DNA of 64,000 bases from Lobosporangium transversale. Lineage: Eukaryota. Where the stretch lies: assembly GCF_002105155.1 (NCBI RefSeq), contig NW_019029008.1, positions 1 through 64,000 on the forward strand. The letters are read 5' to 3'. The notes under the pieces were generated by a model. It was not told the origin of the DNA. It saw only the letters and a program-made list of their open reading frames with translations, and made no database searches. A program made the translations under genes and the position numbers. Of the stretch, positions 1-64,000 are shown piece after piece (position 1 is the first letter of the stretch; the number at the start of each line of letters is the position of its first letter).

Positions 1-514
1 AGAAGAAAGTTTAATTCGAAAGCAACTCGAGCGGTTGGAGGAACAAACAAGGAAGGTTCGAGCGAATAAGAACCTGGAGGTGGGCATGATAAATTTGAAT
101 ATGCAGGTGGACAGCATGAGTATCAATAACGGCAGTATAAGGACCCACTATCCTCATCACCATCCTCATCACCATCCTCATCACCATCCTCATCCTCATC
201 ACCATCCTCATCCTCATCACCGTAATGGTATTAATAATAGTAATAACAATGGTGCGGATATGGGTGTACAAAGCGTTAGCATGGATATGAATATGGGCAC
301 GGGTATGAATATGGGCATCAATGTGAACATGGGTATGCCTTTGGGGTTGGGTTTCGAAGTTGGTGGTGTAAGCATGGAGCACGGAGGCAGCACAGCCACA
401 ACCATAACAGCCACCAGCGCGGGGATTAATACAGCCCACCATCTTGATATGAACGTTACTTCGTTCCTGGGTGAATTCGGTCAGGGACAATACATCTTTT
501 CTGGGGCCCCTTAG
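1..514 (+). CDS. 3' end of a gene running in from the left edge; low-complexity C-terminus with His-Pro and Met/Asn/Gly repeats, function unknown
   Basis: Frame is open from base 2 (EESLIRKQLERLEEQTRK...) to TAG at 512-514, followed by an AT-rich 3' region; no recognisable domain. Confidence 0.6.
   Translation, partial: EESLIRKQLERLEEQTRKVRANKNLEVGMINLNMQVDSMSINNGSIRTHYPHHHPHHHPHHHPHPHHHPHPHHRNGINNSNNNGADMGVQSVSMDMNMGTGMNMGINVNMGMPLGLGFEVGGVSMEHGGSTATTITATSAGINTAHHLDMNVTSFLGEFGQGQYIFSGAP
149..222 (+). repeat. Coding microsatellite of CAT/CAC/CCT units encoding (HHHP/HP)n
   Basis: Tandem catcaccatcct and catcct units are directly visible. Confidence 0.9.
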
Positions 515-747
515 ATCATATGTAGAATAATAAAAGTCTTTTTTTCTTCTTCTTCTTCTTCTTGTTACAGGGTCTTGAAGGGCTGAAAACATATCTCGTG
601 GATATGTAAAGTTTTCACTTGATGGGCTTCCATGGCCATAAAATAGTTAATTTTTTAATTTTTAAGATGCCATTTGCCTCCACCCAAGGCTTTATTTTCT
701 TATATACATTGTTTATTATATATATTATTTATTATATTATTGTTGCT

Positions 748-778
<31 letters not shown>

Positions 779-819
779 GTTCATCCCTCTACTCTCGAAC
801 TCTGTTTTAATGTTACTGC

Positions 820-2043
820 TCATACTGCATGTGATGATTGACTGGTAGAAACTGGTAATGATCCAGAGCCAATTGAATCCAATGCTTGCTCCACCTCAGA
901 CTTAAATGTTCCCAAAGGCGATCCCACATATACGACAACTCCATCAACTAACATGACTGCACAAGGAATAGCTCTGTATCCAGATGGCTTGTATACAGCT
1001 ATGTAGAGTATAAGGATGTATATCGCATACAAAAGTTAGTATCAGTTTAAACATGTTGGTCATATATATATATATATAACATGTTCTCCTTGTTTTGTTT
1101 TGTCTTACAATCTTTTGCAAACCCCTCTGCATTGTCAACCAGCATTGTATATCGAAATGCTTCTTGATGCTCATCGAGAAACGTGTTGAGAAGATCTATA
1201 TCGGTCGGTTTAGTTGTGCTAAAGATACTCTCATTATTGATTCCGATGAAAGCTACTTGTCCCGCGAATTCCTCTGCCAATTGTGATACTTCTGGTCCTG
1301 CCTCTAGACACGGATCGCACCTATAGGGGTTCAAGATGAATATGAGAAGTTGGAAGGATTAACATGATGGTCACTTTTTTCTTTAAATCTTTCACTGTAG
1401 TGATTCAGAATGGGCATTAATAAAAAAATAAAAAAAATACAATAGGATCAATCTAAGAATCCCATTTCTCTTGCTGCTCCAGCTGTTAGAAATAAGTAAG
1501 ATTAAAGCCAGAGAGATGGCAATTAGATATGCCCGCTTGAAAATGCTCTTAAACGCCGCATTTTTTTTTTTACACCAATGATAGGCACCAATTGAGTTCT
1601 CTACAATTGTCTCACTCCAACACCTCATCTCGTTGTCAATTACTAATTACTCACCAACTGGCCCAAAAATCAAGAACAACGACTCTTTCTTGACCTCGGT
1701 AATGAGGCCCAGAGATGTATGCACATTTAGAGACAATGACCATAGGATCGATTTTCATTCCCAAGATGGGACTTCTCCAACCTGGACGGAAACAGGGGGC
1801 AGGTCCCTTTTTGAGCTCTGCTCGGATCGCGTCATACGACTGAATCTTGAAGCGAGCGAGGAGCTCGAATGGATCTGCAAATCCAATTTCTTGAGCGCGT
1901 GTCTTGAATTGATCAACGGCGCGATCAAAGGGTTCATCTTCCCACTTATCCTCATACTTATCCTTGAATGGCTTTTCAAGAATAGTAGTATAAGCATCAA
2001 TTAAGAGCTTCTCTGTATCTGTTAAAGGTGGGTTAGGAGCCAT
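820..2043 (-). CDS. TlpA/ResA-like thioredoxin-fold protein with a ~100-aa N-terminal extension; 3 exons (2043-1655, 1320-1109, 998-820)
   Basis: Splicing GT-AG introns joins VVVLDFWASW to CDPC (WCDPC); AFIGIN and the cis-Pro motif AIPCAVMLVDG follow in frame. Confidence 0.9.
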
Positions 2044-2906
2044 TTTTTTTTTTCTTTTTTCTTTCTTTGCGCCAACTATTGTTGTTATTGTTTGTTATTG
2101 TTGTTGTTGTTGTTGTTGATCTTTGATCAAATCAATTAGTAAATAAATCGTGTATATTGAAAGAAAAGAGTCTGTCAAGTTAACTAGAGAAGCAGTGGAG
2201 AACGTTGAATGTTGAAGTTCGAAGTGTAAATGCTGACGAATGTAGATGACAAACAGGAATGATGAGAATGTGTGACAGAAAAAGAAAAAGGAAAAAAAAA
2301 AAAAAAAAAGAGAATGAAGGGTAGATGATTAGAAAAAAAAATAAAAATAAAAGTTAGTGATGAAGGAAGAAGGAAAGAGTCAAGAACGTTTGTTGCTTAT
2401 TTTATTTCATTCATACTCATAGCGACCAATGTTCACAACGACTTGCCCAGGAACGGGTAGGTCAATAAGCGGCACAGCCCCGAGCATAGTCGTGCACCAC
2501 AACCAGGTGAAGGAGAAGGAGGTCAATTTCCTTCTATCTATTCTTTCTATTGCTCCTCCTGCTCATTGGTTCCGCCGTCTTGCCTTTTTATGCTTGTCCA
2601 TTTTGTATGCATCCTTTTTGTGCAACATGGGAAGATGGTCGAACTTGACAAACACACGTTCATCGAATACATGGAAATATTCTGAACCTTTTCTTTCAAT
2701 TAAATTATGCAGCTTATACCCTAAAGAGCTGGTCTGGACCTTTTTTTTTGTACCTAGAACACATTGGCAGATGATGCATGCGCACACTCCACTTTTCTTT
2801 CATTCCTTCTTTGTTGTCTATATTTTACTATGAAGGCAATCGTTATTGCTACAGATAATGAGATAGTATGTACAAATACAATACAAGACACAAAGTCTAG
2901 ATTATT

Positions 2907-4478
2907 TCAAGACGAAAGGGTGGTTGTGGATCCTGCGGTATTTCCAGGTGTTGACGCTTGTGATGACCTACTTGAGGGTGTTATGCTCGGATTGGTAGTC
3001 TGGCTCATAGTTTCTGACGCACCACCATTGCTTCCTGACGGAGTTTCAGCTCCAGCTCCTGATCCAGAGGAAGGAGATGTTGGCTCTGTTACATGCTTCC
3101 TGGCATTCACAGGACATGGTACCCTATCAACATTGAAACTAAACTGTGGTTTCCAAATCCAGGAGAGACCCCGTATAAACATCTTGCCTCCAATGGTTAG
3201 ATTGATACCGGGCACCAAAGCGCCTGAACTCAGATCCACAGGTTTGCATGCAGTAAAAAGTTCCTGGAGTGTGCCATCTGCATTCGTGTCAATCTTCAAT
3301 GACCGATAATCGAGTGTCATGGGCACAGAGATCACCTGAGCTATCCGAGGTCTGATCAAAAACGACGAAGGAAGACCTTCATTATTGCCTATCTTTGTCT
3401 GATCAATCTTCATCCACACCTAAATAGAAGAGCAAAAGAAAATTTGGTTAAAACGAGCCTGTACATATTTGTATTTTTTTTAGAAGGAAAAAAAAAAAAC
3501 ACTTACCCCCATTTCGAGGGATGTGAATCGCAGAGGCACATAGTTAACTTGACTATCTACACGCATTTGCAGTGAAAATGATTCTTGGATTTGATTTTTG
3601 GTCACAACAGGATCACCTAAAGGTGTAACTGATTCAAAGCTGAAGCTTGGGGATCTTGGCACGACAAAGTACAATGCTACGGCCAGACATATCAAAACCA
3701 CAAATGAAATGTATACGCAAGTTCTTCTGGAGCAGCACCAGCATCGCTTCGAATCCTTTTGTCGAAGTGCTCCACGTTCCTGACCCTCTTCTTCATCAGA
3801 ATCCTCTGAATTATAACACTGTTTCTTTTTGCCTTTACTAGAAAGACTACTTTGGCCGACACCACTTGGAGTTCCTGTTTCTGATGAAGTTTTTGGGATG
3901 ACATCAGCATTCTTGCCTTCCTCCTCTTGCTTGAGCCGCTGCTGACTCGAATGTGCATTGGGCAAGGGGTATTGATCCGGTATCGAGGTTGTTTGATCAG
4001 GTTCTAGACTATGAAGTCTACGCATTTCATATTGTTGATGACCACCATTACCATTGTGGCCTCCTCCTCCTCCACTGTTAGTGCTGCTTAGAGAATACTT
4101 GGAACTGTGAGTCATTTGATTCATTTCTTCAAAAGATGCAGGTGAATCATGATAAGGAGAGTGTGATCCTCTTTGTTGAAACTGGTGGTGATGGTGTTGA
4201 GAATAAGCTGAGCGATAAGGATCTGATCTATAATCTTGGCGATCTTGCGTTTGCAAAATGGGGCTGGAAGGATAAGGTGGATGGGATGGTTGTTGAACCG
4301 GCTGATAGCCTTTAAATGACGATGGGTCTACGCCAGCTCCCAAAGATTCTCCTGCAGCTGCAGAACTTTCTGTACTGGTCTGCGTACGAGCCCACAGAGG
4401 CTGACTGGCAGCCAATGTTGGTGAACCTTGTTCGTCGGGCACGCTCTGGTAGCCCTCTGATGTCCTGTAAGCACGCAT
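2907..4478 (-). CDS. Single-pass membrane protein with disordered N-terminus and C-terminal LEA_2-like beta-sandwich; 2 exons (4478-3507, 3419-2907)
   Basis: Cys-rich juxtamembrane segment RCWCCSRRTC, TM helix, then VVPRSPSF and FSLQMRVDSQVNYVPL; the GT-AG intron 3506-3420 keeps frame. Confidence 0.75.
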
Positions 4479-5012
4479 GGTAGGGTGTGCCTGGGCTAGA
4501 GATTGTGTCTGCAATTGTCCTTGTACCTGTGGCTGGAGCTGAATCTGAGACTGGTAATCTTTATTGAGCGAAGCAAGCAAAAGGATAGTCGATGAAATAG
4601 GATGAGTGTGTGAGGACGAACAATAGGAAGAGCAAAAAGAAGGATATCAAATAAGAAAAGCAAGGGGAGTGAACGAAATACCAAAGTGTCAAGATGAGAG
4701 GAATGATGATGATGTGTTGCTATTAATTCGATGGGCGTAAAAATGATAAAAATAAAAGTAAATTTAGACAAAGGGGTGGCGCACGATCCACCTGCCCTAT
4801 TAGCATGTTTGAGCCACGCTTTGCCTTTTGTCATATTACCATAGCCACTTCTTGGTCAGTCATGCCCACCAGGCAAGGACGCACACATCGGTTAAAACAT
4901 TAACTACCATCGCACTGTCTTTGTTACAGTCAAAATCGGTCAGAGTAAAATTCATTACACACTAAGCTGATAATTAATAACCGATCCTTCTCTGGTTCCA
5001 AAAACGATCTCA

Positions 5013-6050
5013 CTAAGGATCTCCCATCCCGACCATATCACCTCTCCTCGCATCCCGTAACTGCCTCCTGACCACACTCCCACAACTCACGCACAGACCA
5101 GAAAAGCTCCTTTCAGGTTCTGGGTTGTCTGTGCAGGCAATAATAATAAAAAAGCTTTTTTTTCAAATAAAAGGAATCCTAACTGAAAAAAGAACAGACT
5201 AACTTTGTGCTTGACTTCCAGAAAGTGTACAATAAATGCACAAAACACAGAAAAAAATGAATGATGGGAGCAGAAATAGCGTACGAAGACCTGTGATGCG
5301 TGGATGGTGTAAGAGCATCGCATCATACCTCCCCTCACACTTACCATTCTTGACTCCTCGAGCAGATATACTAGACGTCCGAAAACGATACGGATCACGG
5401 ATAGGTGAATCAATACTAGGCGCCCGACGCGTGGGACTCGAGTTGACTAAATTCTTCTCTCTTCCAAAGCTGGTTGGAAATGGATGACTATGTGACGAAT
5501 ATGGTAGCATAGAAGGTTCCAATGGAGAAGAAGAATAGGAAGAAGGCGGAGAGCAGTCTACTCCGAAGGAAGTTAAGATTAGTGGTGGACTCGGTGTACC
5601 TGTAGGAAGTAGTGAGGGTACTCTAGGGATGACTGGAGGTCCATTAAGACTGGAAAAACTACTACCAGAGCTGTACTGCCTAGTACGACGAGTTTGATCA
5701 AGTCTTTCGCCAGAGTGTTGTCTTTGACGCGTCTGCGGTGCTGTTGTGTTGCCGGAAGGCGAAGCTACTACAATGGCTGTAACAGGACAGGGTGCTGATC
5801 TAGGAGAAGAAGGAGAAGAATGTGGAGCTGGGGCGACGAGAGGGGCTGGCTTCCGTTTGGATGTTGGAGAAAGAGGCGGGGTTTTAGTCGGACGAGAGGT
5901 CGGAGGTGTGTTCTTTCTGATGTGTGCTTGGTGTGGAATCTTGATATCTGTCACCACCGCGTCTAAGTGGTTTAAAGAGCGAGTGGTTCCAGGATGAGCA
6001 GCAACCTCTACTGATGTGGCCGCACGTGGATACACTGGCAAGGGCTCCAT
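5013..6050 (-). CDS. Hypothetical Pro/Ser-rich protein with one C-terminal TM helix; 2 exons (6050-5204, 5128-5013)
   Basis: Long ORF from ATG 6050; hydrophobic LFLLPSFIFFCVLCIYC; a gttagt...cag intron gives an in-frame last exon ending TAG at 5013-5015. Confidence 0.65.
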
Positions 6051-8338
6051 GGCGCGGAAATGTGTGTCAATAGTGGTTTTGTGACTAAAAGGATGGTTTG
6101 CCACTCTCTTCAGCGATATCAAACCCATCCACAGCAGATGTGGCGATGTTCTCGTATTTGTTGTTCTGTTGATTTTGAAAACCAAATAGCGGGATAAGGG
6201 ACAAAAGACAAAGGATTGAGGACAAGAAAAATATTTTATGGTGGCGAATGAACTGATGAAATGGCAAAATTATATTGGAGACAGAGAATTATGCCCTACA
6301 CGAATGAATGGGCCGCGATTTCATGCATGGCATGGTAAGAAGACGTAAAGAAATGCTTCTGTAATGAAGGTGTGAGAGCTGAATGTAGGAAAAAAGTATA
6401 GAAGGTTACAAAAGGGAAAAAGTTTACATGCTTCTTCCTCTTCCCGCCAGCCTTTTTCTCCCAGGAACAGCTGGGTCAGTTGTCTTTGGGCAGGGGCATT
6501 GACAGAGGAATAAGGAGATTACATGATGAGTGTGTATGCAAACGGCAAAAGTTCAAAGATTCAGTTCCAGTGCTTCCATCATGTGTTTATTTGTTTTGAG
6601 CATGTTACGATATGTTGATAGCTTTTTTTTTGTGTAAGGGACATTTCTTGGATGATGCTACACAGCTCTTTTACTATAATTACTTCATTGTAGAAAGAGG
6701 ATGTCATGAGTATCTATTTTAGATGCATAGTCATCCATTTGGCTTTACTTGGCTCTATTTAGCTCCAAATGGCTGGAATAATGGAAAGTAATGCTAATGC
6801 AAGCGGACTGCAGATTTTCATTTGTTGTAACGCCTTGGAGTTGGTCGACATTAGGAAACAACATTGGGTTTGAAAATTGACATTTGCTCGTAAACTTGGC
6901 TGCGACGGTTGATGTTGATGGTGGTATTATAGACCTTGCCCAGCAATCTTGGCTTAGGAATCGTACGTTTGGCCGGTATGGGTTAATAAATCGTAGGTAT
7001 TCCCGGAAAAGAAATCTCTAGCCAAAAATCGTTTTACAGCAAATTCGCCAACGTTAGGTGCCCTAGAGAGGTAAGTCCAACCGAGAGAGGTATAGGTGCA
7101 AAGTAGACGAGAACAGTTTAAACTGTCTGGAGAGTGGCTAGTTTGCTTTTCACCAGATAAGCCGACTGCAGAGCGTATGCAGTAATGATGCATGAGCACA
7201 TGAATTGTCAGGCAGAGCATAATGCGAGGTACAGCATTGAATGATTGGCAATAAATTGATGGAAATTCTATTCAGGAACTCTAAAAGCAATAATTATAAG
7301 AGAATCTGACAAAGACCTGTTCACATGCAGGTGTGTCTCTCTCCTGCTTACTGACGTGCATATTCATTAATGACCTGTGTGCGCGACATGGAGATAAATG
7401 CGCGGGTGTAGGAAGTTGAAAGATCGACGACCTTTTCAAATTAGCTTGTTTTCTTCGTGTCACCACTGAACCCTTGGACTTGTGCATGGCATTGCAGGAA
7501 TTGAGCCACACGGACGCTGATGCGAACCTCTTACCATTGTAATAAAGAACTTGGCTCTGATTGAGAAGGGCATGGGGGTGTAAAGAGAGGGGTAGGACAG
7601 ACCAAACAGGAGTTGACGCTTTCATCATGGGTTTTCTAACAATATCAAGTTGGATAAGATTGTTGAGATAGCAGAGAAGTTTTAAACGCTGCGCCCATTA
7701 ATCGTAGTTACAGACAATATTAAATAGACCACATCTAGAAACGACCGGGCCCCCATTCTCGGTGAGCAGCATTATCAAAGCACAGGATGTAACTATCTGT
7801 TTCTTGATCCGAAGTTCACCAGTTTGAACCGAAAGAGAGTAACACCATGGGGTTATTCAATAGCGAGTTTATAAGCTAGACAGAGGTTTGTGCCAAGCTT
7901 TTCCCCAAACTTATCCAAGAACGTGGTTTTGACGCGGAAAGTGAAGATTAGAAGGAAGGCGGAAAGCGTCAAGTAGTTCTGACACATTTAAATACACAAG
8001 GGAATGCTGGCCATATCATATTGGGCACGTGATAATGAGGGATCGCGAAGGGAGAGCCACTGCGGCTCATGGCTCATGGCTCATGGCGTAGTCATTATGA
8101 AATGGGCCGCCCTCAGGAATCGGGGTCAGGGCGCGCGCGCAAAAAAAAGAAGAGAGCATGGATCATTTGGATTCTTCTAAGTTCTTTTTGCATTCGACCT
8201 TCGACCACCATGCTTCAGATGCAAGGTCGACAAAAATTTCTGTCACACCGGATACCAGACATGCATTTGAGCTTTGGCCCGGTGGGCAACTATTTTTTTT
8301 TTTTAAAACAATTATTTTCTTCTCATTCCTTCATTCTT

Positions 8339-8369
<31 letters not shown>

Positions 8370-8482
8370 TCCAACCACTTCGCAGCATTACCACCATAGA
8401 CAACTAATTAACTAATTAACTATATATACCACCTATCTAATTAATTGGCATATAGCAATAATAAGAGCAAGAGTAACATAAA

Positions 8483-10766
8483 ATGTATCGACCACCTTCA
8501 CTTCCTTTGACTGTACCCGTCGCACCCAAACTTGAGCTCAAGATCAAATGCAGGTCAGCTGGGAACATGCTTTGGCAATGTCTACTCGGATTTTATCTTG
8601 CATAAGGAAATATATTTCCAGACTATGGATCTAACTTGATTTGTTTTACTTTTTATAAACTTTTCAACATTTGTAGAGGACTTGCAGATTTAGATATTCT
8701 CTCGAAATCTGACCCCCAATGTTTTGTTTTTATGATGGACCAGAAGACGAGAACATGGGCAACAGAGCCAATAGGAAGGACAGAGATGGTTCTGAACAAG
8801 TTGGACTGTGATTTTGTCCAGAGTATCATTATTGATTATCGTTTTGAATCTATTCAGCCTATTCGTTTCACGATGGTGGACGTTGATAATCGCAACAATC
8901 CTTCATGGAAAGCTCAAGAGCTCATTGGGCATTTCGACACAGAAGTTGGAAAGATTGGTAAATTGCGCTACTTTCATTCTTTGATATGGTGTTATGTATT
9001 CAATTAAGAGCACCAGGCTTACCAACAAAGTCAATTTGCTGTGTTTCTAGTTGGAAGCAGAGGTAGAACCCTTGCTGGTCGGCTAGAACACCCACAACAC
9101 CGCAGCTCTCATCGCGGAACTATTATTGTTTGCGCGGAAGAGCAGTCTCTGTCAAAGCGTGTGATCAAGTATGTTTTTGAATTGAGGATATGGATTTTTT
9201 AAAAAAGGTTCATGATGTGATTGTCGATTGTTGCTAAATCTTATACTTTATGATAATTTTAGGTTCAACATTGAGGCCACAAAGATTGCCAAAAAGGGCT
9301 TTTTCCGTTCAGAGCCTAGTTCATTCTTTACCATCCATCGTGCCTCAGAGAACGGCGTCTTTTCGCCAATATATCAGTCTCCGGTGATTCGATCAAAATA
9401 CAATCCAATCTGGCCAGAGTTCTCTATTAAGGAGAATCTACTTTGTAATGGCGATCCAAACAGACAACTTAAAATCGAGGTGAAGAAGTTCAAGGAAAAT
9501 GGGCGTAAGGCACTAATATTTGAAGAAAGCTTCTGTCACGCTTTTTACACAAATAATATTATATAACTGATCAAGGAATGCCTTTTTTCTTACTTTCAAT
9601 GCTCGATTTCAAGTAGAGCACGTTACAATCGGTAATACCCCAGTCTTTACCTTGCAGGAGCTTTTGGGTACTCAAATGCCAAAGCCTTTCCCATTATCGC
9701 CTATGCCTGTCGGTACTGAGTTGTTGATCAGGAGGATGGTAGTCACGGAGTCTCCATCGTTCCTTGATTATCTAGCTGGTGGAGTGCCTCTGAATCTAGT
9801 TGTTGCGATCGATTTCACTCAAAGTAACGGCGATCCACGTAACCCAAAATCGTTGCACTACAGAAGCCCAACTGGTGAAAATGATTATACGCGTGCTATC
9901 CGTAGTGTAGGTAATATTCTGCAATGCTACGATACGGATAAGAAATTCCCTGCTTATGGCTTTGGTGGGAGAGTGAATGGCCAAGTGAGCCACTGTTTTG
10001 CTCTTAATGGAAACCCGCAATATGTAAGTGTTCAAGCGCTTTTTCAAAAAGTGTAACGTTTATTGAGATATCCAGTTTACTAATGTGATTTTTTTCGTGA
10101 CAACATGGTATGATGCTAAATTAGCCCGAAGTGGACGGAGTAGAAGGGATTCTTGCCGCATACTGGCATGCACTGCAATATGCCGAACTATATGGCCCTA
10201 CTAATTTCTCGCCTGTCATCAATCAGACAGCAGCTATTTGTAACCAGCATCGATCAGGCGATTTGGAAGAGTACTATGTACTTTTGATCCTCACTGATGG
10301 AGTCATCACAGACATGGACAATACTATCCGTGCAATTATAGCGGCATCGCGATTACCAATGTCAATCATTATTATAGGTATTGGGCCAGCTAACTTCGAC
10401 AATATGAACGTATTGGATGCAGATGATGAACCACTTCGAGCCAACGGGATGACTATGGCACGCGATATTGTCCAGTTTGTTCCCTTCCGAGATTTTCAAG
10501 GAGGCGCGTTTGCAGACGAAGCTCTTGCAGAAGCTGTCCTTGCAGAGGTGCCTGATCAATTTGTGGACTATATGACACAACATCGTGTGCTGCCTCGTGC
10601 GCCCCCACGCGCTGATACTGTACAGGCAATGAACAATGGCGGAGTAGTATATAGTAGGCCTGTGTCAACTTTCAACACTGCTCCTATAATGGAAGGGTCC
10701 TCCAGCCTTAGGTCGCCACAAGTACAGAGCAGTCGCCTGTCATATCAGTCAGGAAAACAATATTAA
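8483..10766 (+). CDS. Copine (C2-C2-vWA Ca2+/phospholipid-binding protein), 6 exons
   Basis: C2 motif [14 protein letters not shown]; copine vWA motifs [59 protein letters not shown]. Confidence 0.95.
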
Positions 10767-11441
10767 GTTCATATACATTGTAATAAAGTAATAATAGTAC
10801 TGCGTCGCATGTGGGACTCAACGGTGTCCACAGTGAGAAGCAGTTCCAGACCCCAAGCATGTTTGTCTACAAAACCGAGGCAAATTCTACTAATACCATT
10901 GCCACACATGTACACATTGCGCTTGGATCCCAATGCATGCATACAATGTGAGTGCGCATGTGTCGTTGTGCTCTGGCCTCAAGCACCATTTTGTTCCCTC
11001 CATACTTGAATACTTTGCCCGAATACAATACGCGGTCATTTTCCACGACTAAGCATTGTAATTAAAATGCTTTCCTTCTTCCTATACAATCCACATTCTT
11101 GAACAAAACGATTCCATTTCCATTCCAATTTGCTCCTTTTTTAGAATCATTTTGCTCTTCGCTCCACTCGCCTCCAATACATATACGCTTCATCCTTCTC
11201 TCAGCTGAGCAAAAATATTATTACACATACGCGTCGAATCATTTTGCTTGTTTTTTCACCCGAACGCTACAAACAACAAGGTTTGATACTCTCTCTTCAT
11301 CTCCTGTAAATATTTATCTCCTTCCACTCTCTCATTTTACTCTTTGTAAGTTATTGCGCTGTTCGCCACTTCTTTTTCTCTAGTTGCTCAAAACATTCTG
11401 GCTGCTGCGGCAAGCTTGCAACAACAATTGTATAAGTTGTA

Positions 11442-11472
<31 letters not shown>

Positions 11473-11795
11473 GCCCAGGTGGTTTAGTTGCCGCACTCGA
11501 CAAAGAGTTGCACAGCATAAAATAGGAGTTTTGTTTTAGTGAAAGTGGCGCCTACTCTATTTTCTAGTTTCATTGCTCCTTCTCTGCCTCTCTCTCTGCC
11601 TCTCTCTCCCATCTTGTTATAGTACACCCATTCACTTATTCAACCGCTTTGCCATTCACTCTTAAACTGAAACAAACAGAATCTTTTTTTTTTGGGCGCT
11701 TATCTTGTTTCCGTGCTAAAAAAGCAGCCACCTGTCCCGCAGTTTCTACCAACCAAAAGCCTATCCTTGCGCCCCATTGTACGCGATATCTGAGC

Positions 11796-11832
<37 letters not shown>

Positions 11833-12015
11833 TCTACCGCCCTTGTTTTAGCTAACACTAAACGTACACTGTTTCTTTTATACTCTCCAGAACTGACGTT
11901 GGTCTCACACGGACTGCCTCATAGAAAGAGAAAAAAGAAAGTCTGCCATCTATCGCGAAAAATAATCAAAAAAATCTAAAAATCAAAAACAAAAAAAAAG
12001 TGGGCTTGGCGTTAC

Positions 12016-13149
12016 ATGATGACCTCCTCGGATAAAGAGCCCATTGAGACAGGCTTTCAAGAACCTTCACTACTGTCGCCACTTCAACCTGAAGGAGAAG
12101 CTCCGCAGATGATCGTTAACCACCACCGCCAGTTATCGATACAAGCAAAGGGTGTTCCGAAAGACCATTCAACTGATGCTGTTACAAAAGCAGCAACGCT
12201 CGGTTTCGCTGGTGTTGGACATGAGGATTACATAGATGAGATCAACCATGAAGAAGACATAGAACACGTTGAAGGATTCTATGATGATGACACGACTTCC
12301 GAGAACGAGTTGCGACAGGCGAGCATGGTTGCTTGGGCTGAAACATCAGGAAATGGCAGCGATGTCATTGCTCAAAGCTCGGATGACTATGGTGATGACA
12401 TGGACGATGGTCAAGACGATGAGGATGATGAGCTTGAAGACGATGACGACAACCTCTCAGAAGATACAGCCGACACTGATGATTTAGTTGAAAACCAAGG
12501 AAAGAACGACCACCACTACAATCGACCTATTCATCATGGTCCATACCCCAAATCTCGCCGGCAGGTCGAACAATTTAGAAGGAATCAGAATCGAACGAGT
12601 GTTTTGAGGAAAAGTCGTTTAAGGTTGCGGACAATCTCCAGTGCAGGCACACATACGGATTCAGCTGCAAAACCAGGTATCAACAGTGTCTTAAACCAGG
12701 ATGGAATTTCAGAAGATTCCCCATCTCGACAGGCTTTTGTCCAGACATGTGATGATGTCGCGCTTATGCTTCGCCAAGGTAGTAATATTGTCTGTTGTAA
12801 CAGCATAAAAAAGCACGACTTATTTGGTGGCATAAAGTTCCAGTTTTAATCCCAAAATACTCCATTAAATAACCCAGGTCCATTGCAGCACGGCCTTGAG
12901 ATCATATATCGGTGGATCACACATGCCATAGATCGGAGGAGATCAGGAGAGATACCACCAGGCTGCCTTCAGACTGCCGAACAATTACAGCTTCTTGAAG
13001 GCATTTACTTTTCAACGTGGGCGAAGGAGCTACTTGAACGAAGGTAAAAAGTGCATAATGCTTTACTATTGGTGCTGGGCAGCTTCTAAAGATTCTAAAC
13101 AATTACGTCTCCACTTCCTCCCTTATCTCTACTTCTCTAATTTTTTTTG

Positions 13150-13194
<45 letters not shown>

Positions 13195-16100
13195 GGCCTA
13201 GCTCCAACAACAGCCCAATCGTATTGTATTTGAAAGCCTATCTTCAGCTTGGTAGTTTGATCATTCAGCAAGATAACACGCTCCCAGAACCATACGCTCA
13301 AATTATGAGTGCTATGTTTGAACAGGACTACTTGGAAGTCCACAAAAGAAACTCCAAGCGTCCCTCTCGGCTGATGCATTTGGAAAGGGTAAAATACTAA
13401 GCCAAGTCAAAGGAATGTATATGATGCGTTTGCAATCTCCATTAACAATATATCTTTCATTTTAATTGTAGATTTCGCACTTTGACGTTTACTCGACTGA
13501 ATATCCACCTGAGGTAAACTAATATACTGTATAGAGTAATTATCATGCAAAAAACGGTAATTCATAACCATTAAAGCTGAATGTATATCGTTTTTTCATC
13601 CATATAACCATGATATAGGATGATGAAGTACCTCAATTACAGCAAGACTTTCAAAGATCTTTTTCCATTTTTGGAGGGCTAGAAGCATGTATTCATGCGA
13701 TTGAAGTCCACATGGAAAGCTCAGAGTGTGCTGAAGTAAAGCTACGGAACTTACTGCTGTTGCTCGGTTTGGTATCCAGAGTAAGTACGACAACACATGT
13801 GATACCTCGAAAAGAATGACCTAAAGTCCATATATATATTAACAAAGCCTTGCTGTTCCTCTCAGATCCCTGTGTCTGCTGGAGATTCCGATCAATCTCA
13901 GTTTTCCAAACTCACTGGATACTCAAGACGCCTAATGACGACCGTTCTAGGATATTTCCCCGATCATAACGACAGTTTTAGATCAATGAGTAAAGCTTCT
14001 GTTCAGGATGTCATCTCATTTGTGGGGATTTTTTTGCTTGAAAACTATCGCATACAAGCCCATCAGTCACATACAAATCAGGAAATTGATGAAGGATACG
14101 AAGATTTTGATCCAAGCGACCCAGTTTCCCGATCTAACCTTGGCGAGGTCAAGTTCGCAGATTTCAGACTTGAAATGGCTGTCAGGTTGATGAAAACCAG
14201 CCGCCTAGATTTGAGACTTGCAGGCTTGGCAGAACTTAAGGAAGTACTTCTCAGGATCCAGCGGTTACAGCATGGTAGGCCACGCTTACGCAGACGTTCA
14301 GATACAGACATGGATGCGCATATGGATACAGATAGGAAGCCAATCGAGTAAGTAATGTTCAGACAGCGAAAGTGAGGATGCTTGAGTCAAGTTCTGTACT
14401 TTTTTCCTGACATTATTCAAAATCGCCATGATTTAATTAGGCATCTCTGCTTAAGATTGCAAAGTATGAATATCGTCGCATGCATTTTTGGCTCCAATAT
14501 TCATCTGGAGATTGTTCAGAGGAGCACAGATGTACTGGTGTTCATGGTGCATGCACGTGTACTTACTGCCAATGATATTGATCTGATTTGGGCAGCAGCT
14601 GGTGTAAGCATTTTAGCAGACCATCGCAAATTTACTTAGCTACACTATTTAACTGATCCACCATGCTAATCACTGGAATATATCATGTATAATGTAGGAA
14701 AATCAACATCGATCGATTGTCTATGGCGTCTACCAAGTTTTAGGCGAACTCAGCAGTAAACTTCCTCATGATTTCCTGAAAAGCCTCTTCCAAAAGTTGC
14801 AGGCGGTTCATTTAGCAAATTGGGATCAACAATTGTTAGACCTCTCCCGATCGCTTTTCAATGCTATAGTTCAGCGCTCGAGATCCGGACCAGTAAGGGA
14901 GCTATTTTTTTTATAAATGGTGGGCACGATAAACCCATTGGCTTCTATTACTAATTCGAATATCATGATGTATAATTACAGGAAGATGGTTCCATCTCCT
15001 TGATACCATATGAGACGCTCCTGAACGTCCTGAGAAACTCGACTCCGTCGCTAAATACAAGAGAAGATCCTTCGTTGGTCTCCGTCCCAAGTAATCGAGA
15101 CGTCATTGGCGGTATTGCATATCTTCTTAAGGAGGGTCTTGGAGTAGGTCCATCGCCTCAGGACTGCGCACATCTTATTGAATTGTGCATACAGGACTTA
15201 AAAAAAAATCACCCTGGAGCAATTTGGAGTTTACAGGTTATACAGAGCGTGTTTGGTAAGACATAAGAATATGTTTTAGAAGTGTCCTAGGCGTGATTTT
15301 TAGCTCGGTATGACATGGAGGACTCATCAACATCGTTTACTCAATTGAATAGAGAGCCATTTCCCAAATGGTGAAAACGAAGGACTGTTATTTTATGAGC
15401 AATCCTGTGCTTCACTGTCAGACCTCTTCATCGCCAATCTAAAAGCCTATACGTTGGCTCTGAAAACACTTCCTCCAACTCCAAGTCCGACAGTGTCTGG
15501 TAATTAGTTGTACACAATTATTAGATTGTAAAGTGTTATCTGTGTCATTTTCCAAGCTTCTTAATGACTATAAATGTTGCTTCAAAATAATTAGCCTTTT
15601 TGCCGTTATCTACGCTTCAAAACTCTCAAGACTATTGGCGAGGACAGCAACTCAAAATAAGGCTTGATTTTCTAAAAGTGATGGCACGGCTATACCCAGT
15701 CTACTGGAACTCTTCAGATTTGGCAGACACTCTTTGGAGTAGTCTCATCGTTGATCCTATAGGCATCCAGGAACAGGATGAGGCTTTTATCTGTCTGGAG
15801 TCCATGAATGAGCCCCATTTTGTCGAGTATGTATACGAGAAGTTACTCCCTACCCTTGAGATTGCCAGAATCACTCAGAGAGCATGGCACTGTGTGCAGC
15901 GCTACTTCCTTCTTCTTAATTGGAATAAAGGGAAACTTATAGCGGTAGGTGCTATGATAAAATGTTAGTGATAATGCTACTGTTATTGGAACGCTCAGCT
16001 GATGCTTTTTTCTTTATATATTTATTATTCTATTGTATTAAAAATAGAGTGACATGTCGAACGATAACTCGCCAGCGTTTGTAGTCCTTGCTTCACTCTA

Positions 16101-19100
16101 TGGGATGGACTTGATTTGGGAAATTGCTTTGCATGCACAGACGCCTACTGTCGGCACGTATGCGATTGATTTCTTATCATCTTTGATAAGGGTAATGCAA
16201 GCTTATGCATTGAAGATACTTTAGATAGTGATGGTTTCGAATACTAGGCTCACTCTGTATAGTGTACTAAAATATTAACCGCTACCATCATCATTACTAG
16301 GCGCATCCTCGACAAATTGAAAGCCCCGTGCCTGAAGAAATTTACAAATTTCGCGAAGGACTTGTTGAAACGTGCGTTGACCATCTGGTCAAATCCTCAG
16401 ATCAATTGAGCAGTAGTGACAATATGAATATGTTGGATGTTTCACTTGTGTTTGAACGGTGTATCGGTACTTTAAAAGCATTTTTGATGGCTTGCAGTTC
16501 AGAAAGAGTTGATAGTGCAGCAAGACCTGAGATGCATGGAACACTAGATGAAGAAGCCATGCTCACTATCAGGGTTAACTCAGGAATAAATGTAAGCCAA
16601 CCTTATTGCGAAAAATCTGTTAAAGGCAAACAACTTAACGCCCCTAATATATTAAACGCCTATAATAGTTTCAAGTGTCCGTTCACCCTTCAGGGACTTT
16701 GGCTTCACTAAGGCGCGCCGTTGCCAATAAACTTCATTGTAGTGATCAAGAGGAAGTCCGATTGTTCTCGCTCGGTAAAGATTTTTCAATGGCGTGGGAC
16801 GGAAGAACACTGGAAGAGCTGCAAGTTGAGAATGGCCAGTCATTCCTTGCGTCCAAGCGCACAATACCTTCAACCTCAACACACTCTGTCGAAACAGATG
16901 TATGTTGATGTTTTCAAATGGTTGTATTCTGTATAACTTCTCGAACATTTACACTAGCTACTAACGCATAATTTCATGATTCAAAACCACTATAGAAGAA
17001 GTTGCCCATAGATCTTTTACTGATGCCTGACTTCTTTGAAAGAGTGCGTCAAATTTTCTTATTGGACGAAAAGTATGCTGCGCAAGCATGGGAAGTCGTA
17101 ATTAGGCTTCCTACGAGTCCTGTTCTGATTCGTTCGTTCGAACAACTGCAGGACGGTTTGGATTGGACTACGTTGATGGATGCGCGGTCTCCATTTCTCT
17201 TGCTTTACTCGTTACAGATTATCAACTCAATGGTCAAGCGAGACCAGGGATCTCAGGTATGCATACAGAAGAGGTTCGCAAAATCACTAATGTAGGCGGA
17301 CTAGATAGCTGATACTTTTATCTGGATACCATAATTACAATAGGATCAAACAAATCAACAATGGATAAGGCGTTTCGTAAATCTTGGCGGTCAGAAATAC
17401 TTGACAACACTGTTAATGTCTGATTCAGGGCTTGGTGCGACAAATTCCAGCCTCACGTCCCGTAAAGCCTTGGCCTTGATGTTGAAAGTTTTGGTCCGCC
17501 TTACAAACTCATCTGAAACCGAATTCGGTCGTGCGACAGATACAGATGGGGTTACAGCTGCTACGTTCTTAAACAGATTGGTTTCTGAGATATTGACATC
17601 TGCTTCACGTGAAGATGGTTCCAATCCCAGTAAGGCCTTTATGTTTAATTAATATGCGATTTTATGACGGGTCTCTGGTAGTAAAGACGAGTCCAATGCT
17701 TAAGCTTACTCTAATACATTTGGGCCGACATCTAATAGACGATCAGAGTATTGTTCTTAATGCTGCGACTCTCATCTCACATCTATGCACCGGACCCATG
17801 GGGTGGCATCATTTCCACACTGGGCCTGATGTTCGCTCCTTGATTTTCATTTCTATGGTCCAGAGCGACTCAACACCTATCCGAGAGACTGTATTAGATA
17901 TGGGTCGAAGGTTCTGCTTACAAGTGTAAGCATATTCTATCTTTATCTTACGATGGCTACTTCTGCTTATTGAATACTCTATCCTCAAATTTACTTTCTT
18001 GCTTCTGATAAAAACCAATCAAATGAATTTACTTAGTAGGGACATCCAACCTTCAGATGTACCACCGGTCATGTTTTTCCTGGACATAATCCAGTCATTC
18101 TTACCAGTCTCGAAAGAGTATGAGGGCAATTGTTCTGAGCTCTTCGAGTTTTTTGAGATCATTGCAAGGTAAAGCCATCTTTTGTATCAATCATTATAGC
18201 ATCCAAATAGTAAATTTCTTCAACTGCCCTAACGACTGCTTATAAATTTTAGGGAGGCGATTCATTATTGCACAGAGGAATATTACAGTGCTTTATACTC
18301 AAGACTTTTGAGAATCATCATGGAGCATCCGTCATCAGAAGTAATATACTCTTCATATATGTCATTTTGAATTACTGCGCTTACTCTTACGGTATCCATC
18401 TAATTAATGGATAATTCAATGATTTAGGATATTTCATTATCAAACGAGGATACTGTCCTGCTTGGAATGCTCAAAGTAGCGACGGCTATGATCAGCACGG
18501 AGCCGAAGTTGAAGCACCAAGTCGTTGATTTTACAGTCATCGACTATATTTTTGACGAGTGTCTTTTCCCACAGTCGCCCAACGCTCAATCATTGGACCA
18601 TCCTACGATGCCAACCATGGCTAAATGTCAAAGTGAGGGATCGCGATCTGCTGCTTTTGGGTTATTGGAGGAGTACGCTCGTGGAGAGCCAGAAATCCTG
18701 CGCCATGTTATCACAAAGACTCGTCTACTGTTTGATCGAGGTAATGTCCAAAGCCGTAAAGTTAGATGGTTTAATGGATGGTTTCACTCAGCCAGCAGTA
18801 TACTACCTACATTAATGAACGGATATTCTCTTATGTTTTAGGTTTAGAAATGGAGGATCAGTGGGGGTACGACCCTCAGTTGACCAAGAGGGCTAGCTGT
18901 GGATTCGTTGGACTTCAGAATCTTGGGGCAACATGCTATGTAAATTCCCTTATGCAACAGTTTTACATGAACAAGGAGTTCAGATATGGAATATTAGATG
19001 CCCCAATCGATGAGATGGAGGCAGACAAACACGACACATTGCTTTATCAGCTCCAGGTTTTATTTGGCAACCTTCAGGAGAGTATTAGGCGAGCATATAA

Positions 19101-22100
19101 TGCATATGGTTTTTGTTACGCTTATAAAGATTGGGATGGCAACCCAATGAATGTAGCAGTGCAAATGGATGTTGACGAGTTCTTCAGCATTCTGTTCGAC
19201 CGCCTCGAAAACAGCGTGAAGAGTACACCACAAGAAGAGCTGTTTAAGAAGCAGTACGGCGGTAAACTGGTTCAACAAATCAAGTCTAAAGATTGTGAGC
19301 ATGTTTCACAACGAGAGGATAGCTTCTTCTCAATACAATGTGAAGTCAAGAACAAGAAGTCTCTAGAAGAAAGCCTGCAGCTGTATGTTCAAGGCGAGAT
19401 TCTCGATGGAGGTATTACATGATGTCTTTACTCTTTGAAGCGATCATTCATTTATTGAGTTGTTTATGACATTTATTCAGTATCTGATACCGTGTGGACG
19501 GTTATTCCAATCTCTATCTCATACAATAGACAACAAGTATAAATGTTCAAGCTGCGACAAACATGTGGATGCTATCAAGCGGTAAGGAGAAATTCTTGTT
19601 GTCAATACAATTGATACTTTTGGTATTTATTCGATATCCTTATACAGTGGGGGCCCTTACTTTTGATGTAATGTAATTTAGAGCCTGTATCAAAGAGCTA
19701 CCACAAAATTTGATTCTACATCTCAAACGATTCGATTATGACATGGACACCATGCGAAGGATCAAAATTAATGACCACTTTGAGTTCCCCATGCGACTTG
19801 ATATGGAGCCATATACGCTCGATTATTTGGCACGGAAAGAGCAAGTTCAAGAAGGTGGTTCCGCATCACCGTCAACACAGCCCATTTCGGGGAATAGCAA
19901 TGCAGCCGCCTTTCAGTATAACCTCGTTGGCGTTCTTGTCCACACTGGGACCGCTGATTCGGGACATTATTATTCTTACATCAAGGACAGAGAAAGAAAT
20001 AGCTTTGGAAGTGAGAATGAACGATGGTATTTCTTCAATGACTCTAGAGTTGAAGAGTTTGACCCAAGTGACATTCCCGCAAAAGCTTTTGGAGGTACAG
20101 AGTTCATTCCAATGGATGCGTCGCCTTATCTCAAGTCCCAATCACGATCAACCACAAAACCCTACAGTGCATATATGCTGTTCTATGAGCGATCAGATAT
20201 TGTACCTTCAGCATCAGATATTGTGTCTTCAGGAGTTGTACCTGCTGACATTAGGCATGGTGTCATCAAGGAGAATACTTCTTTGTTAAAAGACTTGGCA
20301 GTATTTGATCGCCAATATTATCGATTCGTGTGGGACCTGTTCAACCTGTACAAAACAACCTCAACACCGGTCGGGAATGGCGATAGCGCAACAGATTCGC
20401 TTGATTTCCTATCGATGCAGTATGGGCTGGACTTTTTCTTTTATGTCCTAATCCATGCCCGTGATGTTGATCAAGAGCTTCAGCAGTGGACACGGTTCTT
20501 GCCATCGCTGCTTGTACTCTATCCTAGTAAATGCGCTACATTCATACGAAGCTTGGCGGATAACCAGACGCTCCTGGCGAGTGTTCTCTTGGCCTGTCCT
20601 ATTACACAAGTTCGTGAGGCAGTCATTGATCTCATTTACGAAGCACTGCATGGTTTGCGAGGGGAAAGTAGACATGACTATGGACTAATTGAGTGGGCGA
20701 ATTTTAAGACGAGTGAGATGGAAACTCAGGTGGCAGATAGAGACAAGAGCAATGGCGATGGTTGGATGTGCGCACAAGGATCACCTATTTGTAGGCTCAT
20801 CACAACTCTACTTCAAATACTTCCAGAGGCGCGTGCAAACTGGAGGAATTTTGACGAGTACTTCAAGCTCTTATACAACATCACACAGCTGGGCCGGGCA
20901 GAGCGAATCTTTATGGTGCGTGAAGGGTATATCTCAGAGCTGATTGACCTATATACCTACGATGAGAGAAACGACTCGAAGAAAAAGAAGATGGGCGATA
21001 AATTCACTAAACCATCCTTCCGTTACTTGATCCTAACTGTCCATGAATTGGTTACTACCTGTGATGTAATCCGATCATACGAAGCTCTTGAGCGGGACCA
21101 GGAACAGCGAATAGCACATGGCCGAAGTGGTAGCCAAGTGTCCCGGAAATCGTCAACTTCATCTGCATCAACATCGTCAGCCACTTCAAGCCTAAGCTCA
21201 GAGGATGTCAATGAGGATATTGTGCGTGATCCTAATGAGTCACCGGAGCTAGATAATATCGCAATATTATCGCGAGCAGATCTTAACGCACTCTTTTCAT
21301 CCCATGCACCGCATGGGAACCCCGAGCGCTCGCCATTTTTAATCTCGAAGATGATTCAAGATCACATTGACACAGCTATTATTGCCAGGCTAGTGAGTCA
21401 CCTCTCTAGTCACCATGGTCTAGGTAACCGCCTCTTAGGATCACTCTCGACTGCCTTAAACTATGCCAACGAGGACCAATTTTCAGTTATAATACAGATC
21501 TTTAAAGAACTGGTGCTATTTGAAGATGATCAACTCGAGAACCGAGTTGAGTTTATCCTCATGCAGCTAGTCAAGGTACTGCGTTATCTCATTTGGACTA
21601 CAACGTGCCTAAGTATGTGGGTACTGTTGAAAGATTTTTGAACATGCTCTTACTGTTATATTTTTCTTCCAATGTGTACAGGTCCTTGATCATACACCTC
21701 AGCATTCAGTAGCGTATGATTGTCTCGATTTCTTCCGTACAATCTCAGATTATGGCCAATGTGGACGATTGGCGCAAGCATGGTTACTGCGGAATAGCCG
21801 AGCATGGCTTCAAGAGCTGCTACTAATGCAGAATGATTCAGAGACGCGGTTACGTGCACGCTTATTCTATATGGAACTTTTAAGCTCAGAACGTGCATTT
21901 AATGGTTGGAATGACCAGGAAGCAGCAGAAGCACAGACGCGACATTTCGAAGAACTCTTGCAATTAATGGGGGCCATCCCTGAGTTGTTGGCTTACTATC
22001 CAGATCATATGAGGAAAGGTGGGTCTATTAGTTTTTTTCTTTTATAAATGCTTCCAGTGCATACTTAGCTAGAGAATACTCCGATATACGACAAACTTCT

Positions 22101-25099
22101 GCATATGTTCCATTCTTGTATTTACTTTTATTTTATTGTATTTTATTTGTTTAGATGATGATCCTGACGGATGGAAACTTGTAGAGTACTTCAAAGCGTT
22201 GACAGAACTAGTCCGGAGTGACGCTGAAAGGATTAAGGTATTGCTCAAAGACTATAGACAGAGATATGTCTTGAAAATCTGTCTCCGATCCTAATACCTG
22301 TGGTTATTTATTATTTCGCCGCTGCACATAGTTTACTCCAAGCTGGAAGTTGTTTATTGACATTCTGTCAAAGATTGACTCAGAACAAATCAAACTGGAC
22401 TATGATAAGAAGGTACATTAGGTTCAGGCTGCATGCCATGTCGTCCACGCGATTCTATACCTTTAAGAACGAGATACTGAACAAAGGCATTTTCCCTTTT
22501 ATGATCGATTTTAGGAAATGATGATCTTCTGGGAAAAGATCATGACTGAAAACCAGGAATTGAACATGCGACTAGCATCCTATAAACCATTGGGCACGCT
22601 ACTTCGAAAGTTTTTTGTGTGTCTTCAGCCCAACCCAACCAATCTGCAATTTCACCGGGAAACCCTTCCTATATACTTTGGTCTCGTACTTCGCTTTAGC
22701 AGGCTCCAACCTGCTTTTCATACCGAATGGGTGCATTGTCACAACTTCACTTGGGCCCTTGGTGCAATGAAGTGGGGAGTCTTCACTCAATATGTAAATC
22801 GGAGCTTCATGGCAAAACTACTTTACCGCGCTTTCTAACGATTACAATGGGTACAAATATGAGCACGAACACGAGCATGGGTTGACTTATGTATTCTTTT
22901 CACTTATTTGTTCCCATAGTGCCCTAGGGAGCTTGATGAGCTACTTGTCTTTACACTTTCAGAATTTCCTCCTTACCGACAAGAGTGTTGGAGAGCGTTG
23001 TCTGCGCCAGATACCCCAAGATTCTACGCTCAGTTCATGCAGTAGGTGATACCATACATTGGGCATCTCATTTTACAATGTAAACAAACTGCAAGGCTTA
23101 ACATGGTTTCTCTCCGCTTAGGATCGCTCGAGCGATGTTCGAAGCTGAAAATGAAATGGCTGGCGCTTTGTTTTATCAGCATCGCGGCCTCGTGCATTTG
23201 ACTGAGGTATGATATCGAATGCTGTGCCGCAACAGTTTTTGCATGCACATGTTGCCATAGCTAGAAAATACTTTGTATCTAAACGTACATTATTTTGGAT
23301 CAAATATCTCCTTCTAAACATCTATAGATAATTCAAAAAGGCGACCAGCCCGAAGCAAACGAGGATGAGTTTTTTGCTGTTGATGCTCTCGTGCTTTTGA
23401 GCGACTACCTTTGCCGAATGACTGTTTGCCGTAACACTGCAGGTAAATGAATTGATCGGTATCGAAAAGATAAATGCAACATGGTCTAGCTAGATGGCTA
23501 AAATCAATGCTTTCTTTTCTGATTGCAGCATTTGCAGAAGCTATGGACCATTGGAGCAACATCTACATCGCTATCAAAATACTTATGGGTAATTTGATGT
23601 GGACAGCTCCTTTTAATGTGTATACAGCCTCGGTCACAATTTTGACCGTGATTGCGAGTGAGGCTACAGAGTCTCAGGCGGCGTCAATCTTGGATCTTTT
23701 GGATAAAGCACACCATGAATTACGGGATAGTGTATTGGAAGCGGAAAGTAAGTAAAACTTTAAAAAAGATCGCCCAGCCTGAGATACAACATGAAGTCCC
23801 TATAAAATACTAATTCCTTCCACCATTCGCAGTTCAAACATGTTTTGGAGGGCCTAACTCTCCATATACTCAATATGGAGTACTTGAATCACGACCAGCC
23901 ATTCCCAATGTGCGCTCGCCCCCTATGAGGATAGGTCCTCTTATCGTGATGCACTCGGAGCTGTACAAACGTCTCGGTGATACAGCTGCTAAACAGGTGT
24001 TGGATGAATGGTTCATGCCTTACTGGACAATGGCCCGAGCAGCATGTAGTCTAGCTGATGGCCATGAGAATCAGAAAAAATCCATTGACCTAGGTAAGCG
24101 CCAATTCTCTTTCCTCATTTCATTATTGATTTTGAAATTTTCCCTTGGGATAGCGAAGAAACATGTCACTCAAACAACCTCATCTTTGGGTTAATTAAAT
24201 GCTCCTAGCTGCTCTAATGGCTCTAGAGCAACTTGATGTGGGCTGCCTTCTTCATATGGATGTTTTATGTGAGGCCATAGTCAACGCTGATAACGCTGAT
24301 AAACTGCTACTGTTTAAGAATTCCAATGTGGCGCTGTTCATGAAGCGATTCCTGAAGCGTGAAAAATATCTTACCAGTCTGAACGAATCTTCTCGGCTGA
24401 GCGCTTGTGCATTGCTTTTGAAGGCTATTGATTTGGAGCAATCATTTCGAAAATCCATCGCAGACGAAAGCTTTACCAAAGCAGAACATGTTTTAAAAAG
24501 GATCGTAGTCCTTGAGGAGTCCCAATCAGGCTACAAAGATCAACAACAGGCTAGAGACAGCGATATGAACAGTGATATGGACAACAACAACGGCCCTCCT
24601 TTGGCTCCTGATCAAGATTGTCAAGACCTTATTATTGTAAGTTCACTTTATGCTTTTAATTATTGGACGGAAAAGAGAGCAGATATTAAGTCCTTTGAGT
24701 TGAATGACTGGATAATGATAATGAATGACGTTTGTTTCCCAAATGTTCGCCTCAAACCCTGATAACTAGGCCTTACAAAACATTGTAATTCTCGATATTG
24801 ATGCACGTGATGAGATTTCAGAAGACTCTGCTCGTTTAAGGCGATTACAGGAGAATATCTATGAAGCTCTACCTCGAGTACCAGAAAAATACAGCTCTAG
24901 CATGTCAAGATTCCTGCCGGTACCACCAACAACAACGTCATCTAATGTACTAAAACCTGTAGAGAATCAAGATGCGAGTGGGAACAATAGTGGAGCAGAA
25001 GATCCAAGTGTTATGACTGGGATTACTGGATAGGCCCCTCATCTTGATGAAGAGCTGGCAACAGTGATGGAGAAGAAGGCTACTGAGCCGACAGAATAA
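12016..25099 (+). CDS. USP34: Large C19 ubiquitin-specific protease of the USP34/USP24/USP9X group; about 33 GT-AG introns
   Basis: Cys box GFVGLQNLGATCYVNSLMQQ (~18901-18960), His box VHTGTADSGHYYSYI, ubiquitin-like domain (~16670-16860) and long helical-repeat regions; exons join in frame to TAA at 25097-25099. Confidence 0.9.
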
Positions 25100-25221
25100 C
25101 AGTACTTTTAGTTGAATTAATGCATAGTGGAGTTAATCAGTTTTTCATATGTACATTAATAAAAAATTATATATCTATATATAAAAAAAATGTGATGAAA
25201 AGCTGTATAATTTTATACATT

Positions 25222-26828
25222 TCAAATATCTATCGCCATACTGGTGGCATTGTGAAAGTTACAATTGACCCAAGTACGTACGGTCTTGTCAAAGCTACAG
25301 CTCACTAGCATATTTCTATGATAGTCCATGTATAGACCTCTGACAACGGAAGTATGGCCCTCCAGAGTTCTAATAATGGCTTGCTCATGGCTTTGTTTAG
25401 TCCCGCGTGTTCCTGCAACAGTAGCTACCGCGGCACCATCATCGGCATTGTTCACTTGCAAGCAGTAAATTTTGTGGTCGTTTCCGGTGACATAAAAATA
25501 TTTGCCAGTCCGATCCCAGACATGTCGAGGGGTCGAGAACCCATCTGTAGGGACGCCATAGTAGTTGAAAAGCTGCAATGCAGAACCAGTTCGAAACAAG
25601 ATCTGGCGACCTGTTGGGGAATCAGTTGAAACCAAGAGGTAACCACCATTATTGTGAGGAGAAGCCGAGATCTCCATGGGGGTAAACGAGACCCAGTTAT
25701 CGTTGTTGAGGTTCATGTTGTACTTTGTGACGGAGTAATCACTTAGATTAATATAGTGCAAGTAGTTGTCGTCTCTTGTTCCAACTACAGCCGTAGGTGG
25801 ACGAGTTTCATTGCAGATGCCATTGTCCACACTGCTGACGCCAGAGTTTGAAGGCCAAGGAAGGACACAAAGACTCTCGACAGCGCCCTTGAACGTCAAT
25901 GTCTTGTCAAGGACATAACGAGGGAGTCTTTTCTCTTGACTCCTATTATTTGTCTCTTCTTCTTCAATTGCCTTGTAGATACGGACCGTCTTGTCATGGG
26001 AGGCAGTGATAATTCGGGATCCGTCCATGGCGAATTTGGCCCGCACGACAAACTTGGCATGATCCTTAAAGATTTGATGTTCTTCACCCAAAACTGTGTT
26101 AGTCAAGACAACAGTCTTGTCCATAGCACTGGTCAACATCAATTCTGGGAATAGTGGATGGAAATCAATATCGAGAGCTACACCACTATGAGGTTGCCAA
26201 ATCTTGAAGACCTCTCCTGGTTGATGGTCACCATGGTCATTAGTGTTTTGTTGTTGTTGTTCAATGGTATTCTTTTGTTTGAGCATTGTAAACTTCACTG
26301 TCCGATCTGCAGCAGCGGTGACGAGAGCAGGGATGAACTTGACTGTCATCGAAGGATCCTGATCGAGATCTTGCCATGTAGGGGCCACAGCCACTTGTGC
26401 TGTCCTGGCAAAGATAATATTCACTGAATGTAAATTTTGAATTACTTCGTCCGCTGTGTCGGGCATCGAGCCATCTCCTGGAGCTGATAAATCTTGCTCC
26501 TCTATTGAGCTATATATGTCGTTTTTTTTTTATATAAAAACCGATGTTAAAATATAAAACATTCTGCTTATAAACTGTGTTGTGCTTTATGATGTCTTCT
26601 TTTTTACCTTGGTAAGTTAAGTTGTCCAAGTTGGTTATGCAGTTGCGACATACGAATATCCGTTAGGACTTCAATAAGAGGTTTAGGTGGAGGGGTGCTT
26701 TGTGGAATATCCTCCAACACAACTTTTGCCTCGTTCTCGAATGCTTTCAGCGCATCATTGTACCCCTGGCTCTGCAGGAAATTTTGGACCATAAGATGAG
26801 CATCACTCACAAGCCGTCTATATTCCAT
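25222..26828 (-). CDS. LisH + WD40-repeat protein; 2 exons (26828-26608, 26509-25222)
   Basis: LisH-like LMVQNFLQSQGYNDALKAFENE; WD repeats LTSAMDKTV, ITASHDKTVRIY, GHTSVVRGL...VSCSFDKTVRTW. Confidence 0.85.
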
Positions 26829-27023
26829 TTTTTTTTTTTTTCTGTGAATGATGTTTTTAATGTATGAGAATTGCTTTTTTAAAAAAAAAATGCTTTTTCC
26901 ATGTCAAGGACCAGGTCACATATTCATGTGCGTGTCATGCATTGGTATTTGGTGGCGTTTTTATTACACTAAAAAAAGGGGTAATGGAAGTGTGCGCTGC
27001 AATTTTTTTTACGACTATATTAT

Positions 27024-29306
27024 TTAAAACTGCATTGCAGAGAGCTCCCAGAGGTAGGCACCGAGCAGCTTGGTACCCTCGATATAGTTGGAGCGATCCA
27101 GCTTCTCGTTGATTGAGTGGGCTCCATCAGAGGATCGACCCATGGGCAATAGGAGGACGTTCTTGTTAAGAGCATCCTGGAAGGTCAAAGTAACGGGGAT
27201 GGAACCACCCTCACGAGTCAAGTCAGGCTTAACTTTGTATACACGCTCTACAGCCTTCGCAGCAGCCACTATTTCATCATAAAAAAAAAGAATTAAAAAA
27301 TAAAATGAAGATTAAAGGCTCCGTTAAGGAAAAAAAAAAAAAAAAAAAAAAAAAAAGACACGTCTAATTACGTTTATTGAAAACAAATGATGTTTGTTCA
27401 TTTTCTTACCATAGTTAGGATGCTCAAAAGAGGCGACCCAAGGCTTTCCAGCATGAAGACACTCGACTTCGATACAGTTCTTAGAACCGAGCTTAGCAAA
27501 TTCCTCCTTGATGTACTTGATGACACAGGCATCAATCTTCTCAGGGACCATGTTGGGCACAGAACGAATTGAGAACTTTCCAATAACCTTGGCAGGAATG
27601 ACAGTTTTGGCTCCTGCAGCAGAAAATGCTCCCTCGATTCCATGAAGCGAAAGAGAGGGGTAGCGCCAACGACCTTTCAAGGCATCAATGTGGTTATCAT
27701 GAATGGTGTTCTGAGCATCAATGGCATTGTGAAGAGTGCTCAAATTGAAGTCCAAAGGAGGGTAGGAAGCCTCTTCGGCATCTATAATCGCACGTGTCGC
27801 AATATTAATATAAGGAAATTGCAACGAATGTTGGCATTTGATCTCCAGATTATTTCTTTTTTTTTTTTTAACATACCAGTTAGCGGAGCAACGTCGTCCA
27901 TGATACCAGGGATGAGGATCTCGCCCTGAGGACTGACAAGCTTGGAAAAGATATGAGCCAAGTCGGTCATGGGCTCATGAACAGTACCACCGAAGACACC
28001 GGAGTGAAGATCACGACCAGGTCCCTTAATAGCAACCTTGTAGTAAGAGATTCCACGGAGACCATAAGTGATGCAAGGCTTGCTATCACCAAGCCAGTAG
28101 TTGTCAGAGATGCAAACAGCATCAACATCCTTGAACCAGCCCTTTGCCTCTGCAATAATCACATCATCCAAGCCTTCTGATCCATTCTCTTCCATTCCTA
28201 TCCCAATAAAATAGAATAGAATAGAATAGGACATATATATTTAGCTAAACGGTCGGGTAACCAGGTGATTAGGCTTGCCTTTTACATATTTTTCGCCAGG
28301 ATGTCGGAATGAATCTTACCCTCAAAGCACATGCGGAGATTGACGGGAAGCTCAAGCCCCAGCTTCTGATGAGCCTCAATAGCGTTCAGCCAGCCAAGAA
28401 TAGGACCTTTATCATCGGTGGAGCCACGTCCGACAAGCTCGCCCTTCTCATTCTCAACCAATTCGAAGGGCTCTGTAGCCCAACCATCCTCTTTAAGGGC
28501 AGGCTGCACGTCGTAATGTCCATAAACCAAGATAGTCTTCTTGGCGGGGTCACGTCCATAGGCACCCAAAACAATGGGAGGAAGCTGAAGAGTATGTCCA
28601 TCCATGATATGAGTGCCGGGGTCACGAATTTCATACCTTTTAGAAAATTTAGTAAGTTTTGAGACAAATTTTTTTCCCAGGAACACTCACAAGCCTCTTC
28701 TGCATTTTGTGACTTACTCAACATTGAGGCGCTTCAACTCCTTCTGGACCCACTCGCCCATGCGGAAGACTTGTGGACGCAGGGAAACATCGGAGCTCAC
28801 ACTAATTAAAAAAAAAAAAAAAAAAAATCAATTGCCATTATAATGGCGTGCTCCTTGGGAATTGAGACGATTTGATATAACCTTCTTTTGCTTTCGCATT
28901 TTTTATTATTTTGTCCAGACAAATGTATTTCTTGAGCAAAAGATGGCATGAGAGAATTGTAGCTGTAGCTTTTGTGTTTTCTATATCCTTTCCTTTTCCT
29001 TTCTCTTTCCCTTTCCCTTTCCCTTTCCCTTTCCCTTCCCTTTCTTTTTTCATTTCTTTTCCCTTTTTTTCCTTTTCTTTCCTTATTTCACATGGATAAT
29101 GCACTGTAGGCGAAAGGGTTTGCTGAGTAGTGTTATGGTAAAGGGACACACATGCACTCTCAATAATAAAAAGCATTATGGATTAACAAAGATGGTACAG
29201 AAAAAAAAAATTACCTAGGAATAGCAACAACATCACGGAGACGTTCCACGTAGATATTCTGGTCCTTATCGACTTGAGCGAAGAACTGGTTGAGTTGTGC
29301 ATCCAT
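27024..29306 (-). CDS. DUG1: Cys-Gly metallodipeptidase (M20A, Dug1/CNDP2), 6 exons
   Basis: Motifs [61 protein letters not shown]; first exon [13 protein letters not shown] starts at 29306. Confidence 0.95.
28987..29043. repeat. (CCTTTC/CCTTTT)n microsatellite in DUG1 intron 1
   Basis: Tandem hexamer-like pyrimidine units are visible on the + strand. Confidence 0.8.
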
Positions 29307-29468
29307 GATGAGAAGATAATATCGGGTGGAATAAACTGTATTGGAATGTGTCGAAGAAAGAGAAGGAAAAAGAAAGAAGGGTACGAGAACCGTGGGAAGT
29401 CAGAAGCAAAAAAAGGAAAAATCCACCCGCCGCGCCACGTCACCTGATGTTAATAAAAAAAAAAAGAG
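29307..29468. promoter_or_regulatory. Very short divergent (probably bidirectional) promoter between DUG1 and TMEM18, containing a GC-rich box with CCACGTCA
   Basis: About 160-200 bp separate the head-to-head start codons; CRE/G-box-like element at ~29435-29442, function inferred only. Confidence 0.4.
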
Positions 29469-29501
29469 ATGTACACCACATTTGGTTCGCAATGCATAAA
29501 G

Positions 29502-30695
29502 ATGTCAATGGCATCGCTTCTGAACATTTCCGAAATGTCATCAGGAATATCAGCAGAAGCTGAAAGAGCAGCAGCAGGAGCATCGGGCGGGACGCAAGGT
29601 ACTTCACAGTTCTGGGACGACTTCTGGAACACGCTCTACCAGTTCACACACCCGTTCTCGTCTACATTCTTTGACTCACTCTTCAGCGACATTGATGCGG
29701 ACAGCCAGGAGGCCATCTTAACCAAACCACAATCGCCTGATGCACAAGCTACCGGAGCTGCCACAGTAGAATCAAACGCAAAACTTCATTTCAAGGACGC
29801 TAGCTCCTTCAATAAGTTTTGGCATGGACTACAGAAGGGAAAGCTCCACCATGATAGTCAGCTTAACACTCCACTTGATCACGCAAAAGCCGCATGGGCT
29901 GACTTTATAGCCGCCTCCACTGGGTTCGTTTCATCTGTAAGCGCTATATGTATCTACCTTTTCATCTTTTATCAAACTCCTCATATATACAAATGAGTGA
30001 GACTGATGTCCATTCTATTCATAATTTCTTCTCCCATCTCGCCAATATCTAGATTGAGTGGCAACAAACATGGATCCTATTGATTTTGACACTACATCTT
30101 TGTATATTTGTGACAATTATACTACTACGCAACAAACCCAACGCTCTCGCTGCCACGCTCCTTTGTACTAGTAAGATTTACACTGTTTGATACAAAATTC
30201 TTTTTTTTTTTTGTAACCAGAGTTTTTGTCCCACGGAGAGAGACAAGGAAGTTGCCCCAAAGAAAGCTGTAAAAAGAAATATCGATGTTTATTTTATTTT
30301 ATTTTTCACTCGGCTCATTGTATTTTGTAATAGTCGTTTTTGCTGCACTGTCAGAGCCACTCAACAGAATCGGAAACCGGCATTGGCAGGTGTTTTCTGA
30401 TGATAATTACTTTGACGAGCACGGCGTTTTTACAAGCCTAGTCTGGGCTGGACCCCACATTAGCAATGCTTTTCTGGCAGTGGTAAGTAATACATTAATT
30501 TTTTTTTTATTTTTATTGGATTTTGCTATAGTCAATTTCATGCTTATCGTGTGATTTTCTCAACTGATGAATTCTTTTTTTGTTCCAACTATACTGCCAT
30601 AATGCGTCCAGATTTTTCTATTAAAAGCTACTGCTACGATGTTGATCAAGGTGAAAAAGGCTCAACTTCAGAGTCAATATAAAAAACGTAAATGA
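29502..30695 (+). CDS. TMEM18: TMEM18 family membrane protein with an N-terminal extension; 4 exons (alternative ATG at 29469)
   Basis: IEWQQTWI..LHL, SEPLNRIGNRHWQVFSDDNYFDEHGVFTSLVWAGP and a basic C-terminus LIKVKKAQLQSQYKKRK match TMEM18. Confidence 0.88.
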
Positions 30696-30739
30696 TAAAT
30701 GATAGCAAATAGTTTAGTGATCCCTACCAATGAACCATA

Positions 30740-30773
<34 letters not shown>

Positions 30774-30832
30774 ATATTTTTACCATATAAAGCATATAAA
30801 GCATGTAAAGCATATAAAGGTACTCACATATT

Positions 30833-32800
30833 TCAAACATAGACAGGCATCAGAGCATCTAAGAAGACCGTCTTACATCCTCTTATATCAAAGTCTGAAT
30901 CTACGAACACTGCCCCCATTAATGCCTCCAACACGTCTCCAAACAGCTTGTCAAAGTGCATATCTTTCAAGCGCCTATCTGACTCTACTTCTGCATTGAT
31001 GCGGGCCATTTTTTGATGAAATCTTTTCCCTTTTCCACCACTGATATATTGACATAGTCCAAGTTGATAAAGGATTTTCCCGAAGGAGTCATTCGAAACA
31101 CTGAGCCTTGGGTGCTGCCCTTCCAAATAATGCGTCCAATATAAGACCGTGATAAAGCCCATCAACGCATCACCTAAAAATTCAAGTCTTTCGAAATCAT
31201 GCGATTGAAGTATGAAGGCTTTTTGAAGAATCGCCTTGTTCTTAAAAGTGTACCTTAAAGTAGTCTCGACTTCCTCAACATCTTGATCGCTCAGTGGTCC
31301 CGGTTCTGTTGTGCTATACAGAGCTGCGGATATTGGGTTTTTTTTGAAAGCCTTGGTTAAATCTTTCCATCGATTAATTTGTGGGAAAACACCATCCCCG
31401 ATCAAATCTTTCACAACTCGAAGAGCTAAATCAAATCCTCCTGCAGATGTGATCTTGATCAGAGCGTTTAGAAAGAACGGCTGTATTTCTTCTGGATTGA
31501 ATGCGCCTCCAGATATTTGCATAAGCCGAGTCTTAATATCTTTAATACAGTGGCTATACCACACCCGTCGTTTGGTAAGAGCACCCGGTCCACCAGGTAT
31601 GGTTACGAATGCTTCTACTGCTAGCAATAAACTGAGAATTGCTCTTCCTAAGCCTCTGCAGAATGAGATCCCGGTAAATGATATTGGCCTCAATGAGACT
31701 CCTTGTATTAAACCAAGCTTCATACAAAGAAGCAGGGCAGCGTGGCAAATCGCCATGCCTTGCTTTATGTAAAAGTCTGATTCTACCTTGGTAAAGCTCG
31801 ATTGCCACCATATAGTGATATCGCATATGTAACCCCATGGAACTATGTCTCCATGGTCCAAATGCCTAAAGCGAACATCTAATGGCGAAGCCTTGTTGGG
31901 ATAAGCAGAAGGTGAGGGTGGATGAGATCCCATGAATGAAAGAAGATAGTCCCTTGCCTGCATAAATAACGCAAAGACGTGGAATTGATCGTCGCTTCTA
32001 TGGAGCTCCGTTTCTTTAAACATCTGCATAGCCGCATTGATTTCTCTTAATGTAGCAGCATCATCGTCAACAATGGCCTTTTCTGTTGGATTAATAACGT
32101 CGTAATGATGAAGAGGAGGATGACAGCGCAAGGCAGAGCTATCTTCTCTGCTATGGGAGGTCTTCGTGCTCGATTTTACAGGGGCTGGCTGTAAGTCAAG
32201 CACACCCAACTTGTGTAATCGCTTGCAGACTTCAACTGAGAGATGGAGCTTGGCCTTGAGCTTTGAATAATGTGGACCTGACGAAAGTGACTGGAAAGGC
32301 GCTCCATCAGGAAGGAGAACACTGACGTACCAGTTGTTAAACTTGTTAGGGACTGGAAAAAAGCTGAACTGTGGTTCGAGGACGGATGGTTGTGAGCTCA
32401 AAGTAGAAGTGACTGCAGAAGTATTGAGAATAAGTATAGAAGAATTACGAGGAGGCGCAGCAGAAAAAAGCGGAGTGGTTGGGATTGTCAATGTCGAGCA
32501 GTATTCGTTCAGGAGAGACAACCCAGTAAACAAAGAAAGATAGGCACCACTGCTTGGAATAGTATACAACACGCTATCAGTGGAGATACTAACGTTAGCG
32601 CTGACAGCGCTAATGCTAGCGGAGGTATTCGAGGAAGAGACTGTAGCGTTCGCTTCATTAGCTCCATCTAATAATGATGAAGTGGAGGTGGCAGTAAAAG
32701 TAGCTGTGCTTGTTTCTCCAGAGAAGATATTGTCTCCAGTAAAAGCTCTTTTACTAGAATCAGCATAGAGATGATCTGTAGCCTTTCTTTTCGACAACAT
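30833..32800 (-). CDS. Intronless Dicer-derived RNase III protein (655 aa): Dicer dimerisation domain, degenerate RNase IIIa, intact RNase IIIb
   Basis: YTIPSSGAYLSL..LSLLNEYCSTL...VLLPDGAP...KAK..VEVCKRLHKLGVLD (Dicer_dimer-like); LRYTFKNKAIL, FERLEFLGDA and KLFGDVLEALMGAVFVDS (RNase III signature). Confidence 0.85.
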   Translation of the reverse strand: MLSKRKATDHLYADSSKRAFTGDNIFSGETSTATFTATSTSSLLDGANEANATVSSSNTSASISAVSANVSISTDSVLYTIPSSGAYLSLFTGLSLLNEYCSTLTIPTTPLFSAAPPRNSSILILNTSAVTSTLSSQPSVLEPQFSFFPVPNKFNNWYVSVLLPDGAPFQSLSSGPHYSKLKAKLHLSVEVCKRLHKLGVLDLQPAPVKSSTKTSHSREDSSALRCHPPLHHYDVINPTEKAIVDDDAATLREINAAMQMFKETELHRSDDQFHVFALFMQARDYLLSFMGSHPPSPSAYPNKASPLDVRFRHLDHGDIVPWGYICDITIWWQSSFTKVESDFYIKQGMAICHAALLLCMKLGLIQGVSLRPISFTGISFCRGLGRAILSLLLAVEAFVTIPGGPGALTKRRVWYSHCIKDIKTRLMQISGGAFNPEEIQPFFLNALIKITSAGGFDLALRVVKDLIGDGVFPQINRWKDLTKAFKKNPISAALYSTTEPGPLSDQDVEEVETTLRYTFKNKAILQKAFILQSHDFERLEFLGDALMGFITVLYWTHYLEGQHPRLSVSNDSFGKILYQLGLCQYISGGKGKRFHQKMARINAEVESDRRLKDMHFDKLFGDVLEALMGAVFVDSDFDIRGCKTVFLDALMPVYV

Positions 32801-34610
32801 GCTTTTCGCAAGAAAAAACAAACAAAAGCTATTAAACTACTGAAGCGATAAGTACAATCAATACCCTCAAAGCCTTCACCAACAAGATAAAGAGAAGCAA
32901 GGGAAAAAAGAAAAAAAAAAAAGTGAGAGAGCAAAAGTCAAAGTAAGATTTGAGCGTAGAAGTGATTGAAAGAGAATACAACAATGATGAACAGAGAAAA
33001 TAGATTGAAGTGAAGGAAAATAGGAATGAGTTTCTTTCCGCTGAATAAATTTGTGACCATCATAAATAAAAAAATCATGGCACTCTGTTGATTGGAGCGT
33101 TTTTATGGAAAATGACGCTGCGTGGAATATTCCATCTCAGGAAAGCTACTCCAACTTCTGTCCCTTTGCCACCATTTTGGAATTATGATATTGAGTTGAA
33201 ATGTAGGCAAGACAGTGCATCAAGCATACCATGCAGACAAACTCTGTTTGAACTGGGTAATAAAAGAGCACAGACCGCAGACTGAACCTAAAGTGGACAC
33301 TCCAACGAATAATGTAAGCGTACAAGTGCATGGCATATACAGGAGACCAAGCCTTTGGCTCTGATAATAGAATCCCTCATCAGAGTTTATAGTGACAATG
33401 GAGCATGTGCTAAGTACATATTTTTTGATTTAAAAGGAGAAGAAAAAAAAAAAAAAAAAGGATTAGTGAGAAACCCAATAACTAGATGACCCTCAAATGG
33501 GATATCTCTTGAGTCCGATTGCTTTCGAGCGAAAAACCAGCTTAAAGTGGCGCATCCTGGGTTATATGCTCGTATGTGGACAGGCAACGAGTCGAGTACT
33601 CTTTTTATTTTTCATCCTTTTAGCTCCCTTGGCTTTGTTGTTCGACTAGTTTACTCAACCTCATCAATTTAATGTAAAAAACTTCGCGCCAAATGGTTAT
33701 ATTGGTTTTCTCTATTTAAGAGCTTTCAGTTCCCACTCTCCCTCTGTTCATTCGTGATTAGCTCTCTACTACATCTTTGGTACCAAACATCACCTTATTG
33801 GTATACTATATGATGTACCTCTCATGTCTAGTTTATCAAGCTCTAAGTTAAAGCCTCATTTATAGATGTGAAGCAATATTGTAAAGTACAATGTAGACCT
33901 TTGATTCTTATCTCTTTCTAGGGCACTGCAGTAGTTAAACAACTTCTCCATCTCTCAGCCGTTACATTCAGATTGATACCATCATAGTCTACAAGAGTAA
34001 CAACCTAATCAGTGCCGGCCTTGCAAGCCACCCAGTTCTGATTATTATTATCATGGGCATGATTGTCCCTCCACTGCTGCATGACTATAAGCCCCTGAGG
34101 ACAACAACCCAAAAAATTCTGTTAAATAAAATAGCGCAACATCGAGGGTTGCCATGACCGAGGTATGGTGTCGTAACACTAGGTACGCTCTTAACCTAGA
34201 GCATAATCCGTATTCCCGAAAGACTATACCCTATTGTCTTATCTTTTATATCATCTACTAAGGTTCGATAATACAAATGAGGAGAGGCAGAGCGCGCTGC
34301 TACTGCAGTGCGGCTTCCCTGGTCAAGACTAATGCGGCAATCCCTCAAGATCTTCTGCCACACCTTTGCGAGGCGGCGGACCAAACAGGACTGATGACAA
34401 GGCGACGATCTTTATTTCAAATCAATATTCGTAACAACTTCTAAATGTTTAAAAATTATCAGCATCACTTTTAAGCAAGAGCAGGGATGGAGGCAACTTC
34501 AATAGTTTTAATGATCGGCTTTATTTCTGTTTGGCCTTATGAGGAAGCATGAAGCTACATCATCGTTTGCCCATTTTTTTTTTAGCCTTCAGGGACACGC
34601 GTTTAATGGT

Positions 34611-36068
34611 CTAAAATTCTATTTTCATCTTGACTATACTCTTCAACTGGTATTCTTCTTTTCTTTCTGTTAAATCATTATATCCCTCACTTGAATACTC
34701 CGCATTCCCACTATCTCGCCTAGGAAACCCAATGAACATTCCATGGCCATACATATCTTTTCCTTCATCATACTTCTTGGCGTCATAGTCTAGATATTGC
34801 ATGCTGGCGATTGGGGCTATGGATAAGGTCGGCTGATGCAAAGTCGGCGACGAAGGTAAAGGCGAAAGTGATAGTGATAGAGTCGACTGCTGCAACAGGG
34901 ATGGCTTAAAGCCATTGTTTTTCAAAATTGAATCCATATTACTAACTGATACGTCTGTTTTATGAGGCGAAGAGAGACCATTATTACGAAGACCAACATT
35001 GGCATTGACAATAGTTGTCATTTCCTTTGCCTCTGCTCGTATTGGCTCTACCACAAAACCGGCTGGTCGGTTCCCTTTACTCAGTCCGATCTGCTTTTTT
35101 TCTATTGCAAGTAAGGGCGCTTCTGAGGTTTGTGCTATTACTGTTGCTGTTGATTCTATGCTTTTGAAATGGTTGTATTGCTGTTGTGCCTTTATACTGC
35201 TACATCCGTAGTAGTCATCCTTAATTGGATACATCAATACATTCATCCTTCCAGTGATGACTACTAACGTGTTTCTTGAGACCAAGCGCCAATCAGTCTC
35301 CTCAAAAGTCAATGGCTCAGATGCAATCATCACAATGTCCTCTCGCTTTACTTTGGCTGCTTCCTTGACCATCCTATAGTGCCCTGGCTTATAGCATTCG
35401 AATCTAGTCCCTGAAGAAAAATAAAGCCTTTCCGGCTCGAGGGCGGCAGACGAAGAATTGATATAGCGAGTACAAACGACAGAGACACCATCAGTCACCG
35501 CAAAATTCAGCATTGAGGGCGTGAGTCCATTGTTCGCTGTTTTTTCAATAGACTTGAACCACATGTTAAATTTCCGGATGGTGTTAAGCATGGCTTCCTT
35601 CAGAGTCTCATGGCCAAATGGTTCACATTGTCGTGGACATTGGAGCTGGCTTAAGAAGACTGCAAAGGCCCATTCTGAATCAGTGTTGCCGTTAACGCTA
35701 AGAAAGATCTCATCTGAAAGAGACTCTTGCAAACGTCGCTTGATCTGACACACACACAAACACACACAAACACACATGTATTAAAAAAAAAAAAAAAAAA
35801 AAAAAGAGGCGTTAACATGGGGCAATGACCAAGACGGTACTGGAAAAAATTAATTTTGCAGAGTATATCGTTTGCATGCGCCCTGCATGATCCTCTGTAA
35901 AGCTTCATTTTTCTCCCAACAGAAGAGAGCCAAGAATAATAGAATCTTATTTCTTCTCAAGATCATCAGTATTAAACAATAGCAAAAAATACATAACGGA
36001 TTTCACCACATGTGCATAGATGGCGCAAGCTCTCTCCGGACTTGCGTGATTTTCTACTCGTACCTGCC

Positions 36069-36099
<31 letters not shown>

Positions 36100-36360
36100 T
36101 ACCTCTTAGCATCGAAGTTTAATACGTTCCATTGTCTCACTTACCAAATGGAAATCGGAAACCATGCCATGGTGCATAAACATGAGTCTTCCATATTGCC
36201 ATGGATGGCCTATCGAGTTATCATTGGATAGATATTAGTAATCAAGCAAATAAACACGTAATTCCGTCCTCCTTATCTCATCCTTCTCAAAGTGCGTTGA
36301 GGGAAGATAGATTAAATGTATCAACATCTATAAAATTTTATCGTCAATGTTTTTTTTCTT

Positions 36361-36395
<35 letters not shown>

Positions 36396-36771
36396 CCAAA
36401 GCCAGAGACCGTTGATTGACCTTACAGTTGCTCTCAGAGACCGAACCAGCAGCCGCAGCGCGCACATGAGCAAAGACTAAAGGACTCTTGATCTTATTCG
36501 CTAGACGGATCAAGTTCATATTGTTCCATGCTGGAGTCACAGACGTGAAGATACAAGGTGCTGCAGACCCGTCAATGGAAGATTCAGGTTCATACCATCC
36601 TAAAACCTCGGAAAAAAAAAAATGAATGATTGGATTGCGTAAACACATGTCCCCAAAGGAATTTTAAGTTAGACCTCCTGAAAAAAGTAAAAAATAAAAA
36701 AAACGGAGATTTAGTACTTTAGTACTTACCAACACCAAATCCATCGCCTTGTCGAGACCGAGAAAAAGGGG

Positions 36772-36804
<33 letters not shown>

Positions 36805-37129
36805 ACTAAAAAAACAAGGGAAAGGTCGATGGTTGATATTGCTCTGTTTTCGTTTTTAGTTTACCATTGATCAATCTACGGCCGTCGACCGGTCTTTTTG
36901 AATCAAAGGACTGATTGATGATAGAGTGGGCTGGTTTTGTTAAGAGCTGAAAAATGAATTAAAGTTCGTTTATTGGAATGTAGCTGATGAATGAACATGA
37001 CATGACATGAGCATGAACATGAATGATGGTTCATTTTACATGAGCTAGTTGAATGGGCTGCCTGCCTTTGTAGAGCAACATCCGACATCTGGCTTGAGTA
37101 TTTAATGGCATGTAGAACGAAGAATCCAT
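34611..37129 (-). CDS. DUG3: Dug3-like class II glutamine amidotransferase with N- and C-terminal extensions; 6 exons including an 18-nt micro-exon
   Basis: Spliced product CRMLLYKG..HLLTKPAHSIINQSFD..NGDGFGVGWY..PAWNNMNL..FAHVRA..NCHPW..GNTDSEW..NFAVTDG..IASEPLTF. The start codon is uncertain. Confidence 0.85.
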
Positions 37130-37531
37130 ATCAAATGAAGCCAGGAATATGCTTTTAAATAATTGTGTAAGAGTATTGTTCAATGAAGAAAAAAGGGATA
37201 AAAAAAAAAGAGTGAAAGAAAGAGGATTGGAAACAACTGAAGTAAAGAGAGTAGAGAAACACATACTAAGATGTAAGAAAGGTATCAGGCGACTTTTTAT
37301 GAATATGAAATAACTCACTATCAGACGTTTATTTCATTGGGCGTTAGGGCAAGTAAAGGCGCAGTAGATAAAAAATAGTGCGACGCGTCTATTTCCATTG
37401 GCTTAATGTGTGATACAACAACAATGTTTTATTATAATACAATGAGTCCTCATTACAATAATAAGGTAGTGTTACAAATGCGTCATTTGTGCGGTGGGAG
37501 CCAAAAACACCTTTTGTTCCTTCTCTGCCTT

Positions 37532-40500
37532 TCAACGCACTCTATAAGCTCGCTTTTTGGAACGCGTGGATCTCGACTGTGGCATTATTCCAATGGACTC
37601 TTCCATTTCTTCTAGCATTACAGCATTCTTGATCCGCAATCGCCTCTTTGGCTTTTTGGCTGTTACCTCCATCGCATCATTCCCAGCAACCTTTTCGTCT
37701 AGATTAGTACTCGTATTGATAACTAGTTCTTCAGCCAAAAGAGTCTGACCTCGGTCATACTGGATCAAAGCTTCATCTTTGTCCTCATCGTCATCCCTGG
37801 CCTCGATCGTTACCTCAATGTCACCTTGATGATTCATATCATGGTTGTCCAACCCATCATCAATGGATGCCATGTATTGGTCACACGTCGCTCCGTGAAG
37901 CATTCCTGATGTATCCATTGAGTTTTGATACTCATCTACTGATGATGGTGACAAGAACTTGGAACAAACAGGGTAAGGAGACGAAACATCCACAGAAATA
38001 GTATCGATAAAATCATCATTCATAGGGTGATCCTTGACTATGTCAGGGTAGCTCTCCTCAGGATTGCTATTTGTTACTGATGATGAGTGTAAGGACGACA
38101 AAAATGATTCAGCCTGAGTACTTGACACAGATACGAGACCAAGATCGTCGCTATCATCCATATCATCCAGTATCTCGGGCATAGTGTACTCTTCAATCTG
38201 CATGTGACCATCTTGTAGAAAGCTACTTGGACTAATACTTTCAACTTCTAGTGGATCCCGAATACCTTGAGCTTGAATGCCTATGCCATGACCATCCTGC
38301 CAACATTCATGGTTATTGCCATCACCATCGATTTGCAATCCCGTCATTGAATCATCTCTTAAAAATCTTCTTGCTCTTTTGCGTGGCGGCGTACACGGGG
38401 TTTGAATAGTTTGTATAACGATGCTCTGGTCAGATTGAAGCGTTGGAAGCAAACTAATTGATGATTTATACTCAGAACAATGAGTAATGGACGGACTAGC
38501 AGGGTTTTCCTTCAGAGCCTTCAAAGGCGATTTTTCCCGCCTCTGTTGCTTCGCTGAAGTATGCGTTGAGGAATGAGGATGAGAGTCTGGACTTGTTATC
38601 TTATGGTGACCTGTATGCTCTTCGGTCCTGTGAACATTTAGACGAGATTCCGGTGCCATCGAGAAACGCAAGGTGCTTCTGGTTTCCTCATAATTATCAT
38701 GACGAGGATTGACATTTACAACTACGCTGATCTTTGTTCTGTTTGATTTTTCGTTAAGAGCAGCTTGAAAGGTCTGGGTTAGTTTGCTTTGCTTATAAGG
38801 TACGGGTTGACGACTCTAATGACGAATTTGATAGCAATTTATTTTTCGGGTTAGAATTAGCATACCAATACCAATAAGCCATATTTTTCGATAGCAATAG
38901 CAAAGGAATAAGGTGTTGGTTCCAAAAACTAACCTTTACTTTTGGTTGCAGATTTGTTTTGAATACCTCCAAACACTGGCGAAGGTGCATCAGGCTACTA
39001 TTGATATTGACAATTTCCCGCTGCTTTTGCAGATTACTGCTGGCCGAATGTAAACGTTCCGAACCAGCCAAGTCCACGATTGACAAACGAGATACTGATG
39101 TCTTCCCTATAGCAGCAGTTTCTGCCGCACTGTTGCCGAGCTGCGGGGTTTTGAGAACCTTGATTGTAAACACAAAGTGACTTCGAGATGGCGTTTTACT
39201 GAGTGCTACAGAAACGTGTCGTTGTGCGAGCCCAGTTTGAAGAACTAATAATGCCTCATCTAAAGTTCGAACCCGGATTTCTTTGAGTCCATGTATGTAC
39301 TTCTGTCCTGTGATATCTGTTCTCAAGTCCAGTGCGGGTTTTTGGGAATTAATCGAACTGGGCACAGTTCCATTTGATGCCGCCGCCTCTCCTAGAAGAT
39401 CATAAATCTTGTCCATGTATAACTCAGCATATGAGATCCAAACTGCATAAGCCATTCCGTTCGGGAGATCAACAACTATATTTGTAATAAAACTGTCATT
39501 AGCAACTCATGGACAATGAAATTTAATAATCGAAATGATTACGGTACACATCCTACACATACTATGGTCTTCAGTATCAGTTTTATCTACTTTTGGTAGA
39601 TCCCTTAACTTGAAGCCGAGTTTTTTGGCGGAGTTGCGGTGTTTCTTGAACTGTGATTTGATACCATCTAGAGATTTTTGGACACCTTGTCCTCTCTCTT
39701 CAATCATCTCTACTCCTTGGTATCCAACCGGACGGTACTGGTCGGCCTCATCAGAACTTTCAACACATTGTCCAATAGAGCGAAAGATGACAGCAAGAGC
39801 TCTTGGTAGGATACCAGCCTTGCCGGGATGGTTTGATCCGATCATGGTATGGGCCTTCCCCGAGTTCCTGCCTCCGTAACCAAACAGGAGTGCGCTGAAA
39901 TTGCTTTCTAGGAGTACTGATGCTATGAGTGGGAAGCATACCTCTTCAAAGACTTCAGCTTGGATTGCTGTGGGCTCAAATGCCCGAAAAAACTCATATT
40001 TCGATGGCTCCTTGAAACGGACCTAGTAACGGTGGTTTCATCACGATTAATACGAAGAGTCGACCACATCAGTCGTATGCTTACAGGAAATCAACCAATG
40101 TCTTTCATAACAATCGCCAAGCTCAACTCACATGAGGTGAAGGTGACAAGAGTACATCGCTTTTGTTCAGAACTTTTACATAGCTTTCGTGGCCTTTGCT
40201 CTCAATGGACCTTATACGTAAGAAAATCTAGGTTCAATATCATCATCGACGTCATTAATGGAAAATAAAGATACACGACGACGCTTTAACAAGATTCAAG
40301 TATTTACCTTGACTGGCTCCGAATCCGAGAGATCATGATGAAAAGAATATTGGTCTAGTAGACTATCATGTTGTAAGACAGTTGGCGAAGATGGGATAGA
40401 TTCTGTTGACACCGTCGAGGCAGCAGGCGAGCTTAAAAGAGCTAAATCGCTCAAGGAGATGTGTGAGCGAGCCTCGGGCGATTGTTGGGCCAATTTCTTT

Positions 40501-40882
40501 TTAATAGGCGATTTGACGGAGATATTTTTGTAGAGTTTTGGTGGTGGCAGGAACAACGAGCGATGCTTTGTTCGAGATATGTTCTGATTCACGCCTCCCA
40601 GGGACGCTGAGTACCTCTCCGCCGACTGCGAAGCATTGGTGCTCGCTGCGTGCATTTTCCGCCCTGTATTTGTTCTTTCAAGAGACAAAATCCTGTCAAT
40701 ATGTCAAAGAAAGTTTAAGCTCTCCTTGTTGCAACCTTTCAATTATGAATCGTTTATGGTGCGAGTTGTCCAAGGCATCCTTACTGTGGCTGGTTAGGAT
40801 GGCGCACCTTGTCGCGAGATACACTTCCTAATGGTTTCTGTTGTACATGCTTTGCATGCCTTCTACGGCCATCTTTGGCCAT
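37532..40882 (-). CDS. Divergent kinesin-6-like motor protein (KIF20/KIF23 group), about 6 exons
   Basis: PVK|IFLRIR, FGYGGRNSGKAHTM, a long loop-6 insertion typical of kinesin-6, SRSH, IVDLAGSER, NINSSL, VPYKQSKLT, ETRSTLRFS. Confidence 0.85.
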
Positions 40883-42477
40883 GACTTGAAAAATGTGTAA
40901 AGGAAATGGAGTTCGCGAAGAAATAAACAAAAAGAGAGAAGGCGAAGTTTAGCAGTCGTCCTTGAAACTAAATTAAGGGTTGTTGTGTCTTTTTGTTATT
41001 AGTGTTGATGTTGTCTTGGCGACTGTTCGATGGCTGTTGGTTTCCCAAACCTTTCTTGATTTAACCGTATTTAGCAGAATTAGTGAGCATCCCTTGAATA
41101 GCTGCCATCCAGAGAGGCTACTTAGAATGGACAGGATTCACTGTGTTGTTCAAAAACAATAAAACTTGGCCGTAAGTCTATTAATTCTCAAACCATGAGG
41201 CAAAAATGCCTCTGGACGCTTCAATAGGATTGTGGCGTGCTTTAGAGGCGTAGAAAAGACAGCATTGAGCAATAGAGGATATAGGATCTGTTCTTTGGAG
41301 GCAAACTTTTTGAAGCTACGCCTTTTGCTGGTAAAAACACAAATGGCTCCCGTTTTCCGCATACTTCAGCGCTTCCACAATTCAAAGGCTGTGACGTAGC
41401 CATCAAATATACACATCCCTCGCAAAAGTTCAGGTGTGATGCAAAGAGTACTGTTTAAGGGACTTAAACCATATGGAGTCTGAACAGTCGCCCTTTGGTC
41501 CACAAGTGTACCTCAGCATGTCAACATGGACCGCCACAAAACTATCTGTTGCTTTCCATTAACACCGCTATCTATGTTGTTAAAGAATGCTAAGGGTTAT
41601 GTTAAGGGCAAGTCCCATGGATCGTGGCTTTTGCTCTAAGCATGATTGCAGACGCAAATTGTCAGTTGCTACTCTAGTTTTTGCTGTGATTGGCCATTTT
41701 TTGAATATTGGTAATGAACAAACACGGAGGTGCCTGGATTGTAGACAGAGTTATTGTTATAAACATTACTTTCATCTACTCAGGAGCAACGATCTGGTTT
41801 TCTTATGCCATATGTGAAAGAGAAATAATGATTTTATTGGACAAGTGCATACTTGACAGCAAGGTGAAAGCAACTAAATATCAATTGACAGTAATGAATT
41901 GTAGGGTTGTTTGCTTATTGCAATCGAAGTCAATGAATGGACTGTAGAAAAGCCAGAGAGGCAATGGTTAATGAGAACATGAGGTAGATGTTAAAATGAG
42001 CTCATTCAACAAAATGCCGTGTTTAAAAGGTTGGAACGCGCTTCCATTTTGGTACGAAGAGGATTTTAGGAGAAAAAAACTTTTTCGTGAAGAGGAATAG
42101 TCACCCTTTGCATCTTTATTAATTCAATGTTATTTGGCTGAATGAAGGTTTCAAAGCCCTTGCGTCTATTGTGGGCTAGCCCCTCTAAACGTTTTTGGTG
42201 AGAAAAGATGATGATGGGAAGAACACAATGAAGTCGGCGCAAAACAAGGTCAAGGATAGTCGGATGATCGGACCATTCGGATAAAAAAAAAAAGAAAAAG
42301 GAAAGCACGGTGCTTCAGCGCAGAAGCGTTGTTCTTGATTTGACCCAGTCTAGATACTTGCTTTGTACATGTTTTTACGCTTTGTTCAAGGAGGTGTCAA
42401 AGACAAAAAAACCTGTGAACAAATTATGCAAACAATCGTATAGCGATCAGTTCCAGATTGTGCATTCGCATTACATG

Positions 42478-42483
42478 TATAAA
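42478..42483 (+). promoter_or_regulatory. Putative TATA box of beta-trefoil gene A
   Basis: TATAAA is followed by a pyrimidine-rich leader and a 5'UTR intron (gtacaa...ttag) ending 10 nt before ATG 42701. Confidence 0.45.
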
Positions 42484-42700
42484 TATCCTTTCACTTTCCC
42501 TGTTACCCTTTTTTTTTATTTTGCTTTTTTCTTTCTTCCTCAAACAACTACATTGTTATTCACCATCTCTTCAGGTACAAGGTGCAGCTGCCCTGTTTAT
42601 TCTCATTTTTCAGATGAAAAAAAAAAAAAAAAAAAAAATTGCCACATCACCTTTTTTCATCTCATCATATCTCATCATTTTTTTTATTAGCACGTTAAGT

Positions 42701-43261
42701 ATGTATCCTTTAGTAGGTTTCTTGGTCATGTCTCTGCTCTTCATGCTTGAACAAGCCCTTGCGGTGTCAATCCCTAATGGAAATTATCGTATCCAGCAAG
42801 GCAATCGGTATTTGAGTGCTGGAAAGTACAAGTCAGATTCAATTGCGTTCTTACTCCCCGGAGACGACGAGTGGGAACAAATCTGGAGAGTTGAAAATGA
42901 AAGCGATGGTACTGTCACCATTACCAGTCCAGACACGGGGCGTTTCCTCACACTGGGCCAAGGAATTGCGCAACCACACGCATACGTGATGTTTTCGAGA
43001 TTTTGGCAGACATGGAAGCTCGAACCAGGCTCTGATAGCGGTTTATATGCTATTGCCTATCCTGGTGGCCCCGTGCACGGAAATACCCTTGCTATTGATC
43101 TTTCTCCAAATGACCGCTCCACTAATCGCCTTCACCTCGAAGTCGTTAACTCTGAATCAAGCCATGCCAAATGGAGCTTCGAGCGCATGCACGGCGATGG
43201 CAAATTATCATCATGCGGCCCTGAACGATCGCAGCCTCTCTTCCGTGTACAGAAAGTTTGA
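42701..43261 (+). CDS. Secreted beta-trefoil (ricin-B-like lectin / fungal inhibitor-like) protein, copy A, 186 aa
   Basis: Signal peptide ending ALA; G-x-Y-R-I, QIW, QTW and KW repeats of the QxW type; single coding exon. Confidence 0.8.
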   Translation: MYPLVGFLVMSLLFMLEQALAVSIPNGNYRIQQGNRYLSAGKYKSDSIAFLLPGDDEWEQIWRVENESDGTVTITSPDTGRFLTLGQGIAQPHAYVMFSRFWQTWKLEPGSDSGLYAIAYPGGPVHGNTLAIDLSPNDRSTNRLHLEVVNSESSHAKWSFERMHGDGKLSSCGPERSQPLFRVQKV

Positions 43262-43890
43262 TAGTTGTAGCTACTGTCAATTAGGATCTCTTCATGTAAA
43301 TTTTATTTTGGCACATACCAATGGTGCGTTTTGACAATGGCAACATATATTATGAGAATAAAGTATGAGTGCACTTTCCCCAGGAAATGGGGGAATAAAG
43401 ATATGTAATGCATAAAAAATCGATTAAAGGAAAACCACATTCCATTTCCCACAAGGACCACCAACCAAAAAAATGATTTTTTCTATATGCCTATAAACAT
43501 GTATCTTGTACGCGTCACTTTTTATTAAATTTCGAAAATACAGTTCGACACCTAAAGGCTCTTTATGAGGCGTTCAACAAACTTAATATAATCCCCACCA
43601 AGACGTCAATGGATGACAACACGTCGTTCATAATAGACTTACGATTACCACTTCAGCCTTCCCCTTTTTCTAACCCATGAGGAGCGCAGACCAAACAATC
43701 CACATCTACATACTATCCATTCCACTAACGGCACTCTTTCAGAGACATTCACACTTCGGGTCTGTGCTTTTAGTCTCTTGGCATTGTGTGCTTCCTTTAT
43801 TCTTTAGTGCTGTGCTATAATGGTGCATCTTCATATAGCTATTTAGGCTGTTGGCTATTTTTTTTTTTTTTATTTATTTGTTTTTTTCAG

Positions 43891-44044
43891 GTGGTTCGCC
43901 CAGCCGCCTCTTGAATGCTATTCTTGTATTAGTGTAGCCAGCTCTTGCTACGACTCTCGGTAACAGACCTTACTGGATTGAACAGTAGGAGCAGCTAATT
44001 GGCATCGGAGCCTGCTTATTCAACCTAATGGCAATTAGTCTCAG
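43891..44044 (+). pseudogene. Truncated beta-trefoil pseudogene, copy C
   Basis: After an intron acceptor: GTG start, frameshift, then ...LV*PALATTLGNRPYWIEQ*EQLIGI...LIQPNGN*SQ, which aligns with the N-terminus of copies A and B. Confidence 0.65.
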
Positions 44045-44103
44045 CGCGTTTCAGGCGGCAGTAAGACAAACAGGACAAAGCAAGGAAAACAAGTTTAATT
44101 TTC

Positions 44104-44136
<33 letters not shown>

Positions 44137-44255
44137 TATTATTATGATTTTAATAATAATGTTATTATTGGCATTAGTATTATCAACATAACTCTAAGCT
44201 AATCTTTAAAAATCGATTTGGAAGTCATCAGGGTATTGTTAGCTGAAAGGCCCAA
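44039..44255. repeat. Dispersed degenerate repeat, copy 1 (homologous to 63776-64000)
   Basis: 44195-44255 versus 63938-63998 match at 46/61 positions ungapped by manual count; the tctcagcgcgtttcaggcggcagtaagac and ggacaaagcaaggaaaacaagttt blocks also match. Confidence 0.8.
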
Positions 44256-45045
44256 TATCTACACTAAAACAGAAAACAAAGGAGCATTAGCCCTTCCCAT
44301 AAGAAAATGTGGGTCCGAGGATGATATATGCACTGTGCCGCCTTCCAGCGCCTATTTCGGGTAACAAGATGTGCATGTGGCCGGCCAGTAGCGGTCAAGA
44401 GATAGAAGAAAGATGTATTTGTAATTTCTTTTTTTTTATTTTTTTATTTTGCTTCTAATAGGAGTATCAGCGACTATACGAAATGTTAAATTCATCACGT
44501 CTGCTTCTGTCTCAACTAAAGCGGTACTAAGTACCAATGACCTTGCTTCTCTCCATTCAAGTCCTTTTAACCATAAAAGACTGTAATTGGACTCGAACTA
44601 CTCAAGGGTCTGATGTACGTTTAATCTACAATAGGCTATAAAATTATTTACGGAGTATACCCTATCTTCGTATAGGAATGTAATCCTCGTAGGTCGTCTT
44701 CCTGCCTTCCAGCTGTTTTCCATTGACATTCGTTTTACCTATTGCTATGCATTAGGCAACCGAACAACTTTTTGACTCTTCCATGCGATGAAAGTAAGCA
44801 TTTCCGATGTATGAAAGGCAATAATTTCATTTCAATCATCCATATTAGTCAGTTCCGTTTCTTAGATATGGTAAAGCAACAAGGATATTCCTCCGGCGTT
44901 AAAAGTAGGGTGGCATTCAAAAATGTCGAAGTCTACAACGAGGCTGCTGCTCATAGAATGAATATATGGCTCTTGTCCACCACAAATGGCAGTAAGGGAC
45001 ATCAAAGGAATATGGGTCAGCACGAGTATCGTTAGAGCGAGCCCG

Positions 45046-45078
<33 letters not shown>

Positions 45079-46017
45079 GCTGCAGCAATACGCATATCAA
45101 TAATTATGTCCTTATTCCTCGTGGGCGATATGAAATGAGTATCGCAACATTTACATCTACAATACTCGAGCATACTACTCGTAATATAAATGGAATTTCA
45201 AAGCTCAACGTCGCTGTTCTGGCGTTTTTTATCTCTTTGGCCTAATAGCGTTTTTAAGTGAATTACCTGTTAGGAGTTTTTCCCAATAAGGCCACCTATT
45301 GTTATCTAAAATGTAATATTTATTTTGAGGAATAAAGCATAGAGGTTTTTGCGACCAGGGAAAGCGGTGAGAAGAGAGCGGCATCTTAAAAGGCTTGTAA
45401 GGGAAACGTCTAATTTCTTATTCTTTTGATCTTTCGTATCAACCATAACGACGTTTTTTGCCAAGGAGGGAGACATCCGAACGATCTGCAGTCTAAATAA
45501 TTCGGTGGAGTAACTTAAATCAGGAAGGAAAAAAAAGGATAGATAGCAGAGGTATCCCCAAACCTTCTCATTGGTTTGGAAAATATATTGCATCTGATCT
45601 CTTTCTGCACCAATTGCTGAATTGAATCAACCTTGTGTGCACTAGGGGAGAGTACTTATCAGTGGTCGATTACGCGGGTTCATCTTAAAAAACAGGATAG
45701 GGAAGCATGAATTGGGTTGAGTGAACGTTAATGTATGGCCTATGGTAGACTGAAAGAAAAGGTGCCACTTCCTCACGCAAAAAAAGAAAAGAATGTCTAC
45801 TCGACGAGATCATTTAAATATCTCCCTGTTCTCCTTTCAACTTTCCCTTCTCCAAGCATCTCCTACTCTTTTCGGAAACATTGACATCTCAGGTAGGTGC
45901 TTCCGCCTTCCAAATATTACGTACTCTGTTTGGCCTTTACTACTGTATAGTGGAACTAAAGTTTAAAACTGGTGAGTTTTGACCTTCTGGTACTTTTATT
46001 CTTTTCTTTTTTCAGTA

Positions 46018-46506
46018 ATGGCCCGTATAGCCGTCCTATTTGCTACCTTTTTTGTCTTGCTGCAAGCGGTCCTTGCTGCTGCCCTAACCGACGGCCTCTA
46101 TCGTATCAGACAAGGAAGTTTACAACTTAGTACGGAAAAAGCGAAGCCGGGATCGCCGGCGGTTTTAATGCCCGACAATGGAGATTTCGAACAAATCTGG
46201 CTCATCCAGCACTTTAAAGGTAATAGCGTCATCATTTCGAGCCTGGAGACAGGTTGTTACCTCGGGCCGCATGGCGAAGCCTACCCTAACGCTATTGTGG
46301 TCGCTGGTAAGAAGTTCCAGATATGGAAGCTCAAGAAGAATAAGGAAGAAGGCACATACAGCTTTGTCTATCCTGAGAAGTTTAACGGCGAGGATATTTT
46401 TATCGGTGTCCTGCCTCTCCCAATCGTTCCACCTCAAGTTGCTCTACAATTAGTAAAAGGACCAGGAGGTTTCCCAACCTACTGGGAGCTTGATAAGGTT
46501 GAATAG
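46018..46506 (+). CDS. Secreted beta-trefoil protein, copy B, 162 aa
   Basis: Signal peptide MARIAVLFATFFVLLQAVLA; DGLYRIRQG, EQIWLI, QIWKL, PPQVALQ, YWEL; 5'UTR intron ends 2 nt before the ATG. Confidence 0.82.
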   Translation: MARIAVLFATFFVLLQAVLAAALTDGLYRIRQGSLQLSTEKAKPGSPAVLMPDNGDFEQIWLIQHFKGNSVIISSLETGCYLGPHGEAYPNAIVVAGKKFQIWKLKKNKEEGTYSFVYPEKFNGEDIFIGVLPLPIVPPQVALQLVKGPGGFPTYWELDKVE

Positions 46507-48690
46507 TTTAAATCTTGCAGCTCTGAGAGAAGCATTCCACACTTCGCGCTTTAAATTGAGTTGAATAAATGGTTGCTTAAAATGAAAAGATCAGGACTGC
46601 CCAGCCTTACTTTTTTTTTTTTTTTTCAGCATAAAGATGCGCTCCTTAAAAGATTGAGTGCCTTGAAGAACCGAATACGAACAAATTGTTCTTACGATGC
46701 TCCTTTACGCTATTAAGCCTTTTTTTTTTTTTTTTTGCCTCACTACTCGAGATCTAGCATCCATCAGAAGCAGCGGTTTTTGTACGCATAAGCAATGGCT
46801 CGTGGTACACGAATACATTATTTATTTATTCTACCTCTCGTTTCTGTTCACTGCTTCGAAAGTACAAAGCTTACAGTATATATTAGAAAAAGCACCTTAT
46901 TTTGGTACGGCAAACATGACGTTCTGCTCAGGACTTGATGCACATGGATACATGAAATAATCAATGACTCTTAACAAACATCCATCGTTTCCTTCCTGCC
47001 TCGCCACCATAATCAACTTTATTAAGCCGCACGGACCAATGCTTGTAATGTATTACTTATTTTAAGATTCAACGTGTTAGTAGTCTTCCCTTGATCGGAA
47101 TTAAGTTATTCACCACATTATCATAGCGATTGCTCCCGAAGATATGCATAGCCATTCATCCCGCGAACGACTGGCCAGAGGCTTGAGGGTCCCGCCAATC
47201 GAATCATAGTAAGCACGTCAATGGAAAGTGAGGGAGCGCAGGTTACGCAAAAAGAAATACTAATTACTCCATGGCCATGGCCAAAATCCTCTAACCCCTG
47301 TCAAGAAGATGGCGACTAAGGTATTATATAGCATCACTGTGCTGGGCAGGGATAGACTTAACAGAGCACGATGTGCTCCGTGTATGTGCATATCCCTCAC
47401 AAGGCTTTCCTAAACCAAGTTCTGAGAGTCTTGTTATCCGTGATGATTGATCTTTTGCAAATAGCATCTTTTCATCGTGATTTTGCGCCTCACGGACCCC
47501 TTGGGTTATCATTTCTAAATCTAAAGCTTCCAGTAGAGGTGTACGTTACTATCTTTTTTTTGCTCTCGATACAGACGAAAACAATCGGAGTTTCCAGTTG
47601 GAGCAGGTAATAAAATAACAATGAATCAAGCGAAGTGCGTGCGTTTCCTCTATATTCCCTTAACTAATACCTGTATAATTATGTTGGGTTGCTGATAAAA
47701 AGGAGCTCCACAAAAATAATGATGGCAGCAAAGGTATAGATGAAGAGGAAGTGGATAAAAATGTCGAAGAGAGTTACAATGTTAATGGCAATGAAGGTGT
47801 TGTTAGCTACCGAGTACCAATTATGACAATTTCTCATCACTATCCCTCAATAATCAGCAATACATTAATGTACGACATTTTGGTTGTTTTACGAAGGATT
47901 GGGCACACTTGAGCAGGCTGCAACAGCATTGCGTCGCTCTATCGTACCGTTCACTGGGCATACAAGAGCCATGTGCAGTGCCAAACAAGCGTTCTTATAT
48001 CGATGAAAGGCGATGGGCAAGTGGAGGTTAGATAACTATCAGAATTGAGTATATTTGATGCCTTATGTCAGAGGACATCATGAGGAGCGAAAGTGCTGCT
48101 GAAGTGCATTTCCCTAAAGTCAAGGGGACCTTTGCAACAAATATGACATCGCGAGGGATAACATAATGGACATGACGTTAGCGCCATCTTCTGTCATGTC
48201 AATGGATAACAGGGTGTTGCGATTAGCAGTCATTTCATATGGATTTTTGCTGTAATAAATTTCTTTATCTTTTTTATTTAACGAAGCTCCTTGGATCAGA
48301 ATAAACATCTTTCTTTCGTTCTCGTCACTTATTAGGATCCTAGCATATTTCAGAGGCTATGACATGGCTATAGAAGATTTGCATCAAAACGGCTCCTTCA
48401 AAGAGTCGCAGGAAAGATTACGAAACATACCATTAAACATTCTTATTCGATGATTTTTACGAGGAAACAAAGGGAGAAGGCTTTATTTATGCCTTCGTCC
48501 CCCCAATGCACGTGATATTGCGCAACCTGTTCTCCTTAATAAGAAAAAAAGGTCCGATGTGAAAGTGAAAGAGGATGTCAAAAACAAAGATGAACTTTAT
48601 TGGTATACAGGCTTGACTCCTTTTTATAGGGTTATAGGATCAAGTGCTAGTAACCTGCTGCGATGTGCTACTGTATAATCGCTTGGGTTA

Positions 48691-48888
48691 TTAAACAGTA
48701 CAGATGCAAACCATGTTAGAATCACAATGTCCTCCATGAATATACCCTTGCGCGATGCAGGATGCAGTGCAACAGGCATTTGCGCCGCCCCACCACTCAC
48801 AAGCTTGACAGCTGGTTCTCTTCTGTAACATTGGATTCGCCATAGTGGTCGCAACCAAGAGCAGGGCGATGATGTATCCTTTCAGCAT
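48691..48888 (-). CDS. Defensin-like prepropeptide (CS-alpha-beta fold), mature peptide 41 aa with 8 Cys
   Basis: Signal peptide, short pro-region ending in a Kex2 site KR, then TSCQACEWWGGANACCTASCIAQGYIHGGHCDSNMVCICTV containing CxxxC, GGxC and CxC; TATTTAAA upstream at ~49062-49069. Confidence 0.88.
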   Translation of the reverse strand: MLKGYIIALLLVATTMANPMLQKRTSCQACEWWGGANACCTASCIAQGYIHGGHCDSNMVCICTV

Positions 48889-49602
48889 TTTAGGGAGAGT
48901 GGTGCAATGTAGGTTCTGCAGGGGTTCTTATGAGCGTTCTTGGCTTGAGCGCTGAGGAAGCGAGGCGGAAGACTCTTGTGATGGATTTTGTTACACTGCG
49001 GAGAATAGAGGGCGTTGGTACGGATTGAGCGTTGATACGGATATCCTAAAGGTGCAACCCCTTTAAATACTTTTTATGAACCTGGTGTTGAGGTGGCAAC
49101 ATCGAGAGACAATATCAAGGATGACAACAGCAATGGAGCATATGGAAATCAAAGGATTGTGGAAGGAGACCATGGAATGCTCGAAAAAAAAAAAATTAAG
49201 GTATGCTAGAAAAAAGTCAGGAGAAGCTGGGAACCACTGACACCTTCTTAGTCTTCTTTTGTTATTTCAGCAAAAAAGTCGCCAAGTTCATTCTGTACTG
49301 GTGGAATAAGCTGTATATTCCAATTTGGACCTCTAAGCAATCCAGGAGAGCGGCAAAATTGAGTGAGGGATGTCCAAGGCCGAGTATCAAATGTGAAAGT
49401 AGATTGGTATTCCTGTATAATGAGACGTATTTGTAATCTGTGCAGAGCATGTCCTCAGAATGTGAATTATCATACTGAAGTTCCATTCTAAAAGTGAAAA
49501 CGTGCAGACCAAGTCCATGCCTAATCAAATGAAGCTCCTGTGCGAAGACTATTTTACATGCATATTCAACTTTTATTTTATTTTATATTATTTTCCTCAG
49601 CA

Positions 49603-50057
49603 AAGGCTCCATCTACCATATTCCTGCTTACCTTCCTTATCTCATTACAAGCGTCTCTTGCTAATGTCCTTTGTACTGGGTAGCACGGGAATGGCAAAGC
49701 CGAAAATTCCTGCTTATTTTTGAGGAATATGGAAATTTCGGCCAAGTTTGGTACATCGGATACATTGGCGATAATCAAGTTACCATTTTGAGCACAAAGA
49801 CAAGCCGCTACCTCAGATTGCATGAAGATGCTTATCCCTTTGCCTATATAGTCGCTGGCAAGGGTTCATAGAAATAGAAGCTTAAGAAAAGCGAGGAAAG
49901 TAAAGGCCACTAGAGCTTTGTCTACCCGGAGCAGGTTGTATACAAGGAATGAGCTAGCAACCTCTCACCCTTCGAAAACCATCCTGTTCGTGTTTCTCTG
50001 ACGCCCTAGATGGATCTTTAGGCACGACGACTCATTAGAGACTTGAGAGGATTGATT
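49603..50057 (+). pseudogene. Beta-trefoil pseudogene, copy D
   Basis: ATG->AAG in front of the signal peptide APSTIFLLTFLISLQASLA; GNFGQVWYI..VTILSTKTSRYL..AYPFAYIVAGK; several TAG stops and frameshifts; ends TTH*RLERID. Confidence 0.85.
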
Positions 50058-51576
50058 ATCCTGCATTCATGCGGCTCTGAGAGATCTCTCGCTTCCACTC
50101 CCAATTGATAAAACTGGGACTAAGGATCAAGGATCTGGGTTTTCTTCGTTGATAGTCTTTATTAATAAAAACGATAGCTCATTTCCAATGTCACTCTATA
50201 TAGGATCTGGAATGCCTTTTTTTACATTTGTTGTCTGGTTTCAATGCATCAATGCTTATATTATCCATATATTCCATGCCTATAATATTGAACGCTCCAA
50301 AAGCCCATATAGATAAATGCCGCCTATAATCATAATGGTTTACTCCTTTGCAAGGCCCAGCAAAATTGAGCAAATTTTTTTTCTTAATGCTATTTACGAT
50401 CTGTTATTCATTATGATTGATTTTCTAGATAAATACCTCCACCGAAGCTATCAATATTTGTGCGTATAAACAATGAGTCGTGGCACACGAAGGCATTGTA
50501 GCTATATTCGTAGTGTTAGCTCACCATTTTATACGCATGCAGCACCCTGTTGCTACATATCAGATAATAGGCGGTGAGTGCCGGCTCCAAGGGAGCCCAA
50601 CACAGAAACTCGCGTCCATGTCTCGACGATTGTGTTTTTGCTTGTCAGGATTGATACGATGTAGAGCTTGGATTATTAACCCAGCTGGACAATATTTAAG
50701 CATACTGCTCGAATCGCGAAGGACTGGATATCAAATTTCATCACCATTATTCTGGAGTGACTCGCTGATTATCCAGGCTTCGCATTTTTTGGTGGACTAT
50801 CTGTTGTCCATATAACATTGAACTGTGTTCAAATAGTATTCTCCAATGAAGGGTAACCTTACTCCAAATATGATATTTACTTATTACAACATTATATGTA
50901 TCTTCCTGGCGGTATTAAAGGGCGAAGGTAAGTGAGTGTTCTATCCATTATCAATAATTCTTTCTTGTAAGGGATATAGATGAATCCATAAGCCTGGTGT
51001 GTGCCGCGTCGTTAGGCTCAAGGGAGTTTTTTTTGATTGGCGACGGCATTTTACTTAAAAAGCACATTTGGGAAATAAAGCATCAATTGGCGATTGACGA
51101 ATAAACCAACTCATGGAGGTTTGGGTGGAAATATTTTAAAAAGATCAATATGAGTATTGCGTATGATATCAAATGACAATATAGAATTGTTGCATTGAAT
51201 CTTCACGGGCCCATGCGTCACAGTTGTCAAAAAAAAGCTAATTAAAACTTGGTGGTCTAAATAGAAGCAAAAGCAATATGTGAAGTAAAAAAAAAGACAA
51301 TCTCCCTCATGTCACGCTCCTCATCCTTTGTGATGATCGTCCTTACTCTAAAAGAAGACTCGTAAAAAAATTATGCCGAAGATATGCTTTTTTTGTTTTT
51401 TTTTTTTTTTTAGAACGCCGCTAATATCAGAAATATCATCATCTTGGGCATTATTTTCAACTTTCAGACATTACGTGTTCTCTATAACTATTTGATGAAC
51501 CATATATTCATATATTCTATTGTCGCTGAGTGTCGTTAATTTATTTTATTTTTAGTCTCCTATTTCCCTTTTAGCA

Positions 51577-52193
51577 ATGGCTCGCTCAGTTGCCTTCTTG
51601 ATTAGTCTTCTTGCCTTGTTGCAGACGACTTTTGCTGCTACCCTTAGTATGGGCCGTATCAAGCGAGGTGAACAAGTGATTAGTATAGAAAAGACAAATT
51701 CGGCATCACCTACCTTCTTGATCCATGGTGGTGATTTTTCGAAACAAGTCTGGCACATCCAGCAGATAGTGAATACGCCACTATCTCGAGCCCAGAGACA
51801 GGTCGTTACCTTGGGTTGTAGGGTGGGGCCTACCCTCAAGCCTTAATAGTCGCTGGTTATGCGGAACAGAAATGGGGATTTAGGGAGAGTGAAAGAGAGA
51901 AGGGCTCTTACAACTTGACCTACCCTAAGGAGCTTAGGGGTAGCGATTGGGTAATCAGTGTCTTACCCGTCTATGCCTTCCCACCTCGTATTGCTCTGCA
52001 ATTAGGACATGGACGTCAAAGCCTCACGACCCATTGGAAACTTGAGAAGGTGAAGAGTTTGTTTCCCGTGATTCAGGAAGAATCCCGTAGTACTAAGCCG
52101 AGTGCCAATGCTCCTATTATATATAATATGTCTATGTTCCTTATTCATGCAAATGCAAATTCATGCATATTTAGATCAAGCGAATTGAATTGA
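51577..52193 (+). pseudogene. Beta-trefoil pseudogene, copy E (less decayed than C and D)
   Basis: Intact signal peptide, frameshift at ~51765 and in-frame TAG at 51819-51821; otherwise collinear with copy B (ATISSPETGRYLG, QKW, FPPRIALQ, THWKLEKV). Confidence 0.85.
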
Positions 52194-53079
52194 TTTGACT
52201 CTGCATGATTTTTCGAGTTTAGTTAAGCAATTGAGTTTTTTTTTTTTGTTACATCTGTCGTCAACAAAAGAATCTCAAATGCTCATACAAACAAAAACAA
52301 AATGTGACACCTCTCACTTCTGTCCATTTCATATACACAAAGCTTGCAGCATTAAAGAGAAAAAGGTGGTGATGGACTCTGGCGGATGGAATATCAGAAT
52401 AATTTGATATACTCTTTAGTATAAACAAGAAATTGTCGTTTTTTTTTTTTTTATCCTGCCCACATGGTATGTTCTCCGTGGCTGTTTGCGAATGGTCCAA
52501 GAAAGCGTGGGAGCTGCCTGAACAAACTGATCACTGCTTCACAAGGTCCTTTGTCTTAAAAAAAGAAAGGAATTATGCTCCCACGCGCACTACCACTGTC
52601 TGTGTTCTTTTAGGGCAATCAAAGCAAACTTTTCCCTTTCCCTATTAGGCATTGTTCATTCCTCATATTTATCTTGTGGTATATCGGTCGCATTGAGTAT
52701 CCGAATAATCATTTCTATTCAGATTTATACAGATTCGACCATCATCAGCGTCATATCGCCTGTTGGAGCATATAGACGCCATCTTGCATTCAAAGGGGGT
52801 TATTATACAGAAAATCATGATTTCTCCCAATGAAGAACAGTAAGCTCATTTGTAGAACGTTATCTTGGAGGAATAAAGGATATACATCGCTGTCATCAGG
52901 CTTTTTCAATACTTGAACAATAAAAAAAAGAGAAATAGCTGTTCATTCACGAGAGTACTGCCACCTCGGAGCTACCCCATGGATACTCTACTCAGATCAA
53001 TGTAGCACCATAGAGAAACAAATGTGAGGCGAAAAATGTCCATGCTAAATACCAACTTGTTCATTTTTATTGACTCATA

Positions 53080-54835
53080 TCACAACTTGTTATCCTTCTT
53101 CTCCCTTGCAAACCATCGAGCTTGATCCCTTCCACGCTTGACATCTACTTTAATTATTACGAACGCCCCAAGGATGAGCAGGGCTAGTGGGAACCAAAAC
53201 GCTTTGCGATAATCACGGGTTGCAGTATAGATCCCGCCTGTGGCCAACGGTCCGATCCTTGTCATGTGTAAATGGGAGACAAAAGGAGGAGTTGAACGTA
53301 AGAATAAGAAATAAGCTATGAGACAAAGCGATAAATAAATGAAGTAGTGAAGAGCTTACCATGATGATCCTCTGTCTGCCAAAAGATACAAAGAAAACCA
53401 TTCGTTCTCATCTCCCTCTGGACACAGCTCTGACAACATGGCCCGAGTAGATGCGTAAAATGTACCAACGATCAATCCTGTATAGACATAACAAAACCAT
53501 CCTTCTCCTTTGTGTCGCAGGCCGAGGTTATCAGTGAGGTAAGGGACGATGGCCAGATAGCATAGGAATACCACATAAAACCCCACCGTCATCAGGATCA
53601 TAGTTCGAGTTGTTAGGGACCATGCTTTGCGGACCCACATTAAGATATAAATTCCGACAGTAGCGGTCAAGGCCTGTACCACTGCTATAATAAGCGAGTC
53701 CGTGTGAGTGAATCCTAATTCTCGGTACAGTATGATCATTAAAACCGAAGGAATTGTGCTGATTCCATCTGAGAGGATGAACCATGCAAACATGAACTTG
53801 AAGATCTCAGGCAATTTGCGGAATGCGCGTAGAGTATTATATGCTGATTGTTATGGTTAATATTATTAACATTAGTACTTTTTGATGCTGCCCCCAAGTC
53901 AATTAAAGGAAACGGATGATCTCTATAAATATAAAAAACATACTCTTTTTCCATGAATACAGCACCCAGTTTGTTCCCTTGGGCAGAGGCTCATTCGGCC
54001 TTGGATCCAACCATGGGGCGATAGCCAGCATTCCTACGAGCCACAGAAGACCCGTAAACGCAATGGCAATTGCCAGACTAAGAGTAGTTTGCCCCATGCT
54101 CTGTGATATACCAATACAGATAAGGTTTGTGAGGACTAGCCCCCAAGCGGTAGCTATATTTGTATATGAAGCCATATCATTTATCTTTTGCTCCTCAATT
54201 TTGTATGCTACTTGAGAGGTTTCTGCAGCCAAAACATCTGGATGAGCTCGGCCGTAAAGGGGTAAAAATGAGTAAGAGAAAACGCCACAGACATTGAACA
54301 GTGTCCAACCCAGAGGAGTCAAGATTGTGGCAACCCAGAGAAGTGAAGGCTGCTGGAGGACGAAAAACCCAAAAGAATTGACGCAGCCAAGAACTGAAAA
54401 AACTATCATTAACGTTTTCCTGTAAGCTAAAGTATATGATAAATATTAGTAATAGTGATAAAGCAGGATAAAAAAAAAAAGGGACGAACAGGTTGTTACT
54501 GCTACTGTTACTACTGTAATTGCTGGTGGTTACGAGCATGATGCAAACTTACAGCCGTAATCAGCGACAGCTGAAATGGAAAGCGAGACAACGAAACATA
54601 GGACGGAAGACAGTGACGATATATAGAGTGAGATTGTACCAGGCTCCAGATAATGACCAAATACCGACGTTACACATTTGAACCCTGGGACTGTCGTGTC
54701 ACAAGGAATGGAATGATCATGCGCTTCCACCCCAATCTTGGAGGCTGTGTCTTGGATCAACAGAGGGATCAATGTTATCCCCGCAACGTAGCCGTACCCA
54801 CAATGCCTATCGGTTTATCAATTTCATATTTACAA

Positions 54836-54866
<31 letters not shown>

Positions 54867-55263
54867 AGTAGAAGATATGAGCGGAAGGGAGATTAGCCTA
54901 TGTTTGTGTTCGTACACTGGCCACCAATAACTGCTGTGTTTGTAATGTAAGGAAGATGCAGAGTGTACCTACGTGCCACTTTGAATGTACTACAAACAAT
55001 GCCAGAGGAAAAAAAAAAAAAAAAAAAGAAACACAGACATGGTCAGTGCACAAAGTCTTTTTTATTTTTATTTTTTATTTTTTATTTTCTTTTTTTTATA
55101 ATAACTTTTTCTTTACCCAGGCCCAGAGTTCTGATTTTTTAAGTGCTTTCAGAGGGTGCTGATAGCTATGACTATGCTTTTGCTTTTCTTCATAGTTCAT
55201 ATTTAGATCAGCCACTTGCTCCATCGACGAAATGTCGCTGGTACGAGTAGTCACTTGATGCAT
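53080..55263 (-). CDS. ATG22: Atg22-like MFS transporter (vacuolar amino-acid efflux family), 6 exons including a 17-nt micro-exon
   Basis: ELWAW|YIQ, ISAVADYG, YSFLP, FMFAWFILSDG, RAMLSELCPEGDENEWFSLY..DRGSSWIGP; multiple TM helices. Confidence 0.88.
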
Positions 55264-55747
55264 TAAGGTTAGCAAATGAGGTTGAAGATCAGTTGGTTGT
55301 AACTACTAGAGTGTGGGAACCTTATAAAATGATGAGAGGAGCAATGTGGAGATGGCAAAGAAGGAGGAATGTATGGAGCAATAAAAAAAAAAAAAAAAAA
55401 AGTAAAGGCGGAAGGAAAGAAAGAGAAAGAGGAATAAGAAAGAGGGATAAGAAACAAGGATAAGAAACAGGGAGAGGGATAGGGAATGGAATTGTATAGG
55501 AAAAGTAAAAAAATAAGGTTTACTCAGCCTTCTTTCATGCAAGTACGTGTAAGACTGCAATCGAGATAACGATAATATATACTGTATCACTTTACCGCCG
55601 TTTCTCTTCATCAATTTTTGTTGTTTGTAAAAGTCTCTCTCTCCTGGTATTTCTGGACAATTGTGCATCTCATCCCTTGATCGCCAGAAGGCCCTTTTTT
55701 TCTTTTACAACTATTTTTAAGTACACAGCATGACTAGGACCCTTGTA

Positions 55748-55877
55748 CAGTCGAATCTGATTTTTATAGGCGTTTTCTTAAGAAAAACGTCTATAAATTT
55801 GATTAAATTGACCTCCCTAAATGTTTTATTCTAAAATGACGTTTGAAAAGTCACACATATATATTTCTCACATGACA
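55748..55877 (+). repeat. Left terminal inverted repeat (130 bp)
   Basis: Reverse complement of 57993-58122 at 127/130 positions. Confidence 0.95.
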
Positions 55878-55937
55878 TGTGATGAGAAACAAAAATTTTT
55901 ATTTTTTTTACTCATTGCTGCTTATAACAAAAAAAAA

Positions 55938-57919
55938 CTACTCATTGCTGCTTCTCGACGTGTAAGTATCCACTTCATCCCTGCAGCTTGCACAAGTACG
56001 CACCAAGTCCTTCACTATCTTTCGGATCTTCCGTTTCTTTGCAGAGCCTTGACTAGTCTTCTGTCTGATGTGTTTAAGGCCTTCATGACTGAGTACTTCG
56101 TGATCTCCTGCTAAACGCTTCAATATTTGAAAGGTTACATCCATATCCATATCGGCAAGCGGTGAGCTTTCAGCTTCAGCAGGGCTGGAAGTAGCACTAC
56201 TAGGTTCTGCTACGTATTCGCTGCTTGTCCTATCTCCCACGGTCCTCTCCTGTTGCAGGGCTTCTTCAACTAGCTCTTGCTCATCCTTTTTCTGTACTAC
56301 TTCGAAATGCCAGCCTTTGGTCATAGAGACCTCAGCGATCAACTGCTGGAAGTATGCTCTCTCTTGATTTTTGTATCGGTTATGTCGAATAAGCGGCCGC
56401 ATTTCTTCATCGACTGCCGGCCTTTGACAACGGAGCCGCTCACGCATTTCAGTCGGAAGGATTGGCGTTTTGGCAAAACAGTTTCGAAGCGTATGTGGCT
56501 TGATGTGACTCCATGCCTCAGGGATCAGTGCCCATGCTTCGCCGTTAGAAATAGATTTTTTGTTGCCAAAATTCAACGAGATACGACTCCGCGTCAGCGC
56601 ACAACGACATCGACATGCGCGTTCCAGAGGAAGGGATCCCTTGGAGGCATATCCGAATACAGCGACTACCAAAAAACTCGACTCCAGTAACTCAGCCTCT
56701 CGATGCTGGGGTGATAAGCGTATTCAAGCGGACGTTCTTGGAATTGCTTACTTCCGAAACAAGGAGAAGAAGTGTGGGTTGCGAGAGCTCATCATCAAAC
56801 TTTTGCAACCACTTGATGAATATACATCGATTCATCCATCCTGAATCCGCTTTCTCCATAGTCATTTTCAATGCCTTATCTTGTTCGACTTGTCTCGCGA
56901 AGTGTTTGGCTAACGAATATCAAACAAATGCAATTGTCACGAAAGGAAATAAGAAAAAATAACAGCTAACATGGACTATTACATTCAATGTATTACCGAT
57001 GACTAATGGCTTTAATGAAGTCATTGTATTGGCCATAGAGAGAGAAGTGCCAGAGGCATTGATGCAAAATAAGATAGACACCTTGCATTCTCTGAGAGCT
57101 TTGGCACCAGTTTTGGAGGTTGGTATCGTGTAGGATTTGGAATCCAGCTCTTTCAAATAGAACCCTGTTTCATCGCAATTAAATATATTATCGGGGGTGT
57201 ACTCAGCGCAGATCTGGCGAATTTTTTCGAGCTCAGGTTCAATTGCGTCCAAGTCAACCGAAGCTGCTTCTCCATGAAGTTGACAATATGAAATACGATG
57301 GCGCTTCTTAAAAGTATCGAACCAATAAGCCGAAAATGATGGCTGTGCTTCAGATAGTGTATTTCCTGATTCATCTTGAAGATCACAGAGAACCGTGTAT
57401 GTTACATTGGCTGCGTGTTTGAGCATCCTGCCGTTGATATACCGACTTTTCTTTCGTTGTCGCTGTATCCAGTAGTAGAGGACTTCCTCGAGAACCACGT
57501 TTTTTTCGCTCAACGATATAATGTGAGCCCGGGGGGTATACCTCGGCTGCAGCTCGAATTTTGTTTTCATTATGAAGTAATCGCTGAAAGCTACTTTTTG
57601 GAACGTATAACTCCTATTAAGCATCCGAAAGATTTAGGAGAAAGCTTGACTGGGAGGCAGTCTTTCCGCTGTTCAAGGTAATGATAAATATCCAATAGTT
57701 CAACTTGTTTTTCAAGGGAGTATGAGACCCTAGACATCGGGATCTCAAACTGTTTGGGGTTTGGGAGCAAAATAACAGCGGACATGTCATTTTTTCGGGC
57801 ACTCTTTAGAAGCTCACTATACCTCTGTTCATGAGTGCGGTCGAGCTCTTCCAGCTCGCGCTTTGTATATTTTTTATCATACTTAGTGGGGAGGAGAAGG
57901 AGTTTTTTATTGTTTGCAT
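55938..57919 (-). pseudogene. Disrupted pogo transposase (DD38D) with frameshifts, one intron (56996-56910) and an internal inversion
   Basis: LEEVLYYWI, FSAYWFDTFKKRH, GEAASVD, IFNCDETG, GWMN..F.KWL and AW...LRNCF lie on the minus strand; DSASAH...LPKNSTPVTQPLDAGVISVFK lies on the plus strand at ~56585-56760. Confidence 0.9.
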
Positions 57920-57992
57920 CGTTTTAATTGAACTGTGGTGATGACTGTAAAAAGATGTACTTTTTTGATTGTAAAGGCTAACAAAAAAAGTG

Positions 57993-58122
57993 TGTCATGT
58001 GAGAAATATATATGTGTGGCTTTCCAAACGTCATTTTAGAATAAAACATTTAGGGAGGTCAATTTAATCAAATTTATAGGCGTTTTTCTTAAGAAAACGC
58101 CTATAAAAATCAGATTCGACTG
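57993..58122 (-). repeat. Right terminal inverted repeat (130 bp)
   Basis: Pairs with 55748-55877. Confidence 0.95.
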
Positions 58123-58133
58123 TACATTGGATT

Positions 58134-58232
58134 ATTTTAGTATTTTGGCAATTGCCATCTGGTGGGTTTGATCTTAATCTGACATCCTGACTGTGACGTT
58201 TCCCTGAAACCTTGCACTATTTTAGTACTATG
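58134..58232 (-). repeat. Degenerate tandem duplicate of the 3' end of the ferredoxin-fusion gene
   Basis: ggtttgatcttaatctgaca occurs at ~58165 and ~58282; the copy translates GFRETSQSGCQIKIKPTRWQLPKY* versus GRRETSRLGCQIKIKPELDGMIVKLPQY*. Confidence 0.85.
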
Positions 58233-58241
58233 GTCACTATT

Positions 58242-58427
58242 TTAGTACTGTGGCAATTTCACAATCATGCCATCCAATTCAGGTTTGATCTTAATCTGAC
58301 ACCCTAGCCGAGATGTTTCTCTACGACCCACCGCATACTCTAGCATATCCTCCTCTGCATCTGTTACTACTGGTAGTCTTGCGCTGAATGGTGGCTCGAT
58401 ATACACGTGACAAGTTGCACACTCTAT

Positions 58428-58458
<31 letters not shown>

Positions 58459-60025
58459 GGTCGCCACCGAACGCATTCAGAAAATATTAGCTGCAATGTT
58501 CAAGGTCAAAAATAACATAAATGGGGATTTTTTTTTTGCTTTTCTTTTACTTACCAAGTTGGCCTCCACATGTACATTCAAGTGCCTGATAAATATCATG
58601 GCGGCTAGGATCCTTGTCCTTAACAATGTCCAGAATACTCTCACCAACTTTAGCATTGATCTCTGTTCGGACTTTTTGGAATGACTCAAAGATAACCTTG
58701 ATTCTTTGACCTTCTTCGGTCGTGGATGTTGGTGCTGTTACTGTTGATTTGCTTGACTTCTCTGAATCGACGGATAAGGCTGTACGTTGCTCCTTTAGAC
58801 CATCATCCTCATACAAATCCTCTCCTGGTAGAGAGAATAGAGATTGAGGCTGTTGTTGTCCCTGATTTTGATTCCGGGCAGTTAGCCCTTGTTTTTGTTG
58901 TTTCCGCATTTCCAACCAGTGTTCATAAAACTTGATTTGTTCTTCTTTAGTCATACCCATCCTTCCTCTCCATTTTTCAATCATGATAGGCGCCCTTTCT
59001 TTCAGTCTCTGCTCCCTTACATCTGCCGCAATACCCCCGTTCGCCAACGCATCAAACAAGATCTGCTGAGCATCCGTTGAATCTTGTTCAGACACATATC
59101 CATGCCAATCCCCTAAGGGATACATGATAGTGTTAGGGGCCCACTTATGTCCTCCAATATGACTGACTCCATACACTTTAATTGAATTCTGCAACCCAGT
59201 TGCTTGAACCATATCCTTCAAAATCCGATAAAGCTCGCCGCCTTGTTCACCACATCGACAGTCTCGTGCTCCATGAACACAGACCAGAACTGCACTCGGT
59301 TCTGGAACCAACTCGATCTGTACCAGCTCGCCACTCCCAGGTACCAATTCCATTGTAATGTTGTTACTATCGTGGTGATCGGTAGAGTCAGCGATTGCTT
59401 TCTGTATTGCTGGACGTAAAGTTCCTACAGGATATTGTTGTAAATAACGAGCCAAATCCTTAAAAGCCTCATATCGGATCGCTTTGAACTTTATATTATC
59501 TGGGAATAAAATCAGATCGTGCCTTGGACCCTTTGTTGGAAGTAGGTTTGCTTCATCTTTTACAGCATCTGATGGTTCATCCACAAAGTTGACTTTGACT
59601 TCTTGATCACGAACAACAGTCATTAATAGATTGTGATATGGATCGGCGAGCTCAGGTTTTTTGGTCCATTTTGAACCAGGGAGACCCGTGCAGATTACAA
59701 GATGACGATTATAAGCAGGCATTGAGCCCTGAATCATTTCCGTTTCCTCTTTAACTTTAGTGGACATGAAGCGACGAAGATTGGAATATGTAAGCCATTG
59801 TTGGACAGTAGGACTGCCACGGTAGGTATTATGGTGATAAGAGGCACGGGATAAAAATAATGAGAGAGAAGTCCTAGTTGTGGTGGAAAGCGTGGAACGG
59901 AGTGTACTCATTCGACAACATTGTGTGATGGTGAGAATAGAAGATCTGGATCGGACATTGTTGCATGGGATCACAAGAGTCCTCTCAAGTTTCGCTTTAG
60001 TCGCTATCCGGAATGCAGTCGACAT
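58242..60025 (-). CDS. Probable mitochondrial Aim32/Apd1-like (sucrase/ferredoxin-like) protein fused to an adrenodoxin-type [2Fe-2S] ferredoxin; 2 exons (60025-58555, 58423-58242)
   Basis: Arg/Ser/Thr-rich presequence; CVHGARDCRC plus HIGGH; C-terminal CGGQLECATC...EEDML...SRLGCQ. Confidence 0.88.
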
Positions 60026-60292
60026 TTGTAATGACGTGAATGAATGAGGGATTGTAATTCTGCTTGATGGTGACAAGATCAAGTAAATGAATCATGAATA
60101 ACAGTAACAGAATTAGCTGACTGGCTGGAACGGAGATTGCTTTTCCGAAAGCGTGAACTGTAAATTCTAAGGCACTGTTTTTCCGCCTTTGTTTTCTTCG
60201 ATGGCAATGGCAATTGTGTTTTTATTTCCTTTTTCAGTGTTATTTACATCAGGAGCTTTTTTTAAATGATACACAAGAAGATTTTTTTTTTA

Positions 60293-62882
60293 TTAAAAGT
60301 TCATAAAAGTACTCCTGCGCCAGAATGGATACCAGACGAGTGCTGAGCAGAACACGCCCAAAGTGATGGCTACGGATACATGAATCATAGTCAAGACAAA
60401 AACGAACCCTTGAGATGGATCACTTCCAATGATCGCCAAGATCCCTCGAACTCCCACACTCCCAGGCACCAACAACAAGACCCCACTCAACAATGGTACA
60501 TAACTCAACTGTCCTGTCAGTCGGCCATACAATTTACCCGTAATCCCAACACAGAAGGCAGCAATTGCTGCTGTAATCTGAGGTCCAGAACTCTTGAGGA
60601 ACAATGTGACCACAAACCCTACAGCTGTTACTAACGTCATCCCGAGCCATTGTCGAGGATGAGCATTGAACACAATATTGATGGATGCAGAGACTGCTGG
60701 GTAAATCAAGAAATACCACCATCGATCAATTGGATTTTGACATACTGAAACAGTGGTCTTGATAGAGCCGTGGGAGATCTAGTAATGTACCATATATATA
60801 AAAGCAACTGAATTGAGTTTTGAGGTCCATTGAAATGGATACTATTGTCATCAACACCTACGATAAAAAGAAAACCAGGCTTACATAATCCCACAGTTCT
60901 GCACCAATGGAGAGTCCAAACCCAAGAAAGAAAGCGTACATGAGTGCATAAAACATCCTCACTGCTCCAGAGACAATATTCCTGGACGATAATTCCATGA
61001 TGGCTTGCGTTAGGACCAGTCCAGGTAATAATACCACTATTCCTGCCAGCGCCACAGCAGAGAAACAGACCCGGTCCCCAAAGGCCTTGGCCACAAATCC
61101 CACCAAGATACTGGAAGTCATCTCAAAGACATTTCCATAGACTGGGAATTTGGAAGCCACGACAGCCAACATCCCTACCATTAATCCACAACATCCTGCC
61201 AAGAGCATATCCCAACCACCTCCATTAAACGCAAGGGGCGCTACAAATGCTGAAGATCCCATCCACCCCAACAATGTCAACCACAATGGATACATCCCCG
61301 GTTCTGATGTCAGCTGTTCTAAATCACGATTGGCTTTTTCAATTGGCATATGATCTTTAAGGACCGCAAGTGCGATCCGATGGACCTCCGCTAGCTTGTT
61401 CATATCCATGCCTTGGTTGCACTTTAAATGTCGAGTGTCACTTGTATGAGTCTCTGGGTCACTAAATGACACAGTCATACTTCCAGGTAGGAGTGCGAAC
61501 GATGCATCAACACTCATTTTCCTTGCCAAGAGCACACAAGTTTCTTCGATTCGATGAGAAGGTGCGCCATACAGAATGAGGGATTTTGCCATCATGATTA
61601 AGAATGATTGGCGACTCAGAATATCTGCAATATCACGATGGATAATTCTATTATCGAGGTCCTTAATATAGTGTTTCTTGCTTCTTTCTTTGGATGAATG
61701 AAGATGTGGATCATGGTCATTGTCGTTGCTACTTTCATGATGGAAGTGATGGCAATGGCAAGAGTGTAGAGTCTTTTTAGTCTCATCAAAAGCGAAAGAG
61801 TTGCGTGGAGAGACCTTGGGGGTGGTGGTAATGGAGGGCGACGCCGACTTGGATATACTCTTGCAATGTGTATCCGAGTTGTTTCTGGAGCGGTAATAGA
61901 GACCTTTTTTTGTTTTTTTGGGCATAAGACGCCTGACAGACGACCGATATTCATTTGACATAGGAGTGGATGATGTGGCATTTGCGGGTACAGCCACTGC
62001 GCTAGCTGCTGCTGCAACAGCAGCTTCAGTTTCATTGCGTTGTAGCTTTAAGAGATGACTAAGAACTCCTCCCTTGGATTTATTAAACCGACGATGAAGC
62101 CCCTCTTGACCCGATTGATCAACACCGTTGTAGTAGTCTTCTTCAAGATGTGTAGTAATGTTCTCCTGCCTCTTTTTTTCATCGTGATAGTCTTCTGGTG
62201 AAATCTCATCATGTTTTGAAGTGGGGTTAAAGTTTTCTTTTTCTTGCTCCACATATTTCAAATTTGCCTCGAGATCATCGTTGTCTCTCGCAGCTCTCTT
62301 ATCCTGATCCAGCTTATAGTTCCGTCTAACTGTGAAGGCTCGCTTGATCGATGCAAGTCTCGATTTATCGCTGCTACCATTTCCTCCTGGCTGTATTCCA
62401 GTTGCAATTGCATCTTCATCCCTGTCTCTGATGTCATTTGTTTTACTATCATTCATACTCGTGTCTCCCCCTGGGATTATTGTCATCTCTTGTAGTCTCT
62501 GTTGTTCTTGATGCTGCTGCTGCTGTTGTTGATGTATCAACGATGGCAATGGCACAGTACCCGAGAAACTGCCTAATAGGTCTGGATCTTGAATAGCTCT
62601 GGCATAGCGCTCGATACCCAGACTCAGTTTCCATAATTCAGTTTCAGAGAACCTCAACGGCGTCGATTCAAGAGTGGAGGAAGGAGATCCTGATGAGGCA
62701 AAAAGGACGGTAGCAGGTGTATGCAGTCTACTATCTTCGAAAGGACTAGAAGAGGGAAATGCAAAACCAGAGGATGTCCCTCCAAGCACCTCTGGACTGT
62801 TAAGTGCAATTGGTTGAATAGATTGGAGAAAGGATGTTGAAGTTGAAGTTGAAGTGGATGAGGAAGTGTCATCGCTTGTCAT
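60293..62882 (-). CDS. PRM10: Pheromone-regulated membrane protein 10 / ThrE-family transporter; 2 exons (62882-60885, 60779-60293)
   Basis: IADILSRQSFL..LILYGAPSHRIE, FSDPETHTS, VVLLPG, ELSSRNIVSGAVRMFYA, LLLVPG, VAITLGVF. Confidence 0.9.
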
Positions 62883-63775
62883 GATGTTAATGGTGATGGT
62901 GGTGGCGGTGGTAGTGATGATGTCTTTGGATACCAATGTGCGTGGACTAGTAGGAATAAAGGGTATAGAGTGGACAGTGAAGGATGTGGGTATGAGTAGT
63001 TGACAAGACAGACAGGAAAAAAAAAAAGTAATCGCTTAAATTCTTTATTTTATTTTAACTTTTTTTTTTTTTGCTATGATCTGAGGAACTTAAGAGGTAC
63101 CTGGGTCCTATTTTAAAAAGGGCCAAAAGGGCTATATGAAGCAATGTTTGTGCCACCAATGGTGTTTTTATTTTTTTTATTATTTTTTTTTTTTATTTTT
63201 TTTTATTTTTTTTTATTTTTTTTTGTTTATGGCAGTATTATATGCGAAGATTAACATGCCAGTTAGATCTTTATACATGTAAACGAGGGTGAGACCATTA
63301 AACTTCATAAACTTCTTATTAGACTTTTGTTGCTTGAATGGATGCAGAAAGCGGAGCTCCAAAAGGAGATACTTTTCTAACTTCTAAGGAATGTAATTGG
63401 TTGTTTTCAAAAGAGCATCATACGCTCGGAACCTGGGCCTTGACTGGACCAAGTAGATGTGTATATATTTACTACAATATGGATATAATAAACGCTAATC
63501 TGAGCTTCGTTCATGCACTAAAAGCCTAGAACAAGAAAAAAAAAAGAAAAAAAAAAGTGAATGAAGAAAGGAGGAAAGATATTCGATGTCCAAATGAGGC
63601 AAGCAATGGGATTACCTGTGTACCTGAAAAAATGTCCCACGGTGTACGGTGTGGATAGCAATTGCTTGAAAGATAATGAAGTGGCTTTTTTTTAATTCGA
63701 CTCCTGGAGGTTTCATTGTCAAAGGTCTCATGCATGTTCATTCAGCATTCATTCATCCAAGTAAATGACGATGTA

Positions 63776-64000
63776 TCTCGGCGCATTTCGGGCAACACTA
63801 AGACGAACGGGCAATTGTGCTTTTTCTACAGGGACAAGGCAAGGAGAACGAGTTTGGCTTTCCAATTTTTTTTTTTTTTTTTTTTTTTTTAAAAACAATT
63901 ATCATCGTTATGATAACTATTGTAATCAAAATAATTCAAAGCTAACTTTTACAAGTCCATCTGAAAACTATCAGGGTGTTGTTGGCTGGAAGACCCAAAA
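63776..64000. repeat. Dispersed degenerate repeat, copy 2 (homologous to 44039-44255; runs off the window edge)
   Basis: See copy 1. The minus strand shows an intron-like gttagc...cctgtag segment. Confidence 0.8.

Follow-up and report, generated by a model that had tools for sequence, protein, structure and literature searches.

The window analysed here, the whole stretch of 64,000 nucleotides, carries on its minus strand a stop-to-stop frame of 667 codons (30833–32836) that holds the complete single-exon coding sequence of a short Dicer-like protein, the mini-Dicer P0001 (Table 1). The protein has 655 amino acids, encoded by positions 30836–32800 in one open reading frame, and the chance of so long an open frame at the base composition of the window is about 6e-19. 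No more than about 460 nt downstream a convergent spliced gene begins. Scanning the window for Rfam families and tRNAs gave no match.

The gene is transcribed without splicing and has no upstream exons. A 2050-nt contig from one RNA data set (run X1, used as assembled contigs) is colinear with positions 30915–32896, with no differences and no joint; the final 82 nt of the coding sequence lie outside it. That X1 is RNA was deduced from the GT..AG joints in neighbouring genes, not from its record. The 5′ end of the contig lies about 100–140 nt upstream of the ATG, a further 44 contig letters falling in the skipped low-complexity stretch 32897–32936. Farther upstream, the region 32904–37281 has no contig cover in X1 except at 35146–35679 (depth 0.71); missing cover, there or at 30833–30914, is not evidence of silence. 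When two canonical Mortierellomycota DCL1 proteins were compared with the whole 64 kb by tblastn, they matched only the IIIb part of the P0001 frame, and no helicase or PAZ coding was found. Among the circumstances that would undermine it, the original prediction had named a frame that is untranscribed and evolving neutrally, and exons at 32.8–34.5 kb that supply a helicase and PAZ. Lack of transcription is contradicted by the RNA contig over 30915–32896, whereas the argument against neutral evolution is only indirect; the upstream exons are contradicted by the RNA contigs together with the negative tblastn comparison. Its description of an intronless frame amid intron-rich DNA holds: the contig is unspliced, while 11 joints were detected in the neighbouring genes within 25000–41000 (X1), which have introns every few hundred bases. 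Since other long uninterrupted frames are present in the window (725, 654 and 514 codons), the intronless state is only mildly unusual there.

Table 1. Features of the mini-Dicer gene and its product in the window.
Feature	Position	Strand	Basis or remark
5′ untranslated part	32801..32896	(-)	RNA contig
Mini-Dicer P0001, complete single-exon CDS	30833..32800	(-)	655 codons + TGA stop; ATG at 32800
N-terminus, residues 1–77	32570..32800	(-)	predicted disordered, Ser/Thr-rich; pLDDT 25–53
Dicer_dimer (DUF283) domain D1, residues 78–205	32186..32569	(-)	PF03368; alpha-beta-beta-beta-alpha fold
Linker, residues 206–270	31991..32185	(-)	two predicted helices; pLDDT mostly <60
Second Dicer_dimer-like domain D2, residues 271–362	31715..31990	(-)	divergent; directly before the dead nuclease domain
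RNase IIIa-like pseudo-nuclease domain, residues 378–470	31391..31669	(-)	hhalign, residue table, AF2; shortened
RNase IIIb domain, predicted active, residues 505–655	30836..31288	(-)	PF00636, PDB matches, superposition
IIIb signature ERLEFLGD (E537, E540, D544)	31169..31192	(-)	sequence, residue table
IIIb second acidic pair DVLE (D622, E625)	30926..30937	(-)	sequence, residue table
A30 run, gene sense	30743..30772	(-)	61 nt past the stop; one of 12 A/T runs of at least 25 nt in 64 kb

The Dicer_dimer domain that had been placed at about 32566–32195 (residues 79–202) was recovered by Pfam on the whole protein (PF03368, E 6e-13, residues 123–210, above the gathering score), and in a scan confined to the N-terminal part the match spans residues 95–210. 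Against the canonical DUF283 profile, D1 scored 99.3% in hhalign (E 6e-21); its AF2 model has a pLDDT of 85–96 outside a low-confidence insert at 111–136. In front of it, the basic residues pointed out earlier as NLS-like are present (KRK at 4–6, KR at 17–18) and may serve as a nuclear signal; a basic start, MxSKRKA, is common to P0001 and its orthologue P0002.

Where the ruler of a Dicer would be, between D1 and the IIIa-like domain, P0001 has the linker, which is poorly conserved (30–32% identity to orthologues), and a DUF283-like domain, D2. The predicted elements of D2 follow the order alpha-beta-beta-beta-alpha (H271–292, E307–314, E323–332, E335–340, H347–361; pLDDT 62–79, AF2). It matched canonical DUF283 with an hhalign probability of 75% (E 2.6e-5) and the DUF283 of other family members with 92% (E 6e-7), and the same stretch gave a BLASTP match to P0080. 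A direct profile comparison of D2 with D1 within the subclade returned a probability of 1%; the putative duplication of DUF283 is read from the match of each domain to DUF283 of other proteins, not from mutual likeness. It should be mentioned that D2 lies in a stretch to which the original prediction gave no assignment, and that the family context had been overlooked as well. The absence of a helicase, PAZ and C-terminal dsRBD had been noted correctly: Pfam found no match on P0001 for helicase, PAZ, platform or dsrm (PAZ and platform none at E<=10), the tblastn comparison agrees, and the protein stops at residue 655, where the last IIIb helix ends.

The region at 31660–31395 (residues 381–468) had been aligned by eye with RNase IIIa and described as lacking the acidic residues. 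Pfam is blind to the single sequence there, with nothing at E<=10 on the isolated residues 230–380 and 340–500, so profiles were needed to establish homology. A family profile of residues 366–476 (13 sequences) matched a canonical IIIa profile from 69 Dicers with a probability of 98.6% (hhalign, E 1.1e-15, 98 columns) and the IIIb profile with only 86% (E 4.9e-6, 48 columns), while the control stretch 228–365 reached 0.2–0.5%. All four catalytic carboxylates are replaced in P0001, in which the signature reads CR--GLGR and the D..E pair P441..L444. The aspartate of the LGD motif is present in all 47 canonical rows and in none of the 13 family rows, and the D..E pair is likewise kept in none of the family members. 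At the same time G385 and G455 are invariant and the IIIa-like fold is retained throughout the family (13/13); the domain is modelled with a pLDDT of 79–93 (AF2). By profile and residue table, the middle region is thus shown to be homologous to RNase IIIa and to have lost its acidic residues. The doubt raised beforehand, that it might not adopt an RNase III fold at all, is countered by the profile match and by the superposition on Dicer IIIa described below.

The RNase IIIb domain had been described as having all four acidic residues, and the residue table, together with a PF00636 match (Pfam, E 1.7e-9, residues 537–635), shows the acidic set of P0001 to be intact at the level of the sequence. 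Its best PDB sequence matches were DCL1, DCL4, Dicer and DCL3 (E 1e-10 to 7e-7), and bacterial RNase III was also matched. Within the family E540 and D544 are each kept in 12 of 13 members, D622 in 11 and E625 in all. Three of the 13 members carry substitutions at catalytic positions (P0003 with D/G/N, P0080 and P0034 with D622N), so catalysis cannot be a requirement for each of them.

Structure prediction and superposition on Dicer, proposed earlier as a check, matched the IIIa and IIIb domains together. The AF2 model had a mean pLDDT of 71.5, with IIIb mostly above 88. Its residues 365–655 superposed on human Dicer (5zak_A, 1288–1843) with Z 23.9 and an rmsd of 3.4 A over 283 residues (VIA-align), on Drosha (5b16_A) with Z 21.6 and on Giardia Dicer (2ffl_D) with Z 18.8 over 253 residues. 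Single RNase III domains reached only Z 15–17.6 over 129–155 residues, which indicates that both halves of the model fit Dicer IIIa and IIIb together. The IIIa-like/IIIb pair is thus predicted to have the geometry of Dicer and Drosha, which may be borrowed from canonical Dicers because these made up 47 of the 60 rows of the alignment given to AF2. AlphaFold on the single sequence gave no usable model (pLDDT 37).

An ortholog search, also proposed earlier, revealed full-length relatives in Lobosporangium transversale (665 aa, 48% identity; 638 aa, 44% identity) and a wider Mortierellomycota family. In total, the family comprises 13 short Dicer-like proteins from eight named taxa, the window of P0001 and one metagenome, all of them with a dead IIIa; it is new here. 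The folded domains of P0001 and P0002 are 43–58% identical and the linker 32%, and D2 is present in the subclade of P0001. At E<=1e-3, 505 representatives were found, and most of the 150 matches listed have a paired RNase III signature, as in Dicer-types. A word-indexed protein search recovered the query alone among 7995 scored candidates. A metagenome scan with the family alignment gave 376 confirmed relatives; the best 80 of these, with a top identity of 24–28%, include no close relative and, by their matched ranges, mostly cover IIIb only.

In a tree of the IIIa and IIIb domains, P0001–3 are sister to P0080 and P0034 (SH-aLRT 95), and 10 of 12 family rows adjoin a canonical Mortierella DCL1. 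A single family clade was not rejected (p-AU 0.77; 0.71–0.73 on the IIIb columns alone). In a tree of IIIb only (150 rows) the family did not form one group and P0001–3 stood beside microsporidian Dicers; this placement is probably due to long-branch attraction, since constrained trees had a higher likelihood.

Canonical fungal Dicers, represented by Dicer-like protein 1 of Mortierella/Podila (P0016, 1289 aa; P0011, 1605 aa), have homologous Dicer_dimer, IIIa and IIIb domains in the same order. In the IIIa+IIIb tree the closest canonical row is a Mortierella DCL1, and the IIIb catalytic set is the same. Compared with these enzymes, the 655-aa P0001 has no helicase, platform-PAZ-connector or C-terminal dsRBD, its IIIa is shortened and without acidic residues, and a DUF283-like domain is added. 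P0001 thus shares with Dicers the homology of the nuclease core, the tandem RNase III folds (as a predicted pair) and the Dicer_dimer domain, and departs from them in two competent sites, the platform-PAZ ruler, the helicase and the C-terminal dsRBD.

We read P0001 as an expressed, intronless, truncated Dicer paralogue with two Dicer_dimer-type domains, a dead IIIa and an intact IIIb, which would have one live site and likely cut a single strand; we hold this reading as a whole with about even confidence. The IIIa-like and IIIb domains would fold into an intramolecular pair of the Dicer type with one live active site, and this single catalytic centre would cut a duplex or hairpin RNA in one strand per binding event. 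When one site of an RNase III dimer is dead, the enzyme nicks dsRNA, according to an excerpt of PMC3867540. Dicer cleaves the 3p arm with IIIa and the 5p arm with IIIb, and mutants of a single domain yield precursors with a nick (PMC12700799, in part); by analogy, the strand cut by P0001 would be that of IIIb, on the 5p-arm side. No end-measured product of 21–25 nt would be expected, because the platform-PAZ ruler is missing. Binding of RNA or of a partner might be supplied by the two DUF283-type domains, which have the dsRBD fold. Part of a review ascribes little or no dsRNA binding to DUF283 (PMC7827160), and productive dsRNA binding without PAZ, helicase and a canonical dsRBD appears doubtful.

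P0001 could instead cut both strands as a homodimer, with IIIb pairing with IIIb across two chains, as it does in budding-yeast Dcr1 or bacterial RNase III; there would then be two live sites, and the IIIa-like domain would be only a scaffold. We consider this unlikely. Non-canonical Dicers without PAZ work as homodimers according to a section of the same review (PMC7827160), the IIIb domain is close to the nuclease domains of bacterial RNase III (Z 15.2–15.5, rmsd 1.9–2.2 A), and the domain in front of the nuclease part bears the name of a 'dimerisation' domain. However, in the model the dimer face of IIIb is occupied by the IIIa-like domain, as in Dicer and Drosha, and the retention of its fold with G385 and G455 in all 13 members is most easily explained by continued pairing with IIIb. 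A self-association prediction with two copies of residues 366–655 scored 0.00 against a mark of 0.32, a value that counts neither way for binding.

A further reading makes P0001 a non-catalytic RNA-binding or regulatory protein, a decoy or a partner of canonical DCL or dsRNA-binding proteins, which would act through its two DUF283-type domains, the nuclease being dispensable. It would gain from the substituted catalytic positions of IIIb in three family members, including the Lobosporangium paralogue P0003, from the doubling of the DUF283-type domain in the subclade and from the binding of DUF283 domains to single-stranded nucleic acids and to partner proteins (PMC7827160, in part). Yet P0001 and P0002 both keep the five acidic residues of IIIb along with N570 and K618 at an IIIb identity of only 47–48%, which argues for selection on catalysis in their lineage and makes a purely regulatory role improbable. 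Should such proteins be catalytically idle regulators, they would be a case of pseudo-enzyme evolution within the RNAi machinery.

We find it very hard to believe that P0001 is a functionless derivative of a canonical Dicer, either a processed retrocopy of recent origin or a pseudogene in decay: the coding sequence lacks introns while the neighbours are rich in them, a gene-sense A30 run follows the stop and the protein evolves fast, but the 655-codon frame is intact and transcribed, relatives of equal length with a matching start occur in Lobosporangium, the dead IIIa is common to the family from eight named taxa, no flanking target-site duplication was found and A/T runs as long as this one are frequent in the window alone. 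The search for flanking direct repeats gave none; the best pair agrees at 17 of 21 nt, and one of its copies falls within the conserved beginning of the coding sequence. The A30 run is probably an ordinary intergenic or 3′UTR homopolymer and no proof of a retrocopy. The relative P0082 likewise lies in one frame of 633 codons, and the comparison of family members indicates that the mini-Dicer architecture is old and family-wide. The original interpretation, a possibly retroposed Dicer derivative, thus stands for the derivative with Dicer_dimer, dead IIIa fold and intact IIIb (Pfam, hhalign, model) and finds no support for the retroposition; nicking, cleavage of ssRNA and control of canonical Dicer, the actions it had suggested, are inferences.

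Two live sites and a ruler are the hallmark of Dicer. Here a whole fungal lineage appears to keep and express Dicer derivatives that have lost the ruler and one site but retain the second site and the pseudo-dimer fold. Mortierellomycota are common in soil and in association with plants and are used industrially to produce lipids; to our knowledge their RNAi machinery is almost unstudied. A search of the open literature (without subscription journals and supplements) on Mortierella and Mortierellomycota Dicers, RNAi and degenerate RNase IIIa gave no description of the family, and a term look-up in PMC7763443, PMC8705501 and PMC5786227 found no mention of Mortierellomycota Dicers. It can be hypothesized, with considerable reserve, that a Mortierellomycota clade of ruler-less and helicase-less Dicer nickases, guided by a doubled DUF283, forms an undescribed branch of RNA processing or silencing with a standing like that of the R3B2 pathway.

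R3B2 of Mucorales is an atypical RNase III of early-diverging fungi that departs from dsRNA dicing; it is of class I type, with one unusual RNase III domain and dsRBDs, and acts as a homodimer on ssRNA (PMC8136814, in part). P0001 is Dicer-derived, with two RNase III folds, Dicer_dimer domains and no canonical dsRBD (dsrm), which bears out the earlier remark that the architecture of R3B2 differs. No chain named R3B2 was present in the 33 PDB sequence matches or among the 50 fold matches listed. If the proteins of the family nick RNA, early-diverging fungi would have, besides R3B2, a second route that relies on a non-canonical RNase III. Budding-yeast Dcr1, as outlined in part of PMC7827160, is a homodimer of a single RNase III domain with a dsRBD, whereas P0001 has a second, dead RNase III fold and no dsRBD after it.

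The trypanosome editosome endonucleases KREN1–3 and their degenerate RNase III partners KREPB4/5 (and KREPB6–8) are alike in principle, forming a live/dead RNase III pair that cuts one strand (PMC3867540, in part). Their domains sit on separate polypeptides in the 20S complex, with zinc-finger and PUF modules, and the likeness to P0001 is at the level of the RNase III fold. Human and mouse DICER1 mutants with a single inactivated domain (RNase IIIa D1320A; RNase IIIb hotspot) combine a dead with a live domain and yield nicked precursors, as reported in part of PMC12700799. The natural state of P0001 corresponds to the IIIa mutant; the mutants are point mutants of a full-length enzyme that measures with PAZ, whereas P0001 has a shortened domain devoid of the whole acidic set, and no ruler. 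Provided that the proteins of the family nick RNA, nature would have in them a single-chain equivalent of the editosome pairs and of the disease-linked DICER1 mutants. The minimal Dicer of Giardia intestinalis (2ffl) is small and without helicase and dsRBD, like P0001, and its nuclease core superposes. It keeps the platform-PAZ ruler, has no DUF283 and has two live sites, according to a section of PMC7827160, so that P0001 is its mirror image, with a retained and doubled DUF283, no PAZ and only one live site.

The mini-Dicer gene lies in an uninterrupted minus-strand frame, whose first ATG opens a protein of 655 residues (P0001); at the composition of the window (41% G+C) the chance of a frame that long staying open is about 6e-19. 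In one public run, 90% of the words sampled from 30700–32900 were present. The contigs of this run contain 11 joints of 80–163 nt with GT..AG or CT..AC ends in the surrounding genes (25000–41000), and the run therefore represents RNA. One contig of 2050 nt was collinear with the mini-Dicer region without a single difference, gap or joint; upstream, 44 more of its letters fall in low-complexity sequence that was skipped, and adapter is present at the opposite end. The segment 32904–37281 is devoid of any contig of that run, except for a depth of 0.71 at 35146–35679. Full-length canonical Mortierella and Podila Dicer-like protein 1 (P0016, 1289 aa; P0011, 1605 aa), compared with the 64 kb by tblastn, matched solely the IIIb part of the P0001 frame, and the nearby long ORFs are unrelated (UCH, WD40, M20 peptidase, kinesin and others). 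The RNA data thus document transcription of the mini-Dicer gene, with no splicing across at least 1886 of the 1968 bases of its coding sequence, in agreement with the originally noted lack of introns. The frame is not an untranscribed one, and no upstream exon supplying a helicase or PAZ was found.

Pfam revealed two domains in P0001, Dicer_dimer and a single Ribonuclease_3, with no further match at E ≤ 10 in scans of the whole protein and its parts. By sequence, the nearest solved structures are Arabidopsis DCL1 (E 1.2e-10), Dicer-like protein 4 (9kby), bacterial RNase III and human Dicer; the match lies in residues ~500–655 in every case, and the plant DCLs additionally match the Dicer_dimer part weakly. 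The acidic set of IIIb is full (E537, E540 and D544 in ERLEFLGD; D622 and E625 in DVLE). The original prediction, made from the DNA alone, had placed its three domains at what correspond to residues 79–202, 381–468 and 537–625, in agreement with these results; it was also right about the Dicer_dimer domain, the intact RNase IIIb and the lack of helicase, PAZ and dsRBD, each of which was tested and is absent.

Positions of the features discussed, in the window (nt) or in P0001 (residues)
Feature	Position	Strand	Details
Stop-to-stop frame (ORF scan)	32836 to 30833	-	667 codons
First ATG of P0001	32800	-
Collinear RNA contig	30915-32896
Dicer_dimer	residues 123-210 (best stretch); 95-210 if N-terminal third scanned alone		PF03368, E 6e-13
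First alpha-beta-beta-beta-alpha unit	residues 90-197		Pfam Dicer_dimer domain; pLDDT 85-96 outside floppy insert
Second alpha-beta-beta-beta-alpha unit	residues 271-361		pLDDT 62-79
Ribonuclease_3	residues 537-635		PF00636, E 1.7e-9
Homopolymer runs (examples)	13163-13192; 36772-36801; 30743-30772; 750-778; 11800-11828
Repeat of 18-nt unit	30784-30819		three overlapping copies, 9-nt period, CATATAAAG/CATGTAAAG
Convergent spliced gene	29457-30374	+	GT..AG introns 29936-30053 and 30170-30334
389-codon frame	34611-35780	-	TIGR03442 (EgtC amidohydrolase), E 1.4e-10, below cut-off
Frame with Tc5-transposase DNA-binding HTH domain	56920-57633	-	PF03221, E 8.5e-11

The middle domain (IIIa*, residues 378–470) escapes Pfam: residues 340–500 scanned alone matched zero families, and no second RNase III stretch was found in P0001. 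We therefore compared profiles, cutting the columns of residues 366–476 from a 13-sequence family alignment (A2) and taking 69 canonical two-signature Dicers from the HMMER matches for the IIIa and IIIb profiles. The middle region matched IIIa (98.6% probability, E 1.1e-15, 98 columns) above IIIb (86.2%, E 4.9e-6, 48 columns), and the control residues 228–365 gave 0.2% and 0.5%, respectively. All sequences of a 60-row alignment (A3) have the LGD-signature glycine (G385), while the next position is D in all 47 canonical rows and in none of the 13 family rows (one has E). P0001 has CR--GLGR in place of the Dicer ERLExLGD and P441..L444 in place of D..E, a pair that is kept in 0 of the 13 family rows; compared with canonical IIIa, moreover, its IIIa-like domain is shortened and lacks ~35 residues internally. 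By its sequence, the middle region represents a catalytically dead IIIa domain without the acidic residues, in line with the degenerate RNase IIIa proposed originally.

The single-sequence model of P0001 had a pLDDT of only 37; the model built with A3 reached a mean of 71.5 (pTM 0.57), with 79–93 in the IIIa-like domain and mostly 88–98 in IIIb. Using VIA-align, model residues 365–655 were superposed on residues 1288–1843 of human Dicer 5zak_A, covering its IIIa and IIIb (Z 23.9, rmsd 3.4 Å, 283 residues), followed by Drosha 5b16_A (Z 21.6, 253 residues) and Giardia Dicer 2ffl_D (Z 18.8, 253 residues), while isolated RNase III domains gave no more than Z 15–17.6 over 129–155 residues. The best 12 Foldseek matches were all Dicers. 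Thus, both halves fit as an intramolecular pair, and IIIa* and IIIb may pair as in Dicer and Drosha in this model, whose geometry may be inherited, 47 of the 60 A3 rows being canonical Dicers.

The model also contains two alpha-beta-beta-beta-alpha units, the second of which matched the C-terminal half of the canonical DUF283 (Dicer_dimer) profile of 41 rows (75%, E 2.6e-5, 42 columns) and, at 92% (E 6e-7), the single DUF283 that each of six other family members has; the score of the first unit against those six was the same (92%, E 7e-7). In BLASTP of P0001 vs P0080 the last helix of the second unit aligns with the Dicer_dimer helix of P0080 in a single segment that runs on into the IIIa-like domain. 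A language-model look-up of residues 265–365 gave three Dicer_dimer clusters at 0.80–0.81, a lead only. Direct comparison of the two units within the P0001–P0003 subclade revealed no detectable likeness (1%). We conclude with moderate confidence that the DUF283-type module is doubled in this subclade.

A HMMER search with P0001 of 1.84 billion cluster representatives gave 505 proteins at E ≤ 1e-3, 26 at ≤ 1e-10 and two at ≤ 1e-30. The latter are full-length L. transversale proteins named "hypothetical", P0002 (665 aa, 48% identical, aligned over 1–653) and P0003 (638 aa, 44% identical). Beyond these two, a wider Mortierellomycota family was chosen among the 150 matches listed of the 505 by requiring only one RNase III signature, located close to the C-terminus, and was then checked by Pfam and source names; short fragments clustering with members (P0019, P0020, P0075, P0093, P0108) were left out of the count. 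Among the 150 it comprises at least 13 rows from eight named taxa, the window and one metagenome: besides P0001–P0003, P0035 (Mortierella sp. NVP85), P0074 (Mortierella sp. GBAus27b), P0063 and P0152 (two models of one Gamsiella multidivaricata gene), P0068 (Benniella sp.), P0080 and P0147 (Mortierella sp. AD094), P0151 (Mortierella sp. AM989), P0034 (Entomortierella chlamydospora) and P0082 (soil metagenome). The dead IIIa is common to 13/13 rows, and Pfam found a second RNase III stretch in one (P0151) of the 11 members scanned besides P0001, P0152 being left out. Some members have decayed-helicase-like N-terminal stretches (among P0035, P0074, P0063/P0152, P0068 and P0082): Helicase_C remnants are faint in P0068 and P0082 (E 0.004–0.008), and P0035 has DDCSHH where the DECH motif carried by Dicer helicases would be expected. 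This suggests that the helicase was lost stepwise within the family. The names assigned by the sources include "Dicer-like protein 1/2" and even "Chitin synthase, class 2"; the latter was given to P0080, which actually consists of Dicer_dimer and RNase III domains and a C-terminal tail of unrelated sequence. It should be mentioned that P0005 (226 aa, L. transversale), close to P0002 over ~150 residues and then diverging, appears to be an incorrectly modelled version of the P0002 gene from another assembly.

In the main tree (IIIa+IIIb columns, 59 rows, 12 of the family) P0001–P0003 form a clade (SH-aLRT 100) with P0080+P0034 as sister (95), and 10 of the 12 family rows cluster with weak support (72) next to a canonical Mortierella DCL1. 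Constraining the 12 rows together gave +27 log-likelihood units vs a quick free search (p-AU 0.77). As the dead IIIa columns could bias this test, it was repeated on IIIb columns alone, with +18.9 for the 12-row clade (p-AU 0.71) and +21.0 for the 10-row core (p-AU 0.73). The sequences are thus compatible with, but do not prove, a single origin of the family through duplication of a Mortierellomycota Dicer. In a 150-row IIIb tree the family is scattered and P0001–P0003 stand beside microsporidian Dicers, which we regard as long-branch attraction.

The gene had also been considered possibly retroposed, and an A30 run in gene sense does lie 61 nt past its stop. Pure runs of A or T, 25–30 nt long, occur twelve times in the window, in introns and between genes, so this run argues only weakly for retroposition. 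No direct repeat bracketing the unit was found; one copy of the best pair (17/21 nt) falls within codons 4–10, conserved in P0002. Further uninterrupted frames of 514–725 codons occur in the window, and a single frame of 633 codons likewise accommodates P0082 on the metagenome contig. The window and the P0082 contig, the sequences compared here, do not support retroposition. None of the twelve runs exceeds 30 nt, a sharp ceiling that may be biological or a limit of assembly or polishing. The 18-nt repeat lies downstream of the stop codon and ahead of the A30 run, presumably within the 3' UTR.

P0001 is clearly Dicer-derived; it is no full member of the canonical class, since tests for PAZ, helicase, dsRBD and a second live site found none of them. 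Its architecture also differs, as originally noted, from that of R3B2 described in PMC8136814. Each strand of a duplex is cut by a single RNase III domain. According to PMC3867540, dsRNA is nicked by dimers in which one subunit is dead, and a pairing with dead KREPB partners for that purpose is the model proposed for the trypanosome KREN endonucleases. Of the two Dicer domains, IIIa acts on the 3p arm and IIIb on the 5p arm; when one domain is mutated, the hairpin is released with a nick (PMC12700799). PMC7827160 describes the PAZ-platform as the Dicer ruler, PAZ-less Dicers measuring otherwise or not at all, and DUF283 as a dsRBD fold whose ligands are partner proteins and single-stranded nucleic acid, with little dsRNA binding. 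By analogy, a duplex or hairpin would be bound in the valley of the IIIa*/IIIb pair (a putative binding), IIIb would cut one strand without measuring from an RNA end, and targeting could proceed via the two DUF283-type modules or partners. IIIb catalytic positions are substituted in 3 of the 13 members, so some may be non-catalytic: P0080 and P0034 have D622N, and P0003 has DRFGYLGN instead of ERLEYLGD, losing three signature residues and keeping D..E of the second motif. One Lobosporangium species is thus predicted to hold both a "half-dead" copy and a "mostly dead" one. We found these Mortierellomycota proteins described nowhere in the openly accessible literature searched. The mini-Dicer is of interest for fungal RNA biology and pseudo-enzyme evolution, its nicking mechanism being a proposed one.

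Three other loci of the window should be mentioned. The convergent spliced gene ends at most ~460 nt from the mini-Dicer stop, and its first frame (179 codons) has no Pfam match. The 389-codon frame, also without a Pfam match, is nearly uncovered by RNA contigs (depth 0.71, one bin). The frame with the Tc5-transposase domain may be a remnant of a pogo/Tc5-type transposon.

What the first reader, a model, noticed from the sequence alone, without database searches (positions are those of the whole stretch)
42478..52193. Secreted-protein island: birth-and-death array of five beta-trefoil genes around a defensin
Seen: about 10 kb with no housekeeping genes and five co-oriented paralogs. Two are intact (42701, 46018) and three are decayed to different degrees (43891, 49603, 51577). 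All have a signal peptide and an intron acceptor just before the start codon. A defensin gene lies on the opposite strand in the middle. Known: fungal beta-trefoil proteins include anti-nematode/insect lectins and protease inhibitors, and many of the characterised ones lack signal peptides. Inference: a fast-turnover cluster of secreted defence or interaction effectors. The three pseudogenes appear only as fragments or not at all in the ORF track.
Basis: partly seen in the sequence, partly recalled or inferred. Interest (0 to 1): 0.7.

Follow-up and report, generated by a model that had tools for sequence, protein, structure and literature searches.

The report
Fungal secreted beta-trefoils with hypervariable loop
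A soil fungus carries a tandem row of two intact and three decayed genes for small, likely secreted beta-trefoil proteins beside a defensin-like gene; one surface loop, nearly fixed in Streptomyces relatives, differs most among the fungal copies and likely serves as a protease-blocking site, which is untested.

Summary
Between a kinesin and an ATG22 gene lie five co-oriented paralogs: A and B intact, E and D broken, C only a 5' remnant. An 8-cysteine anionic defensin-like gene lies on the other strand. B folds confidently as a beta-trefoil (pLDDT 94). The closest named relatives are Lobosporangium transversale paralogs, and the copies form a lineage-specific expansion. The wider family has no characterised member that I found. 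It has hydrophobic leaders in Mortierellaceae and none in the named mushroom and Streptomyces members. That loop is nearly invariant in 22 actinobacterial loci but is the most variable of 100 four-residue windows among six Lobosporangium paralogs. Best reading: secreted, loop-type protease inhibitors whose target range is retuned by duplication and loss (0.45). Against it: B has Pro and A has Asp at the presumed P1 position, and no binding or expression evidence exists. Linkage with the defensin is untested and may be chance.

The parts
42478..42700 (+). Copy A upstream unit: TATA box (42478), predicted non-coding exon and 5'-UTR intron 42575-42690
   Evidence: Sequence; motif scan; not confirmed by RNA
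42701..43261 (+). Copy A, intact: hydrophobic leader (~1-21), beta-trefoil, 22-aa tail; the loop lacks the Pro-Pro, Asp at the presumed P1 column
   Evidence: PF14200 27.0 bits, cut-off 25.6; Atlas model TM 0.80-0.87 to ricin-type trefoils; alignment
43737..44030 (+). Copy C, remnant: eroded upstream exon and intron, no ATG, about 45 decayed codons, rest absent
   Evidence: nhmmer E=8.7e-6 and 4.9e-9; marginal at protein level
45813..46017 (+). Copy B upstream unit: TATA-like box (45813), predicted 5'-UTR intron 45893-46015
   Evidence: DNA identical in contigs of runs X3 and X4; not confirmed by RNA
46018..46506 (+). Copy B, intact: hydrophobic leader (~1-21) and 141-aa beta-trefoil; beta10-beta11 loop at residues 132-139, Pro at the presumed P1 column
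   Evidence: AlphaFold2 with 32-row alignment: pLDDT 94.3, pTM 0.88, 12 strands; fold searches
48691..48888 (-). Defensin-like gene: leader (~17 aa), short propeptide ending KR, 41-aa mature peptide with 8 Cys, no Lys or Arg, 2 acidic residues
   Evidence: PDB insect-defensin variants E=3e-4; Pfam Defensin_2 15.2 bits, below cut-off 20.4; composition
49603..50056 (+). Copy D, pseudogene: no start codon, 3 frameshifts, 5 stops
51577..52193 (+). Copy E, pseudogene: intact start and leader, one frameshift, one internal stop; the trefoil-homologous part ends ~52055 and the frame runs on to 52193. Public gene model P0008 skips the broken part as a 74-nt intron

Best explanation
This is a tandem, lineage-specific array of two intact and three decayed genes for likely secreted single-domain beta-trefoil proteins, which are predicted to act as loop-type protease inhibitors through an exposed beta10-beta11 loop. 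SHOWN: five paralogs with graded decay, a beta-trefoil model, hydrophobic leaders, a Lobosporangium-only clade, loss of the CNL-type sugar-site residues, and a loop that is conserved across fungi and Streptomyces but most variable among the Lobosporangium copies. INFERRED: the protein is exported, and the proline-braced loop docks substrate-like in a protease active site, with the residue before Ile as P1 (Arg/Lys for trypsin-like, Leu/Phe/Met/Tyr for chymotrypsin- or subtilisin-like enzymes). Duplication would let each copy change the loop and hence its target, and copies that lose use decay. The likely targets are digestive or secreted proteases of grazers or competing microbes. A and B carry atypical loops and would hit other proteases than trypsin, or have drifted. 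The defensin is a separate, likely antibacterial secreted peptide that sits in the same fast-changing interval.
For: Fold: 12 strands, with the loop between strands 10 and 11. Nearest solved structures include the protease inhibitors cocaprin 1 (Z 18.4, rmsd 2.4, 130 aligned) and clitocypin (top Foldseek E 9e-7; 21-24% identity). Sugar site: Asp in 0 of 51 rows and Asn in 1 of 53 rows at the columns that align with CNL Asp20 and Asn46. Loop: first Pro in 23 of 23 non-Lobosporangium hits and 22 of 22 actinobacterial loci; presumed P1 is R/K in 20 of 22 actinobacterial loci, and R/K in 11 and L/F/M in 5 of 23 other hits. The spacing P1-x-x-Pro-Pro matches the Bowman-Birk loop CTP1SXPPXC (PMC7760496). 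The four residues around P1 rank 1 of 100 windows for variability among six Lobosporangium paralogs (2.22 bits against 0.24 in actinobacteria), and 1 of 120 among the five full-length ones. Cocaprin uses the symmetry-equivalent beta2-beta3 loop against papain (PMC9104457; equivalence of turns 2, 6 and 10 in PMC9062101). Nine Lobosporangium rows form one side of a branch, 91/86. dN is below dS in all three unsaturated pairs (0.45/0.92, 0.65/1.15, 0.59/1.22).
Against: The window's own intact copies fit worst: B has Pro at the presumed P1, and A has Asp and lacks both prolines. Pro stands there in 6 of 31 family rows. R/K richness at that column (48%) only ties for fourth among 131 columns. The hits were collected with B as query, which favours the Pro-Pro motif. 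The Bowman-Birk P2 Thr, P1' Ser and disulfide are absent, and the loop peptide found no PDB match. By profile and by Z the lectins MpL, CNL and RSA are as close as or closer than the inhibitors. The same turn borders the third sugar site of ricin-type lectins, and its Asp is kept in 22 of 22 actinobacterial loci and in A. The variability rank rests on 5-6 sequences, was computed after I had noticed the variation by eye, and could reflect relaxed selection. Only 2 of 48 neighbour ORFs scanned from the 22 actinobacterial loci are Pfam peptidases.
Confidence: 0.45

Rival explanations
1. Secreted lectins with a non-canonical site: the beta10-beta11 turn lines the third-repeat sugar pocket, and its variation tunes glycan specificity against nematode, insect or microbial surfaces.
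For: Best single-domain profile hits are MpL (E 2e-9), CNL (5e-7) and RSA (8e-7); best Z is CNL, 19.6; 25 of 32 rows hit PF14200 at E<=0.01, against 6 of 32 for Inhibitor_I66; third-repeat Asp and Gln are invariant in 22 actinobacterial loci.
Against: First-repeat Asp and Asn equivalents are absent family-wide; the third-repeat Asp is Gly in 5 of 6 intact Lobosporangium rows, and no row shown has the Asn. Cocaprins are also close to MpL and CNL yet bind glycans only very weakly (PMC9104457).
Confidence: 0.25
2. The loop is a protein-binding or self-association surface with a non-protease target, such as a microbial surface protein or a partner trefoil.
For: The loop is hydrophobic and proline-rich; P1 Pro or Asp in B and A does not suit standard serine-protease inhibition; fungal trefoil lectins and inhibitors bind each other and form dimers (PMC6930499).
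Against: A single variable, often basic residue between conserved neighbours is what substrate-like loops show; a self-association surface would not be expected to vary most among paralogs (inference).
Confidence: 0.18
3. A family in decline: the loop lost its role in this lineage, varies by relaxed selection, and A and B are on their way to becoming pseudogenes.
For: Three of five copies are dead; paralog P0012 has deleted the loop; A has lost the prolines and sits on a long branch.
Against: At least six full-length paralogs 25-52% identical remain intact; dN is below dS; the loop is more variable than any other stretch, not merely as variable.
Confidence: 0.12

Closest known systems
[quoted passage not shown]
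   Same: Fold (Z 18.4, 17% identity; profile E 5e-8); tandem paralogs, three within 4 kb; inhibitory loop at the symmetry-equivalent turn (PMC9104457)
   Different: Cocaprins lack a signal peptide; in the profile alignment cocaprin 1 has no [RK]-I-aromatic-Pro-Pro loop; no pseudogenes are mentioned in the parts read
CNL, MpL, RSA (mushroom ricin-B-like lectins)
   Same: Closest fold and profile matches; QxW in the first repeat
   Different: CNL is cytoplasmic (PMC6930499); its Asp20 and Asn46 equivalents are missing here
Mycocypins (clitocypin, macrocypin; Pfam I48) and mycospins (cospin, cnispin; Pfam I66)
   Same: Fold; clitocypin is Foldseek's top hit at 21-24% identity; weak I66 hits in 6 of 32 rows
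   Different: Neither A nor B reaches an I48 or I66 cut-off; clitocypin uses loops beta1-2 and beta3-4 (PMC9104457), and the beta1-2 turn of B is a 2-residue hairpin. Reactive loops of cospin (beta2-3) and cnispin (beta11-12) are recalled, not read
Bowman-Birk inhibitor / SFTI-1 binding loop
   Same: Spacing P1-x-x-Pro-Pro with R/K or hydrophobic P1 (PMC7760496)
   Different: Unrelated scaffold; no disulfide, no P2 Thr, P1' Ile instead of Ser; analogy only
Malpisins (Mortierella alpina defensin-like peptides) and insect-type CS-alpha-beta defensins
   Same: Leader, basic-residue propeptide end, CxxxC and CxC framework, 41 aa; several malpisins are neutral or anionic (PMC4165938)
   Different: Single copy in this window, whereas malpisins form their own tandem arrays; two extra Cys in the N-terminal part; no close relative found

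Membership tests
Ricin-type beta-trefoil fold | 12 strands in three repeats with hydrophobic core and QxW-type motifs | tested here: met
   12 strands, pLDDT 94.3; Z 19.6, rmsd 2.3, 135 aligned to CNL; A passes PF14200
CNL/MpL-type galactose lectins | First-repeat Asp (CNL Asp20) and Asn before QxW (Asn46) | tested here: not met
   Asp 0 of 51, Asn 1 of 53 rows; A and B have Ser and Glu
CNL/MpL-type galactose lectins | Glycan binding | not testable with these tools
   Needs a glycan array
Mycocypins (I48) / mycospins (I66) | Pfam family score above cut-off | tested here: not met
   A: I66 13.7 bits against cut-off 27; B: no I66 or I48 hit
Cocaprins | No signal peptide | tested here: not met
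   A and B have leaders with 10-residue hydropathy 2.8 and 2.9 (hydropathy only, no SignalP)
Canonical (substrate-like) serine protease inhibitors | Exposed loop with variable P1 between conserved neighbours | tested here: inconclusive
   Pattern present family-wide, but B has Pro and A Asp at that column; loop geometry could not be measured because no coordinates are returned
Canonical (substrate-like) serine protease inhibitors | 1:1 inhibition with slow P1-P1' cleavage | not testable with these tools
   Needs enzyme assays
Bowman-Birk family | Disulfide-closed CTP1SXPPXC loop | tested here: not met
   No Cys, Thr or Ser at those places (motif from PMC7760496)
CS-alpha-beta defensins | C...CxxxC...C...CxC framework with secretion leader | tested here: met
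   Pfam Defensin_2 is below its cut-off
CS-alpha-beta defensins | Antimicrobial activity | not testable with these tools
   Needs an assay
Birth-and-death multigene family | Lineage-specific duplicates, intact and pseudogenised copies side by side | tested here: met
Co-regulated defence cluster (trefoils plus defensin) | Conserved linkage or co-expression | not testable with these tools
   No genome held; related contigs of 1.6-2.1 kb only; no RNA holder listed

The most novel reading that the evidence does not exclude
An undescribed family of beta-trefoil serine-protease inhibitors that converged on a disulfide-free, Bowman-Birk-like P1-x-x-Pro-Pro reactive loop at beta10-beta11. It is shared across kingdoms by Streptomycetaceae, mushrooms and Mortierellaceae. 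Mortierellaceae made it a secreted protein, and Lobosporangium is diversifying the reactive site copy by copy in defence islands that also collect defensins.
Probability: 0.33. Interest if true: 0.72.

Novelty: new variant of a known kind. Interest (0 to 1): 0.52.

Why it matters
The fungal beta-trefoil defence proteins in the papers I read are cytoplasmic mushroom proteins, and protein-based defence in early-diverging fungi is little studied (own knowledge). A secreted family with one sharply defined, hypervariable loop gives a cheap and direct test: a few purified proteins and one alanine mutant. If it holds, it adds a new reactive-loop position and a convergent loop design to the fold, assigns a function to an unannotated Streptomyces gene family, and offers a natural panel of P1 variants. 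Tandem arrays of fungal defence genes as such are known (cocaprins, malpisins), which caps the score.

Tried and rejected
Word-index homolog searches found only the query for B (1 of 27 candidates) and A (1 of 380), and no candidate for the defensin; relatives came only from the full HMMER scan. Single-sequence folding of B failed (pLDDT 33). The one complex prediction (trypsin with P0005) returned no model, so there is no verdict on binding. Expression: no RNA holder was listed; the possible RNA run X5 holds 8% of the island's words but laid nothing on B, which is no proof of silence, and which gene it holds is unknown. Synteny: ATG22 relatives in metagenomes were on contigs of 1.6-2.1 kb (3 loci). 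The loop peptide matched nothing in the PDB. NCBIfam gave nothing above cut-off. Cospin and Kunitz inhibitors were not among the 50 rows shown, which does not exclude them. Actinobacterial neighbourhoods are not conserved: no neighbour family occurs in more than 3 of 22 loci, and 48 of 226 candidate ORFs were scanned by Pfam. Direction of cross-kingdom transfer is unresolved: named Mortierellaceae form one side of a branch (93/82), actinobacteria do not (17/0), and there is no root. Assembly error as the source of the lesions is unlikely given their number, but D and E were not checked against reads. The public model P0008 was rejected as a working gene: its intron is homologous to coding strands of B. 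Earlier findings of the scan: nothing in four look-ups. No paper describing this family was found; the library lacks most subscription papers, and the cospin paper was not held.
Full report
Setting. The window is eukaryotic DNA with introns; no whole genome is held. The interval lies between kinesin exons (37.5-40 kb) and ATG22 exons (53.4-54.4 kb). Of 119 further ORFs of 45 codons or more in 41300-53100, none reaches a Pfam cut-off. The closest named relatives of copy B are Lobosporangium transversale proteins, and one of them (P0008) maps letter for letter onto copy E and downstream DNA, so the organism is that species (Mortierellaceae).

The five copies. A (186 aa) and B (162 aa) are intact. 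A frameshift-aware alignment, read with X at breaks, shows E with two lesions and D with eight plus a lost start. C is marginal as protein but clear as DNA: E=8.7e-6 with a profile from the other four, next hit E=1.2, extending over the upstream exon and intron. It stops after about 45 codons. Pairwise identity among A, B, D and E is 27-42%, and dS is about 1 or saturated, so the duplications are old; 'fast turnover' holds on a long time scale only. All five have an acceptor-like AG just before the start position; donors were found for A and B only. Contigs of DNA runs X3 and X4 are identical over B, and either may be the window's source.

Fold. With a 32-row alignment B folds at pLDDT 94.3 into 12 strands. 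Best matches: CNL (Z 19.6), RSA (18.7), cocaprin 1 (18.4), MpL (18.2); clitocypin leads by Foldseek E-value. The Atlas model of A matches the same fold at TM 0.80-0.87. The fold alone does not separate lectin from inhibitor.

Family. The full HMMER scan with B gave 42 proteins at E<=0.001, including A and B. I left out 6 long multi-stretch hits (897-3076 aa) unfetched. Of the 34 fetched, alignment A1 omits the gene model of E, three two-domain proteins and two fragments, and adds two cluster members. Twenty hits were looked up: 6 Lobosporangium, 8 other Mortierellaceae, 2 basidiomycetes, 1 Streptomyces, 3 without an organism. All 12 named Mortierellaceae records with an N terminus have a hydrophobic leader (10-residue hydropathy 2.4-3.7); the 4 named basidiomycete and Streptomyces records do not (at most 1.1) (hydropathy only). 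A genome scan with P0042 gave 24 loci, 22 of them full-length genes in Streptomycetaceae and 2 weak partial hits that I dropped. Their neighbourhoods differ, and three of the scanned neighbours are a relaxase or transposases. Nine Lobosporangium rows form one group (91/86; six intact rows 98/92). Three of the outside paralogs are on a contig of the same length as A and B, so the family likely forms several small clusters on one scaffold.

What marks the family. The columns aligned with CNL Asp20 and Asn46, which bind galactose (PMC6930499), hold Asp in 0 of 51 and Asn in 1 of 53 rows. The conserved surface feature is instead the beta10-beta11 loop, S-[PL]-L-[RK]-I-[FWY]-P-P-[RQ]. In the 22 actinobacterial loci the residue before Ile is Arg 18, Lys 2, Asn 1, Asp 1; the search patterns did not include this loop. 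In 23 other non-Lobosporangium hits it is Arg 8, Pro 5, Lys 3, Leu 3 and one each of Phe, Met, Gln, Glu. The spacing equals that of the Bowman-Birk loop CTP1SXPPXC, where P1 Lys/Arg means trypsin and hydrophobic P1 chymotrypsin (PMC7760496). Turns 2, 6 and 10 of the fold are symmetry-related (PMC9062101), and cocaprin uses turn 2 against papain (PMC9104457). Among six intact Lobosporangium rows (P0012, which lacks the loop, left out) the presumed P1 is Pro (B), Asp (A), Arg, Arg, His, Thr; in broken E and D it is Tyr and Glu. The four residues around it are the most variable of 100 windows, yet almost fixed in actinobacteria. Reactive-site hypervariability after duplication is the known pattern of protease-inhibitor families (own knowledge).

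Against. A and B themselves have the least inhibitor-like loops. R/K frequency at the column is not exceptional, the query biases towards Pro-Pro, the sample is small, and the test followed my noticing the pattern. The same turn borders the third sugar pocket in ricin-type lectins, whose Asp is kept in actinobacteria and in A. An alternative register with the Arg after Pro-Pro as P1 is possible, but that residue starts strand 11. No structural or experimental evidence of binding was obtained.

Defensin. The 65-aa product has a leader, a KR site and a 41-aa mature part with the CS-alpha-beta framework plus two extra Cys, and no Lys or Arg. It is single-copy in the window. Defensin expansions in Mortierella alpina are known and form their own tandem arrays (PMC4165938). 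An anionic fungal defensin with antibacterial activity exists (PMC6181372, listing only). Nothing here shows that it works with the trefoils; I put functional linkage at about 1 in 3.

Verdict. A real birth-and-death array of a likely secreted, uncharacterised beta-trefoil family. It works most likely as a loop-type protease inhibitor set (0.45); lectin 0.25; other binding role 0.18; decline 0.12. It fails membership tests for CNL-type lectins, I48, I66, cocaprins and Bowman-Birk. New variant of a known kind; interest 0.52.

Papers seen: PMC9104457, parts 1-2 of 5 of the text; PMC6930499, PMC4165938, PMC7760496, PMC9062101, PMC11872807, passages; PMC11291939, passages and two supplements searched for five paralog accessions and PF14200, with no hit; PMC6181372, search listing. 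PMC11872807 shows that secreted beta-trefoil effectors exist in plant-pathogenic ascomycetes, so secretion of this fold in fungi is not new in itself. The cospin and cnispin loop positions are recalled. The malpisin alignments are figures and could not be seen, so an 8-Cys malpisin may already be described.

Noticed in passing
window 46507-46545: B's 3' UTR holds an eroded copy of the C-terminal tail that A and P0005 still encode (Cys-Gly/Ser...Glu-Arg); D has it too. Several paralogs lost the tail through an earlier stop; its role is unknown.
   Followed up: partly
window 51577-53010: Public gene model P0008 turns pseudogene E into a four-exon gene by skipping the broken part and adding two downstream exons; likely an annotation artefact.
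   Followed up: yes
window 55941-57633: Tc5 (pogo-like) transposase remnant, PF03221 E=8.5e-11, about 4 kb from the array.
   Followed up: no
P0016, P0025, P0028: Two-domain members of the family, one named from Actinomortierella, with tandem trefoil domains: possible double-headed forms.
   Followed up: partly
L004-L025: Stand-alone, mostly leaderless-looking 143-147 aa gene in 22 Streptomycetaceae loci, 65-90% identical to P0042, in unrelated neighbourhoods, some beside mobile-element genes; upstream start sites were not checked.
   Followed up: partly
P0034: Unnamed member with a twin-arginine-like N-terminal extension, suggesting a separate gain of export in bacteria.
   Followed up: no
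window 30836-32836: Dicer-like gene piece with dimerisation and RNase III domains.
   Followed up: no
window 2758-3306, 5202-6269, 11980-12846: Long ORFs without a Pfam hit at E<=0.01.
   Followed up: no

What the first reader, a model, noticed from the sequence alone, without database searches (positions are those of the whole stretch)
58242..60025. Aim32/Apd1-type domain fused to an adrenodoxin-type ferredoxin
Seen: one reading frame carries a presequence, the C-x8-C...H-x-G-G-H motif (~59281-59147), a Gln/Ser/Thr linker and an adrenodoxin domain with C-x5-C-x2-C...C intact. The domain junction lies inside exon 1, so it is not a gene-merging artefact. Known: yeast Aim32 and Apd1 bind a 2Cys-2His [2Fe-2S] cluster and are separate proteins from Yah1/adrenodoxin. 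Inference: the fusion suggests Aim32-type domains exchange electrons with the mitochondrial ferredoxin/ferredoxin-reductase chain, forming a two-cluster electron wire.
Basis: partly seen in the sequence, partly recalled or inferred. Interest (0 to 1): 0.75.

Follow-up and report, generated by a model that had tools for sequence, protein, structure and literature searches.

The report
Fungal Aim32-ferredoxin two-cluster fusion gene
This fungal gene encodes, on one spliced transcript, an Aim32-type iron-sulfur domain joined to its own adrenodoxin-type ferredoxin, an arrangement shared by many non-yeast fungi, which likely means that the poorly understood Aim32 family receives its electrons from a mitochondrial ferredoxin.

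Summary
On the minus strand lies a two-exon gene (ATG 60025, GT..AG intron 58554-58424, stop 58244-58242) for a 550-aa protein. It has a basic, Ser/Thr-rich N-terminus and a Suc_Fer-like (Aim32/Apd1-type) domain with C249-x8-C258-x30-H289-x-G-G-H293. A low-complexity linker follows, then an adrenodoxin-type domain with C486-x5-C492-x2-C495-x36-C532, whose best solved relative is yeast Yah1 (E 4.4e-18).

A 1935-nt contig of a public run matches the spliced mRNA base for base in length and covers both domains.

The organism is Lobosporangium transversale. Its public gene model is cut short by 134 N-terminal residues.

The fusion is not peculiar to this genome. It occurs across Mortierellomycota, several chytrid orders, Gonapodya, Calcarisporiella, Dispira and many Basidiomycota. 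No named row was an ascomycete. All eight cluster ligands are invariant in 30 fusions. The fused ferredoxin domains form one branch (95/99) apart from 27 free ferredoxins.

I found no paper describing the architecture; databases name it only automatically.

The likely mechanism, inferred and not shown, is: reductase, then the fused all-Cys ferredoxin, then the higher-potential bis-His cluster, then an unknown acceptor.

Two things remain untested: whether a separate Yah1 coexists, and whether the two domains dock.

The parts
58052..60117 (-). Extent of the spliced transcript contig (5' UTR 60117-60026, 3' UTR 58241-58052)
   Evidence: record 2: length 1935, lying on 60117-58555 and 58419-58052. 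2066 nt of genome minus the 131-nt intron equals 1935. Neighbouring contigs are separate, and depth is 0 at 60168-60251.
58555..60025 (-). CDS exon 1 (aa 1-490 and the first base of codon 491): presequence, Suc_Fer-like domain, linker, first half of the Fer2 domain
   Evidence: Open frame from ATG 60025; in-frame stop upstream at 60094-60092.
58424..58554 (-). Intron, 131 nt, GTAAGT...ATAG, phase 1, containing a 28-nt A run (58431-58458)
   Evidence: Absent from the transcript contig. The ortholog model P0031 retains an insert at the same place.
58242..58423 (-). CDS exon 2 (aa 491-550 plus TAA stop): second half of the Fer2 domain
   Evidence: Identical to the C-terminus of P0003.
59741..60025 (-). 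Predicted mitochondrial presequence region (aa 1-95)
   Evidence: residues 1-90 hold 14 Arg/Lys, 1 Asp/Glu and 29 Ser/Thr. pLDDT is below 50 for residues 1-102. The same bias is seen in 19 orthologs. No targeting predictor was available, so this is inferred.
59078..59731 (-). Suc_Fer-like (Aim32/Apd1-type thioredoxin-like ferredoxin) domain, aa 99-316
   Evidence: Pfam PF06999, E 3e-28. The best 8 Foldseek matches of the model are thioredoxin-like [2Fe-2S] ferredoxins. The ortholog model scores Z 12.6 against 1f37.
59147..59281 (-). Bis-Cys/bis-His ligand motif C249-x8-C258-x30-H289-I-G-G-H293, with a third near-invariant Cys, C256
   Evidence: Invariant in 30 fusions. The motif definition is from PMC11138216.
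58961..58972 (-). Invariant W352-R-G-R355 motif in the helical extension after the cluster domain
   Evidence: Invariant in A2, including stand-alone family members. R and G are invariant and W and the second R nearly so in A3.
58706..58903 (-). Low-complexity Gln/Ser/Thr linker (aa 375-440), predicted disordered
   Evidence: pLDDT is below 50 for 391-438. The length between motifs varies from 95 to 194 residues among fusions.
58787..58840 (-). Conserved acidic linker motif LFSLPGEDLYEDDGLKEQ (aa 396-413), specific to Mortierellomycota
   Evidence: Alignment A1 columns about 490-520. Absent from the chytrid members.
58245..58705 (-). Adrenodoxin-type Fer2 domain (aa 441-550; interrupted by the intron 58424-58554). 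Ligand codons: C486 at 58568-58570, C492 at 58419-58421, C495 at 58410-58412, C532 at 58299-58301. Acidic helix D-A-E-E-D-M-L-E.
   Evidence: PDB sequence search: Yah1 2mjd E 4.4e-18, S. pombe Etp1 ferredoxin 2wlb 1.6e-15, adrenodoxins about 1e-14. Ligands are invariant.

Best explanation
This is an expressed nuclear gene of Lobosporangium transversale for a 550-aa protein that joins an Aim32/Apd1-type thioredoxin-like ferredoxin domain (2Cys-2His ligand set) to an adrenodoxin/Yah1-type ferredoxin domain (4Cys ligand set). It is predicted to be mitochondrial, and it likely works as a tethered two-cluster electron relay.

Shown here:
- the gene structure;
- a single spliced transcript contig that covers both domains;
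- both domain identities;
- invariance of all eight ligand residues in 30 fusions from several fungal phyla;
- one common branch for the fused ferredoxin domains.

Inferred:
- The basic N-terminus would target the protein to mitochondria.
- An Arh1-type NAD(P)H ferredoxin reductase would dock on the conserved acidic helix of the C-terminal domain and reduce its low-potential all-Cys [2Fe-2S] cluster.
- That domain, held on a flexible linker, would pass the electron to the higher-potential, proton-coupled bis-His cluster of the N-terminal domain, in the same chain or in a dimer partner.
- The N-terminal domain would then reduce a still unknown acceptor, either a small redox-active molecule or a protein thiol/disulfide.

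By extension, stand-alone family members such as yeast Aim32 would take electrons from free mitochondrial ferredoxin.
For: Gene and splice.

Transcript: contig record 2 is 1935 nt, exactly the spliced mRNA from 60117 to 58052. Neighbouring intergenic DNA is uncovered.

Domains:
- PF06999 at 99.6 bits.
- Thioredoxin-like ferredoxin fold (ortholog Z 12.6, rmsd 2.5 A over 101 residues).
- Fer2 part against Yah1 at E 4.4e-18, with all four Cys aligned.

Conservation:
- 37 rows (named Mortierellomycota or unnamed close relatives, 50-100% identical) and 4 Spizellomycetales rows.
- 50 of the 150 listed 50%-identity representatives carry both domains.
- 18 of 20 looked-up fusions had names, and all 18 are fungi of Chytridiomycota, Monoblepharidomycota, Mucoromycota, Kickxellomycotina or Basidiomycota.
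- Atlas clusters with PF06999 in 100% and PF00111 in 47% or 24% of members, mostly Basidiomycota (a lead only).
- All 8 ligands are invariant in 30 fusions.
- 36 of 36 fusions examined share the CGG/CEG/CDG-x-x-E-C-A-T/S-C signature.
- The fused Fer2 domains are one side of a branch, support 95/99, against 27 free ferredoxins.

Direction of flow:
- Each Cys-to-His exchange raises a [2Fe-2S] potential by up to about 200 mV and allows proton coupling (passages of 10.64898/2026.10.21.760712).
- [2Fe-2S] ferredoxins in general lie at -500 to -150 mV (PMC11138216).
- The acidic helix F is the reductase-recognition element of mitochondrial ferredoxins (PMC11515921). It is kept here as DAEEDMLE, with E, D, M, L invariant or nearly so.

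Precedent for a mitochondrial ferredoxin fused to its own client: S. pombe Etp1/Cox15 (PMC11408685; 2wlb).

The function and partners of Aim32 are described as not well understood (PMC8482512).
Against: - No cluster binding, localisation, reduction or interdomain transfer was measured.
- Pfam's Fer2 model fails on this protein at E 0.01.
- The linker is long and predicted disordered. A fixed docking geometry is therefore not supported. The chytrid short-linker model gave only pTM 0.70, which does not settle domain packing.
- No fungal stand-alone Yah1 was in the Fer2 tree, so 'separate lineage from Yah1' is not proven.
- Whether yeast Aim32 belongs to the fusion-rich branch of the family was not resolved. 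The TLF tree is weakly supported (81 at the deep split) and no ascomycete row was identified.
- The one transcript contig cannot exclude shorter isoforms.
Confidence: 0.55

Rival explanations
1. Etp1-like delivery form. The fused Fer2 domain would be the organism's general mitochondrial ferredoxin (Yah1 equivalent). It would be made as a fusion and released by cleavage in the linker, so the fusion would say little about Aim32's redox partner.
For: S. pombe encodes its ferredoxin as an Etp1/Cox15 fusion (PMC11408685). The linker here is long and predicted disordered. No stand-alone Mortierellomycota Yah1 turned up in the two searches that could have shown one, but both were word-limited or capped, so this is weak.
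Against: The fused domains form their own branch, away from 12 eukaryotic mitochondrial ferredoxins. They carry a distinct ECATC signature instead of the ACSTC of Yah1. The Mortierellomycota domain ends 18 residues after the last Cys, with no C-terminal tail, whereas the tail of FDX2 is reported as crucial for Fe/S biogenesis (PMC11515921). Some fusions have very short linkers, for example 95-101 residues between motifs in P0100 and Synchytrium P0093.
Confidence: 0.12
2. Coupled but reversed or branched flow. The bis-His domain would take electrons (and protons) from a substrate or partner, and the Fer2 domain would be the exit towards ferredoxin clients. Alternatively, the two clusters would serve separate partners and merely share a polypeptide.
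For: Nothing measured here fixes the direction. Aim32 was reported to bind several redox partners (Erv1, Osm1) in yeast (PMC8482512).
Against: Going from a bis-His to an all-Cys cluster would be uphill by the general rule quoted. Joint invariance of both ligand sets over several phyla argues against unrelated functions.
Confidence: 0.1
3. The Fer2 domain would be a regulatory, structural or cluster-handling module (for example a redox sensor or a private cluster donor for the neighbouring labile site) rather than an electron donor.
For: A regulatory role has been proposed for thioredoxin-like ferredoxins (PMC11138216). A few fusions replace the His after the third Cys (Melampsora, Gonapodya, P0099).
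Against: The reductase-recognition helix and all four Cys are conserved as in working electron carriers.
Confidence: 0.07
4. Annotation or assembly artefact: two neighbouring genes read as one.
For: Some database members with extra domains do look like merged models (DUF1996 in P0094, LRR in P0150).
Against: One open frame in exon 1 spans the domain junction. One transcript contig covers both domains. The same arrangement recurs in dozens of genomes.
Confidence: 0.01

Closest known systems
Saccharomyces cerevisiae Aim32 (mitochondrial) and Apd1 (cytosolic), bis-histidinyl [2Fe-2S] thioredoxin-like ferredoxins, Pfam PF06999
   Same: The same Pfam family. The same C-x8-C-x(24-75)-H-x-G-G-H ligand motif, here with x30. 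A thioredoxin-like ferredoxin fold. Like Aim32, a basic N-terminal extension.
   Different: This protein carries a linker and a C-terminal adrenodoxin-type domain. It lacks the C-terminal [LIM]-[DES]-[WF] tripeptide of Apd1-type CIA clients and ends in P-Q-Y. Orthology to Aim32 as opposed to Apd1 was not resolved.
Yah1 / FDX2 / adrenodoxin (mitochondrial [2Fe-2S] ferredoxins)
   Same: C-x5-C-x2-C-x36-C ligands, the SRLGCQI motif and an acidic helix F. The best solved relative is Yah1 (E 4.4e-18).
   Different: It is not free-standing. It has the signature T-C-G-G-x-L-E-C-A-T-C instead of A-C-x-G-S-x-A-C-S-T-C. It has no C-terminal tail. It sits on a separate branch from 12 eukaryotic mitochondrial ferredoxins.
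Schizosaccharomyces pombe Etp1 (ferredoxin fused with heme a synthase Cox15)
   Same: A mitochondrial adrenodoxin-type ferredoxin at the C-terminus of a fusion with a protein that needs electrons. Its ferredoxin domain (2wlb) matches at E 1.6e-15.
   Different: The partner is a heme enzyme, not a second iron-sulfur domain. That Etp1 is processed into two proteins is my recollection, not something a call showed.
Ferredoxin-to-Rieske step of bacterial Rieske oxygenase systems
   Same: Works alike by inference: a reductase, an all-Cys [2Fe-2S] ferredoxin, then a 2Cys-2His [2Fe-2S] cluster with proton coupling.
   Different: No homology of the bis-His domain to the Rieske fold. No oxygenase domain. 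This is an analogy from established knowledge and was not tested here.
Spizellomycetales triple fusions (P0040-P0043): Suc_Fer-like + Fer2 + FAM210A/B domain
   Same: Orthologous first two domains with the same signatures.
   Different: They carry a third, C-terminal FAM210A/B (DUF1279) domain (E 1.7e-11 and 2.9e-10) that the window's protein lacks.

Membership tests
Suc_Fer-like / Aim32-Apd1-type thioredoxin-like ferredoxin (PF06999) | Match to the Pfam model above its gathering score | tested here: met
   99.6 bits against a cut-off of 34.9, E 3e-28, residues 99-316.
Suc_Fer-like / Aim32-Apd1-type thioredoxin-like ferredoxin (PF06999) | Ligand motif C-x8-C-x(24-75)-H-x-G-G-H (as given in PMC11138216) | tested here: met
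   C249-x8-C258-x30-H289-I-G-G-H293. Invariant in A2 and A3.
Suc_Fer-like / Aim32-Apd1-type thioredoxin-like ferredoxin (PF06999) | Thioredoxin-like [2Fe-2S] ferredoxin fold around the ligands | tested here: met
   Window model: the 8 best Foldseek rows are 1f37, 1m2a/b/d, 5abr and HydB (probability 0.99-1.00, E 2-4e-3). Ortholog model: 1f37 at Z 12.6, rmsd 2.5 A over 101 residues.
Suc_Fer-like / Aim32-Apd1-type thioredoxin-like ferredoxin (PF06999) | Binds a bis-His/bis-Cys [2Fe-2S] cluster | not testable with these tools
   Needs UV-vis, EPR or Mossbauer spectroscopy of the purified protein.
Aim32 subtype (mitochondrial) | Mitochondrial targeting | tested here: inconclusive
   Composition only: 14 basic and 1 acidic residue in the first 90. 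No predictor and no experiment.
Apd1 subtype (cytosolic CIA client) | C-terminal [LIM]-[DES]-[WF] tripeptide (abstract of PMC10245660 in the listing) | tested here: not met
   The protein ends ...K-L-P-Q-Y.
Adrenodoxin-type [2Fe-2S] ferredoxin | Four Cys in the adrenodoxin pattern C-x5-C-x2-C-x(35-37)-C. The x2 form is what I recall and what the Yah1 alignment shows; PMC11138216 prints the middle of the motif as Cys-His-X-Cys. | tested here: met
   C486, C492, C495 and C532 (x36). They align with the Yah1 ligands.
Adrenodoxin-type [2Fe-2S] ferredoxin | Significant sequence similarity to solved adrenodoxin-type ferredoxins | tested here: met
   38 distinct PDB sequences at E <= 0.01. The best are Yah1 at 4.4e-18, FdVI at 2.7e-16 and Etp1fd at 1.6e-15.
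Adrenodoxin-type [2Fe-2S] ferredoxin | Match to Pfam Fer2 (PF00111) | tested here: inconclusive
   No match at E <= 0.01 for P0003, P0006 and P0013. Chytrid orthologs pass (25.8 and 31.7 bits against a cut-off of 21). The model is also weak on true adrenodoxins (Vespa P0074: 24.3 bits).
Adrenodoxin-type [2Fe-2S] ferredoxin | Acidic partner-recognition helix F | tested here: met
   D-A-E-E-D-M-L-E-Y-A. E, D, M, L and A are invariant or nearly so in 30 fusions. The role of the helix is from PMC11515921.
Canonical Yah1/FDX2 ortholog | Free-standing protein with a functional C-terminal tail, grouping with mitochondrial ferredoxins | tested here: not met
   It is fused. It ends 18 residues after the last Cys. 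It lies on a separate branch from 12 eukaryotic mitochondrial ferredoxins, though no fungal Yah1 was in the tree.

The most novel reading that the evidence does not exclude
The ancestral fungal Aim32-type protein was a self-contained two-cluster module with its own dedicated ferredoxin. Yeasts and some mushrooms lost the ferredoxin half and now use free Yah1 in trans. That would name Yah1/Arh1 as the long-sought electron donor of Aim32. It would also define a previously unrecognised branch of the mitochondrial ferredoxin network, which in spizellomycete chytrids is additionally fused to a FAM210 domain and so links that enigmatic family to iron-sulfur redox chemistry.
Probability: 0.3. Interest if true: 0.75.

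Novelty: new variant of a known kind. Interest (0 to 1): 0.55.

Why it matters
Aim32, Apd1 and thioredoxin-like ferredoxins in general have a well-described cluster chemistry but no agreed function or redox partner (PMC8482512 and PMC11138216, passages read). A fusion kept for the whole history of the fungi, with every ligand intact, is a natural experiment that names a partner: an adrenodoxin-type ferredoxin.

That turns an open question into bench tests:
- Can Yah1/Arh1/NADPH reduce Aim32?
- Does the fused protein show two clusters with ordered potentials?

It also flags a divergent, unstudied lineage of mitochondrial-type ferredoxins, and it corrects the public gene model of this species.

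The value is limited because the architecture is common in sequence databases and this scan has already noted it in another genome. This window adds one more, transcript-supported, member rather than a unique case.

Tried and rejected
1. Complex prediction of the two domains (complex prediction) never ran. The queue was full, and the calls in between were not sent on. Docking is therefore untested.

2. The window's own genome is not held. I could not search it for stand-alone Yah1, Arh1, Aim32 or Apd1.

3. Search for a stand-alone Mortierellomycota Yah1.
- The Fer2 region, searched against shorter proteins, gave only 29 candidates: fragments of fusions, bacterial ferredoxins and one insect adrenodoxin-like protein.
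- A canonical ferredoxin (P0054) searched against longer proteins gave 1061 hits, of which 120 were listed. The named rows among them were bacterial, plant or algal, and none was fungal.
- The second Atlas call returned only arthropod clusters.
- None of this is evidence of absence.

4. RNA holders. The look-up of sequencing runs listed no holder on record as RNA and only one run whose kind is a guess. I treat its contig as RNA-derived because it lacks the intron and the intergenic DNA is uncovered. There is no second, independent run.

5. PDB sequence search with exon 1 alone gave 0 matches. The Suc_Fer-like family has no solved sequence relative.

6. Pfam on the exon-2 piece alone gave nothing.

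7. The AlphaFold model of the window's exon-1 protein has mean pLDDT 63.8. The chytrid full-length model has pLDDT 80 and pTM 0.70. Neither tells how the domains pack, and no coordinates were available to measure a cluster-to-cluster distance.

8. The TLF-domain tree of 142 rows is poorly resolved (76 of 139 forks open). 45 of 51 fusion rows fall in one half, together with 26 stand-alone rows, but support for the split is 81. Only 4 of the 10 stand-alone rows looked up had names (Mycoemilia, Volvariella, Crepidotus, Pythium). The position of yeast Aim32 and Apd1 stays unknown.

9. Earlier notes of this scan: nothing for this genome or by sequence. One hit by words.

10. The founding paper (Stegmaier et al. 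2019, JACS) is not held. It may contain a survey of domain architectures that I could not see. Supplements of the papers cited were not opened.
Full report
**What is in the sequence**

The finding lies on the minus strand.
- An ATG at 60025-60023 follows an in-frame stop at 60094-60092. It opens a frame that runs to 58555.
- A 131-nt intron follows (58554-58424, GTAAGT...ATAG, holding a 28-nt A run).
- A second exon, 58423-58242, ends in TAA.
- The spliced CDS is 1653 nt, giving 550 residues.
C249 starts at 59281 and H293 ends at 59147.
- The domain junction, the whole linker and the first ferredoxin ligand (C486) are in exon 1. The intron cuts inside the ferredoxin domain, not between the domains.

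**Is it transcribed as one unit**

One public run holds the stretch. Its kind is only guessed. Laid on 57900-60400, one contig of 1935 nt covers 60117-58555 and 58419-58052.
- The genomic span is 2066 nt. Minus the 131-nt intron this gives exactly 1935.
- The four letters between the two pieces fall in the A-run zone that the tool masks. For that reason the joint was dropped from its joint table.
- The flanking intergenic DNA is uncovered (depth 0 at 60168-60251), and the neighbouring genes are on separate contigs.

I read this as a spliced mRNA with a 92-nt 5' UTR and a 190-nt 3' UTR that spans both domains. It is one contig from one study, so it cannot exclude other isoforms.

**Whose gene it is**

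The word-indexed protein search returned a 416-aa protein of Lobosporangium transversale (BCR41DRAFT_372338), 100% identical. It equals residues 135-550 of my model.

The public model therefore starts at an internal Met. It lacks the presequence and the first strand and helix of the N-terminal domain. The transcript contig and 16 full-length orthologs support the longer form.

**The two domains**

*N-terminal domain.*
- Pfam Suc_Fer-like, E 3e-28, residues 99-316.
- The published ligand motif C-x8-C-x(24-75)-H-x-G-G-H (PMC11138216, passages) is present as C249-x8-C258-x30-H289-I-G-G-H293.
- There is no solved sequence relative.
- An AlphaFold model of the exon-1 protein is confident for about 103-330. 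Its eight best Foldseek matches are thioredoxin-like [2Fe-2S] ferredoxins (1f37, 1m2a/b/d, 5abr, HydB; probability 0.99-1.00, E 2-4e-3).
- A model of a short chytrid ortholog (P0084, pLDDT 80) gave Z 12.6 to 1f37 over 101 residues for the ligand-bearing half. A second, N-terminal thioredoxin-like subdomain gave Z about 6-8.

*C-terminal domain.*
- Pfam's Fer2 model does not reach E 0.01 on this protein.
- A search of PDB sequences gives 38 distinct chains, nearly all adrenodoxin-type. They are led by yeast Yah1 (E 4.4e-18), Rhodobacter FdVI, S. pombe Etp1 ferredoxin, adrenodoxins, putidaredoxin and human FDX2. All four Cys are aligned, along with the SRLGCQIK motif.

*N-terminus and linker.*
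- The N-terminal 90 residues hold 14 basic and 1 acidic residue and 29 Ser/Thr. The orthologs show the same bias. This fits a mitochondrial presequence but was not tested with a predictor.
- Residues about 375-440 are a Gln/Ser/Thr-rich linker predicted disordered. Within it is a Mortierellomycota-specific acidic motif, LFSLPGEDLYEDDGLKEQ.

**How widespread it is**

One search listed 45 proteins:
- 37 are rows from named Mortierellomycota genera or unnamed close relatives;
- 4 are from Spizellomycetales and carry a third domain, FAM210A/B (confirmed);
- 4 are other Suc_Fer-like proteins.

A profile of 21 fusions searched against 1.84 billion representatives gave 8086 hits at E <= 0.001 and 79 at <= 1e-30. 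I re-scanned the stored proteins with separate profiles of the two halves.
- 50 of the 150 listed representatives have both halves.
- 47 of those 50 were new.
- 24 of those 47 carry both complete ligand patterns. The rest have partial ferredoxin matches, which I did not inspect one by one.

I looked up 20 of the new ones. 18 had names, and all 18 are fungi:
- Chytrids and relatives: Polychytrium, Cladochytrium, Chytriomyces, Phlyctochytrium, Synchytrium, Gonapodya.
- Calcarisporiella and Dispira.
- Basidiomycota: Tremella, Kwoniella, Cryptotrichosporon, Rhodotorula, Sporobolomyces, Rhizoctonia, Phaffia, Melampsora, Tulasnella, Clavulina.

No named fusion was an ascomycete, but this is a sample and not a census. 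The protein atlas lists clusters with PF06999 in all members and PF00111 in 47% or 24%, mostly Basidiomycota (a lead only).

In an alignment of 30 fusions all eight ligands are invariant. 36 of 36 fusions examined share a C-G/E/D-G-x-x-E-C-A-T/S-C signature that the free ferredoxins lack.

In a careful tree of 59 ferredoxin domains, the 32 fused ones are one side of a branch (95/99) against 15 bacterial and 12 eukaryotic mitochondrial ferredoxins. This fits a single old fusion and a divergent ferredoxin lineage. The caveat is that no fungal free Yah1 was available for the tree.

The tree of the other domain is weak. 45 of 51 fused rows share one half with 26 stand-alone rows. That half includes the Agaricales Volvariella, Crepidotus and Agrocybe, which hints at secondary loss. 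17 of the 18 rows that end in Trp, as Apd1-type CIA clients do, sit in the other half.

**How it most likely works**

*Shown:* one gene, one transcript contig spanning both domains, two cluster-type domains, joint conservation.

*Inferred from established knowledge:*
- All-Cys [2Fe-2S] ferredoxins are low-potential carriers (PMC11138216).
- Each Cys-to-His change raises the potential by up to about 200 mV and brings proton coupling, as in Rieske proteins and Apd1 (preprint 10.64898/2026.10.21.760712, passages).
- The acidic helix F of mitochondrial ferredoxins is the docking site for the reductase (PMC11515921, passages). It is conserved here.

The downhill path is therefore: NAD(P)H, then an Arh1-type reductase, then the fused ferredoxin, then the bis-His cluster, then an unknown acceptor. 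The flexible tether raises the local concentration rather than fixing a geometry. This resembles the ferredoxin-to-Rieske step of bacterial oxygenase systems. It also resembles the S. pombe Etp1/Cox15 fusion, a mitochondrial ferredoxin tied to its client (PMC11408685).

*Rivals:*
- An Etp1-like precursor that merely delivers the general ferredoxin.
- Reversed or independent flow.
- A non-carrier role for the Fer2 domain.
- An artefact, which is excluded.

The first rival is weakened by the distinct branch and signature, and by the missing C-terminal tail that FDX2 needs for Fe/S biogenesis. It cannot be closed without the genome.

**Is it known**

The searches were:
- 'Aim32, Apd1, 2Fe-2S';
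- the family names and 'thioredoxin-like ferredoxin';
- 'bishistidinyl, Apd1, redox potential';
- 'Aim32, Yah1, Arh1, adrenodoxin, domain fusion'.

None found a paper that describes the fusion or links Aim32 to Yah1/Arh1.
- The Aim32 paper (PMC8482512) has no occurrence of Yah1, Arh1 or adrenodoxin, and calls the function of the family not well understood.
- The two papers holding both Aim32 and a ferredoxin term only list proteins.
- The Apd1 papers read by term search do not mention a fusion.
- The founding JACS paper of 2019 is not held and might survey architectures.
- Databases already hold these proteins under automatic names such as '2Fe-2S ferredoxin-type domain-containing protein'.
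- An earlier report of this scan reached the same reading in another genome. It is not independent evidence.

**Verdict**

The case is one member of a widespread, unpublished fungal architecture rather than a singular oddity.

Noticed in passing
window 58124-58322 (minus-strand 3' UTR and end of the CDS): The 3' UTR carries a degenerate direct copy of the last part of the coding sequence. 58165-58205 is 83% identical to 58282-58322. TATTTTAGTA-type copies lie at 58133, 58218 and 58238. The transcript contig runs through all of it.
   Followed up: partly
window 59624-60025: The public gene model of this species (P0003, BCR41DRAFT_372338) starts at Met135. It omits the presequence and the first strand and helix of the N-terminal domain. 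The transcript contig and the orthologs support the ATG at 60025.
   Followed up: yes
P0040-P0043 (Spizellomycetales orthologs), residues about 450-620: In four spizellomycete chytrids the same two domains are followed by a FAM210A/B (DUF1279) domain. This is a three-way fusion that ties this little-understood mitochondrial family to the two iron-sulfur domains.
   Followed up: partly
P0138 (791 aa, unnamed source); P0094 (Rhodotorula); P0150: Some database members carry further domains: Suc_Fer-like + LIAS_N + Radical_SAM (lipoyl synthase), DUF1996 + Suc_Fer-like + Fer2, and Suc_Fer-like + LRR. P0138 and P0150 are near-identical in the shared core, so at least some of these are probably merged gene models. 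The lipoyl synthase case would be interesting if real.
   Followed up: no
P0003, P0006, P0013 against Pfam PF00111: Pfam's Fer2 model misses the ferredoxin domain of the Mortierellomycota members at E 0.01. Architecture queries for PF06999+PF00111 will therefore under-count this family.
   Followed up: yes
model of P0084, residues 28-135 and 135-235: The Suc_Fer-like region folds as two thioredoxin-like subdomains. Only the second carries the cluster ligands (Z 12.6 to 1f37). The first resembles thioredoxins and a Rhodobacter thioredoxin-like ferredoxin (Z 6-8.3).
   Followed up: partly
window 56920-57633 (-) and 60293-60778 (-): Neighbours. Downstream is a fragment with a Tc5 transposase DNA-binding domain (E 8.5e-11). 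Upstream is the last exon of a ThrE-family putative threonine/serine exporter (E 2.9e-10), ending about 175 nt before the fusion gene's transcript start.
   Followed up: partly
P0144, P0172, P0044 (Volvariella, Crepidotus, Agrocybe): Stand-alone Suc_Fer-like proteins of Agaricales sit among the basidiomycete fusions in the domain tree. This suggests secondary loss (or separation) of the ferredoxin half in that order. The tree is weakly supported.
   Followed up: partly
PMC7140478 against PMC11408685: A heme review states that in S. pombe Yah1 and Arh1 are parts of a tandem fusion. A later paper describes Etp1 as a ferredoxin/Cox15 fusion. The two statements disagree.
   Followed up: no
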